Shown here piece by piece: positions 1 through 60,247 of a stretch of DNA of 60,247 nucleotides. Each line of letters starts with the position of its first letter. Position 1 is the first letter of the stretch. Position numbers and translations under genes: made by a program. Under the pieces are notes generated by a model. It was not told the DNA's origin. It searched no databases and saw nothing but the letters and a program-made list of their open reading frames with translations. Location of the stretch: assembly GCA_025463875.1 (NCBI GenBank), contig JAODBI010000317.1:1-60247 (forward strand). The letters run 5' to 3'. This DNA comes from Actinomycetes bacterium (GTDB lineage: Bacteria > Actinomycetota > Acidimicrobiia > IMCC26256 > PALSA-610).

Positions 1-2
1 TC

Positions 3-1121
3 TACGAAGGACTCAACTCGTTCGCGAACAACATCGCAACGACCGAAGGCGGGATGCACGAAGAGGGGTTCAAGAAGTCCCTCACCAACGTGGTCAACCG
101 CTACGCCCGCACGAAGGGAATCCTCAAGGAGAAGGACGAGAACCTCCTGGGCGAGGACATCCGGGAAGGGCTCACGGCGATCGTCTCGGTGAAGCTGCGC
201 AACCCCCAGTTCGAGGGGCAGACGAAGACCAAGCTCGGCAACACCGAGATCCGGTCGTTCGTCGAACGGGCCACCAACGAAAAGCTCGCCGACTGGCTCG
301 AAGAGCACCCCAACGAAGCCAAGACGATCGTCACCAAGTCGACGCAGGCGGCCCACGCCCGCATGGCGGCCCGTCAGGCCCGCGACCTCACGCGCCGCAA
401 GTCGCTGCTCGAGTCCGCGCTCATGCCGGGCAAGCTCGCAGACTGCTCGACCCGCAACGCCGAAGAAGCCGAGCTGTTCATCGTCGAGGGTGACAGCGCC
501 GGCGGCAGCGCGAAGAAGGCACGCGACCCCCGGTTCCAGGCCATCCTGCCGATCCGGGGCAAGATCCTGAACGTCGAGCGCTCGCGCATCGACAAGATGT
601 TCCGCAACGAAGAGATCCAGGCACTCATCTCCGCGTCGGGAACGGGCATCAGCGAAGAGTTCGACATCTCGAAGCTCCGCTACCACAAGATCATCTTGAT
701 GAGCGACGCCGATGTCGACGGCTCGCACATCCGCACACTGTTGCTGACGTTCTTCTACCGCCAGCTGCCCGAGATCGTGAAGGGCGGCTTCGTGTACATA
801 GCGCAACCGCCGTTGTACGGCGCGAAGCTCGGCAAGGACGAGCGGGCGTACCTGAAGGACGACGCCGCTCTCGCCGCGTTCGAGGCCGAGCACGTCGGTC
901 GCAAGATCGAAGTGAGCCGGTTCAAGGGTCTGGGCGAGATGGACTGGCAGGAGCTCGGCGAGACCACGATGAACCCGGCCACCCGCACGCTGTTGCAGGT
1001 CACGGTCGACGAGGCGGCGATCGCGGACGAGATCTTCTCGACCCTCATGGGCGACGACGTCGACGCCCGCCGCGGCTTCATCCAGGCCAACGCCAAAGAC
1101 GTGCGCTTCCTCGATATCTGA
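3..1121 (+). CDS. gyrB: DNA gyrase subunit B, C-terminal part (5' end lies outside the window)
   Basis: Open in frame from the window edge (YEGLNSFANN...EGGMHEEGF). Toprim/tail motifs EGDSAGGSAKKARD, PIRGKILNVE and MSDADVDGSHI are present. It ends ...DVRFLDI directly upstream of gyrA. Confidence 0.97.
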   Translation, partial: YEGLNSFANNIATTEGGMHEEGFKKSLTNVVNRYARTKGILKEKDENLLGEDIREGLTAIVSVKLRNPQFEGQTKTKLGNTEIRSFVERATNEKLADWLEEHPNEAKTIVTKSTQAAHARMAARQARDLTRRKSLLESALMPGKLADCSTRNAEEAELFIVEGDSAGGSAKKARDPRFQAILPIRGKILNVERSRIDKMFRNEEIQALISASGTGISEEFDISKLRYHKIILMSDADVDGSHIRTLLLTFFYRQLPEIVKGGFVYIAQPPLYGAKLGKDERAYLKDDAALAAFEAEHVGRKIEVSRFKGLGEMDWQELGETTMNPATRTLLQVTVDEAAIADEIFSTLMGDDVDARRGFIQANAKDVRFLDI

Positions 1122-1157
1122 TCGAGAGAGACGTGTTGATTCGGAAGAAGGAATGCA

Positions 1158-3743
1158 ATGCCTGACGAACCCCAGACGCTCGGCAACATCGAGCCGATCG
1201 AGATCCAAGAGGAGATGGAACGCTCCTTCTTGGACTACGCGATGTCGGTCATCACCGCGCGTGCGCTTCCCGACGCCCGCGACGGGCTGAAACCAGTGCA
1301 GCGGCGGATCCTCTACGGCATGTACGCGGAGGGGATGCGGCCCGACCGACCGCATCGCAAGTGCGCGAACGCCGTCGGCGAGGTGATGGGCAAGTATCAC
1401 CCCCACGGCGACCAGTCGATCTACGACGCACTGGCGCGCATGGCGCAGGATTTCTCGTTGCGCTACCCGCTCATCGACGGGCATGGGAACTTCGGTTCGC
1501 CGAACGACCGGCCCGCCGCGGCGCGCTACACCGAGGCGCGGCTGTCGCCCCTCGCGATGGAATTGCTCGGCGAGATCGACGAGGACACCGTCGACTTCGG
1601 CGACACCTACGACGGCCGCAACCGCGAGCCCCTCGTCGTCCCGGCGCGCTTTCCGAACCTGTTGGTCAACGGCGGCGGCGGCATCGCGGTGGGAATGGCC
1701 ACCAACATCCCGCCCCACAACCTGACCGAGGTCATCAACGCGACCTTGCACCTGATCGACAATCCCGACGCGACCGTCGAAGACCTCATGACCTTCGTCA
1801 CCGGGCCCGACTTCCCGACCGGGGCGATGATCCTCGGCCGCGCCGGCATCGCCGAGTGCTACCGCACGGGTCGAGGCTCGATCCGCATGCGCGCGACCGC
1901 CGAGATCGAAGAGGACGCGAAGGGCGGGCAGCGCATCCTCGTCTCGGAGTTGCCGTTCCAGACGTCGGTGGAATCGATCGGGGCGAAGATCCACGACCTC
2001 GTCAACGAGCGCCGCATCGAGGGCATCCGCGACATCACCGACCTTTCGGCGGGCGACACGGTCGGTCTCGTGATCGACCTCAAACGCGATGCCAACGCGC
2101 AGGTCGTGCTGAATCAGCTCTACAAGCACACGCCGATGCAGACGAACTTCGCCGCCAACATGGTGTCGCTCGTCGACGGCGTTCCGCGTCTGTTGAATCT
2201 CCGCCAGGCGCTCGAGGTGTACGTCGCGCACCAGGTCGTCGTGATCACGCGGCGCAGTGAGTACCGGTTGAAGAAGGCCCGCGACCGCGCCCACATCCTC
2301 GAGGGTCTGCTCAAGGCGCTCGACATGATCGACGCGATCATCGCGCTCATCCGGGGGTCGGAGTCGGCCGACGCGGCGCGCACCGCCCTGCAGCTCGCGC
2401 CGTACGAGTTCAGCGAGATCCAGTCCACCCACATCCTCGACATGGCGCTGCGGCGCCTGGCCGCGTTGGAGCGCCAGAAGCTCCGCGATGAGTTCGACGA
2501 ACTCGCGCAGACGATCGCCGAGCTCGAGGCGATCCTCGCCGACGAAGTGAAGCTGCGCGCGGTCATCAAGGAGGAGCTCACCGCGATCCGCGACAAGTAC
2601 GGCGACGAGCGCCGCACGGTGATCACGACCGATCCCGGTGACCTCGCCGACCTCGATCTCATCGAGGACGAGGAGCTGGTGCTCACGCTGTCGCATCGCG
2701 GCTACGTCAAGACCGTCCCGGCCGACCAGTTCCGCACCCAGGCGCGGGGCGGCAAGGGCGTACGCGGCGGCAACCTCCGCGAGGAGGACTGGGTCGAGCA
2801 CCTCCTCAGCACAACTGCGCACTCGTACCTGTTGTTCTTCTCGAACCGGGGGCGCGTCTACCGCCTGCGCGCGCACGAGATCCCGATGAAGGATCGCACC
2901 GCCCGGGGCACGGCGCTGGTGAACCTGGTCGCCCTGCAGGGTGACGAGCACATCGAAGCCGTGATCGACACGCGCACGTACGAAGACGGCGTCTACCTGT
3001 TCTTCGCGACGCGCAACGGCATCGTCAAGAAGACCCGCATGTCGGAGTACGACTCGTCGCTGCGCAGCGGTCTGATCGCCATCAACCTGAACGACGGCGA
3101 CGAATTGGTGCGCGTGATACAGACAACGGGAACCGACGACGTGTTCATGGTGTCTAGAAACGGCATGACGATTCGCTTCTCCGAAGAGGATGTCCGGCCG
3201 ATGGGCCGGGCGACCGCAGGTGTGCGGGGGATGAAGCTGCGGTCGGCCAACGACGGCGTGGTGAGCGCCGACCTGGCCCGCGACGACGCGGTGCTCCTGT
3301 TCGTGTCATCGAGCGGTCATGGGAAGCGCACGCCGGTCGCGGCGTTCAATCGCCAGGGCCGTGGCGGACAGGGAGTACGCGGCATGCGGGTCACCGAAGC
3401 GCGGGGCGAGGTGATCTCCGCCTTCACGGTCGACTCCGGAACCGACATCCTGGTGTTCTCGTCGGCCGGCAACATCGTGCGCATGGGCGTCGACGAGATC
3501 TCGGAGCAGGGCCGGGACGCGACGGGGGTTCGCGTAGCCAGGCTGGACGAGGGCGATACGGTTGTCGCCGTGGCGAAGGTGCTGGAAGCCGAGTCCGACG
3601 AGACCTCGATCGACGGCCCGGTCACGGTCGATGCCGCAATCGACGTTTCGAGCGACGGAGTCGGCGGCCTCGAAGCAACGCCGAACCCGGAGACGGTCGT
3701 GCTCGACGAACCCGGCTCCGCGTCCGAGGGCGAAGAGAACTGA
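1158..3743 (+). CDS. gyrA: DNA gyrase subunit A
   Basis: 861 aa. It has LKPVQRRILY, the active-site region AAARYTEARL, the GyrA-box-like QARGGKGVRG, C-terminal beta-pinwheel repeats and an acidic tail. It follows gyrB. Confidence 0.98.
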   Translation: MPDEPQTLGNIEPIEIQEEMERSFLDYAMSVITARALPDARDGLKPVQRRILYGMYAEGMRPDRPHRKCANAVGEVMGKYHPHGDQSIYDALARMAQDFSLRYPLIDGHGNFGSPNDRPAAARYTEARLSPLAMELLGEIDEDTVDFGDTYDGRNREPLVVPARFPNLLVNGGGGIAVGMATNIPPHNLTEVINATLHLIDNPDATVEDLMTFVTGPDFPTGAMILGRAGIAECYRTGRGSIRMRATAEIEEDAKGGQRILVSELPFQTSVESIGAKIHDLVNERRIEGIRDITDLSAGDTVGLVIDLKRDANAQVVLNQLYKHTPMQTNFAANMVSLVDGVPRLLNLRQALEVYVAHQVVVITRRSEYRLKKARDRAHILEGLLKALDMIDAIIALIRGSESADAARTALQLAPYEFSEIQSTHILDMALRRLAALERQKLRDEFDELAQTIAELEAILADEVKLRAVIKEELTAIRDKYGDERRTVITTDPGDLADLDLIEDEELVLTLSHRGYVKTVPADQFRTQARGGKGVRGGNLREEDWVEHLLSTTAHSYLLFFSNRGRVYRLRAHEIPMKDRTARGTALVNLVALQGDEHIEAVIDTRTYEDGVYLFFATRNGIVKKTRMSEYDSSLRSGLIAINLNDGDELVRVIQTTGTDDVFMVSRNGMTIRFSEEDVRPMGRATAGVRGMKLRSANDGVVSADLARDDAVLLFVSSSGHGKRTPVAAFNRQGRGGQGVRGMRVTEARGEVISAFTVDSGTDILVFSSAGNIVRMGVDEISEQGRDATGVRVARLDEGDTVVAVAKVLEAESDETSIDGPVTVDAAIDVSSDGVGGLEATPNPETVVLDEPGSASEGEEN

Positions 3744-3746
3744 CCC

Positions 3747-4232
3747 GTGGCTCGCGCCAAGACTGAGTTCGAGAGCGTTTCCGCGAACCCGGATTTGGGC
3801 GTGATCGAGAAGAAGACGCCGAAGCCGCCCAAGACCAAGAAGCGGCGCGTCGCTTCGCCCAAACAGGTCTTCGAGCGCCGCTACGTGCAGACCGTGCGCT
3901 CCGTCGATCTGTGGTCGGTGCTCAAGGTCGCGATCTGCTTCTATCTCTGCGCCCTCATCGTGATGCTCGTTGCGGGCGTGATGCTCTGGTGGATCGCGTC
4001 GGCTGCGGGTGTGGTCTCGAGCGTCGAGAGCTTCGTGGGTGAGCTGGTCAACAATAAGGACTTCCGCTTGTTGTCGTGGCAGGTGTTGCGGGCCGCGACG
4101 CTGATCGGCCTCGTGGTCGTGTGTCTGCTCACGGTGATGACCGTCCTCGCCGCCGCGTTCTACAACCTCTTCTCCGAGCTGCTCGGCGGCATCGAGGTGA
4201 CGGTGGTCGAGCAAGAGGAGCTCAGCAGCTGA
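3747..4232 (+). CDS. DUF3566-type membrane protein (conserved gene downstream of gyrA in actinobacteria)
   Basis: GTG start 4 nt after the gyrA stop. A basic N-terminus is followed by VRSVDLWSVLKVAICFYLCALIVMLVAGVMLWW and a second TM segment. The pattern resembles the Rv0007-type protein that follows gyrA. Confidence 0.85.
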   Translation: MARAKTEFESVSANPDLGVIEKKTPKPPKTKKRRVASPKQVFERRYVQTVRSVDLWSVLKVAICFYLCALIVMLVAGVMLWWIASAAGVVSSVESFVGELVNNKDFRLLSWQVLRAATLIGLVVVCLLTVMTVLAAAFYNLFSELLGGIEVTVVEQEELSS

Positions 4233-4287
4233 AGCGCCGCGCGGCGCCCGGTGCGCCGCGACCGCGACGTCTGTACCTTTCGGCGGC

Positions 4288-6288
4288 ATGACCGCGACCG
4301 GCGTCGGGTCGTCCCCTTCGCCTGCACCCTTGCGCACCGAGCCTCCGGGTCGGCGCGGTCGCCGGCGCGTGCCCTGGGCGTTCGTCGGCGGCGCGGCCTT
4401 GGCGGGCGGTGCCGCGCTCGTGGCCCGCGCCAACCTGTTCCCGCTCATGAGCGGCGACGCCGACGAGCCGGTCTACGTGTACCAGGGCCGCATGCTGACG
4501 CACGGCCACGTCACGCTCTCCGCCGCGGCGCGCACCGAGTTCTTCCATCCGTGGCTCTTCGGTCGGCACGGCAGCCGGCTGTTCTCGCAGTATCAGCCGG
4601 GCTGGCCGGCCGTCATCGCCCTCGGCCACGTGCTCGGCGACGAACGCGTGGCGCTCGTCGTGGCCGCGATCGCCGCGGTGGCTGCAACGTGGTTCCTGGC
4701 CCAGGAGATCGCACCGGGATCGGGCGGATTCGCGGCCGCGGTCCTGCTGCTCTCGCCGATGTTCGTGGTGGACGCCGGCCTCTATCTCTCGTACCTGTGG
4801 GCCGCCGCGCTGGTCGCGGGTGCGCTCGCGGGCATGCTCGCCGGCCTGCGCACGAATCGACGTGCGCCGTTCTGTCTGAGCGGCGCGCTGTTCGGTCTCG
4901 CTTTCCTCACTCGTCCGTTCGACGCCCTGCTCGTCGCCGTGGTCGCGGGCGGCTACATCGTGATCGCGCGGTGGCGCGACGGACCGGGAACGCGCCTCGC
5001 CGTGCTGTGGACGGCCGCGGGCGCATTGCCGTTCCTGGTGCTGACGGCGTTCTACAACAACCACGTGACGGGCAACCCGTTCCGCTTCCCGTTGCAGGCG
5101 GCGTCCCGGCTGGACACGTTCGGATTCGGGGCCCGCGCGATGGCGCCGGGCCAGACCACGCTGGACTACACGCCGCGGGCTGCGTTGAGCGCGCTGACCC
5201 GCAACGTCGGTGCGGTCCCGTTGTGGTTCGCGGGCAGCGGCGTCGGGCTCGTGCTCGCCGTCGCAGCCGTCGTCATGCATCGCCGCCGGCGGGAGACGTG
5301 GGTACTCGTCGCGACGATCGTGCTCTTTCCGGTCGGGTACTTCTTCTGGTGGGCCACATCCCTCGCCGCGAGCGGCGCGCTCACCGGGCTCGGTCCGCAC
5401 TACTACGTGCCGGTGTTCGTGCCGCTCGCCGTGCTCGCGGGATGGGCACTGCGCGACCTGCGGCGCCGTTCGTCGGCACTGGTGACGGTTGCGTGTGCTG
5501 CGCTCGTCCTGGGTTCACTGTTCATGGTGCCGACGATCCTCGACAACGCGCACGGCACGACGGCGTTGCAACGCGCGAAGTTGGCGCCGTTCACCTCGGC
5601 GCGGCTCACGAACGCCGTCGTCGTGATGCGCACCGAGCCGTCGATGTACAGCTACATGCTGTTGGGCTATCCGTTCCTGGTCGACGACCCGGATCAGAGC
5701 GGAAGCGTCCTGTACGCCACCGATCGCGGGCCCGCCTCGGCGGAGCTCGCCCGGCAGTTTCCGAAGCGCCGCTTGTACCAGCTGGTGCAGCGCACGGAGC
5801 CGGGCCACGCGTTGCTGCGGCCCAGCTATGTCGTCGAACCTCTGCGGATCCTGAGCGGCGCGCAGGTGAGGCTGCAGTTCACCGCGACGAACCCCGGCAC
5901 GAATCGGGGCGCGCAGCCGTTCGTCGTCGCGACGGTGACGGTCGACGGCCGAACGGTCGCGACCAGGACATTGGCGACCGGTTCCCACGCGGGCGTGACC
6001 GTCGCCTTCGACGTCGTACTCGCTCCCTCAGCCGTGCGCCTCACGGCATCCGCGCGGGGCACTCTCGTCGCGGCGGTGGCGCACGACGGAGTGGTGCGGG
6101 TCGACGTCGCGTTCGGACCTGATGCGCGACGCGATCACGCCGACGTCTACGAGCGCGCGTATTTCGTGAGTCGGACCGACTCCGGGCTGACGGTGCAGAC
6201 GCCCGGGCTCCACTACCACCGCTTCGTCGTCGACAAGGTGGTCTGGGTGCGCCAGAACGTGGGCGATCATCTCGCGGAACGCCCGTGA
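4288..6288 (+). CDS. polytopic membrane protein, GT-C-fold glycosyltransferase-like (ArnT/PMT-like); start uncertain
   Basis: 666-aa ORF with many hydrophobic segments, an early loop motif SGDADEPVYVYQG (DE-type first-loop motif of GT-C enzymes) and a soluble C-terminal domain of about 200 aa. Family assignment is by pattern only. Confidence 0.6.
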   Translation: MTATGVGSSPSPAPLRTEPPGRRGRRRVPWAFVGGAALAGGAALVARANLFPLMSGDADEPVYVYQGRMLTHGHVTLSAAARTEFFHPWLFGRHGSRLFSQYQPGWPAVIALGHVLGDERVALVVAAIAAVAATWFLAQEIAPGSGGFAAAVLLLSPMFVVDAGLYLSYLWAAALVAGALAGMLAGLRTNRRAPFCLSGALFGLAFLTRPFDALLVAVVAGGYIVIARWRDGPGTRLAVLWTAAGALPFLVLTAFYNNHVTGNPFRFPLQAASRLDTFGFGARAMAPGQTTLDYTPRAALSALTRNVGAVPLWFAGSGVGLVLAVAAVVMHRRRRETWVLVATIVLFPVGYFFWWATSLAASGALTGLGPHYYVPVFVPLAVLAGWALRDLRRRSSALVTVACAALVLGSLFMVPTILDNAHGTTALQRAKLAPFTSARLTNAVVVMRTEPSMYSYMLLGYPFLVDDPDQSGSVLYATDRGPASAELARQFPKRRLYQLVQRTEPGHALLRPSYVVEPLRILSGAQVRLQFTATNPGTNRGAQPFVVATVTVDGRTVATRTLATGSHAGVTVAFDVVLAPSAVRLTASARGTLVAAVAHDGVVRVDVAFGPDARRDHADVYERAYFVSRTDSGLTVQTPGLHYHRFVVDKVVWVRQNVGDHLAERP

Positions 6289-6315
6289 ATGACCCCGAAA
6301 CGTCGGGGCGGAAAG

Positions 6316-6389
6316 TGGGGCTAGCAAGAATCGAACTTGCGACCTCGTCCTTATCAGGGACGCGCTCTAACCGACTGAGCTATAGCCCC
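6316..6389 (-). tRNA. tRNA-Ile (anticodon GAT)
   Basis: The reverse complement GGGGCTATAGCTCAGTCGGTTAGAGCGCGTCCCTGATAAGGACGAGGTCGCAAGTTCGATTCTTGCTAGCCCCA folds as a cloverleaf. Acceptor is GGGGCTA/TAGCCCC, anticodon loop CTGATAA and T-loop TTCGATT. CCA is not encoded. Confidence 0.95.
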
Positions 6390-6493
6390 CAGGGCAGGCG
6401 GAGCAGCGTAGCAGCGGTCCTGCGGATCGCCGTCGACTTCGACCCGACGCGCCAGGGGTCCGTTTGCAGGCGTGCTCGATACACTCCCGCGTC

Positions 6494-6631
6494 GTGAAGG
6501 TATTCAAGCGGCTGCTTCTCGTGCTCGGCGCCGCCGGCGCGGTCGGCATGCTCGCGCGCGTCCGCGGCAAGGGTGGCGTGCCACCGACCAGCGGCGGTTG
6601 GCGCGAGCTCGAAGGCCCCGAGTTTCGGTGA
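6494..6631 (+). CDS. small membrane protein, DLW-39-like (45 aa); not in the ORF track because it is short
   Basis: Hand-translated from a GTG start as VKVFKRLLLVLGAAGAVGMLARVRGKGGVPPTSGGWRELEGPEFR*. It has one N-terminal TM helix, a basic stretch and a W-R-E motif. Its position next to tRNA-Ile after gyrA matches where DLW-39 family genes occur in actinobacteria. Confidence 0.4.
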   Translation: MKVFKRLLLVLGAAGAVGMLARVRGKGGVPPTSGGWRELEGPEFR

Positions 6632-6692
6632 TCGGTAGCCCGGACCGTCGGATGCTTCGGCCAGCGGTTCCGCCCATGGTGCCGGTGCACCG

Positions 6693-7682
6693 GTGACGAC
6701 CGCGCTCGTCGTCGGTGTCGGCGCGGTCGGGACCCGCGCCGCGCGTCAACTCATCGACACCCCGGGTGTCGACCGGCTGTTGCTGGCGGATCGCGACGAC
6801 GCCCAGTTGACCGAGGTCGCGAGCGCGTTCGGATCCGATGCGCAGGCGGTCGACTTCGCGCCGGGGGATCCGATCCCCTCTGACGTCGACGTGGTGGTGA
6901 CCGCGCTGCCGACCGGAGTGGATCATCCGATCGTCACCGCCGCGATCGCGGCGGGGGTGCCCGTCGCCTCGAGCGAGGACGAGCACGAGGCACTCGAGCA
7001 GCTGCGGGTCCTCGACCCGAACGCCCGCGGCGCCGGCGTCGCGATCGGCATCGGGTGCGGGCTCGCGCCGGGACTGGTGGATGCGCTCGCCCGCCACGCG
7101 GCGTCGATGTTCGAGTCCGTCGACGAGATCAAAGTCGCGCGTACGGGGTGGGCGGGGCCGGCCAGCGTCGCGACCGTGCGCCACGAACGGCGCGTCCCGG
7201 TTCGCACGTGGCACGACGGGACCTGGCGGGAAGATCACCCGCACGGCGACAGCCTCGTGTGGTTCCCGGAGCCCATCGGTGCGCGCGACTGCCGGACCGT
7301 CACCGGCGGGACGGCGCTGCTCGTCGACGCGTTCCCCGGCGTCGCCCGTATCGGCGTGCAGCTGGGCGAGCCGCCGAAGCGCGCCCGGCTGCGCCGGCGT
7401 TTCGGCGACGAGGGTGAATGGGGCGCGGCGCGCGTCGAGGTGTGGGGCCGGCGCGACGGCGGTTTCGACTGCACGGTCTACGGCGTCGTCGAACGCACCG
7501 CGGTCGCGGCCGGCGCGGTGCTCGCCGTCGTCGGCGCCCGGCTCGCGGGTGCGCTGACTCCCAAGCTCGACCGACCGGGGGTGCACGGACTGGGCGCGCT
7601 GCTCGATCCCGTCCCCTTCCTCGCCGAGCTCGCGCAACGGGGTGTGCGCGCGGCCGCGTTCGAGGGCGTCGCGGTCGCCTGA
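6693..7682 (+). CDS. saccharopine-dehydrogenase-like NAD(P)-binding protein
   Basis: N-terminal Rossmann motif VVGVGAVGTRAARQL...LLLADRD in a 329-aa ORF. Functional assignment is weak. Confidence 0.6.
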   Translation: MTTALVVGVGAVGTRAARQLIDTPGVDRLLLADRDDAQLTEVASAFGSDAQAVDFAPGDPIPSDVDVVVTALPTGVDHPIVTAAIAAGVPVASSEDEHEALEQLRVLDPNARGAGVAIGIGCGLAPGLVDALARHAASMFESVDEIKVARTGWAGPASVATVRHERRVPVRTWHDGTWREDHPHGDSLVWFPEPIGARDCRTVTGGTALLVDAFPGVARIGVQLGEPPKRARLRRRFGDEGEWGAARVEVWGRRDGGFDCTVYGVVERTAVAAGAVLAVVGARLAGALTPKLDRPGVHGLGALLDPVPFLAELAQRGVRAAAFEGVAVA

Positions 7683-7930
7683 GCGAGCGGGCCGGGGAGC
7701 AGCCGGGGGGCGCGCAGAATTTCTGTCCCCGCGGCGCGTAGAACAGTGCCGGGACATGGCAGGTACCGGGACGAGGCGTCCGGGCCGGCCGTCTGACCGG
7801 GCCGTGCGCGTCGGGCGTTTCGCTGCCACCGTCGGGGAGAGCTGCCGATGGACAAGTACCGTGACTGCTCGTCCGGGTGGGGCGGGCCCGAGAATCGGCT
7901 GGACGCGCCGAAGGATGTTGGTCGGTGACG

Positions 7931-10900
7931 ATGAGGGATGGGTCCGAAGACGAGGAGCTGGGTCCCGCGACCGGGGCTGAGCTCGTCGACCTCGCGTCCC
8001 GGCGCCCGAGCGTCGTCGACGATGCCTCGCTGTGCATCCCTCGGGGCGGACAGGTGCTGGTGTTCGGCGGACTGCGACTCGTACCGGGCGGGACCGACGT
8101 GTCGCGGGAGGTCGCCCGCGCGATCGCCCACGCCGTCGAAGGCTGCCGCGGACCGGCGGTGATCGTCTTCGCCGGCGACACGTTCGACATGCTCCGTGAG
8201 GGGCGCCCGGATCCGGAAGCGGCGCTCGCCGCCCATCCCCGCCTCGCGGCGGCACTCGGCGCGTTCCTCTGCGCGCCGGAGCGCCGGATCGTCGCGCTGC
8301 CCGGCATCCGCGACCGCGCGCTCGCCTACGACACCCGCGTCGTTGACGCGTTGCAGTCGGCGGGGTGGACCATCGCGTTGGCATGCCTGCTCGAGATCGA
8401 CACCGGTTCGGGAGTTCGCGTCGTGCGAGTGGAGCCCGGGCATCAGCTCGATCCGGCGTCGGCGTTCGTCGACCCGCGCGATCCCAACGATCATCCCCTC
8501 GTCGTGCACCTCGAGCGCGACGTGCTTCCGGGCTTTGCAACGGTCGGCGACGGATCGCAGAAGTGGCTGGCCGGTATCGAGGACGCCGATCCCGCCGACA
8601 TGGGCGCGCTCGTCGCCTCCCGCTTCACCTACCGCCGGCTGTTCCGCCGCGCGTCGTGGCTCACCCTGCCGGTACTCGCACTGCTCGCGTTGTTCTTCCC
8701 GGTGGTCGCGTTCTCGAGCCGGCGTCGCAACGCGCTGAGTCACGTGTTCCGCATCCTCGCGGCCGGCTTCGCGATCGAGCTCATCCTCGTCGTGGTCGCG
8801 TTGGTGTTCGTCGTGACGCAGCTGCACGACTCGCTCGGTTCGATCTCGTGGTTGTCGCGCGCGCTGCGCGACAACGATGCTCCGCGCGGTGTGGGTGTCG
8901 GGCTCGCCGCGGGCGGCGGCGCCGGGCTCATCACGGGCCATTCCGGTCTGGCCGAGCTCACCGATCTCGGCGGCGGCGCGTTCTACGCCAACTGCGGGAT
9001 GGCGGCCCGTTCCGTCGACCGGGTCGAGACGCGGGGCGGTTTGCCGGCCGTCTACGCGGCTCGTGTGCGCTGTTCGTGGATCGAGCTCGAAGCGGGTTCG
9101 GAATTGCGGGTGCGGCTCTGGCACGGCGCGCGCGATCTGCCCGAACGGACGTTCCTGGAGCGGGTCGCCTCACGGGAGCGCATGCGCACGTGCTGGCCCC
9201 CGGCCGAGGTGGCGGAGCACCCGGGAACCGTGACCTGGCCCTCGGCGGGTGACGCGACCGCGCGGCGGCGCCGCACGCGGCGTATCGGCGCGGCCGCGAT
9301 CGCGTTTGCAGGACTGATCAGCCTCGCTTCGGCGGTGACGCTGCCGTTCGCGGGGCGCTTGACCAGGCTCAGCCAGTTCGCTCCGGTGGAAGTGCCGGAG
9401 GCGGCCGCGGCCCTCGTCGCGATTTGCGGATTCGGCCTCCTCTTGTTGGCTCGCGGCATCCGGCGTGGTCAGCGCCATGCGTGGTTGCTCGCCAACGTGC
9501 TGCTCCTCGTCGCCGTCGTCGGGGACGTCACCAAGGGCCTCGACGTCGAAGAGGCGATCATCGCCCTGCTGGTCGTGATCTTCCTGGTCGTGCACCGCGA
9601 CGATTTCGCGGCGCCCGCGAACCCGTCGTCGTGGCGGCGTGGTCTGGGCGTAACGCTCCTTGCGACCGGCGTCGCGATCGTGGGCGGAACGGCGGGCATC
9701 GCGTCCCGGCATCCGCAGGTGTCCTTGCCGAGAATCGCGGCCGCGGTCGCGCAGCGCCTGGTGGGCTTCAAATCGATCGCGCTGCCCCACGAAATCGATC
9801 GCCTGGTCTCGCCCGCGCTGTTCGCGGTCGGCATCGTGATCGCGCTCTCGTTCTGCTGGCTCCTGTTCCGGCCCGCCGTCTCGCCGCGGTTGTCGTCGTA
9901 CCGGCCTTTGTCGCGGGAGCGGGCCCGGTTCATCGTCGAACGGTACGGCGGCGACTCGTTGTCGTACTTCGCCCTGCGCGACGACAAGGAGTGGTTCGGT
10001 TTCCGCGACACGCTCGTCGCGTACCGCGTCCACAACGGTGTCGCACTCGTGTCGCCGGACCCGATCGGTCCCGTCGGACAACGCGCCGAATCGTGGGGCG
10101 CGTTCCGGGAGTTCGCCGACGAGCACGGCTGGCCGGTCGCGGTGATGGGCGCGGGAGCCGACTGGCTACCCGTGTACGCGGCCAGCGGTATGCACGACCT
10201 GTACATCGGCGACGAAGCGGTGGTCGACGCGCGGCGGTTCAGCCTCGACGGCAAACAGAACAAGAGCCTGCGCCAGTCGGTGGGTCGGGTCGAAAAGGCC
10301 GGCTACCGCGTCGAGTTCTTCGATCCCGCACACCTCGAGCCCGAGCTGGAAGCGAAGCTGCGCGTGCTCATGACCGGGAGCCGGCGCGGCGACGTCGAGC
10401 GCGGGTTCTCGATGACGCTCGGTCGCGTGTTCGAGCCCGACGACCGCGGACTGCTCCTCGCGGTCGCGTTGGACCGCGACGACAACCCGGCCGGGTTCTG
10501 TCAGTACGTGCCGGCGCGCGCGATCGACGGTTGGTCGCTCGATCTCATGCGCCGGAGTGAGGCGAGCGACGTTCCCAACGGCATCACCGAGTTCATCGTC
10601 GCCAAGACGATCGAGCACATTCGCAGCGAAGGTTTCGTGGGGCTCGCGCTCAACTTCGCGACGTTCCGAGCCGTCCTCGCGAGCGAGGCGGGCGATCGGC
10701 TCGTGCAGCGCGCGCAGAAGTGGATCCTCGAGCGCGTGGGCGACTCGATGCAGATCGAGTCGCTCTGGACGTTCAACGAGAAGTTCCAACCCGAGTGGCA
10801 CCCGCGCTACGCCGCCTACGACTCGCCCGAGCACATGCTCAGCGCGTCGATAGCGGTGGCGCGGGCGGAGTCGTTCTTCGAGATCCCCATCATCGGGCGT

Positions 10901-11065
10901 TTCTTCAAGCCCTCCGGCGAGGAGTCGCGCGACCGTCCGCGACAGCTGCACGTCGAGCCGGTCACCGAAGGCAAGTCGGCGAAGACCGCCCGGCCCTGCC
11001 CGCCGGCCGATTCGACGCCGGCCGCCGAACCCGGCGCTCCTGCTCGTTCGGGCCCGCCCGCGTAG
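7931..11065 (+). CDS. MprF-like membrane protein: degenerate metallophosphoesterase-like N-domain + polytopic region + DUF2156 (aminoacyl-phosphatidylglycerol synthase C-terminal) domain
   Basis: The C-terminal ~300 aa (SYFALRDDKEWF...VSPDPIG...FSLDGKQNKSLRQSV...GWSLDLMRR...NGITEFIV) match the LPG-synthase/DUF2156 pattern. There are multiple TM blocks. The N-terminus has VIVFAGDTFDML but lacks a canonical DxH. The ATG at 7931 is preferred over the track start 7877. Confidence 0.75.
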   Translation: MRDGSEDEELGPATGAELVDLASRRPSVVDDASLCIPRGGQVLVFGGLRLVPGGTDVSREVARAIAHAVEGCRGPAVIVFAGDTFDMLREGRPDPEAALAAHPRLAAALGAFLCAPERRIVALPGIRDRALAYDTRVVDALQSAGWTIALACLLEIDTGSGVRVVRVEPGHQLDPASAFVDPRDPNDHPLVVHLERDVLPGFATVGDGSQKWLAGIEDADPADMGALVASRFTYRRLFRRASWLTLPVLALLALFFPVVAFSSRRRNALSHVFRILAAGFAIELILVVVALVFVVTQLHDSLGSISWLSRALRDNDAPRGVGVGLAAGGGAGLITGHSGLAELTDLGGGAFYANCGMAARSVDRVETRGGLPAVYAARVRCSWIELEAGSELRVRLWHGARDLPERTFLERVASRERMRTCWPPAEVAEHPGTVTWPSAGDATARRRRTRRIGAAAIAFAGLISLASAVTLPFAGRLTRLSQFAPVEVPEAAAALVAICGFGLLLLARGIRRGQRHAWLLANVLLLVAVVGDVTKGLDVEEAIIALLVVIFLVVHRDDFAAPANPSSWRRGLGVTLLATGVAIVGGTAGIASRHPQVSLPRIAAAVAQRLVGFKSIALPHEIDRLVSPALFAVGIVIALSFCWLLFRPAVSPRLSSYRPLSRERARFIVERYGGDSLSYFALRDDKEWFGFRDTLVAYRVHNGVALVSPDPIGPVGQRAESWGAFREFADEHGWPVAVMGAGADWLPVYAASGMHDLYIGDEAVVDARRFSLDGKQNKSLRQSVGRVEKAGYRVEFFDPAHLEPELEAKLRVLMTGSRRGDVERGFSMTLGRVFEPDDRGLLLAVALDRDDNPAGFCQYVPARAIDGWSLDLMRRSEASDVPNGITEFIVAKTIEHIRSEGFVGLALNFATFRAVLASEAGDRLVQRAQKWILERVGDSMQIESLWTFNEKFQPEWHPRYAAYDSPEHMLSASIAVARAESFFEIPIIGRFFKPSGEESRDRPRQLHVEPVTEGKSAKTARPCPPADSTPAAEPGAPARSGPPA

Positions 11066-11083
11066 GCAGGCTCGCCGCTCGAG

Positions 11084-11377
11084 TCAGGTATGGGACGGAC
11101 TCGGGCCCGCGCCGTCGAGCTCGAACGCGAGGTCGTCGACATAGCAGTAGAACCAGTCTTCGCCGGGCTCGAACGACTGGATGATCGGGTGCGCCTCTGC
11201 GTGGAAGTGCGCGGTGGCGTGCTTACCGGGGGAGTTGTCGCAGCAGCCGATGTGACCGCACTCGGTACATCGCCGCAGGTGCAGCCAGCGCATGCCGGTC
11301 TTCAGGCATTCGACGCAGCCGTTACCGCTCGGTGGAACGTCGGCGATGGTGTCCAGGTGTGTACATGTCTCGGCCAC
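11084..11377 (-). CDS. UBP-type zinc-finger domain protein
   Basis: 97 aa with CTHL...GNGCVECL...WLHLRRCTECGHIGCCDNSPGKHATAHF..., the Cys/His spacing typical of zf-UBP. Confidence 0.85.
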   Translation of the reverse strand: MAETCTHLDTIADVPPSGNGCVECLKTGMRWLHLRRCTECGHIGCCDNSPGKHATAHFHAEAHPIIQSFEPGEDWFYCYVDDLAFELDGAGPSPSHT

Positions 11378-11610
11378 GCAGTCAGTCTTCCAAGCGCGTC
11401 AAGCGGATTCCGCCGACCGCGTGTCGCCGTCACTCTCCGCTGTGGGGAAACCGCAAAAATGGGTTGAAACCATCTCGAAAGCGAAATGTGTCAAGGTTTT
11501 CACGGCGCATGCGGCCGGACACGTTTCTCGGGAGTCGTGATCCCATTCCCTCTGCCCGGGGGCGTGTCCGGAGCGCCGACCTGCCCGCAGGGTCGACCCG
11601 GAGCGCGCCG

Positions 11611-11886
11611 ATGACCAAACCCACCTCTGACGACCCGAGAGAACTCATCCGCCTCGCGGTGCGGATGGGCATTCCTCCGGCCGAGGCGGCCCGACGAGTG
11701 ATGGACCACCTGACCCATCGGGGGATGTCCGACGATTCACCGGCCGACTCGCCTCCCCCGCCCGAAGCGCGATCGCGGGCGCGCGTCCGCTTGATTCACG
11801 GCGGGCGCGGAATCGGTAACGGGCGCGTCAATGCGCAGCGTGCTGAAGATTCATCTCCCACCACAGGAAGTTCTGCGTCTGCGTGA
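11611..11886 (+). CDS. hypothetical small protein (doubtful)
   Basis: An internal ATG gives MTKPTSDDPRELIRLAVRMGIPPAEAARRVMDHL... I recognised no family. The 3' end overlaps the convergent esterase gene by about 59 nt. Confidence 0.2.
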   Translation: MTKPTSDDPRELIRLAVRMGIPPAEAARRVMDHLTHRGMSDDSPADSPPPPEARSRARVRLIHGGRGIGNGRVNAQRAEDSSPTTGSSASA

Positions 11887-12688
11887 GGATCTGGTTGCGG
11901 AACTGCACGTACGGAACGTGGCCGGCTCCCTGCCAGGTCTCGAGGAAGACGGGAAGGTTCGCCGCCTTGGCCTGGGTCTCGGTGTTCACCGCCCACTGGT
12001 AGGGAACCAGCGGGTCGGCGGTGCCGTGGAAGAGCAGCGCGGGCGCGTCGCCCGGGCCAATGTTGCTGAGCAGGTTGGCGCCGGAGAGCGACACCGCGGC
12101 ACGCACTGCGCTCGCCGGGTTCTCGGCGGAGGCGTACCCGACGTTCATCGCGGTGATCGCGCCGGCTGACGATCCGCCGATAGCGATGCGGTTCGGGTCG
12201 ATGCCGTACGTCGCGGCATGCGTGCGCAGGAACCGCACCGCGGTCTGCGCGTCCTGCTCCGCCTCCTGGATGGCATGGATGCACTCGGGGGTCGGGCCGC
12301 TGGCGGAACATCCGCCCGGTTCGAGCCGGTAGTCGATCGAAGCGTTGACGAAACCCTTCTCGGCGAAGGTGTTCGACTCGTCGATGAGCTCGGGCGACGT
12401 CTTGTCGCCACCAGAGAAGCTGCCGCCGTGGACCCAGACGATCGCGGGACGACTCGTCACGGTGTCACTCGCCGGCGGCTTGTAGATGTCGAGCTTGAGC
12501 GTGATCGTCTGGTTCGACAGGTTCACCGCGCTGCCGTAGGTCACGTCGGTGGTCTTCGCGACGGTGGTGAAGATGGCGTCGCGATAGCGGACCGGCGCCG
12601 CCCCGGGCGGAAGGATGTCGGGGACTTCGCAACCCGCTCCGATCACCGCGAGTGCCGCCACAATGATCACCATTCGACTACGACGCAT
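11828..12688 (-). CDS. secreted alpha/beta-hydrolase (esterase/lipase-type), probable lipoprotein
   Basis: Signal peptide with lipobox-like VIGAGC. It has the oxyanion motif VWVHGGSFSGGD and the nucleophile elbow GGSSAGA. Confidence 0.8.
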   Translation of the reverse strand: MRRSRMVIIVAALAVIGAGCEVPDILPPGAAPVRYRDAIFTTVAKTTDVTYGSAVNLSNQTITLKLDIYKPPASDTVTSRPAIVWVHGGSFSGGDKTSPELIDESNTFAEKGFVNASIDYRLEPGGCSASGPTPECIHAIQEAEQDAQTAVRFLRTHAATYGIDPNRIAIGGSSAGAITAMNVGYASAENPASAVRAAVSLSGANLLSNIGPGDAPALLFHGTADPLVPYQWAVNTETQAKAANLPVFLETWQGAGHVPYVQFRNQILTQTQNFLWWEMNLQHAAH

Positions 12689-12780
12689 GAGGAGAATGTT
12701 ACCGAGAGTGCCGGAGCCCGTTCCAGGGCGATGTCCGGCGGCGGAGTCGGGCGAGTCGCCTACGCTGTGTGCCCCAACTC

Positions 12781-12857
12781 GGGGACGTAGCTCAGCTGGC
12801 TAGAGCACCTGCTTTGCAAGCAGGGGGTCGTGGGTTCGAGTCCCATCGTCTCCACCA
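12781..12857 (+). tRNA. tRNA-Ala (anticodon TGC), CCA encoded
   Basis: GGGGACGTAGCTCAGCTGGCTAGAGCACCTGCTTTGCAAGCAGGGGGTCGTGGGTTCGAGTCCCATCGTCTCCACCA. The G3:U70 identity pair is present, the anticodon loop is TTTGCAA and the T-loop is TTCGAGT. Confidence 0.95.
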
Positions 12858-12870
12858 CTGGCACTACAAA

Positions 12871-12902
12871 CTCAGAAACGGCGTACTGACGCCGTTTCTG
12901 AG
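12871..12902 (+). terminator. perfect 14-bp stem / 4-nt loop hairpin just downstream of tRNA-Ala
   Basis: ctcagaaacggcgt-actg-acgccgtttctgag. No U-tract follows, so intrinsic-terminator function is only plausible. Confidence 0.5.
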
Positions 12903-13445
12903 GGGTTGATATGTCGCCTCGCCGACAAGCAGATGCGCCATATTCGAACTCGCAGGCGCTCGACCGCGATCCGACCGAGTGGTGATCACGTGATCGCCCA
13001 CGGCTACCGCTCCGGCATCGGCCACAGCGTCCTCATCAACGTAACTTCCCGGGGCGTCCTTCCCCACGACGACCACCATCGCCACGACGTCGAGCAACAT
13101 GTCGAGCGCGACACCACCAGGCTTCGGCGCGTCGCCTGGTCACGTCGCGCGGAACCACTGGCTGGCGTTCGTGGTGCCCAGTTGCGCACGTGTTCGAGTC
13201 GGCCGCGCACGAGCCCTCTCGATCGATCGGTTGGGTGACCTTCGTCACTGACGGGCGCGAACCGCAGGTACGGGTTCAAGTCGTTGTCGCCCCGCGACCG
13301 ATAGCTCTTGTGCCAGCGAGAGTTGGCGGACGAGGCGTTGATCTGTCGGCCTGTAGTTGGTTGCCTGGGCGGCAGGGAGCTAGTGGCGAACCCGGCGTCC
13401 TGTTGTTCGTTGTGCGCTTCGGCGCCACACTTCAGGAGCGGGTAG

Positions 13446-15125
13446 ATGCGAACATGGAAGCGATCCGGATCGCTCGAAGCGACCGGTCGACGTCGCCAGC
13501 CGGTGCTGGCCCGAGGCGTCGAGTGGGCACGTCCCAGCGTCGCCTTCGCGGCGACGCTCACCACTGCGGTCGGGTTCTTGGTGGCCTCGCCCCAGGTGAC
13601 CGGCCAGGCCATGGCCGACCCGGTCGGTCAGTCCGTGACCGTGTTGGTCACAGCCACGAACACCGACACCAGCTCGAAGGCGGAGGGTGTGCGAGCGGTG
13701 CAGACCGACGTGGTGCGGACCAAGGTCGCGCGACAGGGACACGTGGTCGGCGACCTGGCGGCGGCGGGCGGCGTTGTCGCCGATGTCACTCCGGCACAGC
13801 TGGCGGATCTGCAGGCCCAGCCCGATCTGGTGGTGACGCCGAACGCCAGCGTGTCGGTCAACGACACGTCGTTCACGGCGACACGAGCGCCGGCCGCGGT
13901 GTTCCCGCAGACCACCGGCGCGTCGCAGTTGTGGGCCAAGGGCATCGATGGAACGGGCGAAACGGTCGCGGTGCTCGACACCGGAATTGATCGTCTTCCC
14001 GACTTCGGCAAGCGGCTCATCGCCGGCGTCGATCTGAGCGGCGAAGGCAACCCGTTCCAGGACAGCTACGGGCACGGCACGTTCGTGGCCGGGCTCATCG
14101 CCGGCAACGGCGCGTCGTCGAAGAACGTGTACAAGGGTGAAGCTCCGGGCGCGAACCTGGTTGCCGTCAAGGTCGCGGGCGCGACCGGAGTCACCGACCT
14201 CGCCACTGTCATCTCCGGTATCAACTGGGTGGTTGCTCACCGCGACCAATACAGCATCGACGTGCTGAACATCTCGCTTGGTGCGATTCCCACCACCTCG
14301 ACCGTGCTGAACCCCTTGGACCAGGCAGTCGAAACCGCCTGGCAGGCAGGCATTACCGTGGTCGCCTCCGCGGGTAACAGCGGGCCGTTCAACGGGACGA
14401 TCGTGTCCCCGGGCGACGACCCGCTCGTCGTCACCGTGGGGGCGATCGACGACAACGGTTCGACCGACCCGACCGCGGCCACCGCCACCACCTTCAGCAG
14501 CGTCGGCCCGACCAACATCGACGGCTGGTTCAAGCCCGACCTGGTGACCTCCGGTCGGTCGGTCGTGAGCCTGCGGGCGCCGGGCTCGACGATCGACACG
14601 CTGTACCCGTCCGCCCAGATCGGCAAGGTCAACTTCGTCGGCTCGGGCACCTCGTTCAGCACCGCGATCACCAGCGGCGCGGCCGCCCTCGTGAAGCAAG
14701 CGAACCAGAACCCCATAAAGCTCAAGATCCTCTCGCCGCCCAAGACGTTGACGCCCAACGAGATCAAAGCGCAGCTCCTGGGCACAACCTCCCCGGGTCC
14801 GGTCGGAAACCCCATGGTCGACGGACATGGCGCCCTCAATGTGTGGCAAGCCGCCAGCCAACCCGGCCTGGAACTCACCCAGATCGCTCCGTCCGTTCCC
14901 ACTCCGGTCGGGACCAGCGTCGACCTCGGCACCACATGGAACGGGTCGTCCTGGAACGGCTCGAGTTGGAACGGCTCGAGTTGGAACGGGTCGTCCTGGA
15001 ACGGGTCGAGTTGGAACGGGTCGTCCTGGAACGGGTCGTCGTGGAACGGGTCGTCCTGGAACGGATCGTCGTGGAACGGGTCGAGTTGGAACGGCTCCAG
15101 CTGGAATGGGTCGAGCTGGAGCTGA
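13446..15125 (+). CDS. secreted subtilisin-like serine protease (peptidase S8) with C-terminal (WNGSS)x12 repeat
   Basis: Signal peptide present. Catalytic triad motifs are VAVLDTGID (Asp), HGTFVAGLIAG (His) and GSGTSFSTA (Ser). The tail is 12 tandem WNGSS units ending in WS*. Confidence 0.9.
   Translation: MRTWKRSGSLEATGRRRQPVLARGVEWARPSVAFAATLTTAVGFLVASPQVTGQAMADPVGQSVTVLVTATNTDTSSKAEGVRAVQTDVVRTKVARQGHVVGDLAAAGGVVADVTPAQLADLQAQPDLVVTPNASVSVNDTSFTATRAPAAVFPQTTGASQLWAKGIDGTGETVAVLDTGIDRLPDFGKRLIAGVDLSGEGNPFQDSYGHGTFVAGLIAGNGASSKNVYKGEAPGANLVAVKVAGATGVTDLATVISGINWVVAHRDQYSIDVLNISLGAIPTTSTVLNPLDQAVETAWQAGITVVASAGNSGPFNGTIVSPGDDPLVVTVGAIDDNGSTDPTAATATTFSSVGPTNIDGWFKPDLVTSGRSVVSLRAPGSTIDTLYPSAQIGKVNFVGSGTSFSTAITSGAAALVKQANQNPIKLKILSPPKTLTPNEIKAQLLGTTSPGPVGNPMVDGHGALNVWQAASQPGLELTQIAPSVPTPVGTSVDLGTTWNGSSWNGSSWNGSSWNGSSWNGSSWNGSSWNGSSWNGSSWNGSSWNGSSWNGSSWNGSSWS
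14937..15116 (+). repeat. 12 x 15-bp in-frame tandem repeat (tggaacggNtcNNNN) encoding WNGSS
   Basis: Counted directly: 180 nt, 12 units. Synonymous or near-synonymous variation occurs between units (tcgtcc / tcgagt / tccagc). Confidence 0.95.
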
Positions 15126-15310
15126 GTTTGGAACCTCTCGGTCGCGCTGTGGGCTGCAATGACATGCGTTGTTGCAGCCCACAGCTGTGTCAGTTTCTGA
15201 CGTACCTGCGGAGCAGGCGTCTCGGATTGTTCGCTGGACTGTTGTCCCGGCGATATGCACCCTTGATCGGCGCGCGATTAAGGGAGTTCGGGTGCCGCCG
15301 ATACGGGGGG

Positions 15311-17872
15311 ATGGACCCGAACAACTCGAGCGCGTCAGGAGCGTCCGGCGCCGTTGCCAGCCCCGCCTCCCGGCTGTTTGGGGTGTCGGCGCGTGTGCTC
15401 GGCCTGTCGGTGCTGCTTGCTGGGACCGCCGCCGTCCTGTACCTGATTTCTATCCGTCACTTGGCCTCTACGCAGACTCCTATCGCCGTCCCGTGGCTCC
15501 TGCTGGCGGCGGCCTACGCGGTCTCGGAGTTGACGGTCGTGCACGTCGAGTTCCGGCGGGATGCGCATTCGGTGTCGCTGAACGAGATTCCGTTGGTTCT
15601 TGCGCTCGTGTTCGCGACGCCGAGTCATCTGCTGTTGGCCAACCTGGTCGGGGCGTCGGCGGTGTTGGTGCTGCACCGTCGTCAGGCGGTCCTCAAGCTG
15701 GTGTTCAATCTCGCGCACTTCGCCTTGGAGGACTGCGTCGCGATCGTGGTCTTCCACACGCTGGTCAGAGGCCGTGTCGCGGGGCTCGGTCCGTCGCTTT
15801 GGATTGCGGCGGTGGCCGCGTGCGTGGCAGCGGCTTCGGTGAGCGTCGTCGCGGTCAGCGTGGTCATTTGGGTGCATCAGAACCGGGTGAGCGTCAGCCA
15901 GTTACGGGCCGTGATCGGTGTCGCGCTCATAGGTGCGGTCTTCAACGCGTGTGTCGGTTTGGACGCCGTCACGGTCCTTTGGGTCGATGCTCGCGGTGGT
16001 CTACTTCTGGTCGTCATCGGAGCGATCTTGTGCGTCGCCTACCGCGAGTACGCGTCATTGCGACAACGGCATGCGGGTCTGGAACTGCTGTATGAATTCA
16101 CGGAGGCGGTGCACGGGTCTGGAGACGCCGAGCACATCGTCGCCGACGTGCTCGCGCAAGCGCGAGAGATGTTGCGGGCTGAGGTTGCTGAGCTCGCGCT
16201 GCTGCCGTCGGTCGACGGGCAGCAAGTGGACTGGCTGACGCTTGCCGGCGACAGCAACGTCCCTGTCCGTTCGCGAGAACCTACCCTGCACCCGTCGCTC
16301 GCCAGCCTGGTCGCGCCCGGACGCCCGATCGTCGGTCCGAAGGCGGGACGAAATCCCGAGGTCCGCGCGCATCTCGCGCAGCGCGGTCAGCGCGACTGCA
16401 TCGTCGCGCCGCTCCTCGCCGACGGAACGATGATTGGCGTGTTGAGCGTCGCGAATCGGCTCGGTGACGTGAGTACCTTCGACGAACAAGACGGACGCCT
16501 GTTCGAGACGATCGCGGCGCACACCAGCGTGACCCTCCAAAACGCCACGCTCGTCGACCGGCTGCGCCACGACGCACTTCATGACAACCTCACCGGCTTG
16601 CCGAATCGGGTCTTCTTTCAGCAGCGGCTTGGCGATCTGCTCGCCCGCCAACGTCCATCCGACCTGCAGATCGCGGTGATGTTGATCGACCTCGACCGGT
16701 TCAAAGAAATCAACGACACCCTCGGACACGCCACCGGCGACCTGCTCCTGCAAGAGGTCGCGGAACGTCTCCGCCGCGGGGTCGCCGCGGGAGTGACCGT
16801 CGCTCGGCTGGGCGGCGACGAGTTCGCGCTCCTCGCCCCCACCCAAGGCGGTCCGGAAGACGCGGTCGCGATGGCGGCGCACCTTCGTGCTGAGCTGCAC
16901 CGCCCCTTCGCGTACCAGAATCTGCAACTCGAGGTGAGTGCGACGATCGGAGTCGCGACGGCGCCTCTCCACGGCCGCGACCCCTCGACGCTGCTGCGTC
17001 GAGCCGATGTCGCGATGTACGCGGCGAAGAACACCGCCGCGGGAGTCGCCGCGTACGGCGAGGACCTCGACGATCACAGTCCGCGCAAGCTTGCGCTCGT
17101 CAGCGATCTTCGCAGCGTGATCGAAAATGACGGTCTCGAGGTGCACTACCAACCGAAGGTGGAGATGGCCACCGGCCGCGTTATCGGCGTGGAAGCCCTC
17201 GTGCGGTGGCCTCACCCCGGCGCTGGTCTGGTCCCGCCCGACGAGTTCGTCCCCATCGCCGAACGCATCGGGCTCATCGGACCGATGACCGATTTCGTGC
17301 TCCGCACCGCCCTTGCCCAATGTCGACGTTGGGAGCAGGCCGGCCATCAGCTCTCCGTTGCAGTGAACTTGTCCGCGCGGAGCCTGCTTGACCCGAACCT
17401 CGTGGACGATATTGCTCGTGCCCTTGCGCACGCGGAAGTGGATGTGTCCAAACTTGTCTTGGAAATCACCGAGACGAGCGTCATGTCCGATGCCGAATAC
17501 GCGCTGCGTGTCCTCAACCGTCTTTCCGACATGGGACTCATGTTGGCGATCGACGACTTCGGGACCGGCTACTCCTCACTGTCATATCTGAAGCGCCTGC
17601 CCGTCGATGAAGTGAAGATCGACAAGTCCTTTGTCCTCAACATGCAACACGACGACAACGACGCCGTCATCGTCCGTTCGATCGTCGACCTCGGCCGCAA
17701 CCTCGGGCTTGAAGTCGTCGCCGAAGGCGTAGAGACCACCGAGATCTGGGACGCGCTGCGCGCGATGAGCTGTGACATCGCGCAGGGATACGTGATCAGC
17801 CGACCGCTCCCGGCCGACCCACTGACCGCATGGCTTGAAACGGTCACGCCGAAATCGGCGGCGGTCCTCTGA
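15311..17872 (+). CDS. membrane-anchored GAF-GGDEF-EAL protein (c-di-GMP synthase/phosphodiesterase)
   Basis: The ATG at 15311 (MDPNNSS...) is preferred, because the upstream part of track ORF 14843.. is the WNGSS repeat read out of frame. It has a polytopic N-terminus, a GAF-like region, RLGGDEFALL and EAL-domain motifs (EALVRW, DDFGTGYSSLSYL, KIDKSF, EGVET, QGY). Confidence 0.9.
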   Translation: MDPNNSSASGASGAVASPASRLFGVSARVLGLSVLLAGTAAVLYLISIRHLASTQTPIAVPWLLLAAAYAVSELTVVHVEFRRDAHSVSLNEIPLVLALVFATPSHLLLANLVGASAVLVLHRRQAVLKLVFNLAHFALEDCVAIVVFHTLVRGRVAGLGPSLWIAAVAACVAAASVSVVAVSVVIWVHQNRVSVSQLRAVIGVALIGAVFNACVGLDAVTVLWVDARGGLLLVVIGAILCVAYREYASLRQRHAGLELLYEFTEAVHGSGDAEHIVADVLAQAREMLRAEVAELALLPSVDGQQVDWLTLAGDSNVPVRSREPTLHPSLASLVAPGRPIVGPKAGRNPEVRAHLAQRGQRDCIVAPLLADGTMIGVLSVANRLGDVSTFDEQDGRLFETIAAHTSVTLQNATLVDRLRHDALHDNLTGLPNRVFFQQRLGDLLARQRPSDLQIAVMLIDLDRFKEINDTLGHATGDLLLQEVAERLRRGVAAGVTVARLGGDEFALLAPTQGGPEDAVAMAAHLRAELHRPFAYQNLQLEVSATIGVATAPLHGRDPSTLLRRADVAMYAAKNTAAGVAAYGEDLDDHSPRKLALVSDLRSVIENDGLEVHYQPKVEMATGRVIGVEALVRWPHPGAGLVPPDEFVPIAERIGLIGPMTDFVLRTALAQCRRWEQAGHQLSVAVNLSARSLLDPNLVDDIARALAHAEVDVSKLVLEITETSVMSDAEYALRVLNRLSDMGLMLAIDDFGTGYSSLSYLKRLPVDEVKIDKSFVLNMQHDDNDAVIVRSIVDLGRNLGLEVVAEGVETTEIWDALRAMSCDIAQGYVISRPLPADPLTAWLETVTPKSAAVL

Positions 17873-18420
17873 TGGCCGTCCCCGTACCAGAACTCTGCAC
17901 CGAACGGCTCCTGCTACGAGCCTTCACCTCAGATGACTTCGAGCCGTTCGCCCGGATCGTGTCCGATCCCGAAGTCGTCCGCTACCTCGACGACGGGGCC
18001 CCCATCAGCCGCGAAGAATGCTGGCGCGGCATGGCGCTGTTCATCGGCCACTGGCAACTTCGCGGCTACGGCTGGTGGGCCGTCGAAGACCGCCGCACCG
18101 GCGACTTCCTCGGCCGCATCGGCCTCTACAACCCCGAAGGCTGGCCCGGCATCGAAATCGGCTGGCTCCTACGACGACAAGCATGGGGCACCGGCCTCGC
18201 CACCGAAGGCGCCACCGCCGCCCTCAGCTTCGCATTCGACGTCGTACGCGCCGACCACGTCATCAGCCTCATCGACCCGCGGAACACACGCTCGATCCGT
18301 GTCGCCGAAAAACTCGGCGAGACCTACGAACATCACCTCCAACACAACAAGCGAGAACGCGTCGTCTACGGAACCCATGCCCCCGCAATCGACGCAGTTC
18401 GCCTACCCCGCGTCGGGTGA
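17872..18420 (+). CDS. GNAT family N-acetyltransferase (RimJ/RimL-like)
   Basis: 182 aa. Its start overlaps the preceding stop (ATGA). It has RGYGWWAVE...GRIGLY...IGWLLRRQAWGTGLATEGA, the typical acetyl-CoA-binding region. Confidence 0.85.
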   Translation: MAVPVPELCTERLLLRAFTSDDFEPFARIVSDPEVVRYLDDGAPISREECWRGMALFIGHWQLRGYGWWAVEDRRTGDFLGRIGLYNPEGWPGIEIGWLLRRQAWGTGLATEGATAALSFAFDVVRADHVISLIDPRNTRSIRVAEKLGETYEHHLQHNKRERVVYGTHAPAIDAVRLPRVG

Positions 18421-18589
18421 TGCGGTGAGCGAGCTGTGATCTCCCGCGCGGCTGGCAGCGCAGGTGATGCTGGGTTCCCCGCGATGGGATCCCCGAGATG
18501 CCGGCCCGAACTTGGATGTGTGTACGGGTTTCGACCCTCCGCGCGATGCGACTCGAAGAGACACGTTGGCAACACGGCCCACTGCGTAC

Positions 18590-18668
18590 GGCGTTGGACC
18601 GAATCCACTGGATTTCAGCCCTCTGGCCAGGGGAAATCCGGGTTCGAGAATAGTCGCATCGTCTCCAC
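18590..18668 (+). pseudogene. degenerate tRNA-Ala-like remnant (copy of the 3' part of the tRNA-Ala at 12781-12857)
   Basis: Three colinear identical blocks are shared with tRNA-Ala: cagggg (18628-18633 vs 12821-12826), gggttcgag (18640-18648 vs 12832-12840) and catcgtctccac (18657-18668 vs 12844-12855). There is a 5-nt insertion in the T-arm and no pairing 5' acceptor strand, so it is not functional. Confidence 0.5.
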
Positions 18669-18710
18669 TTACCGCTGTCGCTGCGTGTCGTTGTCTGGTT
18701 TGCGAGAGTC

Positions 18711-20204
18711 TTGGCGCCCAAACCGTCGGCGGTGGGAGACTCGGTCGTGGGCTCATTCCGCTTGCGTGCTGTCGGTGTTTTCGTCGCAGTAGTTGTCGCG
18801 ACTGCAGGTACGGCGTTCCTGAACGTTCGCCGGCTGGCGGCTGCCCAGACGAGCGCGTCTCAGGGTTCGCCGAAACGGCCGATGGGCGCGCTGCGGCACG
18901 ACGGCCGGTGGTTCACGGATGCGACCGGTCGCGTCGTGATGCTGCGGGGCATGAACTTCGTCGAGAAGTGGGCGCCGTTCACGCCCGCGGCCGACGGCTT
19001 CAACGAGGACGACGCCGCGCTGCTCGCGGCCAACGGGTTCAACACGCTGCGGCTCGGGGTTCCGTTCGAGTTCCTGATGCCCACCCCCGGTCACATCGAC
19101 CGCGCGTACCTCGCGTCGATCGCGAAAACGGTACGCATCCTCGGTAGCTACAACATCTACGTGCTGCTCGATTTCCACCAGGACGGTTGGGGTCCGGTCA
19201 CCCATGGAAACGGCATGCCGGCCTGGGCGACCTACACCGACGGCCTCCCGAATCCGCCGGACCCGTTCCCGACCTACTACGTCACGAACCGTGCGTTGCA
19301 ACGCGCGTTCGACAACTTCTGGGCCAACCGGCCGGGGCCCAATGGCGTTCCGCTCCAGACTTACTACGCCAACGGCATGGCCGCCGTCGCCAAGACGTTC
19401 GCGGCAACTGGCAACGTCCTCGGCTACGAGGCCATGAACGAACCGTGGCCCGGTACGAACTGGTCAGCGTGCTTCACCGGCTGCCCCGCACTCGAGAAAC
19501 AGCTACTCGCGCCGTTTCATGCGCGCATGACCGCGGCCGTCCGCGCGGTCGACCACCGTCATCCGGTGTTCGTCGAACCCTTCGTGTTGTTCAACTTCGG
19601 CAGCGCAGACACGTCGCTTCCGGGGACGGGCTCGAGAGACGTGCTGTCGACTCACGTGTACGCAGGGAACGCGCAAGCAGACGCGTCGGTGATGGACCGC
19701 AGCGTGGCGGCGGCGACGCGCGACGGCGCGGCCCTGCTCGTCACCGAGTGGGGGGCGACGAACGATCCCGCGACCATCACGCGCACCGAGGATCAGTTCG
19801 ATGCTCGCCTCGTGCCGTGGCTGTTCTGGTCCTACAACGGACTTGTCGTTGCGGACAGCAACAAACCGCTGGTGCCGCCCAACCTGAATGTCACGACACT
19901 GAACGCGCTCACGCGCCCGTACCCGACTCTCGTGAACGGTACGCCGACCGGGCTCAGCTTCGACAGCACGACCGCAACTCTCGATTTCACCTACTCGACA
20001 CGCCGCCCCGACGGCCACGGCGCGCCCCACGGGCTCGGCACCGCCATCAACGTTCCCCCTCGGAGCTACCCGAGCGGATACGCGGCGAGGGTGGTGGGAG
20101 CGGTCGTCACGTCGCAACCGTGCGCGCACATCCTGACGCTGCGCAATGATCCGACGGCCACGACCGTCTCGGTGCGGGTCACGCCATCGAACACCTGCCG
20201 GTGA
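18711..20204 (+). CDS. secreted glycoside hydrolase family 5 (cellulase / endoglycoceramidase-like)
   Basis: Signal peptide present. It has DFHQDGW, the acid/base motif YEAMNEPWPG and the nucleophile motif LLVTEWGA. The track uses a TTG start; a later GTG is possible. Confidence 0.85.
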   Translation: MAPKPSAVGDSVVGSFRLRAVGVFVAVVVATAGTAFLNVRRLAAAQTSASQGSPKRPMGALRHDGRWFTDATGRVVMLRGMNFVEKWAPFTPAADGFNEDDAALLAANGFNTLRLGVPFEFLMPTPGHIDRAYLASIAKTVRILGSYNIYVLLDFHQDGWGPVTHGNGMPAWATYTDGLPNPPDPFPTYYVTNRALQRAFDNFWANRPGPNGVPLQTYYANGMAAVAKTFAATGNVLGYEAMNEPWPGTNWSACFTGCPALEKQLLAPFHARMTAAVRAVDHRHPVFVEPFVLFNFGSADTSLPGTGSRDVLSTHVYAGNAQADASVMDRSVAAATRDGAALLVTEWGATNDPATITRTEDQFDARLVPWLFWSYNGLVVADSNKPLVPPNLNVTTLNALTRPYPTLVNGTPTGLSFDSTTATLDFTYSTRRPDGHGAPHGLGTAINVPPRSYPSGYAARVVGAVVTSQPCAHILTLRNDPTATTVSVRVTPSNTCR

Positions 20205-20211
20205 GCACGAG

Positions 20212-21366
20212 ATGAAGACCGTGATCACCGAGATGTTCGGCATCGACGTGCCGATCCTCGCCTTCTCGCACTGTCGGGACGTTGTCGCCGCGGTGACCAA
20301 AGCCGGTGGGATGGGTGTGCTCGGCGCGGTCGCGCACTCGCCCGAACACCTCGAGATCGACCTCGAGTGGATCGAGAGCGAGGTCGGCGGTCGACCGTTC
20401 GGCATCGATCTCATCGTGCCGGCCAGGTATGCCGGTTCCGACGAAGGCGGCTACACCCTCGACGACATCCGCCAACTCATCCCGGCCGAGCACATCGCAT
20501 TCGTCGACGACATCCTGCGGCGCTACGAGGTGCCACCGCTCGCCGCCGACGACGACGGGCGCAGCTCGGTGTTGCGGGGCGCGGCGCGCGGCGATGCGGC
20601 CGTTCCGTTCTCGGCGAACCAGGCTGACCCGCTGCTCGAAGTCGCGCTGGCACATCGACCGGCGCTCGTGGTCAACGCGCTCGGTCCGCCGCCCACGCAC
20701 ATGATCGAGCGCGCGAAGCAGGAAGGTCGTCTGATCGGTGCTCTGGCCGGCAAGGCCCAGCACGCCGAGCGGCACGTCAACGCCGGCGTCGACGTGATCA
20801 TCGCCCAGGGCGCGGAAGCCGGCGGCCATACCGGTGAAGTCGGTTCGATGGTGCTCATCCCCGAGATCGTCGACGCGGTCGCGCCCGTGCCCGTGCTCGG
20901 CGCGGGCGGTATCGGGCGCGGCCGGCAGATGGCGGCCGCGATGGCACTCGGCGCGCAGGGTGTGTGGTGCGGGTCGGTGTGGCTCACCACTGAAGAGGCC
21001 GAGACGCACCCGATCGTGAAACAGAAATTCCTCGCGGCGACGTCGTCCGACACGGTGCGCTCGCGTTCGCGCACCGGCAAACCCGCGCGCCAACTGCGTA
21101 CAGCGTGGACCGACGAATGGGAACGAACCGATGGTCCGGGACCGCTGGGGATGCCACTGCAACCGATCCTGGTTGCCGAAGCGCTCGCGCGTATCGACCG
21201 GGCCGCGTATCGACCGGGTTCCGGTGCCGAGCAGTTGACCAACTACTTCGTTGGCCAGATCGTCGGCACGATGAACGAGACGAAGACGGCCGCGCAGGTG
21301 GTGTACGACATCATCGACGAGTACATCGACGCCGTGCAGTCGCTTGGTACGCAACTCGAAGACTGA
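20212..21366 (+). CDS. nitronate monooxygenase (NMO / 2-nitropropane dioxygenase family)
   Basis: The ATG at 20212 gives MKTVITEMFGIDVPILAFSH...AGGMGVLG and a later IAQGAEAGGHTG motif, consistent with the FMN-dependent NMO family. Confidence 0.85.
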   Translation: MKTVITEMFGIDVPILAFSHCRDVVAAVTKAGGMGVLGAVAHSPEHLEIDLEWIESEVGGRPFGIDLIVPARYAGSDEGGYTLDDIRQLIPAEHIAFVDDILRRYEVPPLAADDDGRSSVLRGAARGDAAVPFSANQADPLLEVALAHRPALVVNALGPPPTHMIERAKQEGRLIGALAGKAQHAERHVNAGVDVIIAQGAEAGGHTGEVGSMVLIPEIVDAVAPVPVLGAGGIGRGRQMAAAMALGAQGVWCGSVWLTTEEAETHPIVKQKFLAATSSDTVRSRSRTGKPARQLRTAWTDEWERTDGPGPLGMPLQPILVAEALARIDRAAYRPGSGAEQLTNYFVGQIVGTMNETKTAAQVVYDIIDEYIDAVQSLGTQLED

Positions 21367-21500
21367 CGGGCTGAGAGGAACGCCGAGTCCGGGAACTCAG
21401 TGCCGCGGCGGCTCGATGGGCGGAACGCCACTCAACCGACCCGTCGTCGGCGGCACTTCCCCCTGAGCTGGGCCGCTGACTGCGCGGCGAGCGGGAACGG

Positions 21501-23492
21501 TTATCGCCCGTCTGCGTCCACCGGAGTGATGTCGACTTCGAGGCCCGAGACGCGCGGCATCGCGGTGAGTTGGTCGATGCCGGTGTCGCCACTCGTGAGG
21601 TTGCCGGGGTTCGCGTCGGGATGGCCGTGGGTCATCGAGACAACTCCCGCGCGCACCGTCGGGTCCGCCGCGAACGCGGTCGTGATTGCACCGTGTTCCG
21701 TCGCCACTGTGACGCGACCGTCCGCGGGCGCGTTCATGCGCACCACCGGGCCGGGCGCGATCGCGCCGTACGCGATCGAGTTGCTCCAGGGCATCTCGCG
21801 CCGGGGCGCGAGCACGAACTCGGCCGGCTCGGGATCGCTGTACGCGGCGAGGCGTTCGAGCAGCAGGGCCGGCGCGATCGTCCATCGCCCGTCGGGCAGG
21901 AGCTCTTCGTGCACCCATCCGTGCTCAACGGGCGTCGCGATACCGCGCGGTCCGGCCGCGAACACGTCGTCGGCGTCGAGCCGCGAGTGCGCGAGGACAC
22001 CGCGCAGATAGTCCTCGTCGCGCAGGTTGTCGGGATCGAGCGCGCCGGTCGCCTCCCGGTCCATCGCACGAGTCAGGGCCGCGAACATCCACCAGACCGG
22101 ACGCCGCTCCGCCGCGGCCTCGACGATCGGCCGCGTCGCCTGTAGGCCGGAGCGCAGCGCGGTCAGCTCGTGCAGCGTGATGTCGGCCCGTTCGAGCTGG
22201 CCCGTCGCCGGCATCACGTGCGTTGCGATCTCGGTAAGCGGGCTTTCCACGACATCGACCACTGCGAGCACGTCGAGCGTCTTCAGGGCGGCAACGAGTC
22301 GGGCCGGCTGCGGGAACGCAGTAAGGGGATTTCCACCGGTGACGAAGAGCGCGCGGATGTTGCCCGCTTCGATCTCGTCGACGAGCGCGACCGCCGGGAC
22401 CTGCCCCAGGACGCGCGGAAGTTCGGGCCGCGTCTTCGACGCGGGAACATCCGGCGCGCCCGCGCGAGAGCGTCTCCGCCGGAGGCGTTGGACCGCTCCA
22501 CGGTGGAACTGCATGCCGCCCGCGCGATCGAGCGAGCCCGACGCGATGAGAATCACCCAGCGCAACCATTCCGCGAGGACGCCGTCGCGCGACATCGTCA
22601 CGCCGGTACCGCAATGCATTGCGACGCGTCCGCGGTGGGCGCGGATGTCGGCGACGAGCGCGTCGAGCAGCGCGCGGTCGACATCGGCGACCCCCGCGGC
22701 CCGCTCGACGGTGAACCCGGCGAGCGCGGCGCGCAGCGCGGCCACCTCGGTGGCGTCGCAATGGTCGCGGAGCTCGCTCTCGTCGGCGCCGTCGTCGAGC
22801 AGCGCGTTCGCCACCGCCGCGAGCACGGCGACGTCGGCACCGGGGCGGACGGCCACGTGGGCGTCGGACCCCGCTGCCGTTTCCGTGCGGCGGGGATCGA
22901 GCACCCAGACGCGCCCACCTCGGGCGCGGTACTCGCGGAGATGGCGAATCGGATCCGCCAGCGCGGTGCCGTACCCATGCGACACGACGGGGTTCGTGCC
23001 GACGAAGATCGCGACGCCCGGGACGCTCGGATCCCACACCGGGTTCAACATCGGTTGGCCACTCACGAGCTCGGCGGCGACGAGCACGGGCGCGTTGTCG
23101 ACCGTGACCGCGGTCAGGAAGGACCGACTCCCGATCGACGGGAGCCACTGGCTCGCCGCGATCTGACCGGCCGCGTCGTACGCGAGACCGGTTGCCAGGT
23201 AGAGCGCGACCGCGTCGGGGCCATCGCCGTCGATGACGGCGTCGACGCGTTGCGCGAGGTCGGCGAGCAGCTCGGACCAAGTCACGGTGCGGCCGTGCAG
23301 ACGCGGATGATCGAGGCGTAGGTGCGAGTGGTGCCAGGCCGCGAGGCCGCGTCCCTTCGAGCACACGTAGCCGCGCGACACCGGGTGGTCGTCGTCGCCG
23401 CGCACGCGCACGACGCGGTCGCCGTCGACGGTCACGACGATGCCGCACGCGGCCGCGCAGATCCGGCAGTAGGAAAGCTCGTCGCGCGGCAC
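21501..23492 (-). CDS. molybdopterin-dependent oxidoreductase (formate/nitrate-reductase-like catalytic subunit family)
   Basis: 663 aa. The N-terminal 4Fe-4S motif is YCRICAAACG...VCSKGRG. Length and composition are typical of the molybdopterin oxidoreductase family, and the C-terminal region matches the molybdopterin dinucleotide-binding pattern. Confidence 0.85.
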   Translation of the reverse strand: MPRDELSYCRICAAACGIVVTVDGDRVVRVRGDDDHPVSRGYVCSKGRGLAAWHHSHLRLDHPRLHGRTVTWSELLADLAQRVDAVIDGDGPDAVALYLATGLAYDAAGQIAASQWLPSIGSRSFLTAVTVDNAPVLVAAELVSGQPMLNPVWDPSVPGVAIFVGTNPVVSHGYGTALADPIRHLREYRARGGRVWVLDPRRTETAAGSDAHVAVRPGADVAVLAAVANALLDDGADESELRDHCDATEVAALRAALAGFTVERAAGVADVDRALLDALVADIRAHRGRVAMHCGTGVTMSRDGVLAEWLRWVILIASGSLDRAGGMQFHRGAVQRLRRRRSRAGAPDVPASKTRPELPRVLGQVPAVALVDEIEAGNIRALFVTGGNPLTAFPQPARLVAALKTLDVLAVVDVVESPLTEIATHVMPATGQLERADITLHELTALRSGLQATRPIVEAAAERRPVWWMFAALTRAMDREATGALDPDNLRDEDYLRGVLAHSRLDADDVFAAGPRGIATPVEHGWVHEELLPDGRWTIAPALLLERLAAYSDPEPAEFVLAPRREMPWSNSIAYGAIAPGPVVRMNAPADGRVTVATEHGAITTAFAADPTVRAGVVSMTHGHPDANPGNLTSGDTGIDQLTAMPRVSGLEVDITPVDADGR

Positions 23493-23774
23493 AGCCTCAC
23501 GCTACGACCGCCGTCGACGACCGTGCCGCGGAGTGCTGCCCCAACCCGTGAACCAGTCGCCGTTGGGGAGCACTTGGAAGTCGCCGTGGCTGAGCGACAG
23601 CGTGAAGCAACAACGCTCGCGAAGTGGCGCGCGTCGCGACGCCGGGCGCGCGGGCTCCGTTGTCGAACAAGCTCAACTCCTGTTCGGCATGCGGGCGGAT
23701 GTCGTGCTGTCAGGTGATGCGGCGGCCGCCCGCGTTCGTGAGCGCGACGACGAGCACACCCAGCGCCAACCCGG

Positions 23775-23810
23775 AGAATCGTTCGGAAGATTCGTCGGAA
23801 GATTCGTCGG
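23775..23810. repeat. 3 x 12-bp tandem repeat (agaatcgttcgg / aagattcgtcgg / aagattcgtcgg) in a long non-coding region
   Basis: Read directly from the sequence. It lies inside the ~470-bp gap between the divergent molybdoenzyme and ArsR-family genes. Confidence 0.8.
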
Positions 23811-23935
23811 GACGGCCCGGCGCGTCGCCTCAAGAGGGTCGACTCCGGGTTCCTGTGGAATTGCTGAAAGCCTCCGAGGCGCCGGCCCGGGCCGGACCGA
23901 CAGGCCGCGGCCGACCTGCTGCCTGCGCTTCAGGG

Positions 23936-23965
23936 TTGACAGGTCACCATTCAGTTACATATCCT
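23936..23965 (+). promoter_or_regulatory. candidate promoter of the ArsR-SRPBCC gene (TTGACA -35; TATCCT as TANNNT-type -10)
   Basis: TTGACA lies at 23936-23941, followed by an 18-nt spacer and TATCCT at 23960-23965. That would put the transcript start at or just inside the annotated GTG (a second in-frame GTG is at 23973), suggesting a leaderless mRNA. This is a motif match only. Confidence 0.25.
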
Positions 23966-23966
23966 G

Positions 23967-24755
23967 GTGCTTGTGGACGAAGTCTTCCGGGCCCTGGCTG
24001 ATCCGACCCGGCGCAGCCTGCTCGACGCGCTGTTCCGCAAGGACGGGCAGACGTTGGGTGCGCTCGTCGAGCGGTATCCGATGACCCGTATCGGCGTCAT
24101 GAAGCACCTCAAGGTGCTCGAGGACGCCGGCCTCGTGGTCACCAATCGGCGCGGCCGGGAGAAGCTCCACTTCCTCAACCCGATCCCCATCCGCCGGTTG
24201 CACGACCGCTGGATCGACAAGTTCACCGAGCCCTGGGCCGCCGCGCTCACCGACCTCAAAGAAGAACTGGAGAACCCGATGGAACCGAAGAAGATGGAAA
24301 AGGTCTTCGAGATCTACATCCGCACGACGCCCGAACGGTTGTGGGACGCGATCACCGACACCGAGACGCGCAGCAAGTTCCAGTTCGGAGCGCGGATCAA
24401 CTCCGAATGGACTCCGGGGAGCACGTACGCAGTCACGACCGGTACGGATGCGGCCGGCACGGACGCGATGCCGCTCGTGGAAGGTGAGAACCTCGAAGTC
24501 GACCCGCCCCGCCGGCTCGTACAGACGGCGCGCATGCTGTGGGGCGACGACGTGAGGGCCGAGGGGACGTCGCGCGTGACGTGGGAGATCGAACCGGTCG
24601 GCGACTCGTGCCGGCTCACGGTGACGCACTCCGAGCTCAACGAGAACGCCAACGACCAGCTCTACGGCGGCTGGCCGATGATCCTCTCCGGTCTCAAGAC
24701 CTGGATCGAGACGGAGACGGTGCTGACTACTCCGGGCTTGTTGCTGTACGGCTGA
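23967..24755 (+). CDS. ArsR-family transcriptional regulator fused to an SRPBCC/AHSA1-like domain
   Basis: The N-terminal wHTH region reads VFRALADPTRRSLLDAL...LVERYPMTRIGVMKHLKVLEDAGLV. The C-terminal ~150 aa show the Aha1/SRPBCC-like pattern (IRTTPERLWDAITD...). Confidence 0.85.
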   Translation: MLVDEVFRALADPTRRSLLDALFRKDGQTLGALVERYPMTRIGVMKHLKVLEDAGLVVTNRRGREKLHFLNPIPIRRLHDRWIDKFTEPWAAALTDLKEELENPMEPKKMEKVFEIYIRTTPERLWDAITDTETRSKFQFGARINSEWTPGSTYAVTTGTDAAGTDAMPLVEGENLEVDPPRRLVQTARMLWGDDVRAEGTSRVTWEIEPVGDSCRLTVTHSELNENANDQLYGGWPMILSGLKTWIETETVLTTPGLLLYG

Positions 24756-25980
24756 GGCGCGCGGCCTTGGTGGTGAGGTACTGCTGCTCGCGCAGGTTCG
24801 TCGTGCGGGCGGCGGCGGCGCGGAATTCCGTGATCGCGTTCTCGTCGTCGCCCGCGAGCTCGAGCAGGTGCGCGCGCACGGAGTACAGGCGGTGATGATC
24901 GCCGAGCCGCTCGTCGAGACCCTCCAGGATCGCGAGGCCCGCAGCCGGGCTGTCGGCCATCGCGGCCGCGACCGCGCGGTTCAACGTGACCATCGGGTTG
25001 CCCGTCATGCCTTCGAGTAGCTCGTAGAGGGCGAGGATCTCGGACCATTCGGTGTCGGCGTGGCGCTGCGCCTGGTCGTGGACGGCGGCGATCGCGGCCT
25101 GGATCTGGTACTCCCGGATGTTGCCGCGCCGCAACGCCTCGGTGACGAGCGCGACGCCCTCGCCGATCAGCTCGCGGTCCCACAGGTCGCGCCGCTGCTC
25201 GGCGAGGGGCACGAGCTCGCCGCCGGGTCCGGTGCGGGCCGGACGGCGGGCCTCGGTCAGCAGCATCAGTGCGAGCAGACCGAGCACTTCTCCGTCGTCG
25301 GGCAGCGCGGCGCGCACCGCGCGCGTCAGGCGGATGGCTTCGCTCGAGAGATCGGTACGCGTCAGGTCGGGTCCGGTGCTGCTCGCGTAGCCCTCGTTGA
25401 AGAGGAGGTAGAGCACGTGGAGCACCGAGCGCAGGCGCTCCGCGCGTTGGTCCGGCGGGGGGAGCGCGAACGGTTCGTCCGACGCGTTGATCTGCGCCTT
25501 GGCGCGGCTGATGCGCTGCGCCATCGTCGACTCCGAAACGAGAAACGCGTTCGCGATCTCGCGCGTCGTGAGTCCGCCGACCGCGCGCAACGTCAACGGA
25601 ATCGCGGCACCGGGTCTCAGCGCGGGATGGCAGCACATGAACACGAGGATCAGGGTGTCGTCGTCGCTCGGCCCCGGCGCGGCGTCGGGCGCGGCCGTCG
25701 ACCACGACGCGGCGAGGTCCTCGCGCCGGCGCCGGGCGTCGTTGCGGCGGTACTCGTCGACCATGCGGCGCGAGGCGACCCGGACGAGCCACGCGAACGG
25801 GTTGTCGGGCCCGCCTTCGGCCGGCCACTGCGTCGCGGCGAGCAGGAGCGCTTCCTGCACGGCGTCCTCGGCACCGGCGAAGTCGCCGTAGCGCCGGGCC
25901 ACGGCACCGAGGACCCGCGGCGCGAGCTCGCGCAGGCGGCCCTCGGTGGCCGCGTCTTCGGTAGCCCGGTTCCGACTCAC
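24727..25980 (-). CDS. ECF-type RNA polymerase sigma factor with long C-terminal extension
   Basis: Region 2 reads FAWLVRVASRRMVDEYRR and region 4 reads TTREIANAFLVSESTMAQRISRAKAQI. An extra C-terminal domain of ~230 aa is present. It is translationally coupled to the upstream YCII gene. Confidence 0.85.
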   Translation of the reverse strand: MSRNRATEDAATEGRLRELAPRVLGAVARRYGDFAGAEDAVQEALLLAATQWPAEGGPDNPFAWLVRVASRRMVDEYRRNDARRRREDLAASWSTAAPDAAPGPSDDDTLILVFMCCHPALRPGAAIPLTLRAVGGLTTREIANAFLVSESTMAQRISRAKAQINASDEPFALPPPDQRAERLRSVLHVLYLLFNEGYASSTGPDLTRTDLSSEAIRLTRAVRAALPDDGEVLGLLALMLLTEARRPARTGPGGELVPLAEQRRDLWDRELIGEGVALVTEALRRGNIREYQIQAAIAAVHDQAQRHADTEWSEILALYELLEGMTGNPMVTLNRAVAAAMADSPAAGLAILEGLDERLGDHHRLYSVRAHLLELAGDDENAITEFRAAAARTTNLREQQYLTTKAARLSRTATSPE

Positions 25981-26381
25981 ACTTCGGGGTCGGGCGCGCT
26001 CAGCACTTCGCGGACCTCGATCGGCTGCCGGATCGGCAAGCCGTTGGGTCCGGGCGCCGCCGAAGCCTGCGCCGCGATCTCGATGGCACGGGCCGGCGTC
26101 TCGACGTCGATCAACCGGTAGCCGGCGAGCAGTTCCTTCGACTCGGGGTACGGCCCATCGGTGATGACCGGTGCGCCGGTGTCGTCCGAGACGACGAACT
26201 TCGCAACCTCGGGCCCGGCGAGTCCCTGGGCGTCGACGAGCTCACCGCGGGCGGAGAGCTCCTGGTTCAACACGTTCTGGAAGTCGATGTGGGCCTTGAT
26301 GTCGGCCGGCGTCCACTCCGTCATCGGCGCGCAGTGCGACTCGACCTCTCCGTAGTTCTGCAAGAGCATGTAGCGGGGCAT
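25977..26381 (-). CDS. YCII-related (DGPF) domain protein
   Basis: 134 aa reading MPRYMLLQNY...VITDGPYPESKELLAGYRLIDV.... It shows the usual pairing with the long ECF sigma factor immediately downstream (4-nt overlap). Confidence 0.85.
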   Translation of the reverse strand: MPRYMLLQNYGEVESHCAPMTEWTPADIKAHIDFQNVLNQELSARGELVDAQGLAGPEVAKFVVSDDTGAPVITDGPYPESKELLAGYRLIDVETPARAIEIAAQASAAPGPNGLPIRQPIEVREVLSAPDPEV

Positions 26382-26508
26382 GGCTTGATCCTTCCCGGTT
26401 CGGCGACGCTCCGTTGGCGCCGTTCACCCGGATGTCGAAGCCGAGATCGGATTCTCGACGTGCTCGGCGAAATTTTCCGGCGGATTCCCAGCCTGCCAGG
26501 ATGGCGGC

Positions 26509-27681
26509 GTGGCGGACGATCTCGACGTGACCGGCGCCTGGCGCTCGTTCTGCGCCCGGCTCGCCGACGTTGGATCGTCGCTCGAGGGCGAACCCTTCCC
26601 CCAGTCGGATGCGGGTCGGGCGCTCGGGACGCGGCACCTCGCCCGCCAGCTCGTGATGGCGCTGCAAGCCGAGCTCGAGCACGCCGACGCGTCGAACCCG
26701 ACGTTTCACCGGTACGAGGAACCGTGGGTGCAGTGGGGCGGTCCGAATCCCGACAACGCCTACACGCGGGCGCCGATCGATCCCGCGGCCACGTATCGCG
26801 TATTCGGCCATGTCGCGGGTGTGCGGGCCGCGATCTTCTCGTTCGTCGACGGTGACATGCACCTCGGTCGCTACGGCGTCTTCTCGGAGCGGTCACTCGC
26901 TGATCTCGACGTCGACGCGGACGGCTCGCTCGAGCTGTGGATCTCTCCCGAACCACACGACCACAACTGGATCGAGTCGCACGCCGACGCGCACCTGTTC
27001 CTCGTGCGGCAATACCTGTGCGACTGGGAGCACGACCGCGGCGCGCCGTTGACGATCGAACGCGTCGACACGCGTGGAATTCCGTCCCCGCCGCCTGCCG
27101 CGCGGGATCTCGTGGCCGCGCTCGATCGGGCGGCGACGTGGGTCGAACGCTCGACCGCGTACTGGTGCACGTATGTCGAACGCGCGCGCGATTCGCTCCC
27201 GTGCAACGCGGTCGCGCCCCCCGGGACGCCCCGGGGTGGTGCACCGACCATCGCGTACGGCGCGGGGTGGTGGCAGCTCGAAGCCGACGAGGTGCTCGTG
27301 ATCACGACCGACGTTCCCGACGCGGGCTACTGGGGTTGGACCGTGCACCACCGCTACCGGCTCGACTCGGGCGACTTCGCCAACCGGCAGACGAGCCTCA
27401 ATCTCGCGCAGGCGTTCGTCGACCACGACGGACGTATCCGCCTCGTGCTCGCGCATCGTGATCCCGGGGTACCCAACTGGATCGACACCGAGGGTCAGCC
27501 CGAGGGGATGCTCGTGTACCGCTCGGTCGACACGCGCTCGCGACCCGTTCCCCAGTCGGTCGTCGTGTCGTTCGCCGCGGTGCGCGAACACGTGCCTGCT
27601 TCCCATCCCGTCGTCGGTGCGGCCGACCGTCGCAACCAACTCGCGCGGCGCCGGGCCGCGGTGCTCGCGCGCTATCTCTGA
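26509..27681 (+). CDS. conserved hypothetical protein (DUF1214-like; family assignment tentative)
   Basis: 390-aa ORF with normal composition and the motif GGPNPDNAY. It ends 2 nt before the sulfotransferase start. Confidence 0.5.
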   Translation: MADDLDVTGAWRSFCARLADVGSSLEGEPFPQSDAGRALGTRHLARQLVMALQAELEHADASNPTFHRYEEPWVQWGGPNPDNAYTRAPIDPAATYRVFGHVAGVRAAIFSFVDGDMHLGRYGVFSERSLADLDVDADGSLELWISPEPHDHNWIESHADAHLFLVRQYLCDWEHDRGAPLTIERVDTRGIPSPPPAARDLVAALDRAATWVERSTAYWCTYVERARDSLPCNAVAPPGTPRGGAPTIAYGAGWWQLEADEVLVITTDVPDAGYWGWTVHHRYRLDSGDFANRQTSLNLAQAFVDHDGRIRLVLAHRDPGVPNWIDTEGQPEGMLVYRSVDTRSRPVPQSVVVSFAAVREHVPASHPVVGAADRRNQLARRRAAVLARYL

Positions 27682-27683
27682 TC

Positions 27684-28955
27684 ATGGCGTGGTCACCCCC
27701 GCCGCGCCCGCAGTGGGTCGCCGAGCTGAACGCGTTCGGCTCCCATCTCGGTTCGCCGGCCGCGATCGTGCCGCTGGACGAGGCCTCGTTGCTCGACGCG
27801 GCTCGCGCCGCAACGGGTCTCGATGATTTCGGCGACCGGGACTTCGGTGACGCGGATGGCGACAGCAGTGCGTGGCGCGAGCCGTTCGGGATCTTCGTGC
27901 GCGCGCTCGATCAAGAAGCCGACCTGCACCTGCTCGGCCGCATCATGGTGCGCAACGAGATCGTGCGGGCGCTCGTCAACCGACTCGAGGTCCGCGCCAC
28001 ACTCGACCGTCATCCGGAGATACTCGACGAGCGCATCGATTCGCCCGTCCTCGTCGTCGGGACCGGCCGTTCGGGCACATCGATCCTGCACGAGCTCCTC
28101 GCGCAGGACCCGGCGCACCGCGTCGCGCGCACGTGGGAGTTGCTGCACCCGTGCCCACCCCCGGAGCGCTCGACGTACGAGACCGACCCGCGTATCGCCG
28201 CCGCCGATCAGGAGTACACGTTCTGGCACCTCGTCGCGCCCGAGTACCGGACGATGCACGAGAACGGCGGCAACGTTCCCAACGAAGATCCGCTGATCGA
28301 TCAGCTCGAGTTCGCGTCGGATCACTTCATGGGCTCGTATCCGGTTCCGAGCTACAGCCGCTGGCTCGCGCGCGCCGACCTCCGGCACGTGTTCCGCGCG
28401 CACCGGCGCTTCCTGCAGCTCCTCCAATGGCGTTGTCCGGGCGACCGCTGGATCCTCAAGTCGCCGTCCTACCTCGCGAAGTTGCCGCGGTTCCTTGCGG
28501 AGTATCCCGACGCGTACGTCGTGCTGACGCATCGCGATCCACTGAAAGTCCTGCCGTCGCTCGTGAGCATCATGGCGACGTTGCGCTGGATGCACTGCGA
28601 CTCCGTCGACGTGGACGCGGTCGTGAAGAGCGCGGTGGGCGGGACGGCGGTCGCCATGGATCTCGTGATGCAATGGCGCGCCGACGGCACGCTTCCCGAG
28701 GACCGGATCGTCGACGTGCGATTCGCCGATCTCGTCGGCGATCCGTGGCGCACGATGCGCGCGGTCTGCGAACGGATCGGTACGCCCTTCACCGACGAGG
28801 CGGAGCGCCGCATGCGCGCGTACCTCGAAGCGTCGCCACGCGAACGTCATGGCCGCCACGACTACGAGTTCGCCGACACCGGTCTCGATCTCGACGCGAC
28901 GCGGGCCCGCTTCGCGGCGTACCAGGCCCGCTACGACATCGTGTCCGAGGTGTAG
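27684..28955 (+). CDS. sulfotransferase family protein
   Basis: The PAPS 5'-phosphosulfate-binding-loop-like motif VLVVGTGRSGTSILHELL is present. Length and the later RDP...S region are typical of bacterial sulfotransferases. Confidence 0.8.
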   Translation: MAWSPPPRPQWVAELNAFGSHLGSPAAIVPLDEASLLDAARAATGLDDFGDRDFGDADGDSSAWREPFGIFVRALDQEADLHLLGRIMVRNEIVRALVNRLEVRATLDRHPEILDERIDSPVLVVGTGRSGTSILHELLAQDPAHRVARTWELLHPCPPPERSTYETDPRIAAADQEYTFWHLVAPEYRTMHENGGNVPNEDPLIDQLEFASDHFMGSYPVPSYSRWLARADLRHVFRAHRRFLQLLQWRCPGDRWILKSPSYLAKLPRFLAEYPDAYVVLTHRDPLKVLPSLVSIMATLRWMHCDSVDVDAVVKSAVGGTAVAMDLVMQWRADGTLPEDRIVDVRFADLVGDPWRTMRAVCERIGTPFTDEAERRMRAYLEASPRERHGRHDYEFADTGLDLDATRARFAAYQARYDIVSEV

Positions 28956-28977
28956 AGGTTCTCGGGCCGAGGCGGAA

Positions 28978-30054
28978 CTATGACGCGTGGGCGTCGGTGG
29001 CGGAGCCGCTCCAGAAGTCGTCGATGCCGAGCAGACCGCGGTACCGGCTGGCCTCGGTGACCGCGACCCACTTGCTGTGCCGTTCGAGCATCAGCGCGAG
29101 CGCATCTTGCAACGGGCGGTCGTGCGCGACGGTCGGCACCCTTACCGGCGCCTCGGCACCGCGCGTCAACACTGCGATTCCACCGCCGTTCGGCGCGGCG
29201 CCCGGTCCGTCGATGACCACGAGGGGATTCGTCTCCAATGCGGCGCGCGCTGCGCTCATATCGCTGACGGTCGGCGGGGTGTGCAGCGCGGCGAGGTCGA
29301 TGTGCGTGATGCGGAGCCGCTTGAGCGCGCGGTCGCGCCCCACGAAGTCGGCCACGAAGTCGTTCGCCGGCGCGGCCAGCAGCCGATCGGGCGGGTCGTA
29401 TTGTGCGAGGTGGCCGCCGACCCGCAGGATCGCGATGTGGTCGCCCATCTTCACGGCTTCGTCGATGTCGTGCGTCACGAACACGATCGTCTTGCGCAAC
29501 GTCTGCTGCAGGCGCAGGAACTCGTCCTGTAACTGCGTGCGCGTGATCGGGTCGATCGCGCCGAAGGGCTCGTCCATGAGCATGATCGGTGGGTCGGCGG
29601 CGAGCGCGCGGGCGACGCCGACGCGTTGGCGCTGACCGCCGGAGAGCTCCGCGGGATACCGCTTCGCGTACTCGCCTGTCGGGAGTCCGACCAATGTGAG
29701 CAACTCGTCGACGCGTGCGTTGACGCGGGCGCGGTCCCATCCGAGGAGACGAGGGACGGTCGCGATGTTCGCGGCGACGGTCTGATGGGGGAACAGACCG
29801 ACCTGTTGGATCACGTAGCCGATCCGCCGGCGAAGCTCGACCGGGTCGACGCGCAGGATGTCCTCGTCGTCGACGAGGATCTTGCCCGACGTCGGCTCGA
29901 TGAGACGGTTGATCATGCGCAGGATCGTCGTCTTGCCGCATCCGGACGGGCCGACGAGCACACACACTTCTCCGCTCGGCACTTCGAAGCTGAGATCGTC
30001 GACCGCGACCGGTCCGCCGGGATACTCCTTCCGCACGGACTCGAGACGGATCAC
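28978..30054 (-). CDS. glycine betaine/osmoprotectant-type ABC transporter ATP-binding protein with C-terminal CBS-like region
   Basis: Walker A is GPSGCGKTT, the signature is LSGGQRQRVGVARAL and Walker B is MLMDEPFGAID. It starts at GTG and is divergent from the permease genes. Confidence 0.9.
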   Translation of the reverse strand: MIRLESVRKEYPGGPVAVDDLSFEVPSGEVCVLVGPSGCGKTTILRMINRLIEPTSGKILVDDEDILRVDPVELRRRIGYVIQQVGLFPHQTVAANIATVPRLLGWDRARVNARVDELLTLVGLPTGEYAKRYPAELSGGQRQRVGVARALAADPPIMLMDEPFGAIDPITRTQLQDEFLRLQQTLRKTIVFVTHDIDEAVKMGDHIAILRVGGHLAQYDPPDRLLAAPANDFVADFVGRDRALKRLRITHIDLAALHTPPTVSDMSAARAALETNPLVVIDGPGAAPNGGGIAVLTRGAEAPVRVPTVAHDRPLQDALALMLERHSKWVAVTEASRYRGLLGIDDFWSGSATDAHAS

Positions 30055-30119
30055 TGAACTCCGACGTTACTATCGGGCTCTTGCACCTGGCCGTGCTCGC
30101 GCACATGGCGCTCGGGACC

Positions 30120-30194
30120 AACACCGTTCTCGGCAACGCCGTCCTGAGAAACGCCGTCCTCGGAAACGCCGTCCTCGGAAACGACGCGCACTCG
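30120..30194. repeat. 5 x 15-bp tandem repeat (consensus aacgccgtcctcgga) in the divergent opu promoter region
   Basis: Units are aacaccgttctcggc, aacgccgtcctgaga, aacgccgtcctcgga, aacgccgtcctcgga and aacgacgcgcactcg. Together they occupy about half of the 143-bp intergenic region. Confidence 0.9.
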
Positions 30195-30197
30195 TGG

Positions 30198-30857
30198 GTG
30201 TGGTGGGCCTGGATCCCCAAACACCAGCACGAGATCTACGCGTACCTGCGCGAACACATATCGCTCACCGTCTTGTCGGTCGGGTTCGGCTTCGCTATCG
30301 CGCTTCCGCTCGCGGTGCTGGCGGCCCGGCGCCGCGCGGTGGCGGCGGTGGTCGTGCCCACGGTCAACGTGATCTACACGATCCCGTCGGTTGCGTTGCT
30401 CGGTCTGCTCTTGCCGACAACCGGGCCGGGCCGCGATCCCGCCGTGATCGCATTGACGTTGTACACCCTTGCCATCCTCGTCCGGAACATTCTCGAGGGT
30501 CTGCGGGGAGTGCCCGCCGACGTTCTCGACGCGGCCGACGGCATGGGCTACACGCGGCGGCGACGGCTCCTGCGCGTCGAGCTTCCGATGGCACTGCCCG
30601 CGATCGTCGCCGGTATCCGCCTCGCCACGGTCTCGACGATCGGGCTCGTGACGGTGACGTTCATCGTCGATCAGGGTGGTCTCGGTCGCTTCATCCAGGA
30701 CGGCTACCAGCGCGACTTCCACACTCCACTCGTCGTCGGCATCGTGCTCTCGGTCGCGCTCGCGGTCCTCGCCGACGTCCTCCTCGTCCGGCTCGAACGC
30801 GTGGTGACCCCGTGGCGCGCGACGACGCGCCGCGCGAACGCGCGGCGGAAGCGGTAG
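30198..30857 (+). CDS. osmoprotectant ABC transporter permease (OpuCB-like)
   Basis: The GTG at 30198 (VWWAWIPKHQHEIYAYLREHISL...) is preferred. Track start 30081 would translate the tandem repeat as NAVLRNAVLGNAVLGN. It has BPD-transporter-type TM segments. Confidence 0.8.
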   Translation: MWWAWIPKHQHEIYAYLREHISLTVLSVGFGFAIALPLAVLAARRRAVAAVVVPTVNVIYTIPSVALLGLLLPTTGPGRDPAVIALTLYTLAILVRNILEGLRGVPADVLDAADGMGYTRRRRLLRVELPMALPAIVAGIRLATVSTIGLVTVTFIVDQGGLGRFIQDGYQRDFHTPLVVGIVLSVALAVLADVLLVRLERVVTPWRATTRRANARRKR

Positions 30858-30863
30858 GCGGCG

Positions 30864-31589
30864 ATGCATCTCAGCTTCCTCGTCGACGTGTGGCACTGGC
30901 TCACTTCCGGTGACCAGTGGCACGGGGGAGACGGCATTCCGCATCTGCTCGCGAATCACGTGCGCGTGTCGATCTCGTCGCTGCTCGTCGCGACCTTGAT
31001 CTCGGTTCCGTTGGGTGCGTGGCTCGGGCACCGGCGGGTCGGCGGAGTGGTCGCGATCAACATCGCCAATATCGGCCGTGCGATACCCATCTACGCGATG
31101 CTCGTGCTGGCCGTGCAGATCTTCGGGATCACGAGCCCTCCCGGTTTCGGTTGGACCGGATCGTTCGTCGCGTTCGTACCGCTGGTGCTTCTCGGTATCC
31201 CGCCGATGCTCACCAACAGCTACATCGGAGTCGTCGAAGTCGGCGACGAACTGGTGGACGCGGCGCGTGGCATGGGTCTGTCGGAACGTGAGATTCTCGG
31301 GCGCGTCGAGGTCCCGGTTGCTCTTCCGCTGATCATGGCCGGCATCCGGACCGCGATGGTCGGGATCGTCGCGACTGCAACCTTGGCGTCGTTCACCGGC
31401 GTCGACACGCTCGCTACGCCCATCTTCATCGGGCTGAGGACCGACGACAACGTCGCCGTCTTCGGCGGCGCCGTGCTGGTCGGCCTGCTCGCGATCGCGG
31501 CTGATCTCGCGCTTGCCGCACTGCAGCGATCGATCGTTTCACCGGGGTTGCGCGCGCGGCCCGGCCGTCGCAAACGGGTCGCCGCTTAG
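30864..31589 (+). CDS. osmoprotectant ABC transporter permease (OpuCD-like)
   Basis: 241 aa and polytopic, a paralogue of the preceding permease. It follows after a 6-nt gap. Confidence 0.85.
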   Translation: MHLSFLVDVWHWLTSGDQWHGGDGIPHLLANHVRVSISSLLVATLISVPLGAWLGHRRVGGVVAINIANIGRAIPIYAMLVLAVQIFGITSPPGFGWTGSFVAFVPLVLLGIPPMLTNSYIGVVEVGDELVDAARGMGLSEREILGRVEVPVALPLIMAGIRTAMVGIVATATLASFTGVDTLATPIFIGLRTDDNVAVFGGAVLVGLLAIAADLALAALQRSIVSPGLRARPGRRKRVAA

Positions 31590-31658
31590 GCGTTCCTCCC
31601 GCCTAGGGTGCGTCGAAAGATGCACTCAATTCGAAGGCCCCAATTGAAGGAGAATTCC

Positions 31659-32594
31659 ATGCGCCGGAACCCCCGACCGCGATTCACCGGGCTGGCGCTG
31701 GGCGCCATGCTCGTTGCACTGACGATCGTGCTCGCTGCGTGTGGCAGCAGCAGCAAGCCCAGCTCTACCAGCAGCACGACCGGCTCGACCGCGAAGACGA
31801 AGATCGTCGTCGGTCAGAAGGACTTCGCCGGCGCGGTCTTGCTCTCGCAGCTCTACGGACAGGCGCTCGCGGCAAAGAACTTCGACGTGACCTACAAGAA
31901 CCTGGGTCCGACCGAGGTGACCTACAAGGCGTTGAAGGACGGCAGCATCGACCTCTACGGCGAGTACCAGGGCACGTTGCTCACGTATCTGGGCGGTACT
32001 CCGTCGGGTGACGCCGCGAAGGTGAACGCCGACGTCCAGGCCAAGGTCGCCGCCGACAAGGTCAAGGCGTCGTCCGCGTCGAAGGCGCTCGACGTCAATG
32101 GCTTCTACGTCACGAAGGACACCGCGACGAAGTACCACCTCTCGAAGTTGTCCGACCTCACCGCGGTGGCGCCGCAGCTCACGTTCGGTGGTCCGCCCGA
32201 GTGTGAGACGCGTCCGCTGTGCCTCGGTAGCACCGAGAAGACGCTCTACAACCTGAAGTTCAAGACCGTGAAGAAGCTCGATGCCGGCGGACCGATCACC
32301 AACAAGGCGTTGAAGGAAGGCAGCATCGACGTCGGGCTGCTCTTCACCGGTAGCAGTGTCATCGACCCCAGCTTCCAGTTGCTGACCGACGACAAAGGAC
32401 TGCAACCGGCCGACGACGCGATCGCCGTCTGGCGCACCGCGGTCGACAGCCCTGCGCTCGACGCCGTGATCGACGCGGTGAACGCGAAGCTCGACACCCC
32501 GGCCTACAACAAGATGGCGTTGCAGATCTTCAACGACAAGGCCGATCCGTCCGACGTGGCCAAGACCTGGCTGTCGGACAACGGACTCACCTGA
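31659..32594 (+). CDS. glycine betaine/osmoprotectant substrate-binding lipoprotein (OpuAC family)
   Basis: An RBS gaaggag precedes the ATG at 31659. It has a signal peptide with lipobox LAACG, and sequence such as GQKDFAGAVLLSQLYGQAL...LYGEYQGT is typical of this family. Confidence 0.85.
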   Translation: MRRNPRPRFTGLALGAMLVALTIVLAACGSSSKPSSTSSTTGSTAKTKIVVGQKDFAGAVLLSQLYGQALAAKNFDVTYKNLGPTEVTYKALKDGSIDLYGEYQGTLLTYLGGTPSGDAAKVNADVQAKVAADKVKASSASKALDVNGFYVTKDTATKYHLSKLSDLTAVAPQLTFGGPPECETRPLCLGSTEKTLYNLKFKTVKKLDAGGPITNKALKEGSIDVGLLFTGSSVIDPSFQLLTDDKGLQPADDAIAVWRTAVDSPALDAVIDAVNAKLDTPAYNKMALQIFNDKADPSDVAKTWLSDNGLT

Positions 32595-32619
32595 TCGCGA
32601 ACGTCTGAATACGTGACGC

Positions 32620-32646
32620 GGGCGCCGGTTCGAGGGACCGGCGCCC
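32620..32646. terminator. bidirectional terminator-like hairpin between convergent genes
   Basis: gggcgccggt-tcgaggg-accggcgccc, a perfect 10-bp GC-rich stem with a 7-nt loop. It lies between the stops at 32594 (+) and 32657 (-). Confidence 0.6.
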
Positions 32647-32656
32647 CGTTCGCGTC

Positions 32657-33034
32657 TCAGAGCCAGGTGATCTCGGTGACCTCGCCGCCGCGAATGGTCA
32701 CGGGCACCGACGGCAACGCGCCGACGGCCGGGATCACGTAGTCGCCCTCCGGAACCACCGGATAGACCGCGGCGTGCACGGAACCTCCGGGCAGCTCGCG
32801 CTCTCGCACGGCGGTGTGCATCGCGGGCCGCTCTTCTCCGGCGCGGAAGATGTCGATTTCCCGGCCCGCGAGCTCGCGCGGCGTGTGCAACACGAGCGCG
32901 CCGATGTGGCCGCCGATGTCGAGCACCACCGTGGCTTCCCCGCTCGGGTCGAGCGTGTGCGAGTGATCCTGGGGCCCGTGATCGTGGTGCTCGTGATCGT
33001 GGTGCTCGTGATCAGGGGCGGTCGCGGGACTCAC
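32657..33034 (-). CDS. small His-rich protein (N-terminal DHEHHDHEHHDHGPQDHSH)
   Basis: The GTG start overlaps the DUF4331 stop (GTGA). The product of 125 aa reads VSPATAPDHEHHDHEHHDHGPQDHSHTLDPSGEATVVLDIGGHIGALVLH.... The 481-aa track ORF is an artefactual upstream extension of this frame. Confidence 0.6.
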   Translation of the reverse strand: MSPATAPDHEHHDHEHHDHGPQDHSHTLDPSGEATVVLDIGGHIGALVLHTPRELAGREIDIFRAGEERPAMHTAVRERELPGGSVHAAVYPVVPEGDYVIPAVGALPSVPVTIRGGEVTEITWL

Positions 33035-34566
33035 GTGCTCGCGTCGGCCAGCGCCGGGATGTTGTAGCCGCTGTGCGGCGTACCGAGGTACGGGAACGAG
33101 GGCAGAAACTTCACCGTGCCCTCGGCCGTCTGGTCGATCGGATCGGTCGTCACTCCGTCGGTCACCATGGTGGCCGCGCCGTCGGGCGTGAACGTCGGAT
33201 CGACCAGTCCGTAGGTCGCGCCGGCCAGCGCGCGCAGCTCGATCGTGAAGACGTCGTCGAACACACGGCGCCCGTTCGGGAAGCCGGCCGCGTCGCCGCC
33301 GATCAGCCCGATGTTGCTGGGCTTGGTCGTCGTCGGCGGGATGGCCATGTTCAGGCGGAGCAGGTCGGCGAGCGTCGACCCGCCCGAGTTCTGGAACCCG
33401 CCCGGAACCACACCGGTCGGGATGCCCGTCAACAGGATGGCGACGAGGTCGGCGCGCGCCTTGCCCGACGCGTTCAACGCGGCGAGCTTCGGGAACACGC
33501 CGGGGTACAGGATCGGGAGCAGGTTGGACAACTCCGGATGCTGCACCCCGGCCGCGAACTGCGTGTCCTTCGACGGCGGCTGTGTGTTCCAGTAGTCCTT
33601 GTTCTCCATCGGAACCAGAACTTCGTTGAAGAGTGGGTTGCCGAGCCGCGAGACCTGCGAGAAGGGCCCGACGCCCTTGCCATGGTCGTCGTCGCCGTCG
33701 TGGTTGTGCCGGCGCCCGAAGAAACCGACGTGCCGGCGCGACGCGGTCGTCCACACGCCGATCACCGACGACGCCTTCGACGGATCGGTCGGTGTCGCGC
33801 CCTTCGCGGTGAGCTGGTTCTTCGGGAGTTGCATTGCGATGCTGTGCACGTTGACGGCCTTGGTGGCGTTCACGCCGGGTGCCGGCTGGGTGAGCTCCGG
33901 GATGCTGAGGCCGAATTGGTTGTGCAGTTGCTGGAACGGTCGCAGGTCGCCGAGGTCGAAGACGGCCCCGAGATCGATGTAGAAGCCCTCTGCACGCTGA
34001 CCCGCGAACACTGTTCCGCCGCCGTCGAGGTGCGCGATCGCGGCGTTGGCGAGCGACACGTAGTCGGGCGTCGACAGTGGACCGATGTTGCAGGGCGGGC
34101 ACGACACGTGCGAGGCGAGCCGCGTCACCTTGGGACGGAACCCGAACCCGAAGCCGTCGTCGTCGCGGTGACGTTGACCCTCGCCGTCGTCGAAGCCGCG
34201 GCCGCGTGTGTTCCAGTCGATGCGCGTTACGTCATAGAACTGCCGGCGATTCCACGTCTTCGCATCGAGCGAGGTGATCGGCCCGACGTTGTAGAGAAAG
34301 GTCTTGCCGACCTGCAACACGGTCGAGAAGTCGAACTGGAAGGTGATGTCGGCCTTGCCGTCGCCGTTGTTGTCGATGTGGATCTCGTACAACACGTCGT
34401 CACCGAACTCGTAGAAGTTCGGCCCGGCCGCGGGACCCTGCAACGGCAGATAGTTCGCGATCAGTGTGACGGTGTCGGGACGATCCGGGCTCACGAACGC
34501 GTAGAGATCCGTACTGTCGGCGACGGGATCCTTGGAGATCTCGGGCGCTTCACGATGCGACGACAT
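33031..34566 (-). CDS. DUF4331 domain protein
   Basis: The N-terminus MSSHREAPEISKDPVADSTDLYAFVSPDRPDTVTLIANYLPLQGPAAGPNFYEF...YEIHIDNNGDG is the characteristic DUF4331 signature. Confidence 0.85.
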   Translation of the reverse strand: MSSHREAPEISKDPVADSTDLYAFVSPDRPDTVTLIANYLPLQGPAAGPNFYEFGDDVLYEIHIDNNGDGKADITFQFDFSTVLQVGKTFLYNVGPITSLDAKTWNRRQFYDVTRIDWNTRGRGFDDGEGQRHRDDDGFGFGFRPKVTRLASHVSCPPCNIGPLSTPDYVSLANAAIAHLDGGGTVFAGQRAEGFYIDLGAVFDLGDLRPFQQLHNQFGLSIPELTQPAPGVNATKAVNVHSIAMQLPKNQLTAKGATPTDPSKASSVIGVWTTASRRHVGFFGRRHNHDGDDDHGKGVGPFSQVSRLGNPLFNEVLVPMENKDYWNTQPPSKDTQFAAGVQHPELSNLLPILYPGVFPKLAALNASGKARADLVAILLTGIPTGVVPGGFQNSGGSTLADLLRLNMAIPPTTTKPSNIGLIGGDAAGFPNGRRVFDDVFTIELRALAGATYGLVDPTFTPDGAATMVTDGVTTDPIDQTAEGTVKFLPSFPYLGTPHSGYNIPALADAST

Positions 34567-34607
34567 TCCTCACCTCTTCCCAGGTCGAGTGTGTGCGTAG
34601 GCGCGGA

Positions 34608-34880
34608 TCAGCGCGACGCTCTGTAGAGCAGCGCCGCGAGGCGCCTGTCCTTCACGGTGATCTCACGATCGCCCGCGTAGATGGCGACCTCACCGGTTTG
34701 CACGTCGCGCAGGTGCGCGACGACGTGTTCCTTCACGCGCGCACTTGCCGGAACCGACGGTGGCTTCTCGTCGGCGCCCGCGACCTCCGCGAACGAGAGC
34801 GGTGCGGCCGCCGCCGCGCCCGCCACTGCCGCCGCCACGGATGCGTGCTTCAGGAAGTCGCGCCGATTCGTCGGTTCCAC
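34608..34880 (-). CDS. small protein with twin-arginine (Tat) signal
   Basis: MEPTNRRDFLKHASVAAAVAGAAAAAP... has the RRxFLK Tat motif and a hydrophobic region. It is the first gene of the minus-strand operon. Confidence 0.55.
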   Translation of the reverse strand: MEPTNRRDFLKHASVAAAVAGAAAAAPLSFAEVAGADEKPPSVPASARVKEHVVAHLRDVQTGEVAIYAGDREITVKDRRLAALLYRASR

Positions 34881-34964
34881 GATTGGACCCTCCTAGATCG
34901 TCGATCGACCGGGCCGGTTGCTCGACATTCGACACGACCGTCCGGGTTGGATGACGCGAACGAG

Positions 34965-34977
34965 TGAACAACGTTCA
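34965..34977. promoter_or_regulatory. TGAAC-AAC-GTTCA palindrome, candidate Fur-family operator in the divergent promoter region
   Basis: A perfect 5-3-5 inverted repeat in the 220-bp region between the Tat/DUF4331 operon and cbiM. A Fur-family regulator is encoded at the end of the cbi operon. Confidence 0.3.
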
Positions 34978-35100
34978 ACGGCTCGCTGACTCATTGAAGA
35001 ACACGGACGCGACGAAATCCAGCGATCCGCTCAGATACGAACACCTCGCATCTGCGAACACGCGGCAACTTGTTTGGGCAACGGGTAGGGGGGCGAGAGG

Positions 35101-36195
35101 GTGCACATTCCGGACGGGTATCTGAGCCCGAGCACATGCGCCGTCGCCGCGGGCGCAATGACACCGGTGTGGTTCACGGCGGGACGACGCCTGCGCAAGG
35201 TCGTCACCCATCGATATGCCCCGCTTGTCGCACTCGCAGCCGCGTACTGCTTCTGCGTGATGATGTTCAACGTCCCGATTCCGGACGGCACAACTGCGCA
35301 CGCGATCGGCGGAGTGCTGATTGCCGTATTGCTCGGACCGTGGGCCGCGGTCGTGGCGGTCTCGGTCGCGCTCGCGATCCAAGCCCTCTTCTTCGGTGAC
35401 GGCGGTGTTCTCGCCTTTGGGGCCAATGCGCTGAACATGGCATTCGTCATGCCGTTCGTCGGCTACGGCGTGTACGTCTCGCTCGCCGGACGCGCTCCGC
35501 TGCAGTCACGACGAAGGGCCGTCGCGGCTGGAGCCGGGGCGTACGTCGGCCTCAATGCGGCCGCGCTCTTTGCGGCAGTAGAGCTCGGGTTACAGCCGGC
35601 GCTGTTCCACACCGCCAACGGCACGCCGCTGTACGCACCGTTCCGTCTGTCGCAGACGATCCCGGCGCTGGCGCTGGCCCATCTCACCGTCGCGGGGGCG
35701 GTGGAGTGTGCGTTGACGATCGGTGTCGTCACCTATCTGCAGCGCGCCAATGTCCCGCTCCTGCGTCTCAATCACCGCGACGTTCCCCTCGACGATGCCG
35801 AAGCCCACGATCGCCGACTTTCGGAGAACGCGCGGCGACGGGGCCGGGGCCGCGTCGCGCTGCTCGTCTTCGGGATCGGCGCCCTGCTCACGCCGATCGG
35901 ACTGCTGGCGCAGGGCAACGCGTTCGGCGAGGACGCACCGGCCGACCTCGACTTGCACAGGTATCACCTGCAGTCGGTACCGAACGGGTTGGCCCACTAC
36001 GCCGGCTTCTGGCATCACGCACTCTTGGCCGGATACGGCTTCGGGCACGACGCCCACCCGATCTTCGGCTATGTCGTGTCGGCGATCGTCGGGATGGCCG
36101 CCATCGCGGCTGTGGCGTTCCTCCTCGTCGCGCTCCTCGGTCGCGCGCGATCGCGATACGGCCCGCGCTCGGGCGCGCGATCGGTACCGCGATGA
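35101..36195 (+). CDS. cbiM: ECF transporter substrate-capture component CbiM/NikM fused to a CbiN/PDGLE-like C-terminal domain
   Basis: The GTG start gives MHIPDGYLSP, the N-terminal metal-ligand motif of CbiM/NikM. It is polytopic, with a C-terminal extension containing SVPNGLAHYAGFW and a final TM segment. Confidence 0.9.
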   Translation: MHIPDGYLSPSTCAVAAGAMTPVWFTAGRRLRKVVTHRYAPLVALAAAYCFCVMMFNVPIPDGTTAHAIGGVLIAVLLGPWAAVVAVSVALAIQALFFGDGGVLAFGANALNMAFVMPFVGYGVYVSLAGRAPLQSRRRAVAAGAGAYVGLNAAALFAAVELGLQPALFHTANGTPLYAPFRLSQTIPALALAHLTVAGAVECALTIGVVTYLQRANVPLLRLNHRDVPLDDAEAHDRRLSENARRRGRGRVALLVFGIGALLTPIGLLAQGNAFGEDAPADLDLHRYHLQSVPNGLAHYAGFWHHALLAGYGFGHDAHPIFGYVVSAIVGMAAIAAVAFLLVALLGRARSRYGPRSGARSVPR

Positions 36196-37100
36196 CGACG
36201 CCCGAGTGGTTGACCCGGCCCGAGACGCGGTTCGGCCCGTGCACTTGCTGCGGCCGGCGCTCGAAAGGCGATCTCGTCGAGAAGACGCTCGCCGGTAGCA
36301 GCCGCTTGATCCGTTCGGCGATGTTCTCCGCCGACATGGCGGCCCGGGACGGCTTCCTGCAGCGGACGGATGCGCGGGTCAAGGTGGTCGCCACCGTCGC
36401 GCTCCTCCTTGTCGTCGCGCTCGTACATCACGTCGCAGTCGTCATCGGGCTGTACGCCGCGGTGCTCGTTCTCGGCGTTGTCTCGCGCATCCCGTGCCGG
36501 TTCCTGCTCACGCGGGTCTGGTGCTTCGTGCCGCTCTTCACGGGCGTCGTTGTGTTGCCCGCCGCCTTCAGCTTCGTCACACCCGGCCATGTCGTCGTTC
36601 CGCTCGGAACCTGGTTCGGCACACCGGTCGGGCTCACGAGTCAAGGTCTCACGACCGCGGCGTTGGTCGTGACGCGGGTCGCGACTTCGATCTCGCTCGT
36701 CGTGTTGGTCACCATCACGACACCGTGGCCACGGCTGCTGGCCGCGCTGCGCGCCCTCTTCGTGCCACGCGCCTTCGTCGTGGTGCTGGCGCTCGCCTAC
36801 CGGTACCTGTTCGATCTCCTGAACACCGTCACCGACATGTACGAGGCGCGCAAAGCGCGGGCCCCGCGCGATCACGACGTCGCGCGTAGTCGTGCGTTCG
36901 TGGCGGCAACTGCGGGCGCGACCTTCGGTAAGGCGCACGCCCTCTCCGAGGAGGTCTACCTCGCGATGGTCGCGCGCGGCTACGCCGGTCAGGCGACGGC
37001 GATCGATCGCGGACGGATCGCGTGCGCAGATGTCTACGTGTTTGCTGCGGCCGTCACGATCGTCGTTGCCGCAATGGGAGTCGACCATGTCCTCCACTGA
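36192..37100 (+). CDS. cbiQ: ECF transporter transmembrane (T) component CbiQ
   Basis: The ATG at 36192 overlaps the cbiM stop (ATGA). It is polytopic, with the conserved ARxxR region (MYEARKARAPR). Confidence 0.8.
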   Translation: MTTPEWLTRPETRFGPCTCCGRRSKGDLVEKTLAGSSRLIRSAMFSADMAARDGFLQRTDARVKVVATVALLLVVALVHHVAVVIGLYAAVLVLGVVSRIPCRFLLTRVWCFVPLFTGVVVLPAAFSFVTPGHVVVPLGTWFGTPVGLTSQGLTTAALVVTRVATSISLVVLVTITTPWPRLLAALRALFVPRAFVVVLALAYRYLFDLLNTVTDMYEARKARAPRDHDVARSRAFVAATAGATFGKAHALSEEVYLAMVARGYAGQATAIDRGRIACADVYVFAAAVTIVVAAMGVDHVLH

Positions 37101-37968
37101 GGTGTTCGCGGTCGCCGACGTGCACTATCGCTATCTCGAGCGGTTCGTCGCTCTGGCCGGCGTATCGCTCGACGTTCACGCGGGCGAACGTGTCGGGCTG
37201 CTCGGCGCGAATGGATGCGGCAAGTCGACCCTGCTGAAGGTATTGGCCGGGCTCGTGCATCCCGACCGCGGCACGGTGAGCGGCTTCGGGAAGGAGCTGA
37301 CGGAAGCCGCGCTCGAGGACGAACAGTTCGCCCGTGGGTTCCGCGCTCGGGTCGGCTTCGTCTTCCAGAGCTCCGACGCGCAACTCTTCTCGCCGACGGT
37401 CCGCGACGAGGTCGCGTTCGGTCCGCTGCACCTCGGTTTCGATGGCGCCGAGATCGAGCAAAGGGTCGACGACGTGCTCGCGCTCCTCGGCATCGCCGAG
37501 CTCGCCGACCGCGCGCCGTATCAACTCTCCGGAGGCGAGAAGAAGCGCGTGGCGATCGCGTCGGTGCTCGTGACCAATCCCGACGTGTTGCTGTTCGACG
37601 AGCCGACCGCGGCGCTCGATCCGCGCACGCAGCACTGGCTGCTCGACCTCGTCGTCGAGCTGCATCGGGCGGGCAAGACCATCGTCTGCGCGACGCACGA
37701 TCTCGCGAGCCTCGACCAGGTCGCCGACCGGTGCATCGTGCTGTCGGAGAACCACGACGTCGTCGCGATCGGCCCTCCGCAGGAGATCCTCGCCGACGTC
37801 GACCTGCTCGAAGCGACGAACCTTGTGCACACCCACGAGCACCGTCACCGGAACGGGATCCACACCCATCGCCACGATCTCGACCATCACCGGCCCTCGA
37901 TATCGGCGAACTGGGAGGCCGATGAGTTGCGGACGCATTCCACGGAGCGAGGAACCCCGACGTCATGA
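37087..37968 (+). CDS. cbiO: ECF transporter ATPase CbiO with His-rich C-terminal tail
   Basis: Walker A is GANGCGKST, the signature is LSGGEKKRVAIA and Walker B is LLFDEPTAALD. The tail reads HTHEHRHRNGIHTHRHDLDHH. Confidence 0.9.
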   Translation: MSSTEVFAVADVHYRYLERFVALAGVSLDVHAGERVGLLGANGCGKSTLLKVLAGLVHPDRGTVSGFGKELTEAALEDEQFARGFRARVGFVFQSSDAQLFSPTVRDEVAFGPLHLGFDGAEIEQRVDDVLALLGIAELADRAPYQLSGGEKKRVAIASVLVTNPDVLLFDEPTAALDPRTQHWLLDLVVELHRAGKTIVCATHDLASLDQVADRCIVLSENHDVVAIGPPQEILADVDLLEATNLVHTHEHRHRNGIHTHRHDLDHHRPSISANWEADELRTHSTERGTPTS

Positions 37969-38453
37969 GCATCACCGCCATCCGCGCCATCGAAGCGTTG
38001 CGCGCCGAAGGCCGTCGCATCACGACGGCTCGGCGCACGATCATCGAGTTGCTGGGCGCCACCAACGATCATCTCACCGCGGAGCACATTGCCACCGCAG
38101 TGCAACACGCATATCCCGAGATCCATGTGTCGACCGTGTATCGCACGCTCGAGTCGCTCGACGAGTGGGGTCTGGTCGAGCACGTGCACCGCGGTCACGG
38201 TGCCGCGTTCTTTCATCTCGCCGCGTCGCATCCGCACATGGTGTGCGAAGCGTGCGGTCGCGTGATCGACGTCCCGCAGGAGGAGTTCGACGCGCTGGTC
38301 GCGCGCGTACGCGACGTGTACGGCTTCGACATCGACGTCGCGCACAATGCGCTCATGGGCCGCTGTCTCGTGCACGATCCTCGCGCCGGCGGTCTCCTCG
38401 CGCCGCCGGTCTCCTCGCGTGAGGGGGCCGGACCGGGCGCACGGGACGGTTAG
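37965..38453 (+). CDS. Fur-family metalloregulator (Nur/Zur-like by context)
   Basis: The start overlaps the cbiO stop. The wHTH region reads RITTARRTIIELL...HLTAEHIA...VSTVYRTLESL. The His cluster is HVHRGHGAAFFHL..HPHMVCEACG. Confidence 0.85.
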   Translation: MSITAIRAIEALRAEGRRITTARRTIIELLGATNDHLTAEHIATAVQHAYPEIHVSTVYRTLESLDEWGLVEHVHRGHGAAFFHLAASHPHMVCEACGRVIDVPQEEFDALVARVRDVYGFDIDVAHNALMGRCLVHDPRAGGLLAPPVSSREGAGPGARDG

Positions 38454-38530
38454 GAAGGCCTAGCGCGACCACACCCGACGGCCTAGTGTCGAGTGGGCCG
38501 GGTGGAATCGGTGCGGAGGTTGCGGGAACG

Positions 38531-41500
38531 ATGCTCTTTCCACTCGTCGCGCGCGCTCGTCGCGCGGGCGTAGTCGTCATCGTGACGGCCTTCGTCTTCA
38601 GCGGCATCGTCAGCGTCGTCTCCACGACACCGGCAAATGCGGCGGGGACAGCGACGCTCGTGCAGCACCCCACGCGCCAGACGACCGCCGACTTCCCGCC
38701 GAACACCGATTTCGCGGTGCCGTGGACGGTTGCGCCGACGCCGGGTGACACCTTTCTCGTCGCGGCCAGCAACTACTGCTCGACATCGTCGACGACGCCG
38801 GCAATCACATCTGATCCGGGTGGTTGGACGCTCGCGACGCACGCCTTCGGCACGAACGAAGGTGGATTCATGTGGGGCAAGTTGCTGCTGTGGCAGTGGA
38901 CCGGCGCCGGTGCGCCCGGGAACGTCGTCGTGCAGATGCAAGGTGGTACGCCGTCGTGCGACATGAGCGTCGCCTCCTTCGAGTATCAGGGGCTGCAACC
39001 GAGCCCCGTCGACGTGAACTTGCAGACGAGTTTCAACGGGACCCCGGCCCAGTGGACGCTGCCGACCGTCACGACGGCGCAGGACAACGAATTGCTGTTC
39101 GTCGTCGAAGCCAACCGCAAGACGATCACCTCGGTCACGTCCGTCACCCCGGGCTTCACGATCGAGTCGAACAAGGTGAGCAGCGGCGGCACCACCGACA
39201 TGGGGCTTGCGATCGCCGACCGGGTGGCGACGACGGCCGGCGCGTACACGCCGGTGATCAATTTCTGCGGGGGCTGTGGCGGGCATCCCGGCGCGATCGT
39301 GCTCGGATTGAGGATCGCGCCCGCCTCCGGCACCGCGCCCGCGATCTCGAATGTCGCGGTCAGCAACATCACCGGTACGTCGGCCACGGTGACGTGGACG
39401 ACCGATCAGGTGTCGACGAGCGCGGTCGCGTACGGCTCCTCGACCACATACGGCTCGTCGGCGACCAGCGCCTCCGGAACGTCGCACTCGATCACGCTCA
39501 ACGGGCTCGCGACCGGATCGACGTATCACTACCAGGTCAGCTCGACCACCACCGGCGGCACCACGACGGCGTCGGATGCGACGTTCACGACGCTCACGCC
39601 GCCTCCCGTCATCACCACCGGCCCGACACCTTTGGCCATCAGCGCGACGACTGCGACGATCGCGTGGTCGACCGATCGCGCGTCGACGAGCCAGGTGCAG
39701 TACGGCACCGCCCCGAGCTATGGCAGCACGACGACACTCGACGGGAGCAACGTCACCGCGCACTCGCAGACCCTCGTCGGGCTCACGCCGTCGACCACGT
39801 ACCACTTCGCCGTGACGAGCGCGGGTGCCGGAGGAAGCGTGACATCCGCGGACGCGACGTTCGTCACGACCGCGCCCGGAAAGACGAATCAGACGATCAC
39901 GTTCGGCGCGCTCTCGGGGGCAACGCTGACGCAGTCACCGTTGACCGTCGCGGCGACGGCGACCTCGGGGCTGCCCGTCTCGTTCTCGTCCTCGACGCCC
40001 GCGGTGTGCACGAGCGGCGGTGGGCTCGGTGCGACGATCACGTTGCTCGCGCCGGGCACGTGCACCCTGCAGGCCGACCAACCCGGTGATGCCACGTTCA
40101 ACCCGGCGCCGCCCGTGCAGCATAGCTTCGGCGTAGCCGATGCAAGCCAGATCGCGTACCCCGATCTGATCGGCGAGATCCCGACCAACGGATTCGGGAT
40201 CTCCCATCCGACCACCACCACGAAGGAGTTCGACTACACGCACATCATCTACAACGGTGGCGCCGGCCCGCTCGAGGTGCAGCCGACCAACTACAACACC
40301 ACGACGAATCTCGCGACCGCGGTGCAGCAGCTCTACAGCTACAACGGGTCGACGCCGGTGCTCGCGCAACAGCTCACGGCGCGCGATCAGTTCTTCTACC
40401 ACCAGGCCCACGGCCACTATCACTTCCCGCTCGCGACCTTCGGGCTCTACGGCGTCAACCCCGACGGCTCGATCGGAAGCGCGGTGGCGGTGAGCCCGAA
40501 GAACGGGTTCTGTCTCGGCGACGACGTACGTCTCGACGCATCGCTCCCGCACTCGCCCGCGGTCAAGGGTTACGACGGCAGCACGTGCACGAATCCCAAC
40601 GCGGTGCGCGGCATCTCGTCGGGCTGGGGCGACCGCTACGACAAGGCCGATCCGGGCCAGGCGATCGACATCACCGGTCTGCCCGACGGCACCTACTGGT
40701 TCCACTCCGTCGTCGACCCCGACAACAACTTCGCCGAGTCCGACAAGACGAACAACGTCACCGACATCAAGGTGCAGCTCAGCGGCGACACGGTGACGCC
40801 GGTGAGCCCCCTCATGTCGCAAGGATCGTTCGTGTTCGATCAGTCCTTCGTCGTCGACGCGCTCGGTCCGGTCGCGACGCCGGCTTTCAGCACCTCGGCG
40901 CCGAACGAGATGCTGGTCGCGTTCGTGAGCGGCTTCAGCCAGGTGACGACGCTCACCTCGACGGTGGGCGGCGGGGGCTTGACGTGGACACTCGCCAAGC
41001 GCGCGAACGCGCAACCCGGAGGCGTCGACGTCTGGACCGCGATGGCCCCGACGCCGCTTTCGAACGTGGTTGTCAGCGCGACGACGAACTGGCCCGGCCG
41101 CGACACGTCGATGACGTTGTTCGCGATCAAGGGCGCGTCGGGGATCGGCGCGACCGCGAGCCGGAGCGCGGCGTCCGGTGTGCCGTCGATCTCGCTCACG
41201 ACGACCAAGGCCGGCTCGTGGGTGATGACGAACGGCAACGACCCGAGCACCTACTCACCGCACCAGATCGGCGCGGGCAAGACGATGTTCCACCAGTACC
41301 TGGATTCGTCTCAGCGCCAGGGTGCGTGGATGGAGGCGACGACCGCGCCGGTACCCACGGCGGGCACGGTCGTTTCGTTCGCCGATACGACGCCGCCGAA
41401 CGACCAGTGGAACGAGGTCGCGGTGGAGATCCTCCCGGCCGCGAGCGTCGACGTCACCGCGCCGACGATCAGCGCGGTCGCGGCGAACAACCCGGGCCCG

Positions 41501-44326
41501 ACCAGTGCTTCGGTGACCTGGACCACCGACGAGCCCGCGACCTCGAAGGTCGAGTACGGCCCCGATCCGTCGTTGGGACAGTCGACGAGCATCGATCCGA
41601 CACTCGTGAACCAGCACGGTCAACCGCTCAACGGCCTGACATCGAACACGACCTACTCGTACCGGGTCGTGAGCACCGACGGGTCCGGCAACACCGCGAC
41701 CGGCCCGACGTCGACGTTCACCACCGCGCCGCCGCGCACGACGCCGCCGGTGTTCACGAACGTGCATGTCGTCGACCTCCAGGCCGACCAGGCCACGATC
41801 TCGTGGACCACCGACGAACCCGCCGATACCCGGGTCGACTACGGCATCACACCCGGGTACGGGACGGCGTCGGCTTCGGATCCGACGATGGTGTCGACGC
41901 ACTTCGCGCTCATCACGAATCTCGCGCCGACGACCGTGTACCACTACCGGGTCGACAGCACCGACGCGTTCGCGAACGCGGGGTCGTCTGCCGACTTCAG
42001 CTTCCAGACGCTCGCGGTCGCTCCGCCGATCGTCGTGGAGCAGTCGGTCTTCCGGGACGGGACCGGCAATGTGACGACGGCCGCGTTCAACACCGCGAGC
42101 CCGGGCGATCTCCTCGTCGCGTTCGTCGGCGCCTCCGGGAACGCAGGCACACCCCAATCGGCGACCGTGACCGGTGCGGGCCTGACCTGGACTCTCGACC
42201 AACGCGCCAACGCGCAGAACGGCACCGCCGAGGTGTGGCACGCGTTCGCGACGGGTCCACTCGTCAATGCGACCGTGACGTCGACCCTCGGAACCACCGC
42301 CGACCAGTCGCTGTCGGTCGTCGCATTCAGCGGCGCGCGAGGCATCGGTGCGACGGTAGGGAGCGGTGGGGCTATCGGCGCGCCGAGCGCGGACCTCAGC
42401 ATGACGGGCGCGAATTCGCTCGTGTACGCGGTGGGCAACGACTGGGATCATGCGACCGCGCGTACCTTGCCCGCAGGTCAGTCCATCGTGCATCAGTTCG
42501 TCGACGCCGTGTCGGCCGACACGTTCTGGACCCAGGCGCTCAACGGCACGGGCGGTCCGGTCGAGTCCGACATCACGATGGCCGACACCGCGCCGACCGT
42601 CGATCGCTGGAACTTCACGGCGGTCGAGATCCAACGCCCGATCGGTGTGACGCCACCGCCTCCGACCGCGCCGCTCATCAGCGCCGTGACCGCGACGAAC
42701 ATCACCACAACCTCGGCGACGATCTCGTGGGCCACGGACCAGATCGCGACGTCGCAGGTGCAGTACGGGACGTCCGCGAGCTACGACAACTCCACGACCG
42801 TGGCTCTCGCGCCGGTGACCGGCCACACGCAGAACCTCGGTGGACTCTCGCCCGGGACCGTGTACCACTACGCGGTCACCAGTACGAACGGAGTCGGCTC
42901 GACGACGTCCGGCGACTTCACATTCACGACCGCGCCGACGCCGAAGACCCCGCAGACGATCACCTTCGGCGCGCTCGCCGACGTGCCGTTGACGCAGTCG
43001 ACGATCGCCGTGAGCGCAACCGCGTCGTCCGGGCTGACCGTGTCGTTCTCGTCGACCACGCCCACGGTGTGCACGGTCACCGGTAGCACCGTGACGCTGC
43101 TGACCGGCGGCCTGTGCACCGTGCGCGCCGACCAGCCCGGCGACGCGACCTTCGCGGCGGCCGCGCCGGTTTCGCAGAGCTTCACGGTCGGGGCCGCGAA
43201 GATCGACCAGACGATCACGTTCGCCGCGCTCGCCGACCGGACCCTGCTGCAAACTCCCCTCACCGTGACTGCGGTCGCCTCCTCGGGACTGGCGGTTGCG
43301 TTCTCGTCGACCACACCAACGGTGTGCGCGGTCACCGGCGCGGCGGTCACGCTGTTGGGCGGAGGAACGTGCACGATTCAGGCCGGCCAAGCGGGCAACA
43401 GCGTCTACAACGCCGCGCCGGCGGTGCAGCAGAGCTTCACGGTGACCAAGGCCGCGCAGACGATCACGTTTGCCGCGGTCGCGAACACGACATTGGCGCA
43501 AAGTCCGGTCGCCGTGACCGCGACCGCCTCCTCGGGACTGGCGGTCGCGTTCTCGTCTACCACACCAACGGTGTGCGCGGTCACCGGCGCTTCGGTGTCG
43601 CTGCTGGCCGTCGGGACGTGCACCATCCAGGCCGCGCAGGCGGGCAACGCGATCTACACCGCCGCCCCGCCCGTCCAGCAGAGCTTCACGGTCTCGCCGA
43701 TCACCGGGATCTCGGTCGACAAGACCGTCTTCAAGGACGGCAAGGGCGCGCAGACGACCGCCGCGTTCAGCACGGCCGCCGCGGGCGAGGTGTTGGTCGC
43801 GTTCGTCGGCGCCGACGGTACGGCTACCGGCCAGACCGCGACCGTTACCGGCGCGGGACTGACGTGGACGCTCGTACGGCGGACGAATGTTCGGCCCGGC
43901 ACAGCGGAGATATGGCGCGCGGTCGCCCCGTCGGTGCTGACCAATGTCACGGTGACGTCGACCCTCGGTCTGGCGACTGCCTTCGACCAGTCCTTGACGG
44001 TTGTGGCGTTCAGGGGCGCGACCGGAGTAGGTGCGAGTGCGAGTGCCAACGCGGCCACGGGTGCGCCGACAGTCGCGTTGACGACGACGAAGGCGGGCTC
44101 GTGGGTCTACGCGGTCGGCAACGACTGGGACCGCGCGGTCGCGCGCACGGTCGGCGCGGGCCAGGCGATCGTCCACCAGTTCGTCGACGCGTCGATCGGC
44201 GACACGTACTGGACGCAGTCGGCCACCGGACCTACCGCGGCCCTCGTGACGGTGGTGTCGATGTCGGACACCGCCCCGACGAACGATCGCTGGAACTTCA
44301 CCGCCGTCGAGGTGCTCGCGGGCTAG
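38531..44326 (+). CDS. giant secreted/anchored multidomain protein: 4 copies of an unassigned ~200-aa module, 5 FN3-like domains, 4 Ig-like (QTITF-type) domains and a central lysyl-oxidase-like domain
   Basis: The ATG at 38531 lies 12 nt after ggagg, and the N-terminus has a hydrophobic signal/anchor. The LOX-like region at about 40150-40790 carries HGHYH, PKNGFCLGDD, GWGDRYDKADPGQAIDITGLPDGTYWF and ESDKTNN. The repeat architecture was read from the translation. Confidence 0.85.
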   Translation: MLFPLVARARRAGVVVIVTAFVFSGIVSVVSTTPANAAGTATLVQHPTRQTTADFPPNTDFAVPWTVAPTPGDTFLVAASNYCSTSSTTPAITSDPGGWTLATHAFGTNEGGFMWGKLLLWQWTGAGAPGNVVVQMQGGTPSCDMSVASFEYQGLQPSPVDVNLQTSFNGTPAQWTLPTVTTAQDNELLFVVEANRKTITSVTSVTPGFTIESNKVSSGGTTDMGLAIADRVATTAGAYTPVINFCGGCGGHPGAIVLGLRIAPASGTAPAISNVAVSNITGTSATVTWTTDQVSTSAVAYGSSTTYGSSATSASGTSHSITLNGLATGSTYHYQVSSTTTGGTTTASDATFTTLTPPPVITTGPTPLAISATTATIAWSTDRASTSQVQYGTAPSYGSTTTLDGSNVTAHSQTLVGLTPSTTYHFAVTSAGAGGSVTSADATFVTTAPGKTNQTITFGALSGATLTQSPLTVAATATSGLPVSFSSSTPAVCTSGGGLGATITLLAPGTCTLQADQPGDATFNPAPPVQHSFGVADASQIAYPDLIGEIPTNGFGISHPTTTTKEFDYTHIIYNGGAGPLEVQPTNYNTTTNLATAVQQLYSYNGSTPVLAQQLTARDQFFYHQAHGHYHFPLATFGLYGVNPDGSIGSAVAVSPKNGFCLGDDVRLDASLPHSPAVKGYDGSTCTNPNAVRGISSGWGDRYDKADPGQAIDITGLPDGTYWFHSVVDPDNNFAESDKTNNVTDIKVQLSGDTVTPVSPLMSQGSFVFDQSFVVDALGPVATPAFSTSAPNEMLVAFVSGFSQVTTLTSTVGGGGLTWTLAKRANAQPGGVDVWTAMAPTPLSNVVVSATTNWPGRDTSMTLFAIKGASGIGATASRSAASGVPSISLTTTKAGSWVMTNGNDPSTYSPHQIGAGKTMFHQYLDSSQRQGAWMEATTAPVPTAGTVVSFADTTPPNDQWNEVAVEILPAASVDVTAPTISAVAANNPGPTSASVTWTTDEPATSKVEYGPDPSLGQSTSIDPTLVNQHGQPLNGLTSNTTYSYRVVSTDGSGNTATGPTSTFTTAPPRTTPPVFTNVHVVDLQADQATISWTTDEPADTRVDYGITPGYGTASASDPTMVSTHFALITNLAPTTVYHYRVDSTDAFANAGSSADFSFQTLAVAPPIVVEQSVFRDGTGNVTTAAFNTASPGDLLVAFVGASGNAGTPQSATVTGAGLTWTLDQRANAQNGTAEVWHAFATGPLVNATVTSTLGTTADQSLSVVAFSGARGIGATVGSGGAIGAPSADLSMTGANSLVYAVGNDWDHATARTLPAGQSIVHQFVDAVSADTFWTQALNGTGGPVESDITMADTAPTVDRWNFTAVEIQRPIGVTPPPPTAPLISAVTATNITTTSATISWATDQIATSQVQYGTSASYDNSTTVALAPVTGHTQNLGGLSPGTVYHYAVTSTNGVGSTTSGDFTFTTAPTPKTPQTITFGALADVPLTQSTIAVSATASSGLTVSFSSTTPTVCTVTGSTVTLLTGGLCTVRADQPGDATFAAAAPVSQSFTVGAAKIDQTITFAALADRTLLQTPLTVTAVASSGLAVAFSSTTPTVCAVTGAAVTLLGGGTCTIQAGQAGNSVYNAAPAVQQSFTVTKAAQTITFAAVANTTLAQSPVAVTATASSGLAVAFSSTTPTVCAVTGASVSLLAVGTCTIQAAQAGNAIYTAAPPVQQSFTVSPITGISVDKTVFKDGKGAQTTAAFSTAAAGEVLVAFVGADGTATGQTATVTGAGLTWTLVRRTNVRPGTAEIWRAVAPSVLTNVTVTSTLGLATAFDQSLTVVAFRGATGVGASASANAATGAPTVALTTTKAGSWVYAVGNDWDRAVARTVGAGQAIVHQFVDASIGDTYWTQSATGPTAALVTVVSMSDTAPTNDRWNFTAVEVLAG
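42950..43695 (+). repeat. 3 tandem ~249-bp intragenic repeats (Ig-like QTITF...QSFTV domains), partly near-identical at DNA level
   Basis: For example, gcctcctcgggactggcggNtgcgttctcgtcNaccacaccaacggtgtgcgcggtcaccggcgc occurs in copies 2 and 3 with 2 mismatches over ~65 nt. A fourth, diverged copy lies at about 39890-40140. Confidence 0.85.
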
Positions 44327-44340
44327 CGCGCGCGTGCCAC

Positions 44341-44529
44341 ATGGCACACCCGACAGCGCTCGTCGTGGCAATCGTCAGGATCGGCGAGGAGCTCGGCCTC
44401 GACGCCGACAGCCGGAACAAGCTCCACTGGGCGGCGCTCCTGCACGACGTCGGCAAGCTCGACGTGGCGGCCGCGATCCTGAACAAGACCGAGAAGCTCA
44501 CCGCTGACGAATGGCAGCTAGCGGGATGA
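44341..44529 (+). pseudogene. truncated HD-GYP/HD-domain fragment (62 codons)
   Basis: MAHPTALVVAIVRIGEELGLDADSRNKLHWAALLHDVGKLDVAAAILNKTEKLTADEWQLAG* matches only the central part of HD-GYP domains (LLHDVGK, PDxIL-like, KLTxxE). The N- and C-terminal parts are missing. Confidence 0.6.
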
Positions 44530-44630
44530 CCGCGGATGACAGCGGGTACTAGCACCATTGGCCACTAGGAGTTGTGACCGGCGGACGCAGATGCTGGGGA
44601 CGTCAAACCCCCCAACGTCCAGGAGTTCCC

Positions 44631-45125
44631 ATGCGCAAGCCTTCCGCCCGGCTCGTCGTCGCGGCTCTCGCGATCCCCGTATTCGGCGGATTTGCGACCT
44701 ACGCCGCGGCCCAGGTGAGCAGCACGCCGTCGCCGCAGGTCGTGATCCCCGCCGTCCGTACCTCTTCGACGAAGACCCCGTCGTCCGCGAACACCGCTTC
44801 CCGCGTGCCCGGTCACGACGTCAACGACGACAAAGGCGGACTTCGCAACGACAGCCTTCGCACTGCGACCGGCTCGACTCCGGCGTCGACGCCCAACACC
44901 GTCGACGACCACGGCAACGACGCGCTCAAAGGAACCGGCGTTGCCAACCCGGCCGGCACGACTCCGGCATCGACCCCCAACACGATCGACGACCACGGCA
45001 ACGACGCGGTCACCGGGAGCAGCGTGCCGACGACCGGCGGCTCGACACCGGCGTCGACGCCCAACACCGTCGACGACCACGGCGGTCGCAACCGCGGCCA
45101 GGGCGGCAGCGGTCACGGCTCCTGA
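44631..45125 (+). CDS. secreted repeat protein with 3 x 28-aa G(S/T)TPASTPNT(V/I)DDHG... repeats
   Basis: An RBS aggag precedes the ATG at 44631, and the signal peptide is MRKPSARLVVAALAIPVFGGFATYAAAQ. Exact 84-nt repeats occupy 44871-44954, 44955-45038 and 45039-45122, ending at the stop codon. Confidence 0.7.
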   Translation: MRKPSARLVVAALAIPVFGGFATYAAAQVSSTPSPQVVIPAVRTSSTKTPSSANTASRVPGHDVNDDKGGLRNDSLRTATGSTPASTPNTVDDHGNDALKGTGVANPAGTTPASTPNTIDDHGNDAVTGSSVPTTGGSTPASTPNTVDDHGGRNRGQGGSGHGS

Positions 45126-45146
45126 GTCGTCGCCGCAGCTACTCGG

Positions 45147-45800
45147 CTATCCCGGATCGGGCGCGGGCAGATGCTCCTTCGCCCACAGCGCCGCCTGCGT
45201 CCGATCCGTGACCCCGAGCTGTTGGAACACCGCGGTCAGGTGTGCCTTGACCGTGCGTTCGCTGATGCCGAGTCGGCGCGCGATCTGTTTGTTCGCCAGT
45301 CCGGTCGCCACCAGACCGAGCACCTCGGCCTCCCGCCGGCTCAGGTTGCGCGACGGCTGTCGCGCTCGTTGCGAATCGAGCAGGACCCGGGCCGCGGTCG
45401 GGTCGAGTGGCGCTCCGCCGGCGTGCGCGGCACGGATCGCGCCGATCACCTCGTCGGGTGTCGCGTCCTTCAACAGGTAGCCACTCGCTCCGGCCTGCAG
45501 CGCGTCGAGGACGCGCCGTTGCTCGGTAAACGAGGTGAGGATGACGACGCGCAGGTGGCGTTCGTCGGTCGCGGCGGCGGCGAGCACCCGGCGGGTCGCT
45601 TCGATCCCGTCGACGACCGGCATCGACAGATCCATCAACACGATGTCGGGCCGCGCGGTCGCCGCGAGCGCGACTGCTTCTTCGCCGTTGTTCGCGGTAC
45701 CGACGACTTCGATGTCGTCGGCGGTCGCGAGCACCTGCCGGAGCCCGCTGCGAACGACGGCGTGGTCGTCGACGATGGCCACTCGAATCACGTCTGTCAT
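45147..45800 (-). CDS. NarL/FixJ (LuxR-type HTH) response regulator
   Basis: The receiver domain reads IRVAIVDDH...DIVLMDLSMP and the LuxR HTH reads LSRREAEVLGLVATGLANKQIARRLGISERTVKAHL. The start overlaps the kinase stop (ATGA). Confidence 0.9.
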   Translation of the reverse strand: MTDVIRVAIVDDHAVVRSGLRQVLATADDIEVVGTANNGEEAVALAATARPDIVLMDLSMPVVDGIEATRRVLAAAATDERHLRVVILTSFTEQRRVLDALQAGASGYLLKDATPDEVIGAIRAAHAGGAPLDPTAARVLLDSQRARQPSRNLSRREAEVLGLVATGLANKQIARRLGISERTVKAHLTAVFQQLGVTDRTQAALWAKEHLPAPDPG

Positions 45801-47125
45801 GTGAACGGCACCTCCACCCGCACCGTGGTGCCCGCGCCCGGCGCGGATTCCACGGAGAGCCGGCCCCCCGCGTCGCCGACGAGATCAGTCAGTCCGTGCA
45901 GCCCGAAGTGACCTTCGCGAGCGCGGCTCGGGAGCTGCGCCGGGTCGAACCCGACGCCGTCGTCGATCACCTCGAGCGTCGCGATCCGATCGTCGTCCGA
46001 CACGCGCATGGTAACCGTCGTCGCGTCCGCGTGCGCCAACACGTTTCGCAACGCTTCCTGAGCGGCCCGGTAGAGCAGACCCGACACCGCGGCGGGCGGA
46101 GAACCGGTCAATCCTTCGTCGTCGAGCGTGGTCACAATTCCCCTCCCACTGGCACGCGCGAGGAGGTCGGTGAGCGCGGGCACCAGGCCCTCGTCGAACA
46201 GATTGGGCGGATAGATCTCCACGAGGAGGGAGCGCAGGGCTTTCACGCTCACCCGCACCTCGTTCGCGGACTCGCCGAGGAGTTGCGCGGTTTCGGGTTG
46301 GACGTCGTCGCGACGGGCCGCGCCGCCCAAGGTGAATGCGACGCCGACCAGATTCTGGACCACGCCGTCGTGGATGTCGGCCGCGATGTGCCGCCGTTCG
46401 GTGTCCGACGCATCGATGGCGCGTTGCAGCAGACCCTCACGTTCGCGCTGGCGTTGGCGTAGCCGCCGCGCGAGAGACCACGCGAGTGGGAGCTGCACGA
46501 GCTCCAGCGCGACGAGCGCACCCAGGGAGATGGGTGCGAAGCTCCGCCAGATGCGTGCACCCGACGACGACACCGCCGAGTAACGGAAGTAGCCCTCGAA
46601 CAGGAGCCGTTGACCGTTGGGCGCGCGGATCGGGAGATACACCTCGAGCAACTTGCCGTACGTGCGCTCGAATCGATTCTCGGGTTTCGACAGGTCGCTG
46701 ACGTCGGCCTTGATCACGCCGCCGTCGAGCGCGGCGAGATCGTCCGGGGCGAGCGTGTACCGCGATCCGATGAGCCGGGGCTCGTCCGAATACACGATCG
46801 TGCCGTCGCGGTTCCAGATCTTCACGCGGATGAGTTGGTCGTCGAGCACGTCGCGCTGTACGACGGCTCCGACCTTCCGTGCGGCGGCCGGATTCCCGGT
46901 GAGCAGCCCGTCCCTCACGACCGGTTCGACGAGTCCCTGGGCCTTGGCGAGCGTCTTCGTGCGCGCGTCCACGACGGCCTCGCGCTCACCCACATGTCGG
47001 CTCGCGACCGCGGTGGCCAACCCGACGATCACGACCGCCACGATGCCCGCCAACGTGAACTGGCTGACCTGACGCGCCACCGTCCACCTGCCCGCCGAGT
47101 CGGGGGCATTGCTGCTGCGCGGCAT
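45797..47125 (-). CDS. sensor histidine kinase (HisKA_3 / NarX-DesK type) with extracytoplasmic loop
   Basis: The ATG at 47125 is preceded by gaaggag. Two TM segments flank a loop of ~150 aa. The H-box reads ERRHIAADIHDGVVQNL and the HATPase region reads EALRNVLAHA...DDGVGF...HFGLHGL. Confidence 0.85.
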   Translation of the reverse strand: MPRSSNAPDSAGRWTVARQVSQFTLAGIVAVVIVGLATAVASRHVGEREAVVDARTKTLAKAQGLVEPVVRDGLLTGNPAAARKVGAVVQRDVLDDQLIRVKIWNRDGTIVYSDEPRLIGSRYTLAPDDLAALDGGVIKADVSDLSKPENRFERTYGKLLEVYLPIRAPNGQRLLFEGYFRYSAVSSSGARIWRSFAPISLGALVALELVQLPLAWSLARRLRQRQREREGLLQRAIDASDTERRHIAADIHDGVVQNLVGVAFTLGGAARRDDVQPETAQLLGESANEVRVSVKALRSLLVEIYPPNLFDEGLVPALTDLLARASGRGIVTTLDDEGLTGSPPAAVSGLLYRAAQEALRNVLAHADATTVTMRVSDDDRIATLEVIDDGVGFDPAQLPSRAREGHFGLHGLTDLVGDAGGRLSVESAPGAGTTVRVEVPFT

Positions 47126-47514
47126 CCGCTCCTTCACACGCCCCGACTCACGATCGCGTTTGGTCCGATCGCCGGTTCTGCGGAGATTCCCGAGAGACGT
47201 ACCCACGACGACACGCGATCGACGAGGATCGCACAGGCTTCCTGCGCTGAGGTGAATTCTCCCGTTTGATGGCTTCCTGACCGGAACCGGCGGGCGGGCG
47301 CGGGCGGGCGCGGAGGCCGGTCGACCGCCCAGCGCCCGCTCGCGTGAGGGAGTCGCATTCGCGGAGGGCGGTTGCGCGCGGAGAGTAGTGTGCGAGGCCC
47401 CCGGCTTGATGGCGTAGTTCCTTTCGTCCAGAATTCCGGGCTGGGTAGGGCTGTTGGGGCACGCGGAACCGCCGAGCGCGGATTTTCGTGCAGGGATGCA
47501 GAGGCGGAAATCGA

Positions 47515-50500
47515 ATGGCGTCACGCCGGACACTCGCGCTCCGGGTGGGAGTCGCGTCGCTCGCGGCATTTGTGGGCGTGTTCGGACTCGTCACGCGCAG
47601 TGTCGGCGCGGCGGCGACCGTGCTCGTCGGCGACACCACCGTCGAGCCGGCCGTCGATTACAACCCGGCCGGCGTCGCCGAGGCGTTCCCCTTCACCGCG
47701 ACCGCGGGCGGGACCGTCAGCCAGATCAACGTGTACGTCGACGCCGGAGCCACCGCGACCCGCGTCGCAGTCGGCATGTACGCCGACACCGCCGGGCACC
47801 CCGGCCCGATGTTGACCCAGGGGATCATCGGGTCGGTCACCAACGCGGGCTGGAACACCGCAACCGTGCCCTCTGTATCGGTGGCTTCCGGCACGAAGTA
47901 CTGGCTCGCGTTGCTCGCGCCGCTCGGCGCCGGGGTCTTGAAGTACCGCGACAAGTGTTGTGCGAGCCCGATCGTCTCCGAAAGTGCGAACCAGGCCTCC
48001 GACGGCTCGCTGCCCACGACCTGGACGCGCACGTCGAGTTGGAGTGACGGGCCCGCGTCGATCTACGCCGCGACCGCGGCCGCGCCCGGTCCTGTTCTCA
48101 CGCAGGTTGCCGCCGCGCCGACGAACAACGGCGCGACGATCACGTGGACGACCGATGTGCCCGCCACGTCGCAGGTGGCGTACGGACCCACCGCGCAACT
48201 GGGCACGTCGAGTCCGCTCGACGCGGCGTTGACGACGGGCCACTCGGTCACGATCGGCGGGCTGCTCGCGGGCACGCAGTACTTCTTCCAGGTCTCGAGC
48301 GCCGACGCGTCGCAACAGGTGAGCACGTCGTCGGTGGCCTCGTTCACGACCACGTCACCATCGCAGCCGCCGCCGGATCAGGTCGGGCAGTGGGGTTCAC
48401 TCATCAACTGGCCGCTCGTCGCGGTGCACTCGTCGCTCATGCCCAACGGCAACGTCTTGTTGTGGGACGGTTGGGAGACACCGTCCAAGGCGGTCGTCTG
48501 GAACCCGTCGTCGCAGGCGTTCACCGACGTGACCACCGCGTCGGGCCTGTTCTGTTCGGGCCACGCCCAACTCGCCGATGGTCGCATCTTCGTCGCGGGC
48601 GGACACGATCAGGGGACCGGATTCACCGAGACCGGCATCGTCGACTCGAACATCTTCAACCCGGCAAACAACCAGTGGACGCGCGTTGCCGACATGCACT
48701 TCCCGCGTTGGTACCCGAGCGCGACGACGTTGCCCGACGGGCGCGTGCTCGTCATCTCCGGCATGACGACCTCGGGTCGTTGGGCCGACACCCCCGAGGT
48801 GTACAACCCCGCGACCAACACGTGGACCTTGCTCACCGGGATCTCGACGCCCGAGGTGCACGAAGCGGAATACCCTCTGACGTCGGTCATGCCCGACGGT
48901 CGCGTGCTCGTCGTCGCCGGGAGCACCGGCGCCGCGTTCATCATGGACGTCAACGCGCAGACGTGGACACCGGTTCCCGGTTCCGCCGGCCACGTCAACG
49001 GCTCGGCCGCGTTCTACGCGCCGGGCAAGGTTCTGTACACCGGCGGCGGCAACACTGCGAGCGAGAGCAACCCGGCGTTCACCGGTGCGTCGGTGCTCGA
49101 CGCCACGGTCGCCAACCCGGCGTGGCGTTCCGTCTCGCCGATGGCCAAGACGCGCTACATGCACTCGACGACGGTGCTGCCCGACGGCCAGGCGTTCATC
49201 GTGGGCGGCGCGAACGTCGCCAGCCAACAGACGACGAACCAGCAACTCGTCGACGAGCTGTGGAACCCGTCGACCGAAGCGTTCACGCCAGTGCCGCCGA
49301 TGATCGACGGTCGGATCTACCACTCCACGACGTTGTTGATGCCCGACGGTCGGGTGCTGGTCGCCGGTGGCGGACGGTTCAACGCCAACCCCGACCACTT
49401 CACCGCGCAGTACTACTCCCCGCCCTATCTCTTCAAGGGCGCGCGGCCCACGATCAGCGCGGCGCCCGCGAGCCTGAGCTACGGCCAGCCGTTCACGGTG
49501 CAGACGCCCGATGCGGCGTCGATCTCCTCGGCGGTGCTGGTCGACCTCGGCAGTGACACGCACACCCAAGACTTCAACCAGCGCCGCCTCCCGCTCACGG
49601 TGACTCCCGGTAGCGGCTCGATCTCGGTGCAGGGGCCGGCCAACAGCGCGCTCGCGCCGCCCGGCCACTACATGTTGTTCGTTCTCAACGCGCAGGGCGT
49701 GCCCTCGGTCGCGTCGATGCTCTCGGTCGGCGGGAGCGGGTCGGTCACCCCGCCGTCGGTGTCGATCGTGTCCCCCGCCGCCAACGCGACGGTCGGAGGC
49801 TCGGTGAACGTGACCGCGTCGGCCTCGTCGTCGAACAGCATCACCGGCGTGCAGTTCCTGCTCGACAATCAGCCCCTCGGCGGAACCGTCACCACGCCGC
49901 CCTTCCAGACGACGTGGAACACCGCGACCGCGACGAACGGTGCGCACACGCTGACGGCGAAGGTCACCGACTCGACCGGTGCCATGGCAACCTCGCAATC
50001 CGTCACTGTCACGGTTTCGAACGGAGCGGTCGCGACGCTCTCCGCCGAGGCCCAGGTGTTCGCCGACGGCAAGACGACGGTGACCACGCCCGGACTCACG
50101 ACCGCCAACGCGGGCGACCTCCTCGTCGCGTTCGTCGGCGCCGACGGTCCGTCGACGCTCGGCCAGACCGCCACCGTGTCGGGTGGGGGTCTCACCTGGA
50201 CGCGGGCGCGCAACCAGGCCGCGCAACCCGGTGATGCCGAAATCTGGTCGGCGCGCGTGAGCAGCACCGTGACCAACGCCACGTTCAGTGCGACGTTGGG
50301 CAAGACCGGCTACGACCTCTCGTTGAGCGTCGTCGCGTTCGCGAACGCGGCGGGAGTGGGTGCGTCCGCGGGCGCGTCGGCATTGCATGCCGCGCCGAGC
50401 GTGCCGTTGACGACGACCGCACCGGGGTCGCTGGTCTACGGAGTCGGAATCGACTGGGACAATGCCGTCGCGCACGTTCCGGTGGCCGGACAGGCCATCG

Positions 50501-51957
50501 CGCATCAATGGATCGACAGCACCACCGGCGACACGATGTGGTCGCAGGGAACACAGGCGCCGGTCGCCACGACCGGCGCAACCGTCGCGCTCGCGGATTC
50601 GTCGCCGACGACTGACCGCTTCAACCTGGCGGCGGTCGAGGTCACCGCATCGGTGACGCCGCCGCCCACGACGACCACGACCACGACGGCTCCGACGACG
50701 ACCACCACGGTCGCGCCGACGACCACGACTACGACGGTTCCGGCGACGACCACCACCACGACGACCGTGCCGCCGACGACCACCACGACTGCGACGACGA
50801 CCAGCACGACGACGACCACCACGGTGCCGCCGACGACGACGACCACGACGGCTCCCACAACGACCACCGCCGCACCGACGACCACCACGACCACGACGGT
50901 GCCGGCGAACAATCCGCCGGTCATCAGCGGGCTCGCGGTCTCCAACATCACGACCACGGGCGCGACCATCACCTGGAACACCGACACCGCGGCGATCGGC
51001 CAGGTCGAGTACGGCACGTCGGTCTCGTACGGCACGACGACCGCGCCCGACGCGGTGGCGTCGACCGCGCACTCGCAGACCCTCACCGGCCTGACACCGA
51101 TGACTAGCTATCACTTCCGCGCGCGCAGCTCCAACGCCGGTGGCCTGACCGTCACGACTGATCAGACCTTCACCACGCAGGCGGCGCCGGTCGGCGCTCA
51201 CGTCGACGGCCAGGTCGGTGTCAACGGCAAGACCACGGTTGCGGCACCTGCGTTGACGACGGGTACGCGCGACGACCTTGTCGTCGGGTTCGTGTCGACC
51301 GACGGCCCGAGCGCCGGCGGCCAGACGGCGACCGTTTCCGGCGGTGGGCTCACGTGGACACGCGTACGCGCGCAAGCGGCACAGCCCGGCGACGTCGAGA
51401 TCTGGCAGGCGCGCGCCACCGGCTTCCTCACCAACGCCGTGATTTCGGCCACGTTGTCGAAGACCGGATACGACCTGTCCTTGACCGTGGTGGCGTTCTC
51501 CAACGCGGCGGGTGTCGGTTCCTCGGCGGGTGCGTCCGCCAAATCGGGACCGCCGGCGGTGGGGCTCGCGACCACCGCCGCGGGTTCACTCGTCTACGCG
51601 ACCGGCAACGACTGGGACCGGTCCGTGGCCCGCACGCCGGTCGGCGGCCAGGCCCTCGTGCAGCAGTGGCTCGACACCGCCTCCGGCGACACGATGTGGA
51701 CGCAGGCGTCGACGAGCCCGTTCCCCAACTCGGGCCAGTCGGTGATCATGGCCGACTCCGCGCCGACGAGCGATCGCTTCAACTTCGTGGCGGCCGAGAT
51801 CACATCGGGGAACGGGGCTACCACGTTGCAGGCCGTCGCGGTCGAGCAGGCGGTGTCGCCTCCGAGCTTCGGTCACATCGTGCACTACGCCTTCCCGGCC
51901 GAGCCATCGACGTCGACCGCCCCGCTCGACAAGCGCGCGCTCGGCCTGATCGCGTAA
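47515..51957 (+). CDS. giant secreted copper-radical-oxidase (galactose/glyoxal oxidase, AA5-like) multidomain protein
   Basis: Domain order is signal peptide, DUF4082-like N-domain, FN3-like, kelch-type propeller, DUF1929-like E-set, Ig-like, 2 copies of the ~200-aa module, a Thr/Pro linker and a second FN3-like domain. The propeller carries LFCSGH, PRWYPS, RIYHST and DTHTQDFNQR. Confidence 0.9.
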   Translation: MASRRTLALRVGVASLAAFVGVFGLVTRSVGAAATVLVGDTTVEPAVDYNPAGVAEAFPFTATAGGTVSQINVYVDAGATATRVAVGMYADTAGHPGPMLTQGIIGSVTNAGWNTATVPSVSVASGTKYWLALLAPLGAGVLKYRDKCCASPIVSESANQASDGSLPTTWTRTSSWSDGPASIYAATAAAPGPVLTQVAAAPTNNGATITWTTDVPATSQVAYGPTAQLGTSSPLDAALTTGHSVTIGGLLAGTQYFFQVSSADASQQVSTSSVASFTTTSPSQPPPDQVGQWGSLINWPLVAVHSSLMPNGNVLLWDGWETPSKAVVWNPSSQAFTDVTTASGLFCSGHAQLADGRIFVAGGHDQGTGFTETGIVDSNIFNPANNQWTRVADMHFPRWYPSATTLPDGRVLVISGMTTSGRWADTPEVYNPATNTWTLLTGISTPEVHEAEYPLTSVMPDGRVLVVAGSTGAAFIMDVNAQTWTPVPGSAGHVNGSAAFYAPGKVLYTGGGNTASESNPAFTGASVLDATVANPAWRSVSPMAKTRYMHSTTVLPDGQAFIVGGANVASQQTTNQQLVDELWNPSTEAFTPVPPMIDGRIYHSTTLLMPDGRVLVAGGGRFNANPDHFTAQYYSPPYLFKGARPTISAAPASLSYGQPFTVQTPDAASISSAVLVDLGSDTHTQDFNQRRLPLTVTPGSGSISVQGPANSALAPPGHYMLFVLNAQGVPSVASMLSVGGSGSVTPPSVSIVSPAANATVGGSVNVTASASSSNSITGVQFLLDNQPLGGTVTTPPFQTTWNTATATNGAHTLTAKVTDSTGAMATSQSVTVTVSNGAVATLSAEAQVFADGKTTVTTPGLTTANAGDLLVAFVGADGPSTLGQTATVSGGGLTWTRARNQAAQPGDAEIWSARVSSTVTNATFSATLGKTGYDLSLSVVAFANAAGVGASAGASALHAAPSVPLTTTAPGSLVYGVGIDWDNAVAHVPVAGQAIAHQWIDSTTGDTMWSQGTQAPVATTGATVALADSSPTTDRFNLAAVEVTASVTPPPTTTTTTTAPTTTTTVAPTTTTTTVPATTTTTTTVPPTTTTTATTTSTTTTTTVPPTTTTTTAPTTTTAAPTTTTTTTVPANNPPVISGLAVSNITTTGATITWNTDTAAIGQVEYGTSVSYGTTTAPDAVASTAHSQTLTGLTPMTSYHFRARSSNAGGLTVTTDQTFTTQAAPVGAHVDGQVGVNGKTTVAAPALTTGTRDDLVVGFVSTDGPSAGGQTATVSGGGLTWTRVRAQAAQPGDVEIWQARATGFLTNAVISATLSKTGYDLSLTVVAFSNAAGVGSSAGASAKSGPPAVGLATTAAGSLVYATGNDWDRSVARTPVGGQALVQQWLDTASGDTMWTQASTSPFPNSGQSVIMADSAPTSDRFNFVAAEITSGNGATTLQAVAVEQAVSPPSFGHIVHYAFPAEPSTSTAPLDKRALGLIA
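50655..50908 (+). repeat. Thr/Pro-rich low-complexity linker (about 80 aa, mostly T with interspersed P/A/V)
   Basis: The translation reads PPPTTTTTTTAPTTTTTVAPTTTTTTVPATTTTTTTVPPTTTTTATTTSTTTTTTVPPTTTTTTAPTTTTAAPTTTTTTTVPA. The DNA is ACC/ACG-rich. Confidence 0.9.
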
Positions 51958-51988
51958 ACGGGCCCGGGCGCGGCCACACTGGGTCACC

Positions 51989-52654
51989 ATGAGTGCTCCC
52001 GTGTGGTCGCAGTTGGACGCCGGCGTCGCGTTGGCGCTGGGCGCGATCCTCGTTACGGCGTCGGTGCGCAAGCTGCAGAACCCGCGCGTGTTCGCGCTCA
52101 CGTTGGAGCGGCTCGATCCCGCCGTGAACGGCCGCCGCACACTGACCCTGCGCTCGGCGTGCTTCATCGCGGTCTACGAGGCGGTGGCCGGTATCGGAGT
52201 CGTCGCGTTTCGCGGGGGCCTGGGTTTTCCGTTCGCGTGCGCGGTGCTCATCGCCTGCACTGCGTTCCTCGTCGCGTTGGGCCGGGCGGTGCAACAGAGC
52301 CTGCCGTGTGCGTGCTTCGGACGCCTCGGCCGCACCGCCGCCGGTGGACGCGAGATCGGGCGCGCGATCGTGCTCGTACTCGGCGCGTCCTTCCTGGTTG
52401 TACACCGGGCGATCGAGTCCGGTCGCGGATACGGCATCGGGCCCCTCGCGGTCGTCGCCCTGGTCGTGACCGTGGCGGCGATCGTCGCCGCCCAACGCAT
52501 CGGTGCCAAGGTCCGGCCCGGCGTGGAGTTGACGCCGGCCGTCGGCGACGACGGGGTTCCGCCGGGTCGCGCGTCCTCGGGTCGTTCGTCGTTGGGGCGG
52601 TGGGTGCGCACCATCACCGGCTACGACAGCGACCTCTACTCGACCAGCGCCTGA
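51989..52654 (+). CDS. MauE/DoxX-like redox-associated membrane protein
   Basis: 221 aa with 4-5 TM segments. The N-terminal part (GALLVTASVRKLQNP..F...L) and the LPCACFG motif resemble the MauE family. It starts 32 nt after the oxidase stop. Confidence 0.65.
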   Translation: MSAPVWSQLDAGVALALGAILVTASVRKLQNPRVFALTLERLDPAVNGRRTLTLRSACFIAVYEAVAGIGVVAFRGGLGFPFACAVLIACTAFLVALGRAVQQSLPCACFGRLGRTAAGGREIGRAIVLVLGASFLVVHRAIESGRGYGIGPLAVVALVVTVAAIVAAQRIGAKVRPGVELTPAVGDDGVPPGRASSGRSSLGRWVRTITGYDSDLYSTSA

Positions 52655-52836
52655 CGCGTCCGCGGGTTGTGAGGCGGCGGGTTGCATTTTGATGCGCCGG
52701 ATGCGGCGGCGTGTGCCGGGGTTCAGTTCATCGAGTCGCCCGCAGGGGGTGAGCGACGGGTGGCCGAGTGGTCGGCGAACGTCTTGTCTATTTGGCGGGC
52801 AGGCGCGGGATCGCGAAGTTCGGCCGCCTGACGCGC

Positions 52837-53619
52837 TCAGGCGCGCAGCGAGAGCGGGAACTGCGCGGTCGCGCCGCCGTCGACGACCAGTGTCTGGCCG
52901 GTGATGTACGCGGCGAGGTCGGAGGCGAGGAAGAGCACCGCGTTGGCAATGTCGTCGGGCGTGGCAAAGCGGCCCAGTGGGATGTTCTCGGCGGACGCGG
53001 CGCGGCGATCGGCACTCATCATCGCTTCGACGCGCGGGGTGAGGACCGCGCCGGGTGCGACCGAGTTCACCCGAACTCCCTTCCCGCCGAGCTCCATGGC
53101 GAGCGTGCGCACCAGTGACATGAGGCCCGCCTTCGCCGCGCCGTACGCGCCGTGCAACGGTGCCGACCGCAGACCGCTGAGCGACGCGATCGCGATGAGC
53201 GAGCCGCGGCCTTGGTCGGCGAGATCGCGTCCCGCGACGCGGGCCAGGTTGAAGAAGTGGCGGAGGACGAGATCGAAGCTCTCGTCCCAGGTCTCGTCGT
53301 CGAGCTCGAGGGTCCGACCCCAACGTGTCTCGCCGATGACGTCGACGGCCACTTCGAGCGCACCGAACTCGACGGTGGCCGCATCGAGTGCATCGCGCAG
53401 GTCACCGAGGCGGCGCGCGTCACCCGTGAAGGCCCGCCCCTGCTCGCCGATCGCGCCGGCCGCCGCCGACGCGGCATTCGAATCGATGTCGAAGCACGAG
53501 ACGCGCGCGCCGGCGGCCGCGAACGCTCGGACGCACGCCCCGCCGATGCCGCTGCCCACTCCCGCGACGAACACGTGCTTTTCCACCAGGCCAAGTTCGA
53601 GACGCGCGCTGTCGACCAC
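52837..53619 (-). CDS. SDR family oxidoreductase
   Basis: Cofactor motif VAGVGSGIGGA is present, with catalytic region SLSGLRSAPLHGAYGAAKAG and the C-terminal ITGQTLVVDGG. The start is uncertain (GTG at 53619 or 53586), and the 376-aa track ORF over-extends it. Confidence 0.85.
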   Translation of the reverse strand: MVDSARLELGLVEKHVFVAGVGSGIGGACVRAFAAAGARVSCFDIDSNAASAAAGAIGEQGRAFTGDARRLGDLRDALDAATVEFGALEVAVDVIGETRWGRTLELDDETWDESFDLVLRHFFNLARVAGRDLADQGRGSLIAIASLSGLRSAPLHGAYGAAKAGLMSLVRTLAMELGGKGVRVNSVAPGAVLTPRVEAMMSADRRAASAENIPLGRFATPDDIANAVLFLASDLAAYITGQTLVVDGGATAQFPLSLRA

Positions 53620-53642
53620 GGGGTCAGGGTACGGGACCCGCG

Positions 53643-54662
53643 TTATTGCAGTGCGAAGTAGCCCGGAACCGCTTCGTGCGGCGTGTCGAGATACACCTTG
53701 GCTTCGGGGCGCCCCGCGAATCGACCGTGACTCCAGCGGATCTCGACGTGCCCGGCGACGACGCGTTCGGCCCGCGTGTCGCGCTCGCGGACGATTGCGC
53801 GCCACGTCACCATCGGCTGACCTCCGGCGCGGGGTTCGATGTCGAACGCGCGCAGCTCGAAATGTCGGCGCCAGTCCCAGGGAGTTGCGATCCGCAGACG
53901 CAGGAACCCGTTCGACGCCGCGCCGAGCACGAAGTACGGAGCGCTCCCGATGCGAAGGAGTCGCCACAGCATCGATTCACCGTCGGTGCCGATCGCCTCG
54001 CGCCAGCGGCGCGCCGACGCGTCGGCGACGCGCTCGACCATCGCGTCGTAGTGACGGCCGGCATCACCCGGCCAACCCGTCGCGAGCCGGTGTCCGAGAT
54101 CCTGGCGCTGGCGGGCATCGAGGCCGTCGAGCAACTCCGGAAGCTCGAAGTCGCCCAGTGTCAGTAGCTCGTCGCGCAGTGCGGAGTGCACCGCCGCGTA
54201 CAGCGCGGTGTGCTCGTCGGGCGCGACCTCGCCGAACCAGTCGGCGCCGCGTCGGCCGTGACCGCCCGCGAGGAGCCGGTCGAAGAGGTGGTGGGGAGAT
54301 GCGTTCACCACGATGCGCGACAGGTACTTGCAACTGACGAGGTAGACGTGGTCGATTCGGAGATCGGCGGGGACGACCTCGTCGCCCGGCGCGCGGTGTG
54401 CGCCCTTCCACTCGACGACCATGGGAGGGCGCCCGCGCAGGCCGGCGCGCGCCGCGAGGAACGCGGCCCCGTTCATCAGCGCGGCGGTGAAGACGTCGGG
54501 ATGCCGGCGTTCCTTCCACGCGCGCAGCAACGTCTCGTAGTCGGAAGGTTCGACGTTGAGCAGGGCGGCGGGCGCGGCGACGAGCGCGGCTTCGACGTCG
54601 TCGTAACCCAGCATCCCGAGTCCGGTGACGACCTCGGTGATCGTCGTCCGGAGATCGGCCAC
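53643..54662 (-). CDS. hypothetical protein, candidate restriction endonuclease partner of the upstream methyltransferase
   Basis: The GTG start overlaps the methyltransferase stop by 1 nt (TAGTG). I recognised no family. A possible nuclease-core arrangement PAD-x9-VSCK lies at about 54321-54372. Position and coupling are the main evidence. Confidence 0.45.
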   Translation of the reverse strand: MADLRTTITEVVTGLGMLGYDDVEAALVAAPAALLNVEPSDYETLLRAWKERRHPDVFTAALMNGAAFLAARAGLRGRPPMVVEWKGAHRAPGDEVVPADLRIDHVYLVSCKYLSRIVVNASPHHLFDRLLAGGHGRRGADWFGEVAPDEHTALYAAVHSALRDELLTLGDFELPELLDGLDARQRQDLGHRLATGWPGDAGRHYDAMVERVADASARRWREAIGTDGESMLWRLLRIGSAPYFVLGAASNGFLRLRIATPWDWRRHFELRAFDIEPRAGGQPMVTWRAIVRERDTRAERVVAGHVEIRWSHGRFAGRPEAKVYLDTPHEAVPGYFALQ

Positions 54663-56083
54663 TACGTGTGCCCGCCCGCCGCGTACTTGCGCAGCGATTC
54701 GTAGCCGGCCGAGGTGCGCATCTCGATGACGTCGAACACGATGTCTTCGGCTTTGCGCAGCGCGACATCGCCCTCGCTGCCCGGGCGCGGGACGTGCGAG
54801 GTCAGGAACACGATGGGACCCTTGACGTTCTGGGCGAGGACGTGCGCGCGGCCGAGCGATTTCCACACGGTGTCGGTACGCAAGAGCCCGCCGCGCGTGC
54901 TCGTGAACGCGCCCGACACGTCGAAGTACCACTCGACGTCGTCGGCGTCGGTGGCGATGAAGTTGATCACGACGCCGGTGCCGCGCACGCGTTGGTTCTT
55001 GGCGACGATCGTGAAGCCGGTCTCCTTCAGGAGCTCCTCGGCGAGTGCCTGCGCGGCCTTGCCCTCGCGCGACGCGCGCGCCTGGAAGTCGGCACCGTCG
55101 CCGTCGGGTTCGGGCTGCGGAGGATCGAGGACAACGGCCGTCGGCGCCGGAGCGGCGCCCTCGTCGCGCACGCGTAGGCGCGCGATGTCGACGTAGGTGG
55201 GATCGAGGTCGTAACCGACGTAACGCCGATCGAGGCGGGCCGCCGCCACCAGCGTCGATCCCGACCCCATGAACGGGTCGAGCACGAGATCGCCGGAGTA
55301 CGTGTAGAGGCGGATCAGCCGCTCGGGCAGCTCGACCGGAAACGGTGCGGGGTGTGACACCCGGCGCGCGCTCTCGGGCGGGATGTCCCAGACGTCGAGC
55401 GTGGCGGCCATGAATTCATCGGCGTCGATGGTGCTCTCGGAGGGCAGCCCCGAACGCTCGCGTTCCGGACGGCTCTTCGCCCGATCGAATCGACCCTTGC
55501 TCGCGATGATCACGCGCTCGGTGATGTCGCGCACGACGGGGTTTGCCGCCTTGCGGAAGGAGCCCCACGCGCAGTTGCCCGCCGCGCCCTCGCCCTTGCG
55601 CCAGATCACCTCGCCGCGTAACAAGAGCTTCAGGTCGTCCTGGAGGATGTGGATGACGTCGGCGGAGAGGCTGCGGTACGGCTTGCGACCGAGGTTCGCG
55701 ACGTTCACGGCGATGCGGCCGCCCGGCTCGAGCTTGCGCGCGCACTCCGCGAACACACCGCGCAGCATGTCGAGGTATTCGAGGTACGACGCGGGGACGC
55801 CTTCGCGTTCCAGCTCCTCTTCGTATTGCTTGCCGGCGAAGTACGGCGGCGACGTGACCACGAGGGCGACCGAATTGTCGAGCACCGCGTCCATGTGGCG
55901 GGCGTCGCCTTCGACGAACGGTTCGACGATCTCGTACGGCGCGGGCACGTCGTCGTCGCCGGAGACCGAAGGCGCTTCGAAGCGTTCGTAGAACGCCGAT
56001 GCGTCGTGACTCTCACGCTTGCCGACACCGAAATTCGAGGTTGAAGTGCCGCCCTTGGGGGCGCGCTTCTTCGGGGTCGGCAT
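54662..56083 (-). CDS. beta-class N4/N6 DNA methyltransferase with extra C-terminal domain of ~150 aa
   Basis: Motif IV TSPPY (about 55841-55855) precedes the AdoMet motif LDPFMGSGST (about 55256-55279), which is beta-class order. The region SHPAPFPVELPERLI is present, and a C-terminal domain of unknown function follows. Confidence 0.85.
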   Translation of the reverse strand: MPTPKKRAPKGGTSTSNFGVGKRESHDASAFYERFEAPSVSGDDDVPAPYEIVEPFVEGDARHMDAVLDNSVALVVTSPPYFAGKQYEEELEREGVPASYLEYLDMLRGVFAECARKLEPGGRIAVNVANLGRKPYRSLSADVIHILQDDLKLLLRGEVIWRKGEGAAGNCAWGSFRKAANPVVRDITERVIIASKGRFDRAKSRPERERSGLPSESTIDADEFMAATLDVWDIPPESARRVSHPAPFPVELPERLIRLYTYSGDLVLDPFMGSGSTLVAAARLDRRYVGYDLDPTYVDIARLRVRDEGAAPAPTAVVLDPPQPEPDGDGADFQARASREGKAAQALAEELLKETGFTIVAKNQRVRGTGVVINFIATDADDVEWYFDVSGAFTSTRGGLLRTDTVWKSLGRAHVLAQNVKGPIVFLTSHVPRPGSEGDVALRKAEDIVFDVIEMRTSAGYESLRKYAAGGHT

Positions 56084-56151
56084 CGGGCGTAGCCTACGCG
56101 GCCCCTGCGCCAGTCACCGGCGACCGCCTGGTCAGGTGCGACCGGTGGCCC

Positions 56152-56736
56152 TCAACGGCGATACGTCCCGACGAGAACGCCCCGCGCGATCGCGGTGTCA
56201 CGGATCTGCGGCAACGCCTGGACCGAGCTCGGCGCGGAACAGCCGGGGCCGTTCGACGCGTCGCCGTTGTCGGCACAGACGTAGTCACGCAGCGCGTAGA
56301 CGGTGAATCGGTAGTGGTGGGTCGCGCCCGTGGGCGGGCACGGCGGGGTCCACCCCCGGGTACCGCCGGTGTTGTCGAGCTCGCTCACGCCCGCGGCCGT
56401 GCTCGGCACACTGCCCGGTCGAGGTGGCAGCCCGATCACGAGCCAGTGCAGGAAGGTGCCGCGCGGCGCGTCGGGATCGTCGACCACGACGGCGACCGTC
56501 TTTGCCGCGCTCGGAATCGAGATCCAGCGGATCGTCGGCGGGCCGCCCGTCCCGTCGCACGTGTTCGCGCGCGGTAGAGCGGCGCCGTCGACGAAGGCCG
56601 GGCTCGTCACTTTGATCGTCGCGGGCGCGTCGATCGTCTGCAGCGCGCCCGTGTCCTTCGACGTGCTGCCGCCGCACGAGGCAAGCGCGAGCGCGCCGAG
56701 CACGCCGAGCACGACCGCGAATTTGATCGAGCTCAT
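56152..56736 (-). CDS. YbhB/YbcL (PEBP / Raf-kinase-inhibitor-like) family lipoprotein
   Basis: Signal peptide with lipobox ALASCGG. It has VVVDDPDAPRGTFLHW and HHYRFTVYAL, the PEBP family motifs. The start overlaps the upstream stop (ATGA). Confidence 0.85.
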   Translation of the reverse strand: MSSIKFAVVLGVLGALALASCGGSTSKDTGALQTIDAPATIKVTSPAFVDGAALPRANTCDGTGGPPTIRWISIPSAAKTVAVVVDDPDAPRGTFLHWLVIGLPPRPGSVPSTAAGVSELDNTGGTRGWTPPCPPTGATHHYRFTVYALRDYVCADNGDASNGPGCSAPSSVQALPQIRDTAIARGVLVGTYRR

Positions 56737-57347
56737 TCGAGCGGTTCGGCGTTCGCGAGTCGTCCGCCCACGACGTCGAACCAGAAGCCGCCGACGTTGG
56801 GGATGACCGCGTGTACGTCGACGCCCGCGCGCGTCGCGACCAGGCGCAGGATCCCGTGGTGCGTGACGATGCACCCCACCCCGGTGCCGACGTGTGCGAG
56901 TACACCGGTGAGCGCACTGTCGAAGCGGGCGAGCGCGTCGGTGTCCTGCTCGCCGCCGGGTGGTGCACTCATCTCGCCGCGGCGCCACCTGGCGCGCAGC
57001 CCCGGCCAGCGCTCGTCGATCTCGGTGCCGGTGCAGCCCTGCCAGTCGCCGCCGAAGCGCTCGCGAAAGCCGGCGTCGGTCATGACCGGTGACTCGACGT
57101 GCGCGGCGATGATCTCCGCGGTGCGGACCGCGCGCTGCAGGTCGGACGTGTAGATCGCGCGCGGGGCGAAGCTGTCCTGGGCCAGTACCCGGGCGCGCGC
57201 CGCCGCCTGTTCTTCGCCCGCGGGCGTCAGCGGCGGGTCCAGCCAGCCCTGCCAGCGGTGCTCGACGTTCCACGTCGACTCGCCGTGGCGCAACAGCAGC
57301 AGACGTTGAACAGGCTTGGGCACCTGCTTCGGAGTGGGCGGGGCCAT
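56733..57347 (-). CDS. histidine phosphatase family protein (phosphoglycerate-mutase-like)
   Basis: The catalytic motif LLLLRHGESTWN is present, with a later H in VTHHG. The ATG at 57347 is preferred over the track start. Confidence 0.85.
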   Translation of the reverse strand: MAPPTPKQVPKPVQRLLLLRHGESTWNVEHRWQGWLDPPLTPAGEEQAAARARVLAQDSFAPRAIYTSDLQRAVRTAEIIAAHVESPVMTDAGFRERFGGDWQGCTGTEIDERWPGLRARWRRGEMSAPPGGEQDTDALARFDSALTGVLAHVGTGVGCIVTHHGILRLVATRAGVDVHAVIPNVGGFWFDVVGGRLANAEPLE

Positions 57348-57460
57348 GGGAATCACAGTGAAGCAGAGAGGGTTTGACCTGGACGTTCGCCGCGGCGAAA
57401 CTTGACCCATCGGTCAAGTTGTGACCGGGCCCCCTTTTCGGACCCCTCCTGGAGGATCCC

Positions 57461-58624
57461 ATGCCCACCGCCGTCATCGTCGATGCCATCCGCACGCCGC
57501 TCGGGCGCCGCAACGGCAAGTTGAAGGACGTCCACCCCGTCGACCTCGTCGCCCACGTGCTGCAGACGATCGTCGAGCGCAACGGCGTCGACCCCGCGCT
57601 CGTCGAAGACGTGATCATGGGCTGCGTCATGCAGGTCGGCGAGCAGGGCATCAACGTGGGCCGCAACGCCGCCCTCGCGGCCGGTTTCCCCGAGACCACC
57701 GTCGGCACGACGATCGACCGCCAGTGCGGTTCGTCGCAGCAGGCGGCGCACTTCGCGGCGCAGGGAGTGATGGCCGGCGCGTACGACGTCGTCATCGCGG
57801 CCGGTGTCGAGAGCATGACGCGCGTGCCCATGGGTGCGTCGGTCGCCGACGGCAAGTACGGGTTCCCGTTCGGCCCGATGATGACGGGCCGCTACCCGAA
57901 CCTCGTCCCGCAGGGCATCTCCGCGGAATTGATCGCCGAGAAGTGGGGCATCTCCCGCGAGGACAACGACCGGTTCTCGGTCGAGTCGCACCGCCGCGCC
58001 GCTCGCGCCAGGGAAGAAGGCCGGTTCGATCGCGAGATCCTCCCGATCACGGTTCCGTCCGAGTCCGGTGACGAGGTCGTCAACCAGGACGAGGGCATCC
58101 GGCCCGACTCCTCGATGGAGACGCTTGCCAAGCTCAAGCCCGCGTTCAAGCCCGACGGCGTCGTCACGGCCGCCAACTCGTCGCAGATCACCGACGGTGC
58201 GGCCGCGGTGCTGATCATGAGCGAGGAGAAGGCGAACCAGCTCGGGTTGAAGCCGCGTGCCCGCTTCCACACGTTCGCGCTCGCGGGTGTCGACCCGGTC
58301 CTGATGTTGACCGGGCCGATCCCGGCCACGACCAAGGTGCTCGAGAAGGCGAAGATGACGCTCGACCAGATGGATCTCGTCGAGATCAACGAGGCGTTCG
58401 CCCCGGTCGTGCTCTCGTGGGAGAAGGAGCACCACCCCGACATGTCGAAGGTGAACGTGAACGGCGGCGCGATCGCCCTCGGTCACCCGCTCGGCGCGTC
58501 CGGCACCAGGCTCATGACCACGCTGCTCAACGAGCTGGAACGCTCTGGAGGAACGTACGGCCTGCAGACGATGTGCGAAGGCGGCGGCATGGCCAACGCC
58601 ACGATCATCGAACGCCTTTCGTAG
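57461..58624 (+). CDS. acetyl-CoA C-acyl/acetyltransferase (thiolase)
   Basis: 387 aa. The active-site region is TIDRQCGSSQQA and the C-terminal motifs are NVNGGAIALGHPLGASG and CEGGGMANA. Confidence 0.92.
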   Translation: MPTAVIVDAIRTPLGRRNGKLKDVHPVDLVAHVLQTIVERNGVDPALVEDVIMGCVMQVGEQGINVGRNAALAAGFPETTVGTTIDRQCGSSQQAAHFAAQGVMAGAYDVVIAAGVESMTRVPMGASVADGKYGFPFGPMMTGRYPNLVPQGISAELIAEKWGISREDNDRFSVESHRRAARAREEGRFDREILPITVPSESGDEVVNQDEGIRPDSSMETLAKLKPAFKPDGVVTAANSSQITDGAAAVLIMSEEKANQLGLKPRARFHTFALAGVDPVLMLTGPIPATTKVLEKAKMTLDQMDLVEINEAFAPVVLSWEKEHHPDMSKVNVNGGAIALGHPLGASGTRLMTTLLNELERSGGTYGLQTMCEGGGMANATIIERLS

Positions 58625-58646
58625 GGGCGTACGCTCGACGGCGGTC

Positions 58647-58919
58647 ATGGTCGACGTCGTCTGGTTCGGACTCAAGGTGCTCGCCGCGATCTTCGCGGCG
58701 ATCGTGCTTTACCTGATCGGCGCGCGCAGCATCCGCAACTTCGCCAAGGGCGATCCGCCGCCCGACCCGTCCGAGGTCGAGCTCGAGGACGTCGACTACC
58801 GCTACCGCTGCATCGTCTGCGGCGCGCAACTGGTGCTGTACTCCGCGCCCGAGGGCGACGTCCCGGAAGCGCCCCGCCACTGCCGCGAACCGATGGTGCT
58901 CGTCACGCCCGTCGAGTAG
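58647..58919 (+). CDS. small membrane-anchored protein with zinc-ribbon-like CxxC...HC motif
   Basis: It has an N-terminal TM helix followed by YRCIVCGAQLVLY...PRHCREPM. I recognised no family. Confidence 0.5.
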   Translation: MVDVVWFGLKVLAAIFAAIVLYLIGARSIRNFAKGDPPPDPSEVELEDVDYRYRCIVCGAQLVLYSAPEGDVPEAPRHCREPMVLVTPVE

Positions 58920-58955
58920 CTCCCGGCGACTCGCACCGAGAGCCGAGTACCGCCG

Positions 58956-58988
58956 TAACCCACAGCCTGTGGATAACTCTGTGGGGAA
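58956..58988. promoter_or_regulatory. cluster of three DnaA-box-like 9-mers
   Basis: TAACCCACA lies at 58956-58964 (forward, 7/9 to TTATCCACA). TGTGGATAA lies at 58968-58976 (perfect reverse complement of TTATCCACA). TGTGGGGAA lies at 58980-58988 (7/9). Spacing is 12 bp, between convergent gene ends. Confidence 0.3.
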
Positions 58989-59029
58989 TCACACGTTTGC
59001 GATTCGGTCACCTACCGGCAACCCGGCCG

Positions 59030-59263
59030 TCAGCGGTAGTTCGTCGCCATGAGGAACCCGCCGCTGATGAGGGCGATGCCGAGGAGCAGGTAGCGGTTCT
59101 CGGTGTCCGGCCCGGGCAGCAGGTTCAGGTAGTTGGTGACGACGACGATGAGCCCGACGGCCAGCAACGTCGTGAGCCCGACCGGCACCCAGAGCTTCGA
59201 GGGGGGCGCCTTCTTCGGCGGCGGCGGCGTGTAGCGCGACCGCTTGCTCTTACTCTCGGGCAT
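59030..59263 (-). CDS. crgA: cell division protein CrgA
   Basis: MPESKSKRSRYTPPPPKKAPPSKLWVPVGLTTLLAVGLIVVVTNYLNLLPG...LLLGIALISGGFLMATNYR is a basic N-terminus plus two TM helices. Its position divergent from trpG matches other actinobacteria. Confidence 0.85.
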   Translation of the reverse strand: MPESKSKRSRYTPPPPKKAPPSKLWVPVGLTTLLAVGLIVVVTNYLNLLPGPDTENRYLLLGIALISGGFLMATNYR

Positions 59264-59291
59264 GGCGGAAAGAGTACGCGACAATGCCTGC

Positions 59292-59894
59292 GTGCCGCGC
59301 GTGCTGGTGATCGACAACTACGACTCGTTCGTCTACAACCTCGTCCAGTACCTGGGTGAGTTGGGCGCCGAGCCGGTGGTGCATCGCCATGACGCCGTGT
59401 CGCTCGACGAGATGCGCGCCCTCGAGCCCGACGCGGTGTTGATCTCGCCCGGCCCGGGCCGTCCGTCCGACGCCGGGCTCTCGAACGACGCGATCCGCGC
59501 CTTCGGCGAATCCGGTACCCCGGTGTTCGGCGTGTGTCTCGGACTGCAGTGCATCGGCGAGCTCTACGGTGGCTCCGTCGTGCGCGCACCGCACGTCATG
59601 CACGGCAAGACGTCGGAGATCAGTCACTCGGGCGCGGGAGTGTTCGCGGGGTTGCCCGTGCCGTTCACGGCCACGCGTTACCACTCGCTCGTCGTCGCGC
59701 GCGAGACGGTGCCCGCGGTGCTCGAGATCACCGCCGAGTCGGAGGACGGGCTCGTCATGGGGCTCCGCCACCGCGAATTCCCGATCGAGGGTGTGCAGTT
59801 CCACCCCGAATCGATCCTCACGAACGGCGGCCACCAGCTGCTGGCGAACTTCCTCGCCGGGGCGGGCGCGGAAGGTGTGCGCGCCCCCGCGTGA
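59292..59894 (+). CDS. trpG: anthranilate/aminodeoxychorismate synthase glutamine amidotransferase component II
   Basis: VLVIDNYDSFVYNLVQYLGELG is present, with the catalytic GVCLGLQ and C-terminal GVQFHPES. The GTG at 59292 is preferred, because the track ATG overlaps the crgA start region. Confidence 0.9.
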   Translation: MPRVLVIDNYDSFVYNLVQYLGELGAEPVVHRHDAVSLDEMRALEPDAVLISPGPGRPSDAGLSNDAIRAFGESGTPVFGVCLGLQCIGELYGGSVVRAPHVMHGKTSEISHSGAGVFAGLPVPFTATRYHSLVVARETVPAVLEITAESEDGLVMGLRHREFPIEGVQFHPESILTNGGHQLLANFLAGAGAEGVRAPA

Positions 59895-60246
59895 CCTCGG
59901 CGAGACCGTCGTCGAGCAACGACGCGAGCACCTCGCCGTCGAGCTCGCCCGCGGCGACCGGTCCGACCCGGAGCCGGGCCATGACGATGCCGCGCTGCTG
60001 ACGAAACGATCCCTCGAAGCGCGATTGCCGGTGCTTCGTCTCGTCGACGTGTGTGCCGCGCGTCGCGCACATGGCGACGATCGGACAACGATCACATTGC
60101 GGTGAACGGGCGACGCACACGGTCGCGCCGAGATCCATCACCGCGAGCAGCCGGTCACGCGGGTCGAGCCCCGCACCCAGCTCGCGCGCGCACTCCTCGG
60201 CCTCGGGATCCGTGAGTCGCGTTCCCCGCACGCGCTCGCATACGCG
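59818..60246 (-). CDS. HhH-GPD family adenine DNA glycosylase (MutY-like), C-terminal part (5' end outside the window)
   Basis: The frame is open to the window edge. The FeS-cluster loop reads MDLGATVCVARSPQCDRCPIVAMC and is followed by SRFEGSFRQQRG. The 3' end overlaps convergent trpG by ~77 nt. Confidence 0.8.
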   Translation of the reverse strand, partial: RVCERVRGTRLTDPEAEECARELGAGLDPRDRLLAVMDLGATVCVARSPQCDRCPIVAMCATRGTHVDETKHRQSRFEGSFRQQRGIVMARLRVGPVAAGELDGEVLASLLDDGLAEVTRGRAHLPRPPRRGSSPAAGGRRS

Positions 60247-60247
60247 G

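Follow-up and report, generated by a model that had tools for sequence, protein, structure and literature searches.

The cofactors of characterised lysyl oxidases (LOX) and of galactose oxidase-type copper radical oxidases (CROs), lysine tyrosylquinone (LTQ) and a Cys-Tyr radical, respectively, form autocatalytically. Fungal CROs of family AA5 and the bacterial lysine oxidase LodA act on environmental substrates, and MauE is needed for the maturation of methylamine dehydrogenase. We know of no established function for any bacterial LOX homologue. Prokaryotic LOX homologues were surveyed by Grau-Bove et al., 2015 (PMC4448552), who described them as mostly single-domain proteins. The LOX of Haloterrigena turkmenica is the subject of PMC6452851, and a search of the literature on multidomain bacterial LOX and on MauE/DoxX function returned nothing beyond these two papers.

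Here we compare with these systems a locus from an Acidimicrobiia genome, which lies in a window of 60,247 nucleotides (the whole stretch of DNA that was analysed). The initial annotation read this locus as a single integrated extracellular copper-oxidase system, comprising two giant oxidases, a repeat protein, a two-component system and a MauE-like protein. Our results do not support that view, which does not survive the refuting tests that the annotation had set for it. Comparison with relatives indicates that the oxidases slotted into an older gene set and that the locus is therefore not a conserved multi-gene system; judged from gene order and homology, it is probably a lineage-specific juxtaposition of two oxidases as opposed to a dedicated system. 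The most interesting part of the locus is an undescribed domain of ~200 residues which the two oxidases share.

Two multidomain copper oxidases

The oxidase genes, their catalytic units and the gene directly upstream are as follows.

37965..38453, + strand: metal regulator of the FUR family, immediately preceding the LOX giant (Pfam FUR, E 3e-25)
38531..44326, + strand: gene A, secreted/anchored LOX-like multidomain protein, 1931 aa from a probable ATG at 38531 (maximal ORF 38486..44326, from the earliest start candidate, GTG 38486; Pfam and orthologue P0001)
40148..40855, + strand: LOX catalytic domain of A (aa ~555-790), with the H-x-x-H-G-H-Y-H copper site and the LTQ Lys and Tyr
47515..51957, + strand: gene F, secreted CRO multidomain protein, 1480 aa from a probable ATG at 47515 (maximal ORF 47488..51957, from the earliest start candidate, GTG 47488; Pfam and orthologues)
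48370..49725, + strand: Kelch propeller and E-set catalytic unit of F, with all galactose oxidase copper ligands and the cross-link Cys

The product of gene A had been described as a protein of ~1930 aa in which FN3- and Ig-like repeats surround a LOX-like domain, and this holds. Pfam places Lysyl_oxidase at aa 631-770 (E 1e-12) together with FN3/Pur_ac_phosph_N repeats, the Ig-like repeats are encoded by a 249-nt tandem repeat in three copies, and orthologue P0001 is 82% identical; the N-terminal ~230 aa have no Pfam match. The match to PF01186 is partial (model positions 73-199 of 204) and at 48.6 bits lies above the cut-off of 20.4. When the domain is aligned to human LOXL2 (5ze3; E 1.4e-8), the motifs HQAHGHYH, PKNGFCL and GWGDRY correspond to the His triad, Lys653 and Tyr689, and both the three copper-binding His and the two LTQ residues are conserved in 38/38 related loci wherever the aligned match covers them. 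With every catalytic residue kept, the LOX domain of A looks catalytically competent. The protein thus resembles the animal LOX/LOXL enzymes in its above-gathering Pfam domain, its aligned copper and LTQ residues and its secretion. It differs from them in being a giant with FN3 and Ig-like domains and three ~200-aa modules fused directly after the catalytic domain, and in having no SRCR domains, no propeptide and no collagen or elastin context. The FUR gene upstream of A is itself preceded by a CbiM/ABC ECF metal transporter, and FUR likewise adjoins LOX in one close relative (L001).

The prediction that F is a secreted protein of ~1480 aa with a galactose/glyoxal oxidase-type propeller was confirmed by Pfam, which finds Glyoxal_oxid_N, Kelch, GO-like_E_set and Big_7 domains, and by phmmer, in which the catalytic unit matches galactose oxidase structures at E ~1e-50 and Streptomyces GlxA (4unm) at E 4.5e-49. 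Orthologues P0111 and P0121 are 90-94% identical to F. The architecture is that of AA5 (Glyoxal_oxid_N, Kelch_1/2/4/6 and GO-like_E_set, 86 bits), and the motifs LFCSGH, PRWYPS, RIYHST and SDTHTQ align with the cross-link Cys and Tyr and the ligand residues of galactose oxidase (reference residues Tyr272, Tyr495, His496 and His581). With its Cys-Tyr cross-link residues, its Tyr-His pair and its distal His in place, this CRO looks catalytically competent. Alongside the Kelch and E-set domains and the cofactor and copper residues that it has in common with Fusarium galactose oxidase, glyoxal oxidase and GlxA, F adds DUF4082-like, FN3 and Big_7 domains, a Thr/Pro linker and two of the ~200-aa modules; it belongs to a large actinobacterial/acidobacterial family of multidomain 'galactose oxidase-like domain-containing proteins'.

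GlxA had been put forward as a partial precedent. F does not classify as a GlxA orthologue: its 234 bits fall short of the cut-off of 800 of the NCBIfam equivalog model for GlxA, NF052501, and its flanks hold no glycosyltransferase and no glycan synthase of the cslA type that shares the operon in Streptomyces, the neighbours being the kinase, MauE and an SDR. A GlxA-like role on glycans nevertheless gains some support from relatives of F, which like GlxA are linked to an SCO1/SenC copper chaperone and to surface-glycan genes. One module-bearing CRO homologue adjoins SCO1/SenC and surface-glycan biosynthesis genes, another adjoins a Big_5 protein (a sub-threshold CopC match) and glycan genes, and a third stands alone between pheT and infC.

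A shared beta-module of ~200 residues

Five copies of the module are detectable in the window, each delimited by blastp and HMM searches.

40856..41467, + strand: module copy 1 of A (aa 791-994)
42044..42670, + strand: module copy 2 of A (aa 1187-1395)
43724..44320, + strand: module copy 3 of A, C-terminal (aa 1747-1945)
50053..50673, + strand: module copy 1 of F (aa 856-1062)
51223..51822, + strand: module copy 2 of F (aa 1246-1445)

Six copies had been claimed; a further copy was sought at the N-terminus of A, which gave no match to a profile built from 343 copies. Nor is the module private to the two giants, as had been supposed. A profile search at E<=1e-3 returned 2,575 cluster representatives, and among the best 150 matches 21 occur with LOX, 17 with CRO and 112 with neither, the long proteins of this last kind carrying RHS, PASTA, TIG, PKD, BACON, CarboxypepD_reg and similar domains. 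The sharing of the module had also been taken to argue for a common origin or function of A and F. For every copy in the window, however, the nearer matches come from elsewhere: clearly non-orthologous hits in other organisms are 51-71% identical, copies in the opposite giant 46-48%. On the evidence of these searches, the module is a widely distributed extracellular domain that is strikingly enriched beside LOX and CRO domains.

We compared 45 loci in all, of which 34 distinct ones carry LOX (32 apart from the two close relatives, L001 and L037, discussed below); their sources are Acidimicrobiia, Microthrixaceae, Acidobacteriota, Verrucomicrobiota, Gammaproteobacteria, Betaproteobacteria, Myxococcota and Eisenbacteria. 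In 29 of these 34 loci LOX is followed by the module, and in most of the other five the contig ends shortly past the LOX domain; the module is also frequent in CROs. This LOX clade, which spans at least eight phyla, keeps every catalytic residue and is nearly always fused to one undescribed beta-module, and the same module decorates many bacterial copper radical oxidases.

The module is predicted with very high confidence to be all-beta (AlphaFold2 pLDDT 95.9 for copy 2 of A). It has no family in Pfam (E<=10) or NCBIfam, and when two models (pLDDT 90 and 95.9) were searched against the PDB with Foldseek the best E values were 0.02 and 0.015, with TM scores of at most 0.33, the matches showing only a vague jelly-roll resemblance. 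A domain that is so confidently predicted and has no Pfam family or PDB fold match offers structural work and binding assays a concrete object, and its ligand could reveal the substrates of bacterial LOX and of these CROs.

A conserved, probably older backbone in the relatives

The remaining genes of the locus are the following.

44341..44529, + strand: remnant of an HD-GYP/Big_9 c-di-GMP phosphodiesterase, 62 codons (Pfam HD, E 5e-6)
44631..45125, + strand: small secreted repeat protein, 164 aa; it carries a signal peptide as well as imperfect DDHG / GHDxNDD-type repeats
45147..45800, - strand: NarL/LuxR-type response regulator (Pfam Response_reg and GerE)
45797..47125, - strand: HisKA_3 sensor kinase, 442 aa (Pfam)
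51989..52654, + strand: MauE/DoxX-family membrane protein, 221 aa, with a C-x-C-F-G motif (Pfam MauE, E 2e-9)

As the initial annotation had it, kinase and regulator form a coupled HisKA_3/NarL-type pair on the opposite strand, recognised by Pfam and overlapping by 4 nt, and a MauE-family gene (38.3 bits against a PF07291 cut-off of 27) follows the CRO. It starts 31 nt past the CRO stop codon. Like its orthologues, the kinase is 442 aa long and thus shorter than the maximal ORF of 590 aa. An MctS/MctR-like identity for the pair, suggested by NCBIfam, was set aside with scores far under the cut-offs.

Of the loci compared, L001 and L037 alone, both from close relatives, have the complete gene arrangement, at 79-94% identity (MauE 79-86%, LOX giant 82%, CRO 90-93%), and conservation of the neighbourhood does not extend beyond them. 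Within this clade both oxidase genes stay together in 3/3 genomes (window, L001 and L037). L039, a more distant relative than L001 and L037, has together an HD-GYP gene, a 192-aa GHDxNDD-repeat protein, the regulator (81% identical to that of the window), the kinase (78%), an EAL/GAF gene, MauE (59%) and a methylase, with neither LOX nor CRO in the cluster. L038 has the same backbone as the window in the form of MauE, SDR, DNA methylase, PBP, His_Phos and thiolase, and lacks both the oxidases and the kinase/regulator pair. MauE orthologues at 59-65% identity have no CRO or LOX neighbour, and a conserved association with a client oxidase is not seen. The window MauE is, like the MauE of mau clusters, a multi-pass membrane protein scoring above the gathering threshold, and it has a C-x-C-F-G motif; no MauD-like, MauA or MauB genes accompany it here, however, and its orthologues are, unlike mau-cluster MauE, single genes in a backbone unrelated to any quinoprotein or oxidase. 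The 175-aa gene that follows the CRO in L003 was considered as a MauE-like candidate and rejected, having no similarity to MauE and no Pfam match.

The oxidases in turn are found elsewhere apart from these neighbours. MauE, the repeat protein and the kinase are near LOX in none of the 32 other distinct LOX loci (0/32), the only response regulator being one weak match (32%, in L026), and clustering of the ORFs in LOX loci gave no recurrent neighbour family. A metagenome scan for further LOX loci found six, none with CRO or MauE, and the CRO homologues outside the close clade have no MauE and no LOX nearby. Just one of the 32 other LOX loci has an adjoining CRO: in L026, a Terriglobia MAG, a CRO gene with the module lies directly upstream of a gene with the order module-LOX-module, the accessory domains being different. 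This adjacency arose independently, and pure chance is unlikely to explain it.

These patterns show a conserved and probably older backbone in the origin-proximal part of the Acidimicrobiia chromosome, in the order HD-GYP/Big_9 phosphodiesterase, GHDxNDD-repeat protein, NarL-type regulator, HisKA_3 kinase, MauE, SDR, DNA methylase and thiolase, within which two large 'solo' genes probably came to lie in the window lineage. The LOX giant lies upstream of the HD-GYP gene, afterwards reduced by deletion to a remnant, and the CRO giant between the kinase and MauE. That the oxidases were inserted in the window lineage, rather than lost in L038 and L039, is a direction that we infer from few genomes. 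The useful result here is a negative one: the MauE, kinase/regulator and repeat-protein genes are part of the older backbone, and annotating them as accessory to the oxidases is not warranted. Some observations count against juxtaposition: each of the three genomes of the clade keeps the two oxidases together, LOX and CRO are paired independently in L026, MauE is closely spaced behind the CRO, and kinase and CRO are divergent.

What the oxidases may do

If the locus is such a juxtaposition, each giant would be a self-sufficient, secreted and probably surface-displayed copper enzyme, and we infer that the two work independently. LOX, with its self-made lysine tyrosylquinone, would convert primary amines (peptidyl lysine or those of another amino polymer) to aldehydes and H2O2. 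The CRO would use its Cys-Tyr radical cofactor to oxidise primary alcohols or aldehydes, with release of H2O2, its target being most likely a surface or extracellular glycan. The FN3 and Ig domains may act as a stalk, and the module, which bacteria attach to many extracellular proteins, would serve promiscuously for targeting or binding, probably to a polymer.

An alternative that does without MauE and the kinase/regulator, and which we regard as unlikely, is that the two enzymes form a pair: the module would steer LOX and CRO to the same extracellular or envelope polymer, where glycan aldehydes made by the CRO and allysine-type aldehydes made by LOX would condense with amines and so cross-link the matrix. 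The two giants do carry the same module, which also follows LOX in 29/34 loci and is common in CROs; LOX-CRO adjacency is independent in Terriglobia L026 and is retained in L001 and L037; and CRO relatives adjoin amino-sugar glycan biosynthesis genes. Against a pairing of this kind stand the absence of a CRO within about 10 kb in 31/32 other LOX loci, the existence of CRO homologues without LOX, the fusion of the module to unrelated proteins (RHS, PASTA) and the finding that the copies in A and those in F have their closest relatives elsewhere. A bolder version, in which the module is a new targeting domain of undescribed structure that couples the mutually unrelated LOX-type and galactose oxidase-type self-processing copper oxidases to one polymer as a two-enzyme, aldehyde-generating cross-linking system of matrix or envelope, strikes us as quite unlikely; if true, it would be a prokaryotic counterpart of animal LOX-driven matrix cross-linking.

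We think it distinctly improbable that the oxidases serve foraging or antagonism, acting not on the cell's own envelope but on plant or microbial polymers and free amines in the environment, with H2O2 and aldehydes put to use for nutrients or competition. Fungal AA5 oxidases and LodA do work in this manner, genes for a secreted subtilase and a GH5 cellulase are present in the window as well, and the module occurs on RHS-type and glycan-binding multidomain proteins. The closest CRO relatives, on the other hand, are embedded in surface-glycan biosynthesis clusters, and a long FN3/Ig stalk that ends in binding modules is a design more usual among cell-associated proteins.

The integrated system of the initial annotation, spelled out as one in which MauE would mature or export a cofactor enzyme, the DDHG-repeat protein supply or buffer metal and the kinase/regulator control the whole set, is highly improbable: the role of MauE in methylamine dehydrogenase maturation, the gap of 31 nt between CRO and MauE, the divergent kinase and CRO genes, the possible metal binding of His/Asp-rich repeats and the retention of the arrangement in L001 and L037 are outweighed by the presence of MauE, kinase/regulator and repeat protein in L039 with no oxidase and of MauE alone in L038, by the absence outside the close clade of any LOX or CRO homologue near MauE or the repeat protein, by the identity of the dedicated CRO partner, where there is one, as the SCO1/SenC copper chaperone, and by the autocatalytic formation of the LTQ and Cys-Tyr cofactors.

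The spacing of 31 nt means that MauE may be co-transcribed with the CRO in the window lineage, and through the divergent intergenic region of 389 bp between kinase and CRO the regulator could act on the CRO. Upstream of A and F, neither a riboswitch nor any other RNA element was found at E<=1; consensus scans of 37.9-53 kb gave no promoter-like sites, and terminator-like sites at the frequency of shuffled sequence, which makes them uninformative.

The truncated HD-GYP gene had been correctly recognised: the HD match and alignment with the intact genes of 659 aa in L037 and 660 aa in L001 show a remnant left after two deletions. The small secreted protein does have the three 28-aa units reported for it, which are imperfect copies, not exact ones (TRF: 84-nt period, 2.6 copies, 83% matches), with only a core TPASTPNT[VI]DDHG conserved among units, and in its orthologues in L001, L037 and L039 both the number of repeats and the unit vary.

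Gene content and catalytic domains

The best-supported reading of the locus is that of self-sufficient oxidases lying in an older backbone: in one Acidimicrobiia lineage, two secreted multidomain copper oxidases would each be complete in themselves and would sit among conserved c-di-GMP, two-component and MauE genes. The window (GC ~65-72%) begins with gyrB, gyrA and DUF3566 and is therefore an origin-proximal chromosomal segment; its nearest relatives are Acidimicrobiia MAGs. Genes at 38.4-52.7 kb were called from codon-position GC and Pfam, and are mostly as the initial annotation described, with three details corrected (the repeats, and the copy number and privacy of the shared module).

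Features of the window
1-4232: gyrB (cut off at the window start), gyrA, DUF3566
6315-6389 and 12781-12857: tRNA-Ile(GAT) and tRNA-Ala(TGC), marking the origin-proximal region with the gyr genes
33031-38453: metal-homeostasis cluster upstream of and directly 5' of gene A, comprising DUF4331, a small protein with a Tat-signal-like N-terminus, a CbiM/ABC ECF transporter (CbiM/PDGLE ECF component, ABC ATPase) and a FUR-family regulator
38486/38531..44326, + strand: gene A, lysyl oxidase (LOX)-like giant, 1931 aa (Pfam)
44341..44529: HD-domain gene fragment, 62 codons
44631..45125: secreted repeat protein, 164 aa, with signal peptide
45147..45800, - strand: NarL-type regulator, 4-nt overlap with the kinase gene
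45797..47125, - strand: HisKA_3 kinase (Pfam)
47488/47515..51957, + strand: gene F, copper radical oxidase (CRO) giant, 1480 aa (Pfam)
51989..52654: MauE-family gene, starting 31 nt past the stop of gene F
Downstream of MauE, - strand: SDR, DNA methylase, His_Phos_1
Beyond His_Phos_1, + strand: thiolase

The Lysyl_oxidase domain of gene A (aa 631-770; Pfam, E 1e-12) is accompanied by five FN3/Pur_ac_phosph_N domains and Ig-like repeats. It aligns to human LOXL2 (5ze3; E 1.4e-8) with its histidine motif (HQAHGHYH) and both LTQ residues, the lysine in PKNGFCL and the tyrosine in GWGDRY, in register, and these residues also align to human LOX. They are kept in 38/38 related loci, wherever the aligned match covers them. 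Prokaryotic LOX proteins have been described as nearly all single-domain (PMC4448552), so the giant, module-fused LOX clade represents a new variant.

Gene F encodes DUF4082-like, FN3, Glyoxal_oxid_N/Kelch propeller, GO-like_E_set and Big_7 domains, a Thr/Pro-rich linker and further FN3. Its CRO region is similar to galactose oxidase (E ~1e-50), keeping equivalents of Cys228, Tyr272, Tyr495-His496 and His581, and to Streptomyces GlxA (4unm; E 4.5e-49). Orthology with GlxA itself is ruled out by the NCBIfam equivalog model (234 bits vs a cut-off of 800).

Oxidase homologues and the shared module

A LOX-domain alignment run against the representative genomes of GTDB gave 28 loci (Acidimicrobiia, Microthrixaceae, Bryobacteraceae, Solibacteraceae, Terriglobia, Thermoanaerobaculia, Verrucomicrobiota, Methylomicrobium, Methylomagnum, Azohydromonas, Myxococcota, Eisenbacteria and others), and a metagenome scan six more. 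The LOX loci were searched by tblastn with all window proteins. The proposed co-occurrence of LOX-, CRO-, MauE-like and DDHG-repeat genes fails beyond L001 and L037, the loci of close relatives: elsewhere no MauE, repeat protein or kinase lay near LOX in the loci compared, a CRO adjoined LOX only in the Terriglobia locus L026, and the single response-regulator match, also in L026, was weak (32% identity). Clustering all ORFs revealed no recurrent neighbour family among LOX loci, and the contexts of the LOX homologues P0007 and P0172 are unrelated.

In L026 (MAG CAVULZ010000003.1, 3871-11875), the gene immediately 5' of a module-LOX-Big_7-module gene encodes a 1349-aa CRO with CarboxypepD_reg/SdrD_B domains, Big_7 and two modules. 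A frameshift seems to divide the LOX gene into ORFs 8503..9552 and 9470..11875. These accessory domains are unlike those of the window, and the locus was therefore not transferred whole. This one independent adjacency in 32 loci, noticed post hoc, is suggestive and not decisive; by a rough estimate, the chance of direct adjacency over so many loci is a few percent. A DUF4082/Ig-domain gene (12297..13889) comes next.

Among CRO homologues, P0124 (L006) is followed by a SCO1/SenC copper chaperone and then a DegT/acetyltransferase/glycosyltransferase surface-glycan cluster, while P0125 (L003) has a Big_5 protein 5' (CopC match weak and sub-threshold) and glycan biosynthesis genes 3'. Judging from these gene contexts, the window's CRO is likely to have a surface or extracellular glycan as its substrate. 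P0145 stands alone between pheT and infC, and neither MauE nor LOX lies near any of the three. In both L006 and L003 (flanking regions at L006 4753-5343 and L003 2-676), the clusters following the CRO+module homologues are for amino-sugar and surface-glycan biosynthesis.

The ~200-residue module shared by the giants is present in five copies (three in A, two in F) instead of the six first counted; a profile from 343 copies found no sixth. Neither Pfam nor NCBIfam has a family for it, and it constitutes a domain family without earlier description. AlphaFold2 (30-sequence alignment) predicts a 14-strand all-beta fold (pLDDT 95.9, pTM 0.93), for which Foldseek returned no significant PDB match (best E 0.015, TM <= 0.31; weak jelly-roll resemblances only). 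Nor is the module private to the giants, as had been supposed: a profile made from the window's five copies matched 2,575 cluster representatives (50% identity) at E<=1e-3, 862 of them passing E<=1e-30. The best 150 matches comprise 21 LOX proteins, 17 CROs and 112 with neither, some of the latter being gene fragments; 28 long proteins of this last class carry RHS repeats, PASTA, TIG, PKD, BACON, CarboxypepD_reg, SdrD_B, DMFA2_C and other extracellular domains. These partner domains, and conserved Trp, Asp, Asn, Gln and Arg positions, suggest a putative ligand- or polymer-binding domain.

The module follows the LOX catalytic domain in 29 of 34 distinct LOX loci, and in most of the other five the contig ends soon past that domain. 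Among LOX proteins, the module copies are orthologous position by position, and each window copy is nearer to copies elsewhere (51-71%, clearly non-orthologous matches) than to those of the other giant (46-48%). A cooperative LOX-CRO pair targeted via the shared module is consistent with the L026 adjacency, but is doubtful in view of these identities and of the many module proteins bearing neither oxidase; the two giants probably act independently of each other.

Synteny and the conserved backbone

The full order (FUR, LOX giant, HD-GYP, repeat protein, regulator, kinase, CRO giant, MauE) is confined to L001 (LOX giant 82%, CRO 90%, MauE 79% identity to the window; FUR-LOX adjacency retained) and L037 (CRO catalytic region 93%, MauE 86%). 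The more distant L039 (MauE 59%, regulator 81%, kinase 78%) reads HD-GYP/Big_9, repeat protein, regulator, kinase, EAL/GAF gene, MauE, DNA methylase, with neither LOX nor CRO. In L038 (MauE 65%), MauE is followed directly by SDR, methylase, PBP, His_Phos and thiolase, the window's downstream backbone, with no oxidases or kinase/regulator pair. MauE, the kinase/regulator pair, HD-GYP and the repeat protein are thus parts of a conserved backbone that can exist without the oxidases. The single co-functional system of the initial annotation, which would take in MauE, the kinase/regulator pair and the repeat protein along with the oxidases, is unlikely, its neighbourhood being intact in the close L001 and L037 and splitting up in L039 and L038.

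The coupled kinase and regulator on the opposite strand are as described. The repeat protein does not consist of three exact 28-aa repeats: the units are imperfect (TRF: 84-nt period, 2.6 copies, 83% matches) and share only TPASTPNT[VI]DDHG. It matches no Pfam or NCBIfam family. Counterparts occur in L001 (9579-10100), L037 (2644-3120) and L039 (3408-3986; 192 aa, GHDANDD repeats) with a highly conserved signal peptide, the same in L039 as in the window; the number and unit length of the His/Asp-rich repeats (GHDANDDHG/TVDDHG) shift quickly between close relatives. The protein may be a metal binder.

The truncated HD-GYP remnant is borne out. L001 and L037 (442-2644) have an intact membrane HD-GYP/Big_9 gene (659-660 aa) at this position, as does L039 a phosphodiesterase gene of this type. 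In the window, ~170 nt survive between two deletions (region 44326-44631), leaving the 62-codon fragment; the enzyme has therefore been lost in this lineage.

Other features of the window

Codon-position GC is coding-like in the ORFs at 4288-6288 and 6693-7682 (+; 666 and 329 aa), which have no Pfam match at E<=1e-5. The protein encoded at 7877..11065 (1062 aa) has an LPG_synthase_C domain. An Rfam match to the c-di-GMP-II-GAG riboswitch aptamer (13322-13406, +; 41.1 bits, gathering score 40) lies 40 nt 5' of the gene at 13446..15125, which encodes a secreted S8 subtilase. Directly 3' of this riboswitch-controlled subtilase is a membrane-protein gene (~15300-17872, +, inside ORF 14843..17872) with GGDEF and EAL motifs, read by eye from the translation, which together with the HD-GYP remnant gives a c-di-GMP signalling theme across the window.

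Follow-up and report, generated by a model that had tools for sequence, protein, structure and literature searches.

The animal lysyl oxidases (LOX and LOXL1-4) are secreted proteins whose catalytic domain is accompanied by accessory domains, and the roles of the metal-ligand, LTQ-precursor, and Ca2+-ligand residues have been described in the LOXL2 structure paper (PMC5899467). LOX domains were also reported from five bacterial phyla in 2015, and in that survey all but three of the prokaryotic LOX proteins consisted of the LOX domain alone (Grau-Bove et al., PMC4448552). An active prokaryotic LOX is known from Haloterrigena turkmenica (HTU-LOX), a BAPN-sensitive amine oxidase, and the native function of prokaryotic LOX has been termed "enigmatic" or "cryptic" (PMC6452851). 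The actinobacterial copper radical oxidases of the galactose oxidase/GlxA type (PDB 1GOF, 4UNM) resemble LOX in how they work: they too are secreted mononuclear copper oxidases with a self-generated cofactor derived from amino acids, and they produce an aldehyde and H2O2. They are not homologous to LOX, however, as they consist of a Kelch beta-propeller with a Tyr-Cys radical and oxidise alcohols rather than amines.

Here we describe a LOX protein encoded in the window, by which we mean the whole stretch of DNA analysed, 60,247 nucleotides of contig JAODBI010000317.1 from an uncultured Actinomycetes bacterium. It belongs to the same Pfam family as animal LOX and has the same fold, sharing the HxHxH site, the LTQ Lys/Tyr pair, the octahedral Ca2+ site, and the disulfide of the Cys657-Cys673 type, although structure-based identity to LOXL2 is only about 20%. 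Unlike animal LOX it has no propeptide and no SRCR domains; in their place it carries FN3 and Ig-like domains, an N-terminal domain that is an orphan, and a repeated module, here called module X, in three copies. As its bacterial host makes neither collagen nor elastin, its substrate must also differ from that of animal LOX. In common with the single-domain prokaryotic proteins, the LOX domain lies behind a signal peptide and the catalytic motifs are conserved, but those proteins are LOX only (PMC4448552), whereas this one has 15 domains and 1,931 residues. The features of the gene are as follows.

38531..44326, + strand: gene of the modular LOX protein (1,931 aa)
38531..38641, + strand: signal peptide (aa 16-52), MLFPLVARARRAG-hydrophobic stretch-PANA/AG, read from the sequence by eye
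38645..39334, + strand: N-terminal domain of unknown family (aa 54-283)
39341..39865, + strand: two FN3 domains (aa 286-368 and 381-460)
39881..40129, + strand: Ig-like domain (aa 466-548) of the kind repeated three times at 42944-43687, with a weak Big_3_5 match (E 0.039)
40142..40810, + strand: lysyl-oxidase catalytic domain (aa 553-775), from Pfam, phmmer, and AlphaFold/Foldseek
40163..40168, + strand: Asp560-Leu561 of the "PDL" motif, equivalent to LOXL2 Ca2+ ligands Asp549/Leu550
40409..40423, + strand: HGHYH, with predicted Cu2+ ligands His642/His644/His646, equivalent to LOXL2 His626/628/630
40499..40501 (AAG), + strand: Lys672, predicted LTQ lysine, equivalent to LOXL2 Lys653
40511..40588, + strand: Cys676 and Cys701 (codons 40511-40513 and 40586-40588), equivalent to the LOXL2 disulfide Cys657-Cys673
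40637..40639 (TAC), + strand: Tyr718, predicted to be the LTQ tyrosine and, in the precursor, the fourth metal ligand, equivalent to LOXL2 Tyr689
40736..40756, + strand: ESDKTNN, whose Glu751, Asp753, Asn756, and Asn757 are equivalent to LOXL2 Ca2+ ligands Glu722, Asp724, Asn727, and Asn728
40838..41434, + strand: module X, copy 1 (aa 785-983)
41465..42007, + strand: two FN3 domains (aa 994-1079 and 1089-1174)
42029..42631, + strand: module X, copy 2 (aa 1182-1382)
42674..42928, + strand: FN3 domain (aa 1397-1481)
42944..43687, + strand: three Ig-like domains (aa 1487-1734)
43691..44323, + strand: module X, copy 3 (aa 1736-1946), a beta-sandwich with a fold like that of phage minor tail proteins, which closes the protein

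The gene and its catalytic domain

The longest ORF opens at GTG 38486, from which the residue numbering is counted, but ATG 38531 is the likely start codon, with a GGAGG sitting 11 nt 5' of it. From either start to 44326 the ORF keeps to one frame on the + strand with a uniform GC3 of 0.89, and promoter and terminator scans at both ends of the gene gave nothing usable. The N-terminal domain had no match in a Pfam search, and its only two homologues found (P0290 and P0291) are N-terminal fragments in which a similar signal peptide also precedes it. A relationship of this domain to module X as a diverged copy was rejected (hhalign probability 0.07%), and its similarity to the C-terminal domain of another protein (P0149) is marginal (BLAST E 0.008). 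The flanking arrays that the first-pass annotation had described on either side of the LOX domain, of Ig-like and FN3 domains and an uncharacterised repeated module, amount to five FN3 domains, four Ig-like domains, and three copies of module X. That annotation had also spoken of a surface protein. The protein has a signal peptide but no LPXTG motif or membrane anchor, Pfam shows no anchor domain, and the chain ends in module X instead of a hydrophobic anchor. From the nature of the repeated module X we hypothesize that the protein may be retained at the surface.

The region 40142-40810 is a bona fide LOX-fold domain. The LOX-like assignment was originally made by eye, and a search with the Pfam Lysyl_oxidase profile (PF01186), whose cut-off is 20.4 bits, confirms it: the domain alone scores 54.1 bits (E 2.1e-14) and the whole protein 48.6 bits, with positions 73-199 of the 204 in the profile matched. 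The N-terminal third of the domain, from the "PDL" motif on, can be aligned with bacterial relatives. Among PDB sequences phmmer matched LOXL2 (5ZE3, E 1.3e-8), and the same structure was the sole significant Foldseek match in the PDB to the AlphaFold model of the domain (E 3e-8, TM 0.64; model pLDDT 84, pTM 0.80), so that the likeness extends to the fold. The motifs first noted, HGHYH, PKNGFCLGDD (40496-40525), and ESDKTNN, together with the Lys and Tyr codons, are all present in frame within one ORF at the positions given for them; Tyr718 falls in GWGDRY...TYWF (40622-40702). The manual alignment to animal LOX from which they came was recovered residue for residue by phmmer, which pairs HGHYH with HRHYH, Lys672 with Lys653, and Tyr718 with Tyr689 of LOXL2.

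All six Ca2+-ligand positions of LOXL2 are also kept, and the domain appears catalytically intact as judged from its residues. Cys676 and Cys701 are its only cysteines and correspond to one of the five disulfides of the animal catalytic domain, the one next to the LTQ lysine; the other eight cysteines are missing, so that stability and maturation may differ from those of LOXL2. The bacterial relatives likewise retain just this pair. The set of five disulfides is a mark of animal LOX and not of the PF01186 family as a whole.

Module X and the distribution of the architecture

The LOX domain itself is a member of a known family already known in bacteria; what is new is its repeated fusion to the unannotated module X. 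LOX-like domains had been called sporadic in bacteria, but in prokaryotes they are not: the 2015 survey has them in five bacterial phyla, and 4,117 cluster representatives matched the domain at E<=1e-3 in our exhaustive search. Nor is the architecture, which the first-pass annotation had called unfamiliar, a one-off. LOX is fused to module X in 38 of 58 related genome loci and in 23 of 80 metagenome loci. The carriers amount to dozens of species and include cultured Nakamurella (N. lactea DSM 19367), Pedococcus (P. bigeumensis), Microlunatus (M. ginsengisoli), and Phycicoccus. The genome scan was based on the close alignment set (A3), the set of distant relatives (A1) being too diverse for it. 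Relatives come chiefly from soil-type metagenomes and MAGs.

We define a LOX + module X subfamily by a LOX domain followed after about 10-110 residues by module X, by further copies, and by a terminal module X. This pattern is found in the window protein (LOX at 553-775; module X at 785-983, 1182-1382, and 1736-1946), in the 38 genome loci (L001-L038), and in three further proteins (P0145, P0147, and P0148). The window protein is therefore a member of a widespread LOX + module X + FN3 subfamily, of which we found no description in the searchable literature, one of the searches there being skewed by an ill-suited term. In its closest relatives the LOX domain follows the signal peptide immediately, whereas it is internal in 9 of 169 independent relatives, and many metagenomic ORFs have module X upstream of LOX.

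Module X is a beta-sandwich of about 205 residues (model pLDDT 95.5) and is nearly always found 0-4 residues from the C-terminus. It has no match in Pfam at E<=10 or in NCBIfam, its profile matches no PDB sequence, and its fold has no credible match in the PDB (best TM 0.33). It is nonetheless a large and highly conserved family, with 50-70% identity across phyla and at least 490 metagenomic occurrences, and is worth a family definition. W59, R64, W75, and N144 are invariant and D145, W146, R152, Q158, W174, Q176, W201, N202, and E207 nearly so; most of the invariant positions hold Trp, Arg, Asn, or Gly. The lack of a conserved Lys argues against module X itself being the substrate of the LOX domain. 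The proteins that it terminates have mutually unrelated heads, namely LOX, galactose-oxidase-like, subtilase, purple acid phosphatase, beta-helix, and RHS domains, and PASTA domains, which bind peptidoglycan, are frequent partners.

Fold matches came only from a library of predicted viral structures (BFVD). There the model of module X hit phage proteins 71 times, in many cases ones annotated as actinophage "minor tail proteins" (TM 0.7-0.81, rmsd about 3 A over about 215 residues). Like module X, these domains of actinophage and uncultured Caudovirales proteins often stand at one end of a long, modular extracellular protein, but their sequence identity to it is only 10-22%. Because "minor tail protein" is a positional annotation, a binding role for module X is proposed by analogy.

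Module X also occurs in a second putative oxidase nearby.

47515..51957, + strand: gene of a galactose-oxidase-like copper radical oxidase (1,480 aa), 3 kb downstream of the LOX gene
50029-50649 and 51193-51810, + strand: two copies of module X, the shared accessory module, within the galactose-oxidase-like gene

The galactose-oxidase-like family is joined to module X repeatedly in metagenomes. The adjacency of the two oxidase genes is not a conserved pair, as it was found in the window but at none of the 58 genome and 80 metagenome loci. Likewise, operon partners such as a copper chaperone or a substrate gene were sought among the neighbours in the window (Fur, CbiM, MauE, a small repeat protein, and a histidine kinase/response regulator), none of which recurs beside LOX in the 58 loci. 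De novo clustering of flanking ORFs gave no partner within the LOX + module X clade, and no conserved neighbour hinting at a substrate was found.

A proposed function and its alternatives

We propose, as a reading somewhat better than even, that the gene product is a modular copper amine oxidase of the LOX family, exported by the Sec route and targeted by module X to an envelope or matrix polymer. By LOX-family chemistry, the domain would bind Cu2+ through His642, His644, and His646 after export, whereupon Cu2+ and O2 would oxidise Tyr718 to dopaquinone and the addition of Lys672 would yield LTQ. The mature enzyme would then convert primary amines (R-CH2-NH2) to aldehydes, NH3, and H2O2. From the context of the domains, module X would be the binding module that holds the enzyme on a polymer of the cell envelope or extracellular matrix, with the FN3 and Ig-like domains as spacers. 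If module X targets a polymer, the enzyme probably acts on an amine that is bound to one, for example peptidyl lysine or a similar amine of the envelope. The locus offers no new chemistry, but its intact LOX domain stands in a modular setting that recurs, which gives an experimental handle, and the ligand of module X, once found, should reveal the site of action of the oxidases and hence what they oxidise.

A possible but rather unlikely alternative is that the protein is a broad-specificity extracellular amine oxidase for nitrogen scavenging or antagonism, and does not modify the envelope or matrix of its own cell. The targets of module X would in that case be foreign cells or biomass in the environment, and the benefit would lie in NH3 from environmental amines, in H2O2 or aldehydes, or in the inactivation of amine-bearing antibiotics. 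HTU-LOX, the only characterised prokaryotic LOX, has just such a relaxed specificity: its substrates include many free amines as well as aminoglycosides and polymyxin, and a role in nitrogen acquisition or competition was suggested for it (PMC6452851). The occurrence of module X on proteins of kinds typically used in attack or foraging (RHS-toxin-like, subtilase, phosphatase, and beta-helix) and the mostly soil-type origin of the relatives point the same way. However, a protein of 1,931 residues, in which three modules serve for binding and nine domains as spacers, is an elaborate device for small soluble amines, and the PASTA partners of module X suggest peptidoglycan, whether self or foreign.

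To return to a polymer-targeted amine oxidase, we regard as distinctly unlikely a version of it in which module X binds the envelope or matrix and brings LOX-type and galactose-oxidase-type oxidases to one polymer, where aldehydes made by LOX from polymer-bound amines cross-link it. Candidate amines would be those of lysines in surface proteins, or the epsilon-amines left free on Lys or diaminopimelate in the stem peptides of peptidoglycan. If true, this would be a prokaryotic counterpart of the cross-linking of the animal extracellular matrix.

It is quite improbable that the LOX-fold domain is a pseudoenzyme, a non-catalytic remnant whose beta-sandwich would serve a large, adhesin-like protein only for binding or spacing. 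The domain is indeed ringed by non-catalytic modules, and the HxHxH motif has decayed in some relatives (to "TPPTDYNF" in P0194), so that members of the clade can be non-catalytic. Conservation was counted over non-gap positions in an hmmalign set of 171 domains, 170 of them from 169 relatives and one from the window. A minority of relatives have a residue other than His in the metal-ligand columns; His is found in 117-128 domains at each, a count reduced by the 9-13 gaps per column and possibly by alignment shifts due to loop length. In the window protein, however, the metal-binding His triad, the Lys, the Tyr, all six residues of the Ca2+ site, and the disulfide flanking the LTQ lysine are intact, and the LTQ residues are almost universal, with Lys in 167 of 169 and Tyr in 164 of 167 domains, which argues for selection for the cofactor. 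The Cys676 column holds Cys in 167 of 169 domains, and the Ca2+ ligands are mostly retained. Among the distant relatives of alignment A1, the Lys is invariant and the Tyr at least 90% conserved. In that alignment MAFFT offsets HGHYH by two columns from the HxHWH of far relatives, a loop-length artefact, as the motif is placed correctly by hmmalign and by phmmer against LOXL2.

Finally, it is scarcely credible that a repeat-rich N-terminal gene was misjoined to a signal peptide-LOX-module X gene by misassembly or fusion: the closest relatives do have LOX directly behind the signal peptide, the FN3/Ig-like units before and after the LOX domain are near-repeats of one another and thus a misassembly risk, and the identical full-length protein has no record elsewhere, but the continuous frame and even GC3, the absence of a second signal peptide ahead of the LOX domain, and the internal LOX domains and upstream copies of module X in independent sequences all argue against it. 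Both ends of the protein are moreover matched by independent fragments at 88-99% identity. A C-terminal fragment in JGI sample 3300044833 is 99% identical, and the best genome match, at 75% identity, is in Acidimicrobiia MAGs.

The lysyl-oxidase domain and its catalytic residues

A single long open reading frame, 38486..44326 (+), carries the lysyl-oxidase (LOX) domain, and its GC3 of 0.89 matches what is expected of a real gene in a window of ~68% GC. The gene likely starts at ATG 38531, with GGAGG lying 11 nt upstream; a signal peptide follows, its cleavage, as read from the sequence, falling between ANA and AG. Residues are counted here from GTG 38486. The first-pass annotation had proposed a lysyl-oxidase-like domain, and the Pfam search and the AlphaFold comparison with LOXL2 that it called for both bear this out. 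Pfam PF01186 scores 48.6 bits on the whole protein and 54.1 bits on the excised region (gathering cut-off 20.4 bits), a phmmer search of the full set of PDB chains yields human LOXL2 (5ZE3, E 1.3e-8), and the AlphaFold model of the region (18 input sequences; pLDDT 84, pTM 0.80) has LOXL2 as its only significant match among PDB folds (E 3e-8, TM 0.64), the second-best match standing at E 0.12. On profile and modelled fold this is a lysyl-oxidase domain, well above chance. It adds a member to a family already known, and the system is not of a new kind. Every family-membership test that could be run, at the level of sequence and of fold, gave a positive result except that for the animal-specific disulfide set.

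In LOXL2 the metal ligands are His626, His628, His630 and Tyr689, the precursors of the lysine tyrosylquinone (LTQ) cofactor are Lys653 and Tyr689, the Ca2+ ligands are Asp549, Leu550, Glu722, Asp724, Asn727 and Asn728, and the disulfide Cys657-Cys673 joins the loops surrounding the LTQ lysine (PMC5899467). The phmmer alignment to LOXL2 gives as equivalents His642, His644, His646 and Tyr718 for the metal site, Lys672 for the LTQ lysine, Asp560, Leu561, Glu751, Asp753, Asn756 and Asn757 for Ca2+, and Cys676 and Cys701 for the disulfide. Judged by this alignment the catalytic inventory is intact, with every LOXL2-assigned position kept, in agreement with the earlier claim of an intact copper-binding histidine triad and LTQ Lys/Tyr pair. 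The motifs quoted for it are all present at their codons (HGHYH 40409-40423; Lys 40499-40501; Tyr 40637-40639; ESDKTNN 40736-40756). The remaining four LOXL2 disulfides are not present in the alignment, and the bacterial relatives likewise differ from LOXL2 in being without them.

It is established that the window protein joins an export signal to an intact LOX-family domain within a modular context. From family chemistry, Cu2+ would be bound by His642, His644 and His646, Tyr718 and Lys672 would give LTQ by self-processing, and primary amines would be oxidised, yielding aldehydes, NH3 and H2O2. From context, we propose as the most likely reading that a repeated ~205-residue beta-sandwich module, which we call module X, steers the enzyme to a polymer of the envelope or matrix, and that the substrate would be a polymer-bound amine. 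It is unlikely, though by no means negligibly so, that the same chemistry serves nitrogen scavenging or antagonism. That the domain is a non-catalytic remnant is considerably less probable, as its active site is complete.

Across an alignment of 171 domains (170 from 169 relatives and the window's own; non-gap positions counted), the Lys is conserved in 167/169, the Tyr in 164/167 and Cys676 in 167/169. Each of the three His is conserved in 117-128 domains, a count that is low because each column holds 9-13 gaps and that is possibly lowered further by a loop-length shift, as in the MAFFT alignment of distant relatives. The motif is genuinely absent in a few relatives, such as P0194, so its retention in the window domain is informative. 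P0194 (1,257 aa) has 'TPPTDYNF' in place of HxHxH but is otherwise unchanged in fold, with Lys and Cys retained; it appears to be a non-catalytic derivative inside the same modular LOX and module X subfamily.

The view that LOX-like domains are sporadic in bacteria does not survive an exhaustive HMMER search: over 1.84 billion cluster representatives it recovers 4,117 relatives at E<=1e-3, of which 1,624 pass E<=1e-10. The family has been reported from five bacterial phyla, Actinobacteria among them, with all prokaryotic sequences except three being single-domain (PMC4448552). An archaeal member, HTU-LOX, is an active, BAPN-sensitive amine oxidase of relaxed specificity whose native role was termed cryptic (PMC6452851).

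Modular architecture and its recurrence

Domain order of the LOX protein (gene 38531..44326, +), followed by the second large oxidase gene of the window
aa 16-52: signal peptide
aa 54-283: orphan N-terminal domain
aa 286-368, 381-460: two FN3 domains
aa 466-548: Ig-like domain
aa 553-775: LOX domain
aa 785-983: module X, copy 1
aa 994-1079, 1089-1174: two FN3 domains
aa 1182-1382: module X, copy 2
aa 1397-1481: FN3 domain
aa 1487-1734: three Ig-like domains
aa 1736-1946: module X, copy 3
47515-51957 (+): galactose-oxidase/GlxA-like copper radical oxidase, 1,480 aa, secreted

Scanning a set with a single genome for each GTDB species gave 58 LOX loci; the top match, in Acidimicrobiia MAGs, is 75% identical, and the window's own genome therefore lies outside the scanned set. 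LOX is fused to module X in 38 of these loci, most commonly in the order signal peptide-LOX-X-(FN3)-X, with carriers that include cultured strains (Nakamurella lactea, Phycicoccus sp., Pedococcus bigeumensis, Microlunatus ginsengisoli) and MAGs of Thermoanaerobaculia, Bryobacteraceae, Verrucomicrobiota, Dormiibacterota and Burkholderiales. The architecture, at first called unfamiliar, is widespread in databases, but no published description of LOX with module X was found in the literature searched. Among the 169 closest cluster representatives, 51 contain module X, 44 reach at least 700 aa and 9 have an internal LOX. An N-terminal extension of ~500 residues is peculiar to the window protein, and the orphan domain inside it has two detectable homologues only. 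An assembly or fusion artefact is a very improbable source of the internal LOX position, given a continuous reading frame, other relatives with an internal LOX, and P0290 (88% identical) and P0291, fragments that come independently from other samples and have the same N-terminal beginning.

In five long-read MAG loci (L005, L009, L037, L038, L046) the LOX and module X gene is broken across several frames, which is most simply explained by assembly indel errors, not pseudogenes; the same errors probably account for short, 'truncated' database entries such as P0001, P0002 and P0146.

Module X occurs five times in the window, at 46-61% mutual identity, with three copies in the LOX protein and two in the product of 47515-51957. 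No match was found in Pfam (even at E<=10), in NCBIfam or, with a 33-sequence profile, among PDB sequences, and no credible one among PDB folds (best TM 0.33); a stand-alone copy, WP_202054120.1, is a 'hypothetical protein' in RefSeq. The module is abundant and strongly conserved: the protein search returned 447 proteins and the metagenome scan at least 490 confirmed stretches, with 50-70% identity across phyla. Trp, Arg, Asn and Gly residues are invariant and additional Trp, Arg, Asn, Asp, Gln and Glu nearly so; conservation analysis found no conserved Lys. The very confident model (pLDDT 95.5, 14 beta-strands) has 71 matches among predicted viral structures at E<=1e-3 (TM up to 0.81, rmsd ~3 A), many of them 'minor tail proteins' of Mycobacterium and Gordonia phages.

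In metagenomic ORFs the module almost always ends 0-4 residues from the C-terminus, behind heads that are LOX in 23 cases and galactose-oxidase-like in 9, both counts being inflated because loci were ranked by similarity to a module X copy from a LOX protein. Further heads are a subtilase, a purple acid phosphatase that carries six PASTA domains, G8/beta-helix, NosD-like beta-helix, RHS/PKD, L-type lectin and LamG, so that the module is joined to unrelated heads. On this evidence module X looks like a domain for targeting or retention that is promiscuous in its partners, and would be neither catalytic partner nor substrate. The predicted LOX chemistry is as expected for its family; it is the repeated joining of LOX to a phage-tail-like module that no database annotates, and that a second class of aldehyde-forming copper oxidase shares, which gives a concrete way towards the function of prokaryotic lysyl oxidases.

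Gene neighbourhood

The LOX gene comes after a Fur-family regulator and a CbiM/ABC metal-uptake cluster, and is followed in order by a small secreted repeat protein, a divergent two-component system and the galactose-oxidase-like protein. No conserved gene neighbour was found across the 58 related loci. The upstream metal-related cluster (33031-38453) comprises DUF4331 (-), a CbiM that carries a PDGLE domain, an ABC ATPase and the Fur-family regulator, whose gene stops 33 nt short of the longest LOX ORF. LOX genes elsewhere have none of these beside them.

The galactose-oxidase-like protein combines a DUF4082-like N-terminus (by eye), FN3, a Kelch propeller, a GO-like E-set and Big_7 with a Thr/Pro-rich linker and its two module X copies, and matches 1GOF (E 1e-49) and GlxA 4UNM (5e-49). 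The active-site residues of galactose oxidase are Cys228, Tyr272, Tyr495, His496 and His581; all five are kept, as Cys347, Tyr400, Tyr602, His603 and His683. Among the genome and metagenome loci compared, LOX and galactose-oxidase-like genes are adjacent in the window alone, and the adjacency is therefore suggestive only. A gene for a MauE-family membrane protein (PF07291; 51950-52654 (+)) begins before the galactose-oxidase-like reading frame ends and overlaps its stop codon, an arrangement that suggests co-transcription of the two. In other settings MauE is known from the gene clusters for methylamine dehydrogenase, an enzyme with a quinone cofactor.

Between the two large oxidase genes, a 62-aa HD-domain fragment ('...LLHDVGK...'; 44341-44529 (+)) starts 15 nt past the LOX stop codon and recurs at positions 780-968 of locus L139, a JGI contig, behind a 99%-identical gene fragment; it looks like a gene remnant. 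The 164-aa ORF directly 3' of the LOX gene (44631-45125 (+); GC3 0.80, signal peptide) is rich in His, Asp and Gly, with three 'TPASTPNT[VI]DDHG(N/G)' repeats, and has no Pfam match and no homologue in the 58 related loci; the protein might be a metal binder or substrate-like. The LuxR-type response regulator and HisKA_3 histidine kinase (45147-47590 (-)), divergent from the galactose-oxidase-like gene, could possibly regulate one or both oxidases.

Remainder of the window

At its start (3-4232 (+)) the window has gyrB, truncated by the window edge, followed by gyrA and DUF3566; Actinobacteria typically have this gene order near oriC, and it fits that part of an actinobacterial chromosome. Two tRNA genes lie nearby (6316-6389 (-), 12781-12854 (+)). 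A large protein at 7865-11065 (+) has an MprF-like phosphatidylglycerol lysyltransferase C-terminal domain. Its lysyl-phosphatidylglycerol would put lysine amines on the membrane surface, and a link to LOX is pure speculation. A c-di-GMP-II-GAG riboswitch match in Rfam (13322-13406 (+); 41.1 bits, threshold 40) precedes a subtilase gene (13446-15125) by ~40 nt. Over 14000-20000, GC falls to ~0.65 and ORF GC3 to 0.72-0.77, as in an open frame of 1,164 codons (14378-17869) whose start lies within the subtilase gene; the DNA here may be foreign or mis-framed.
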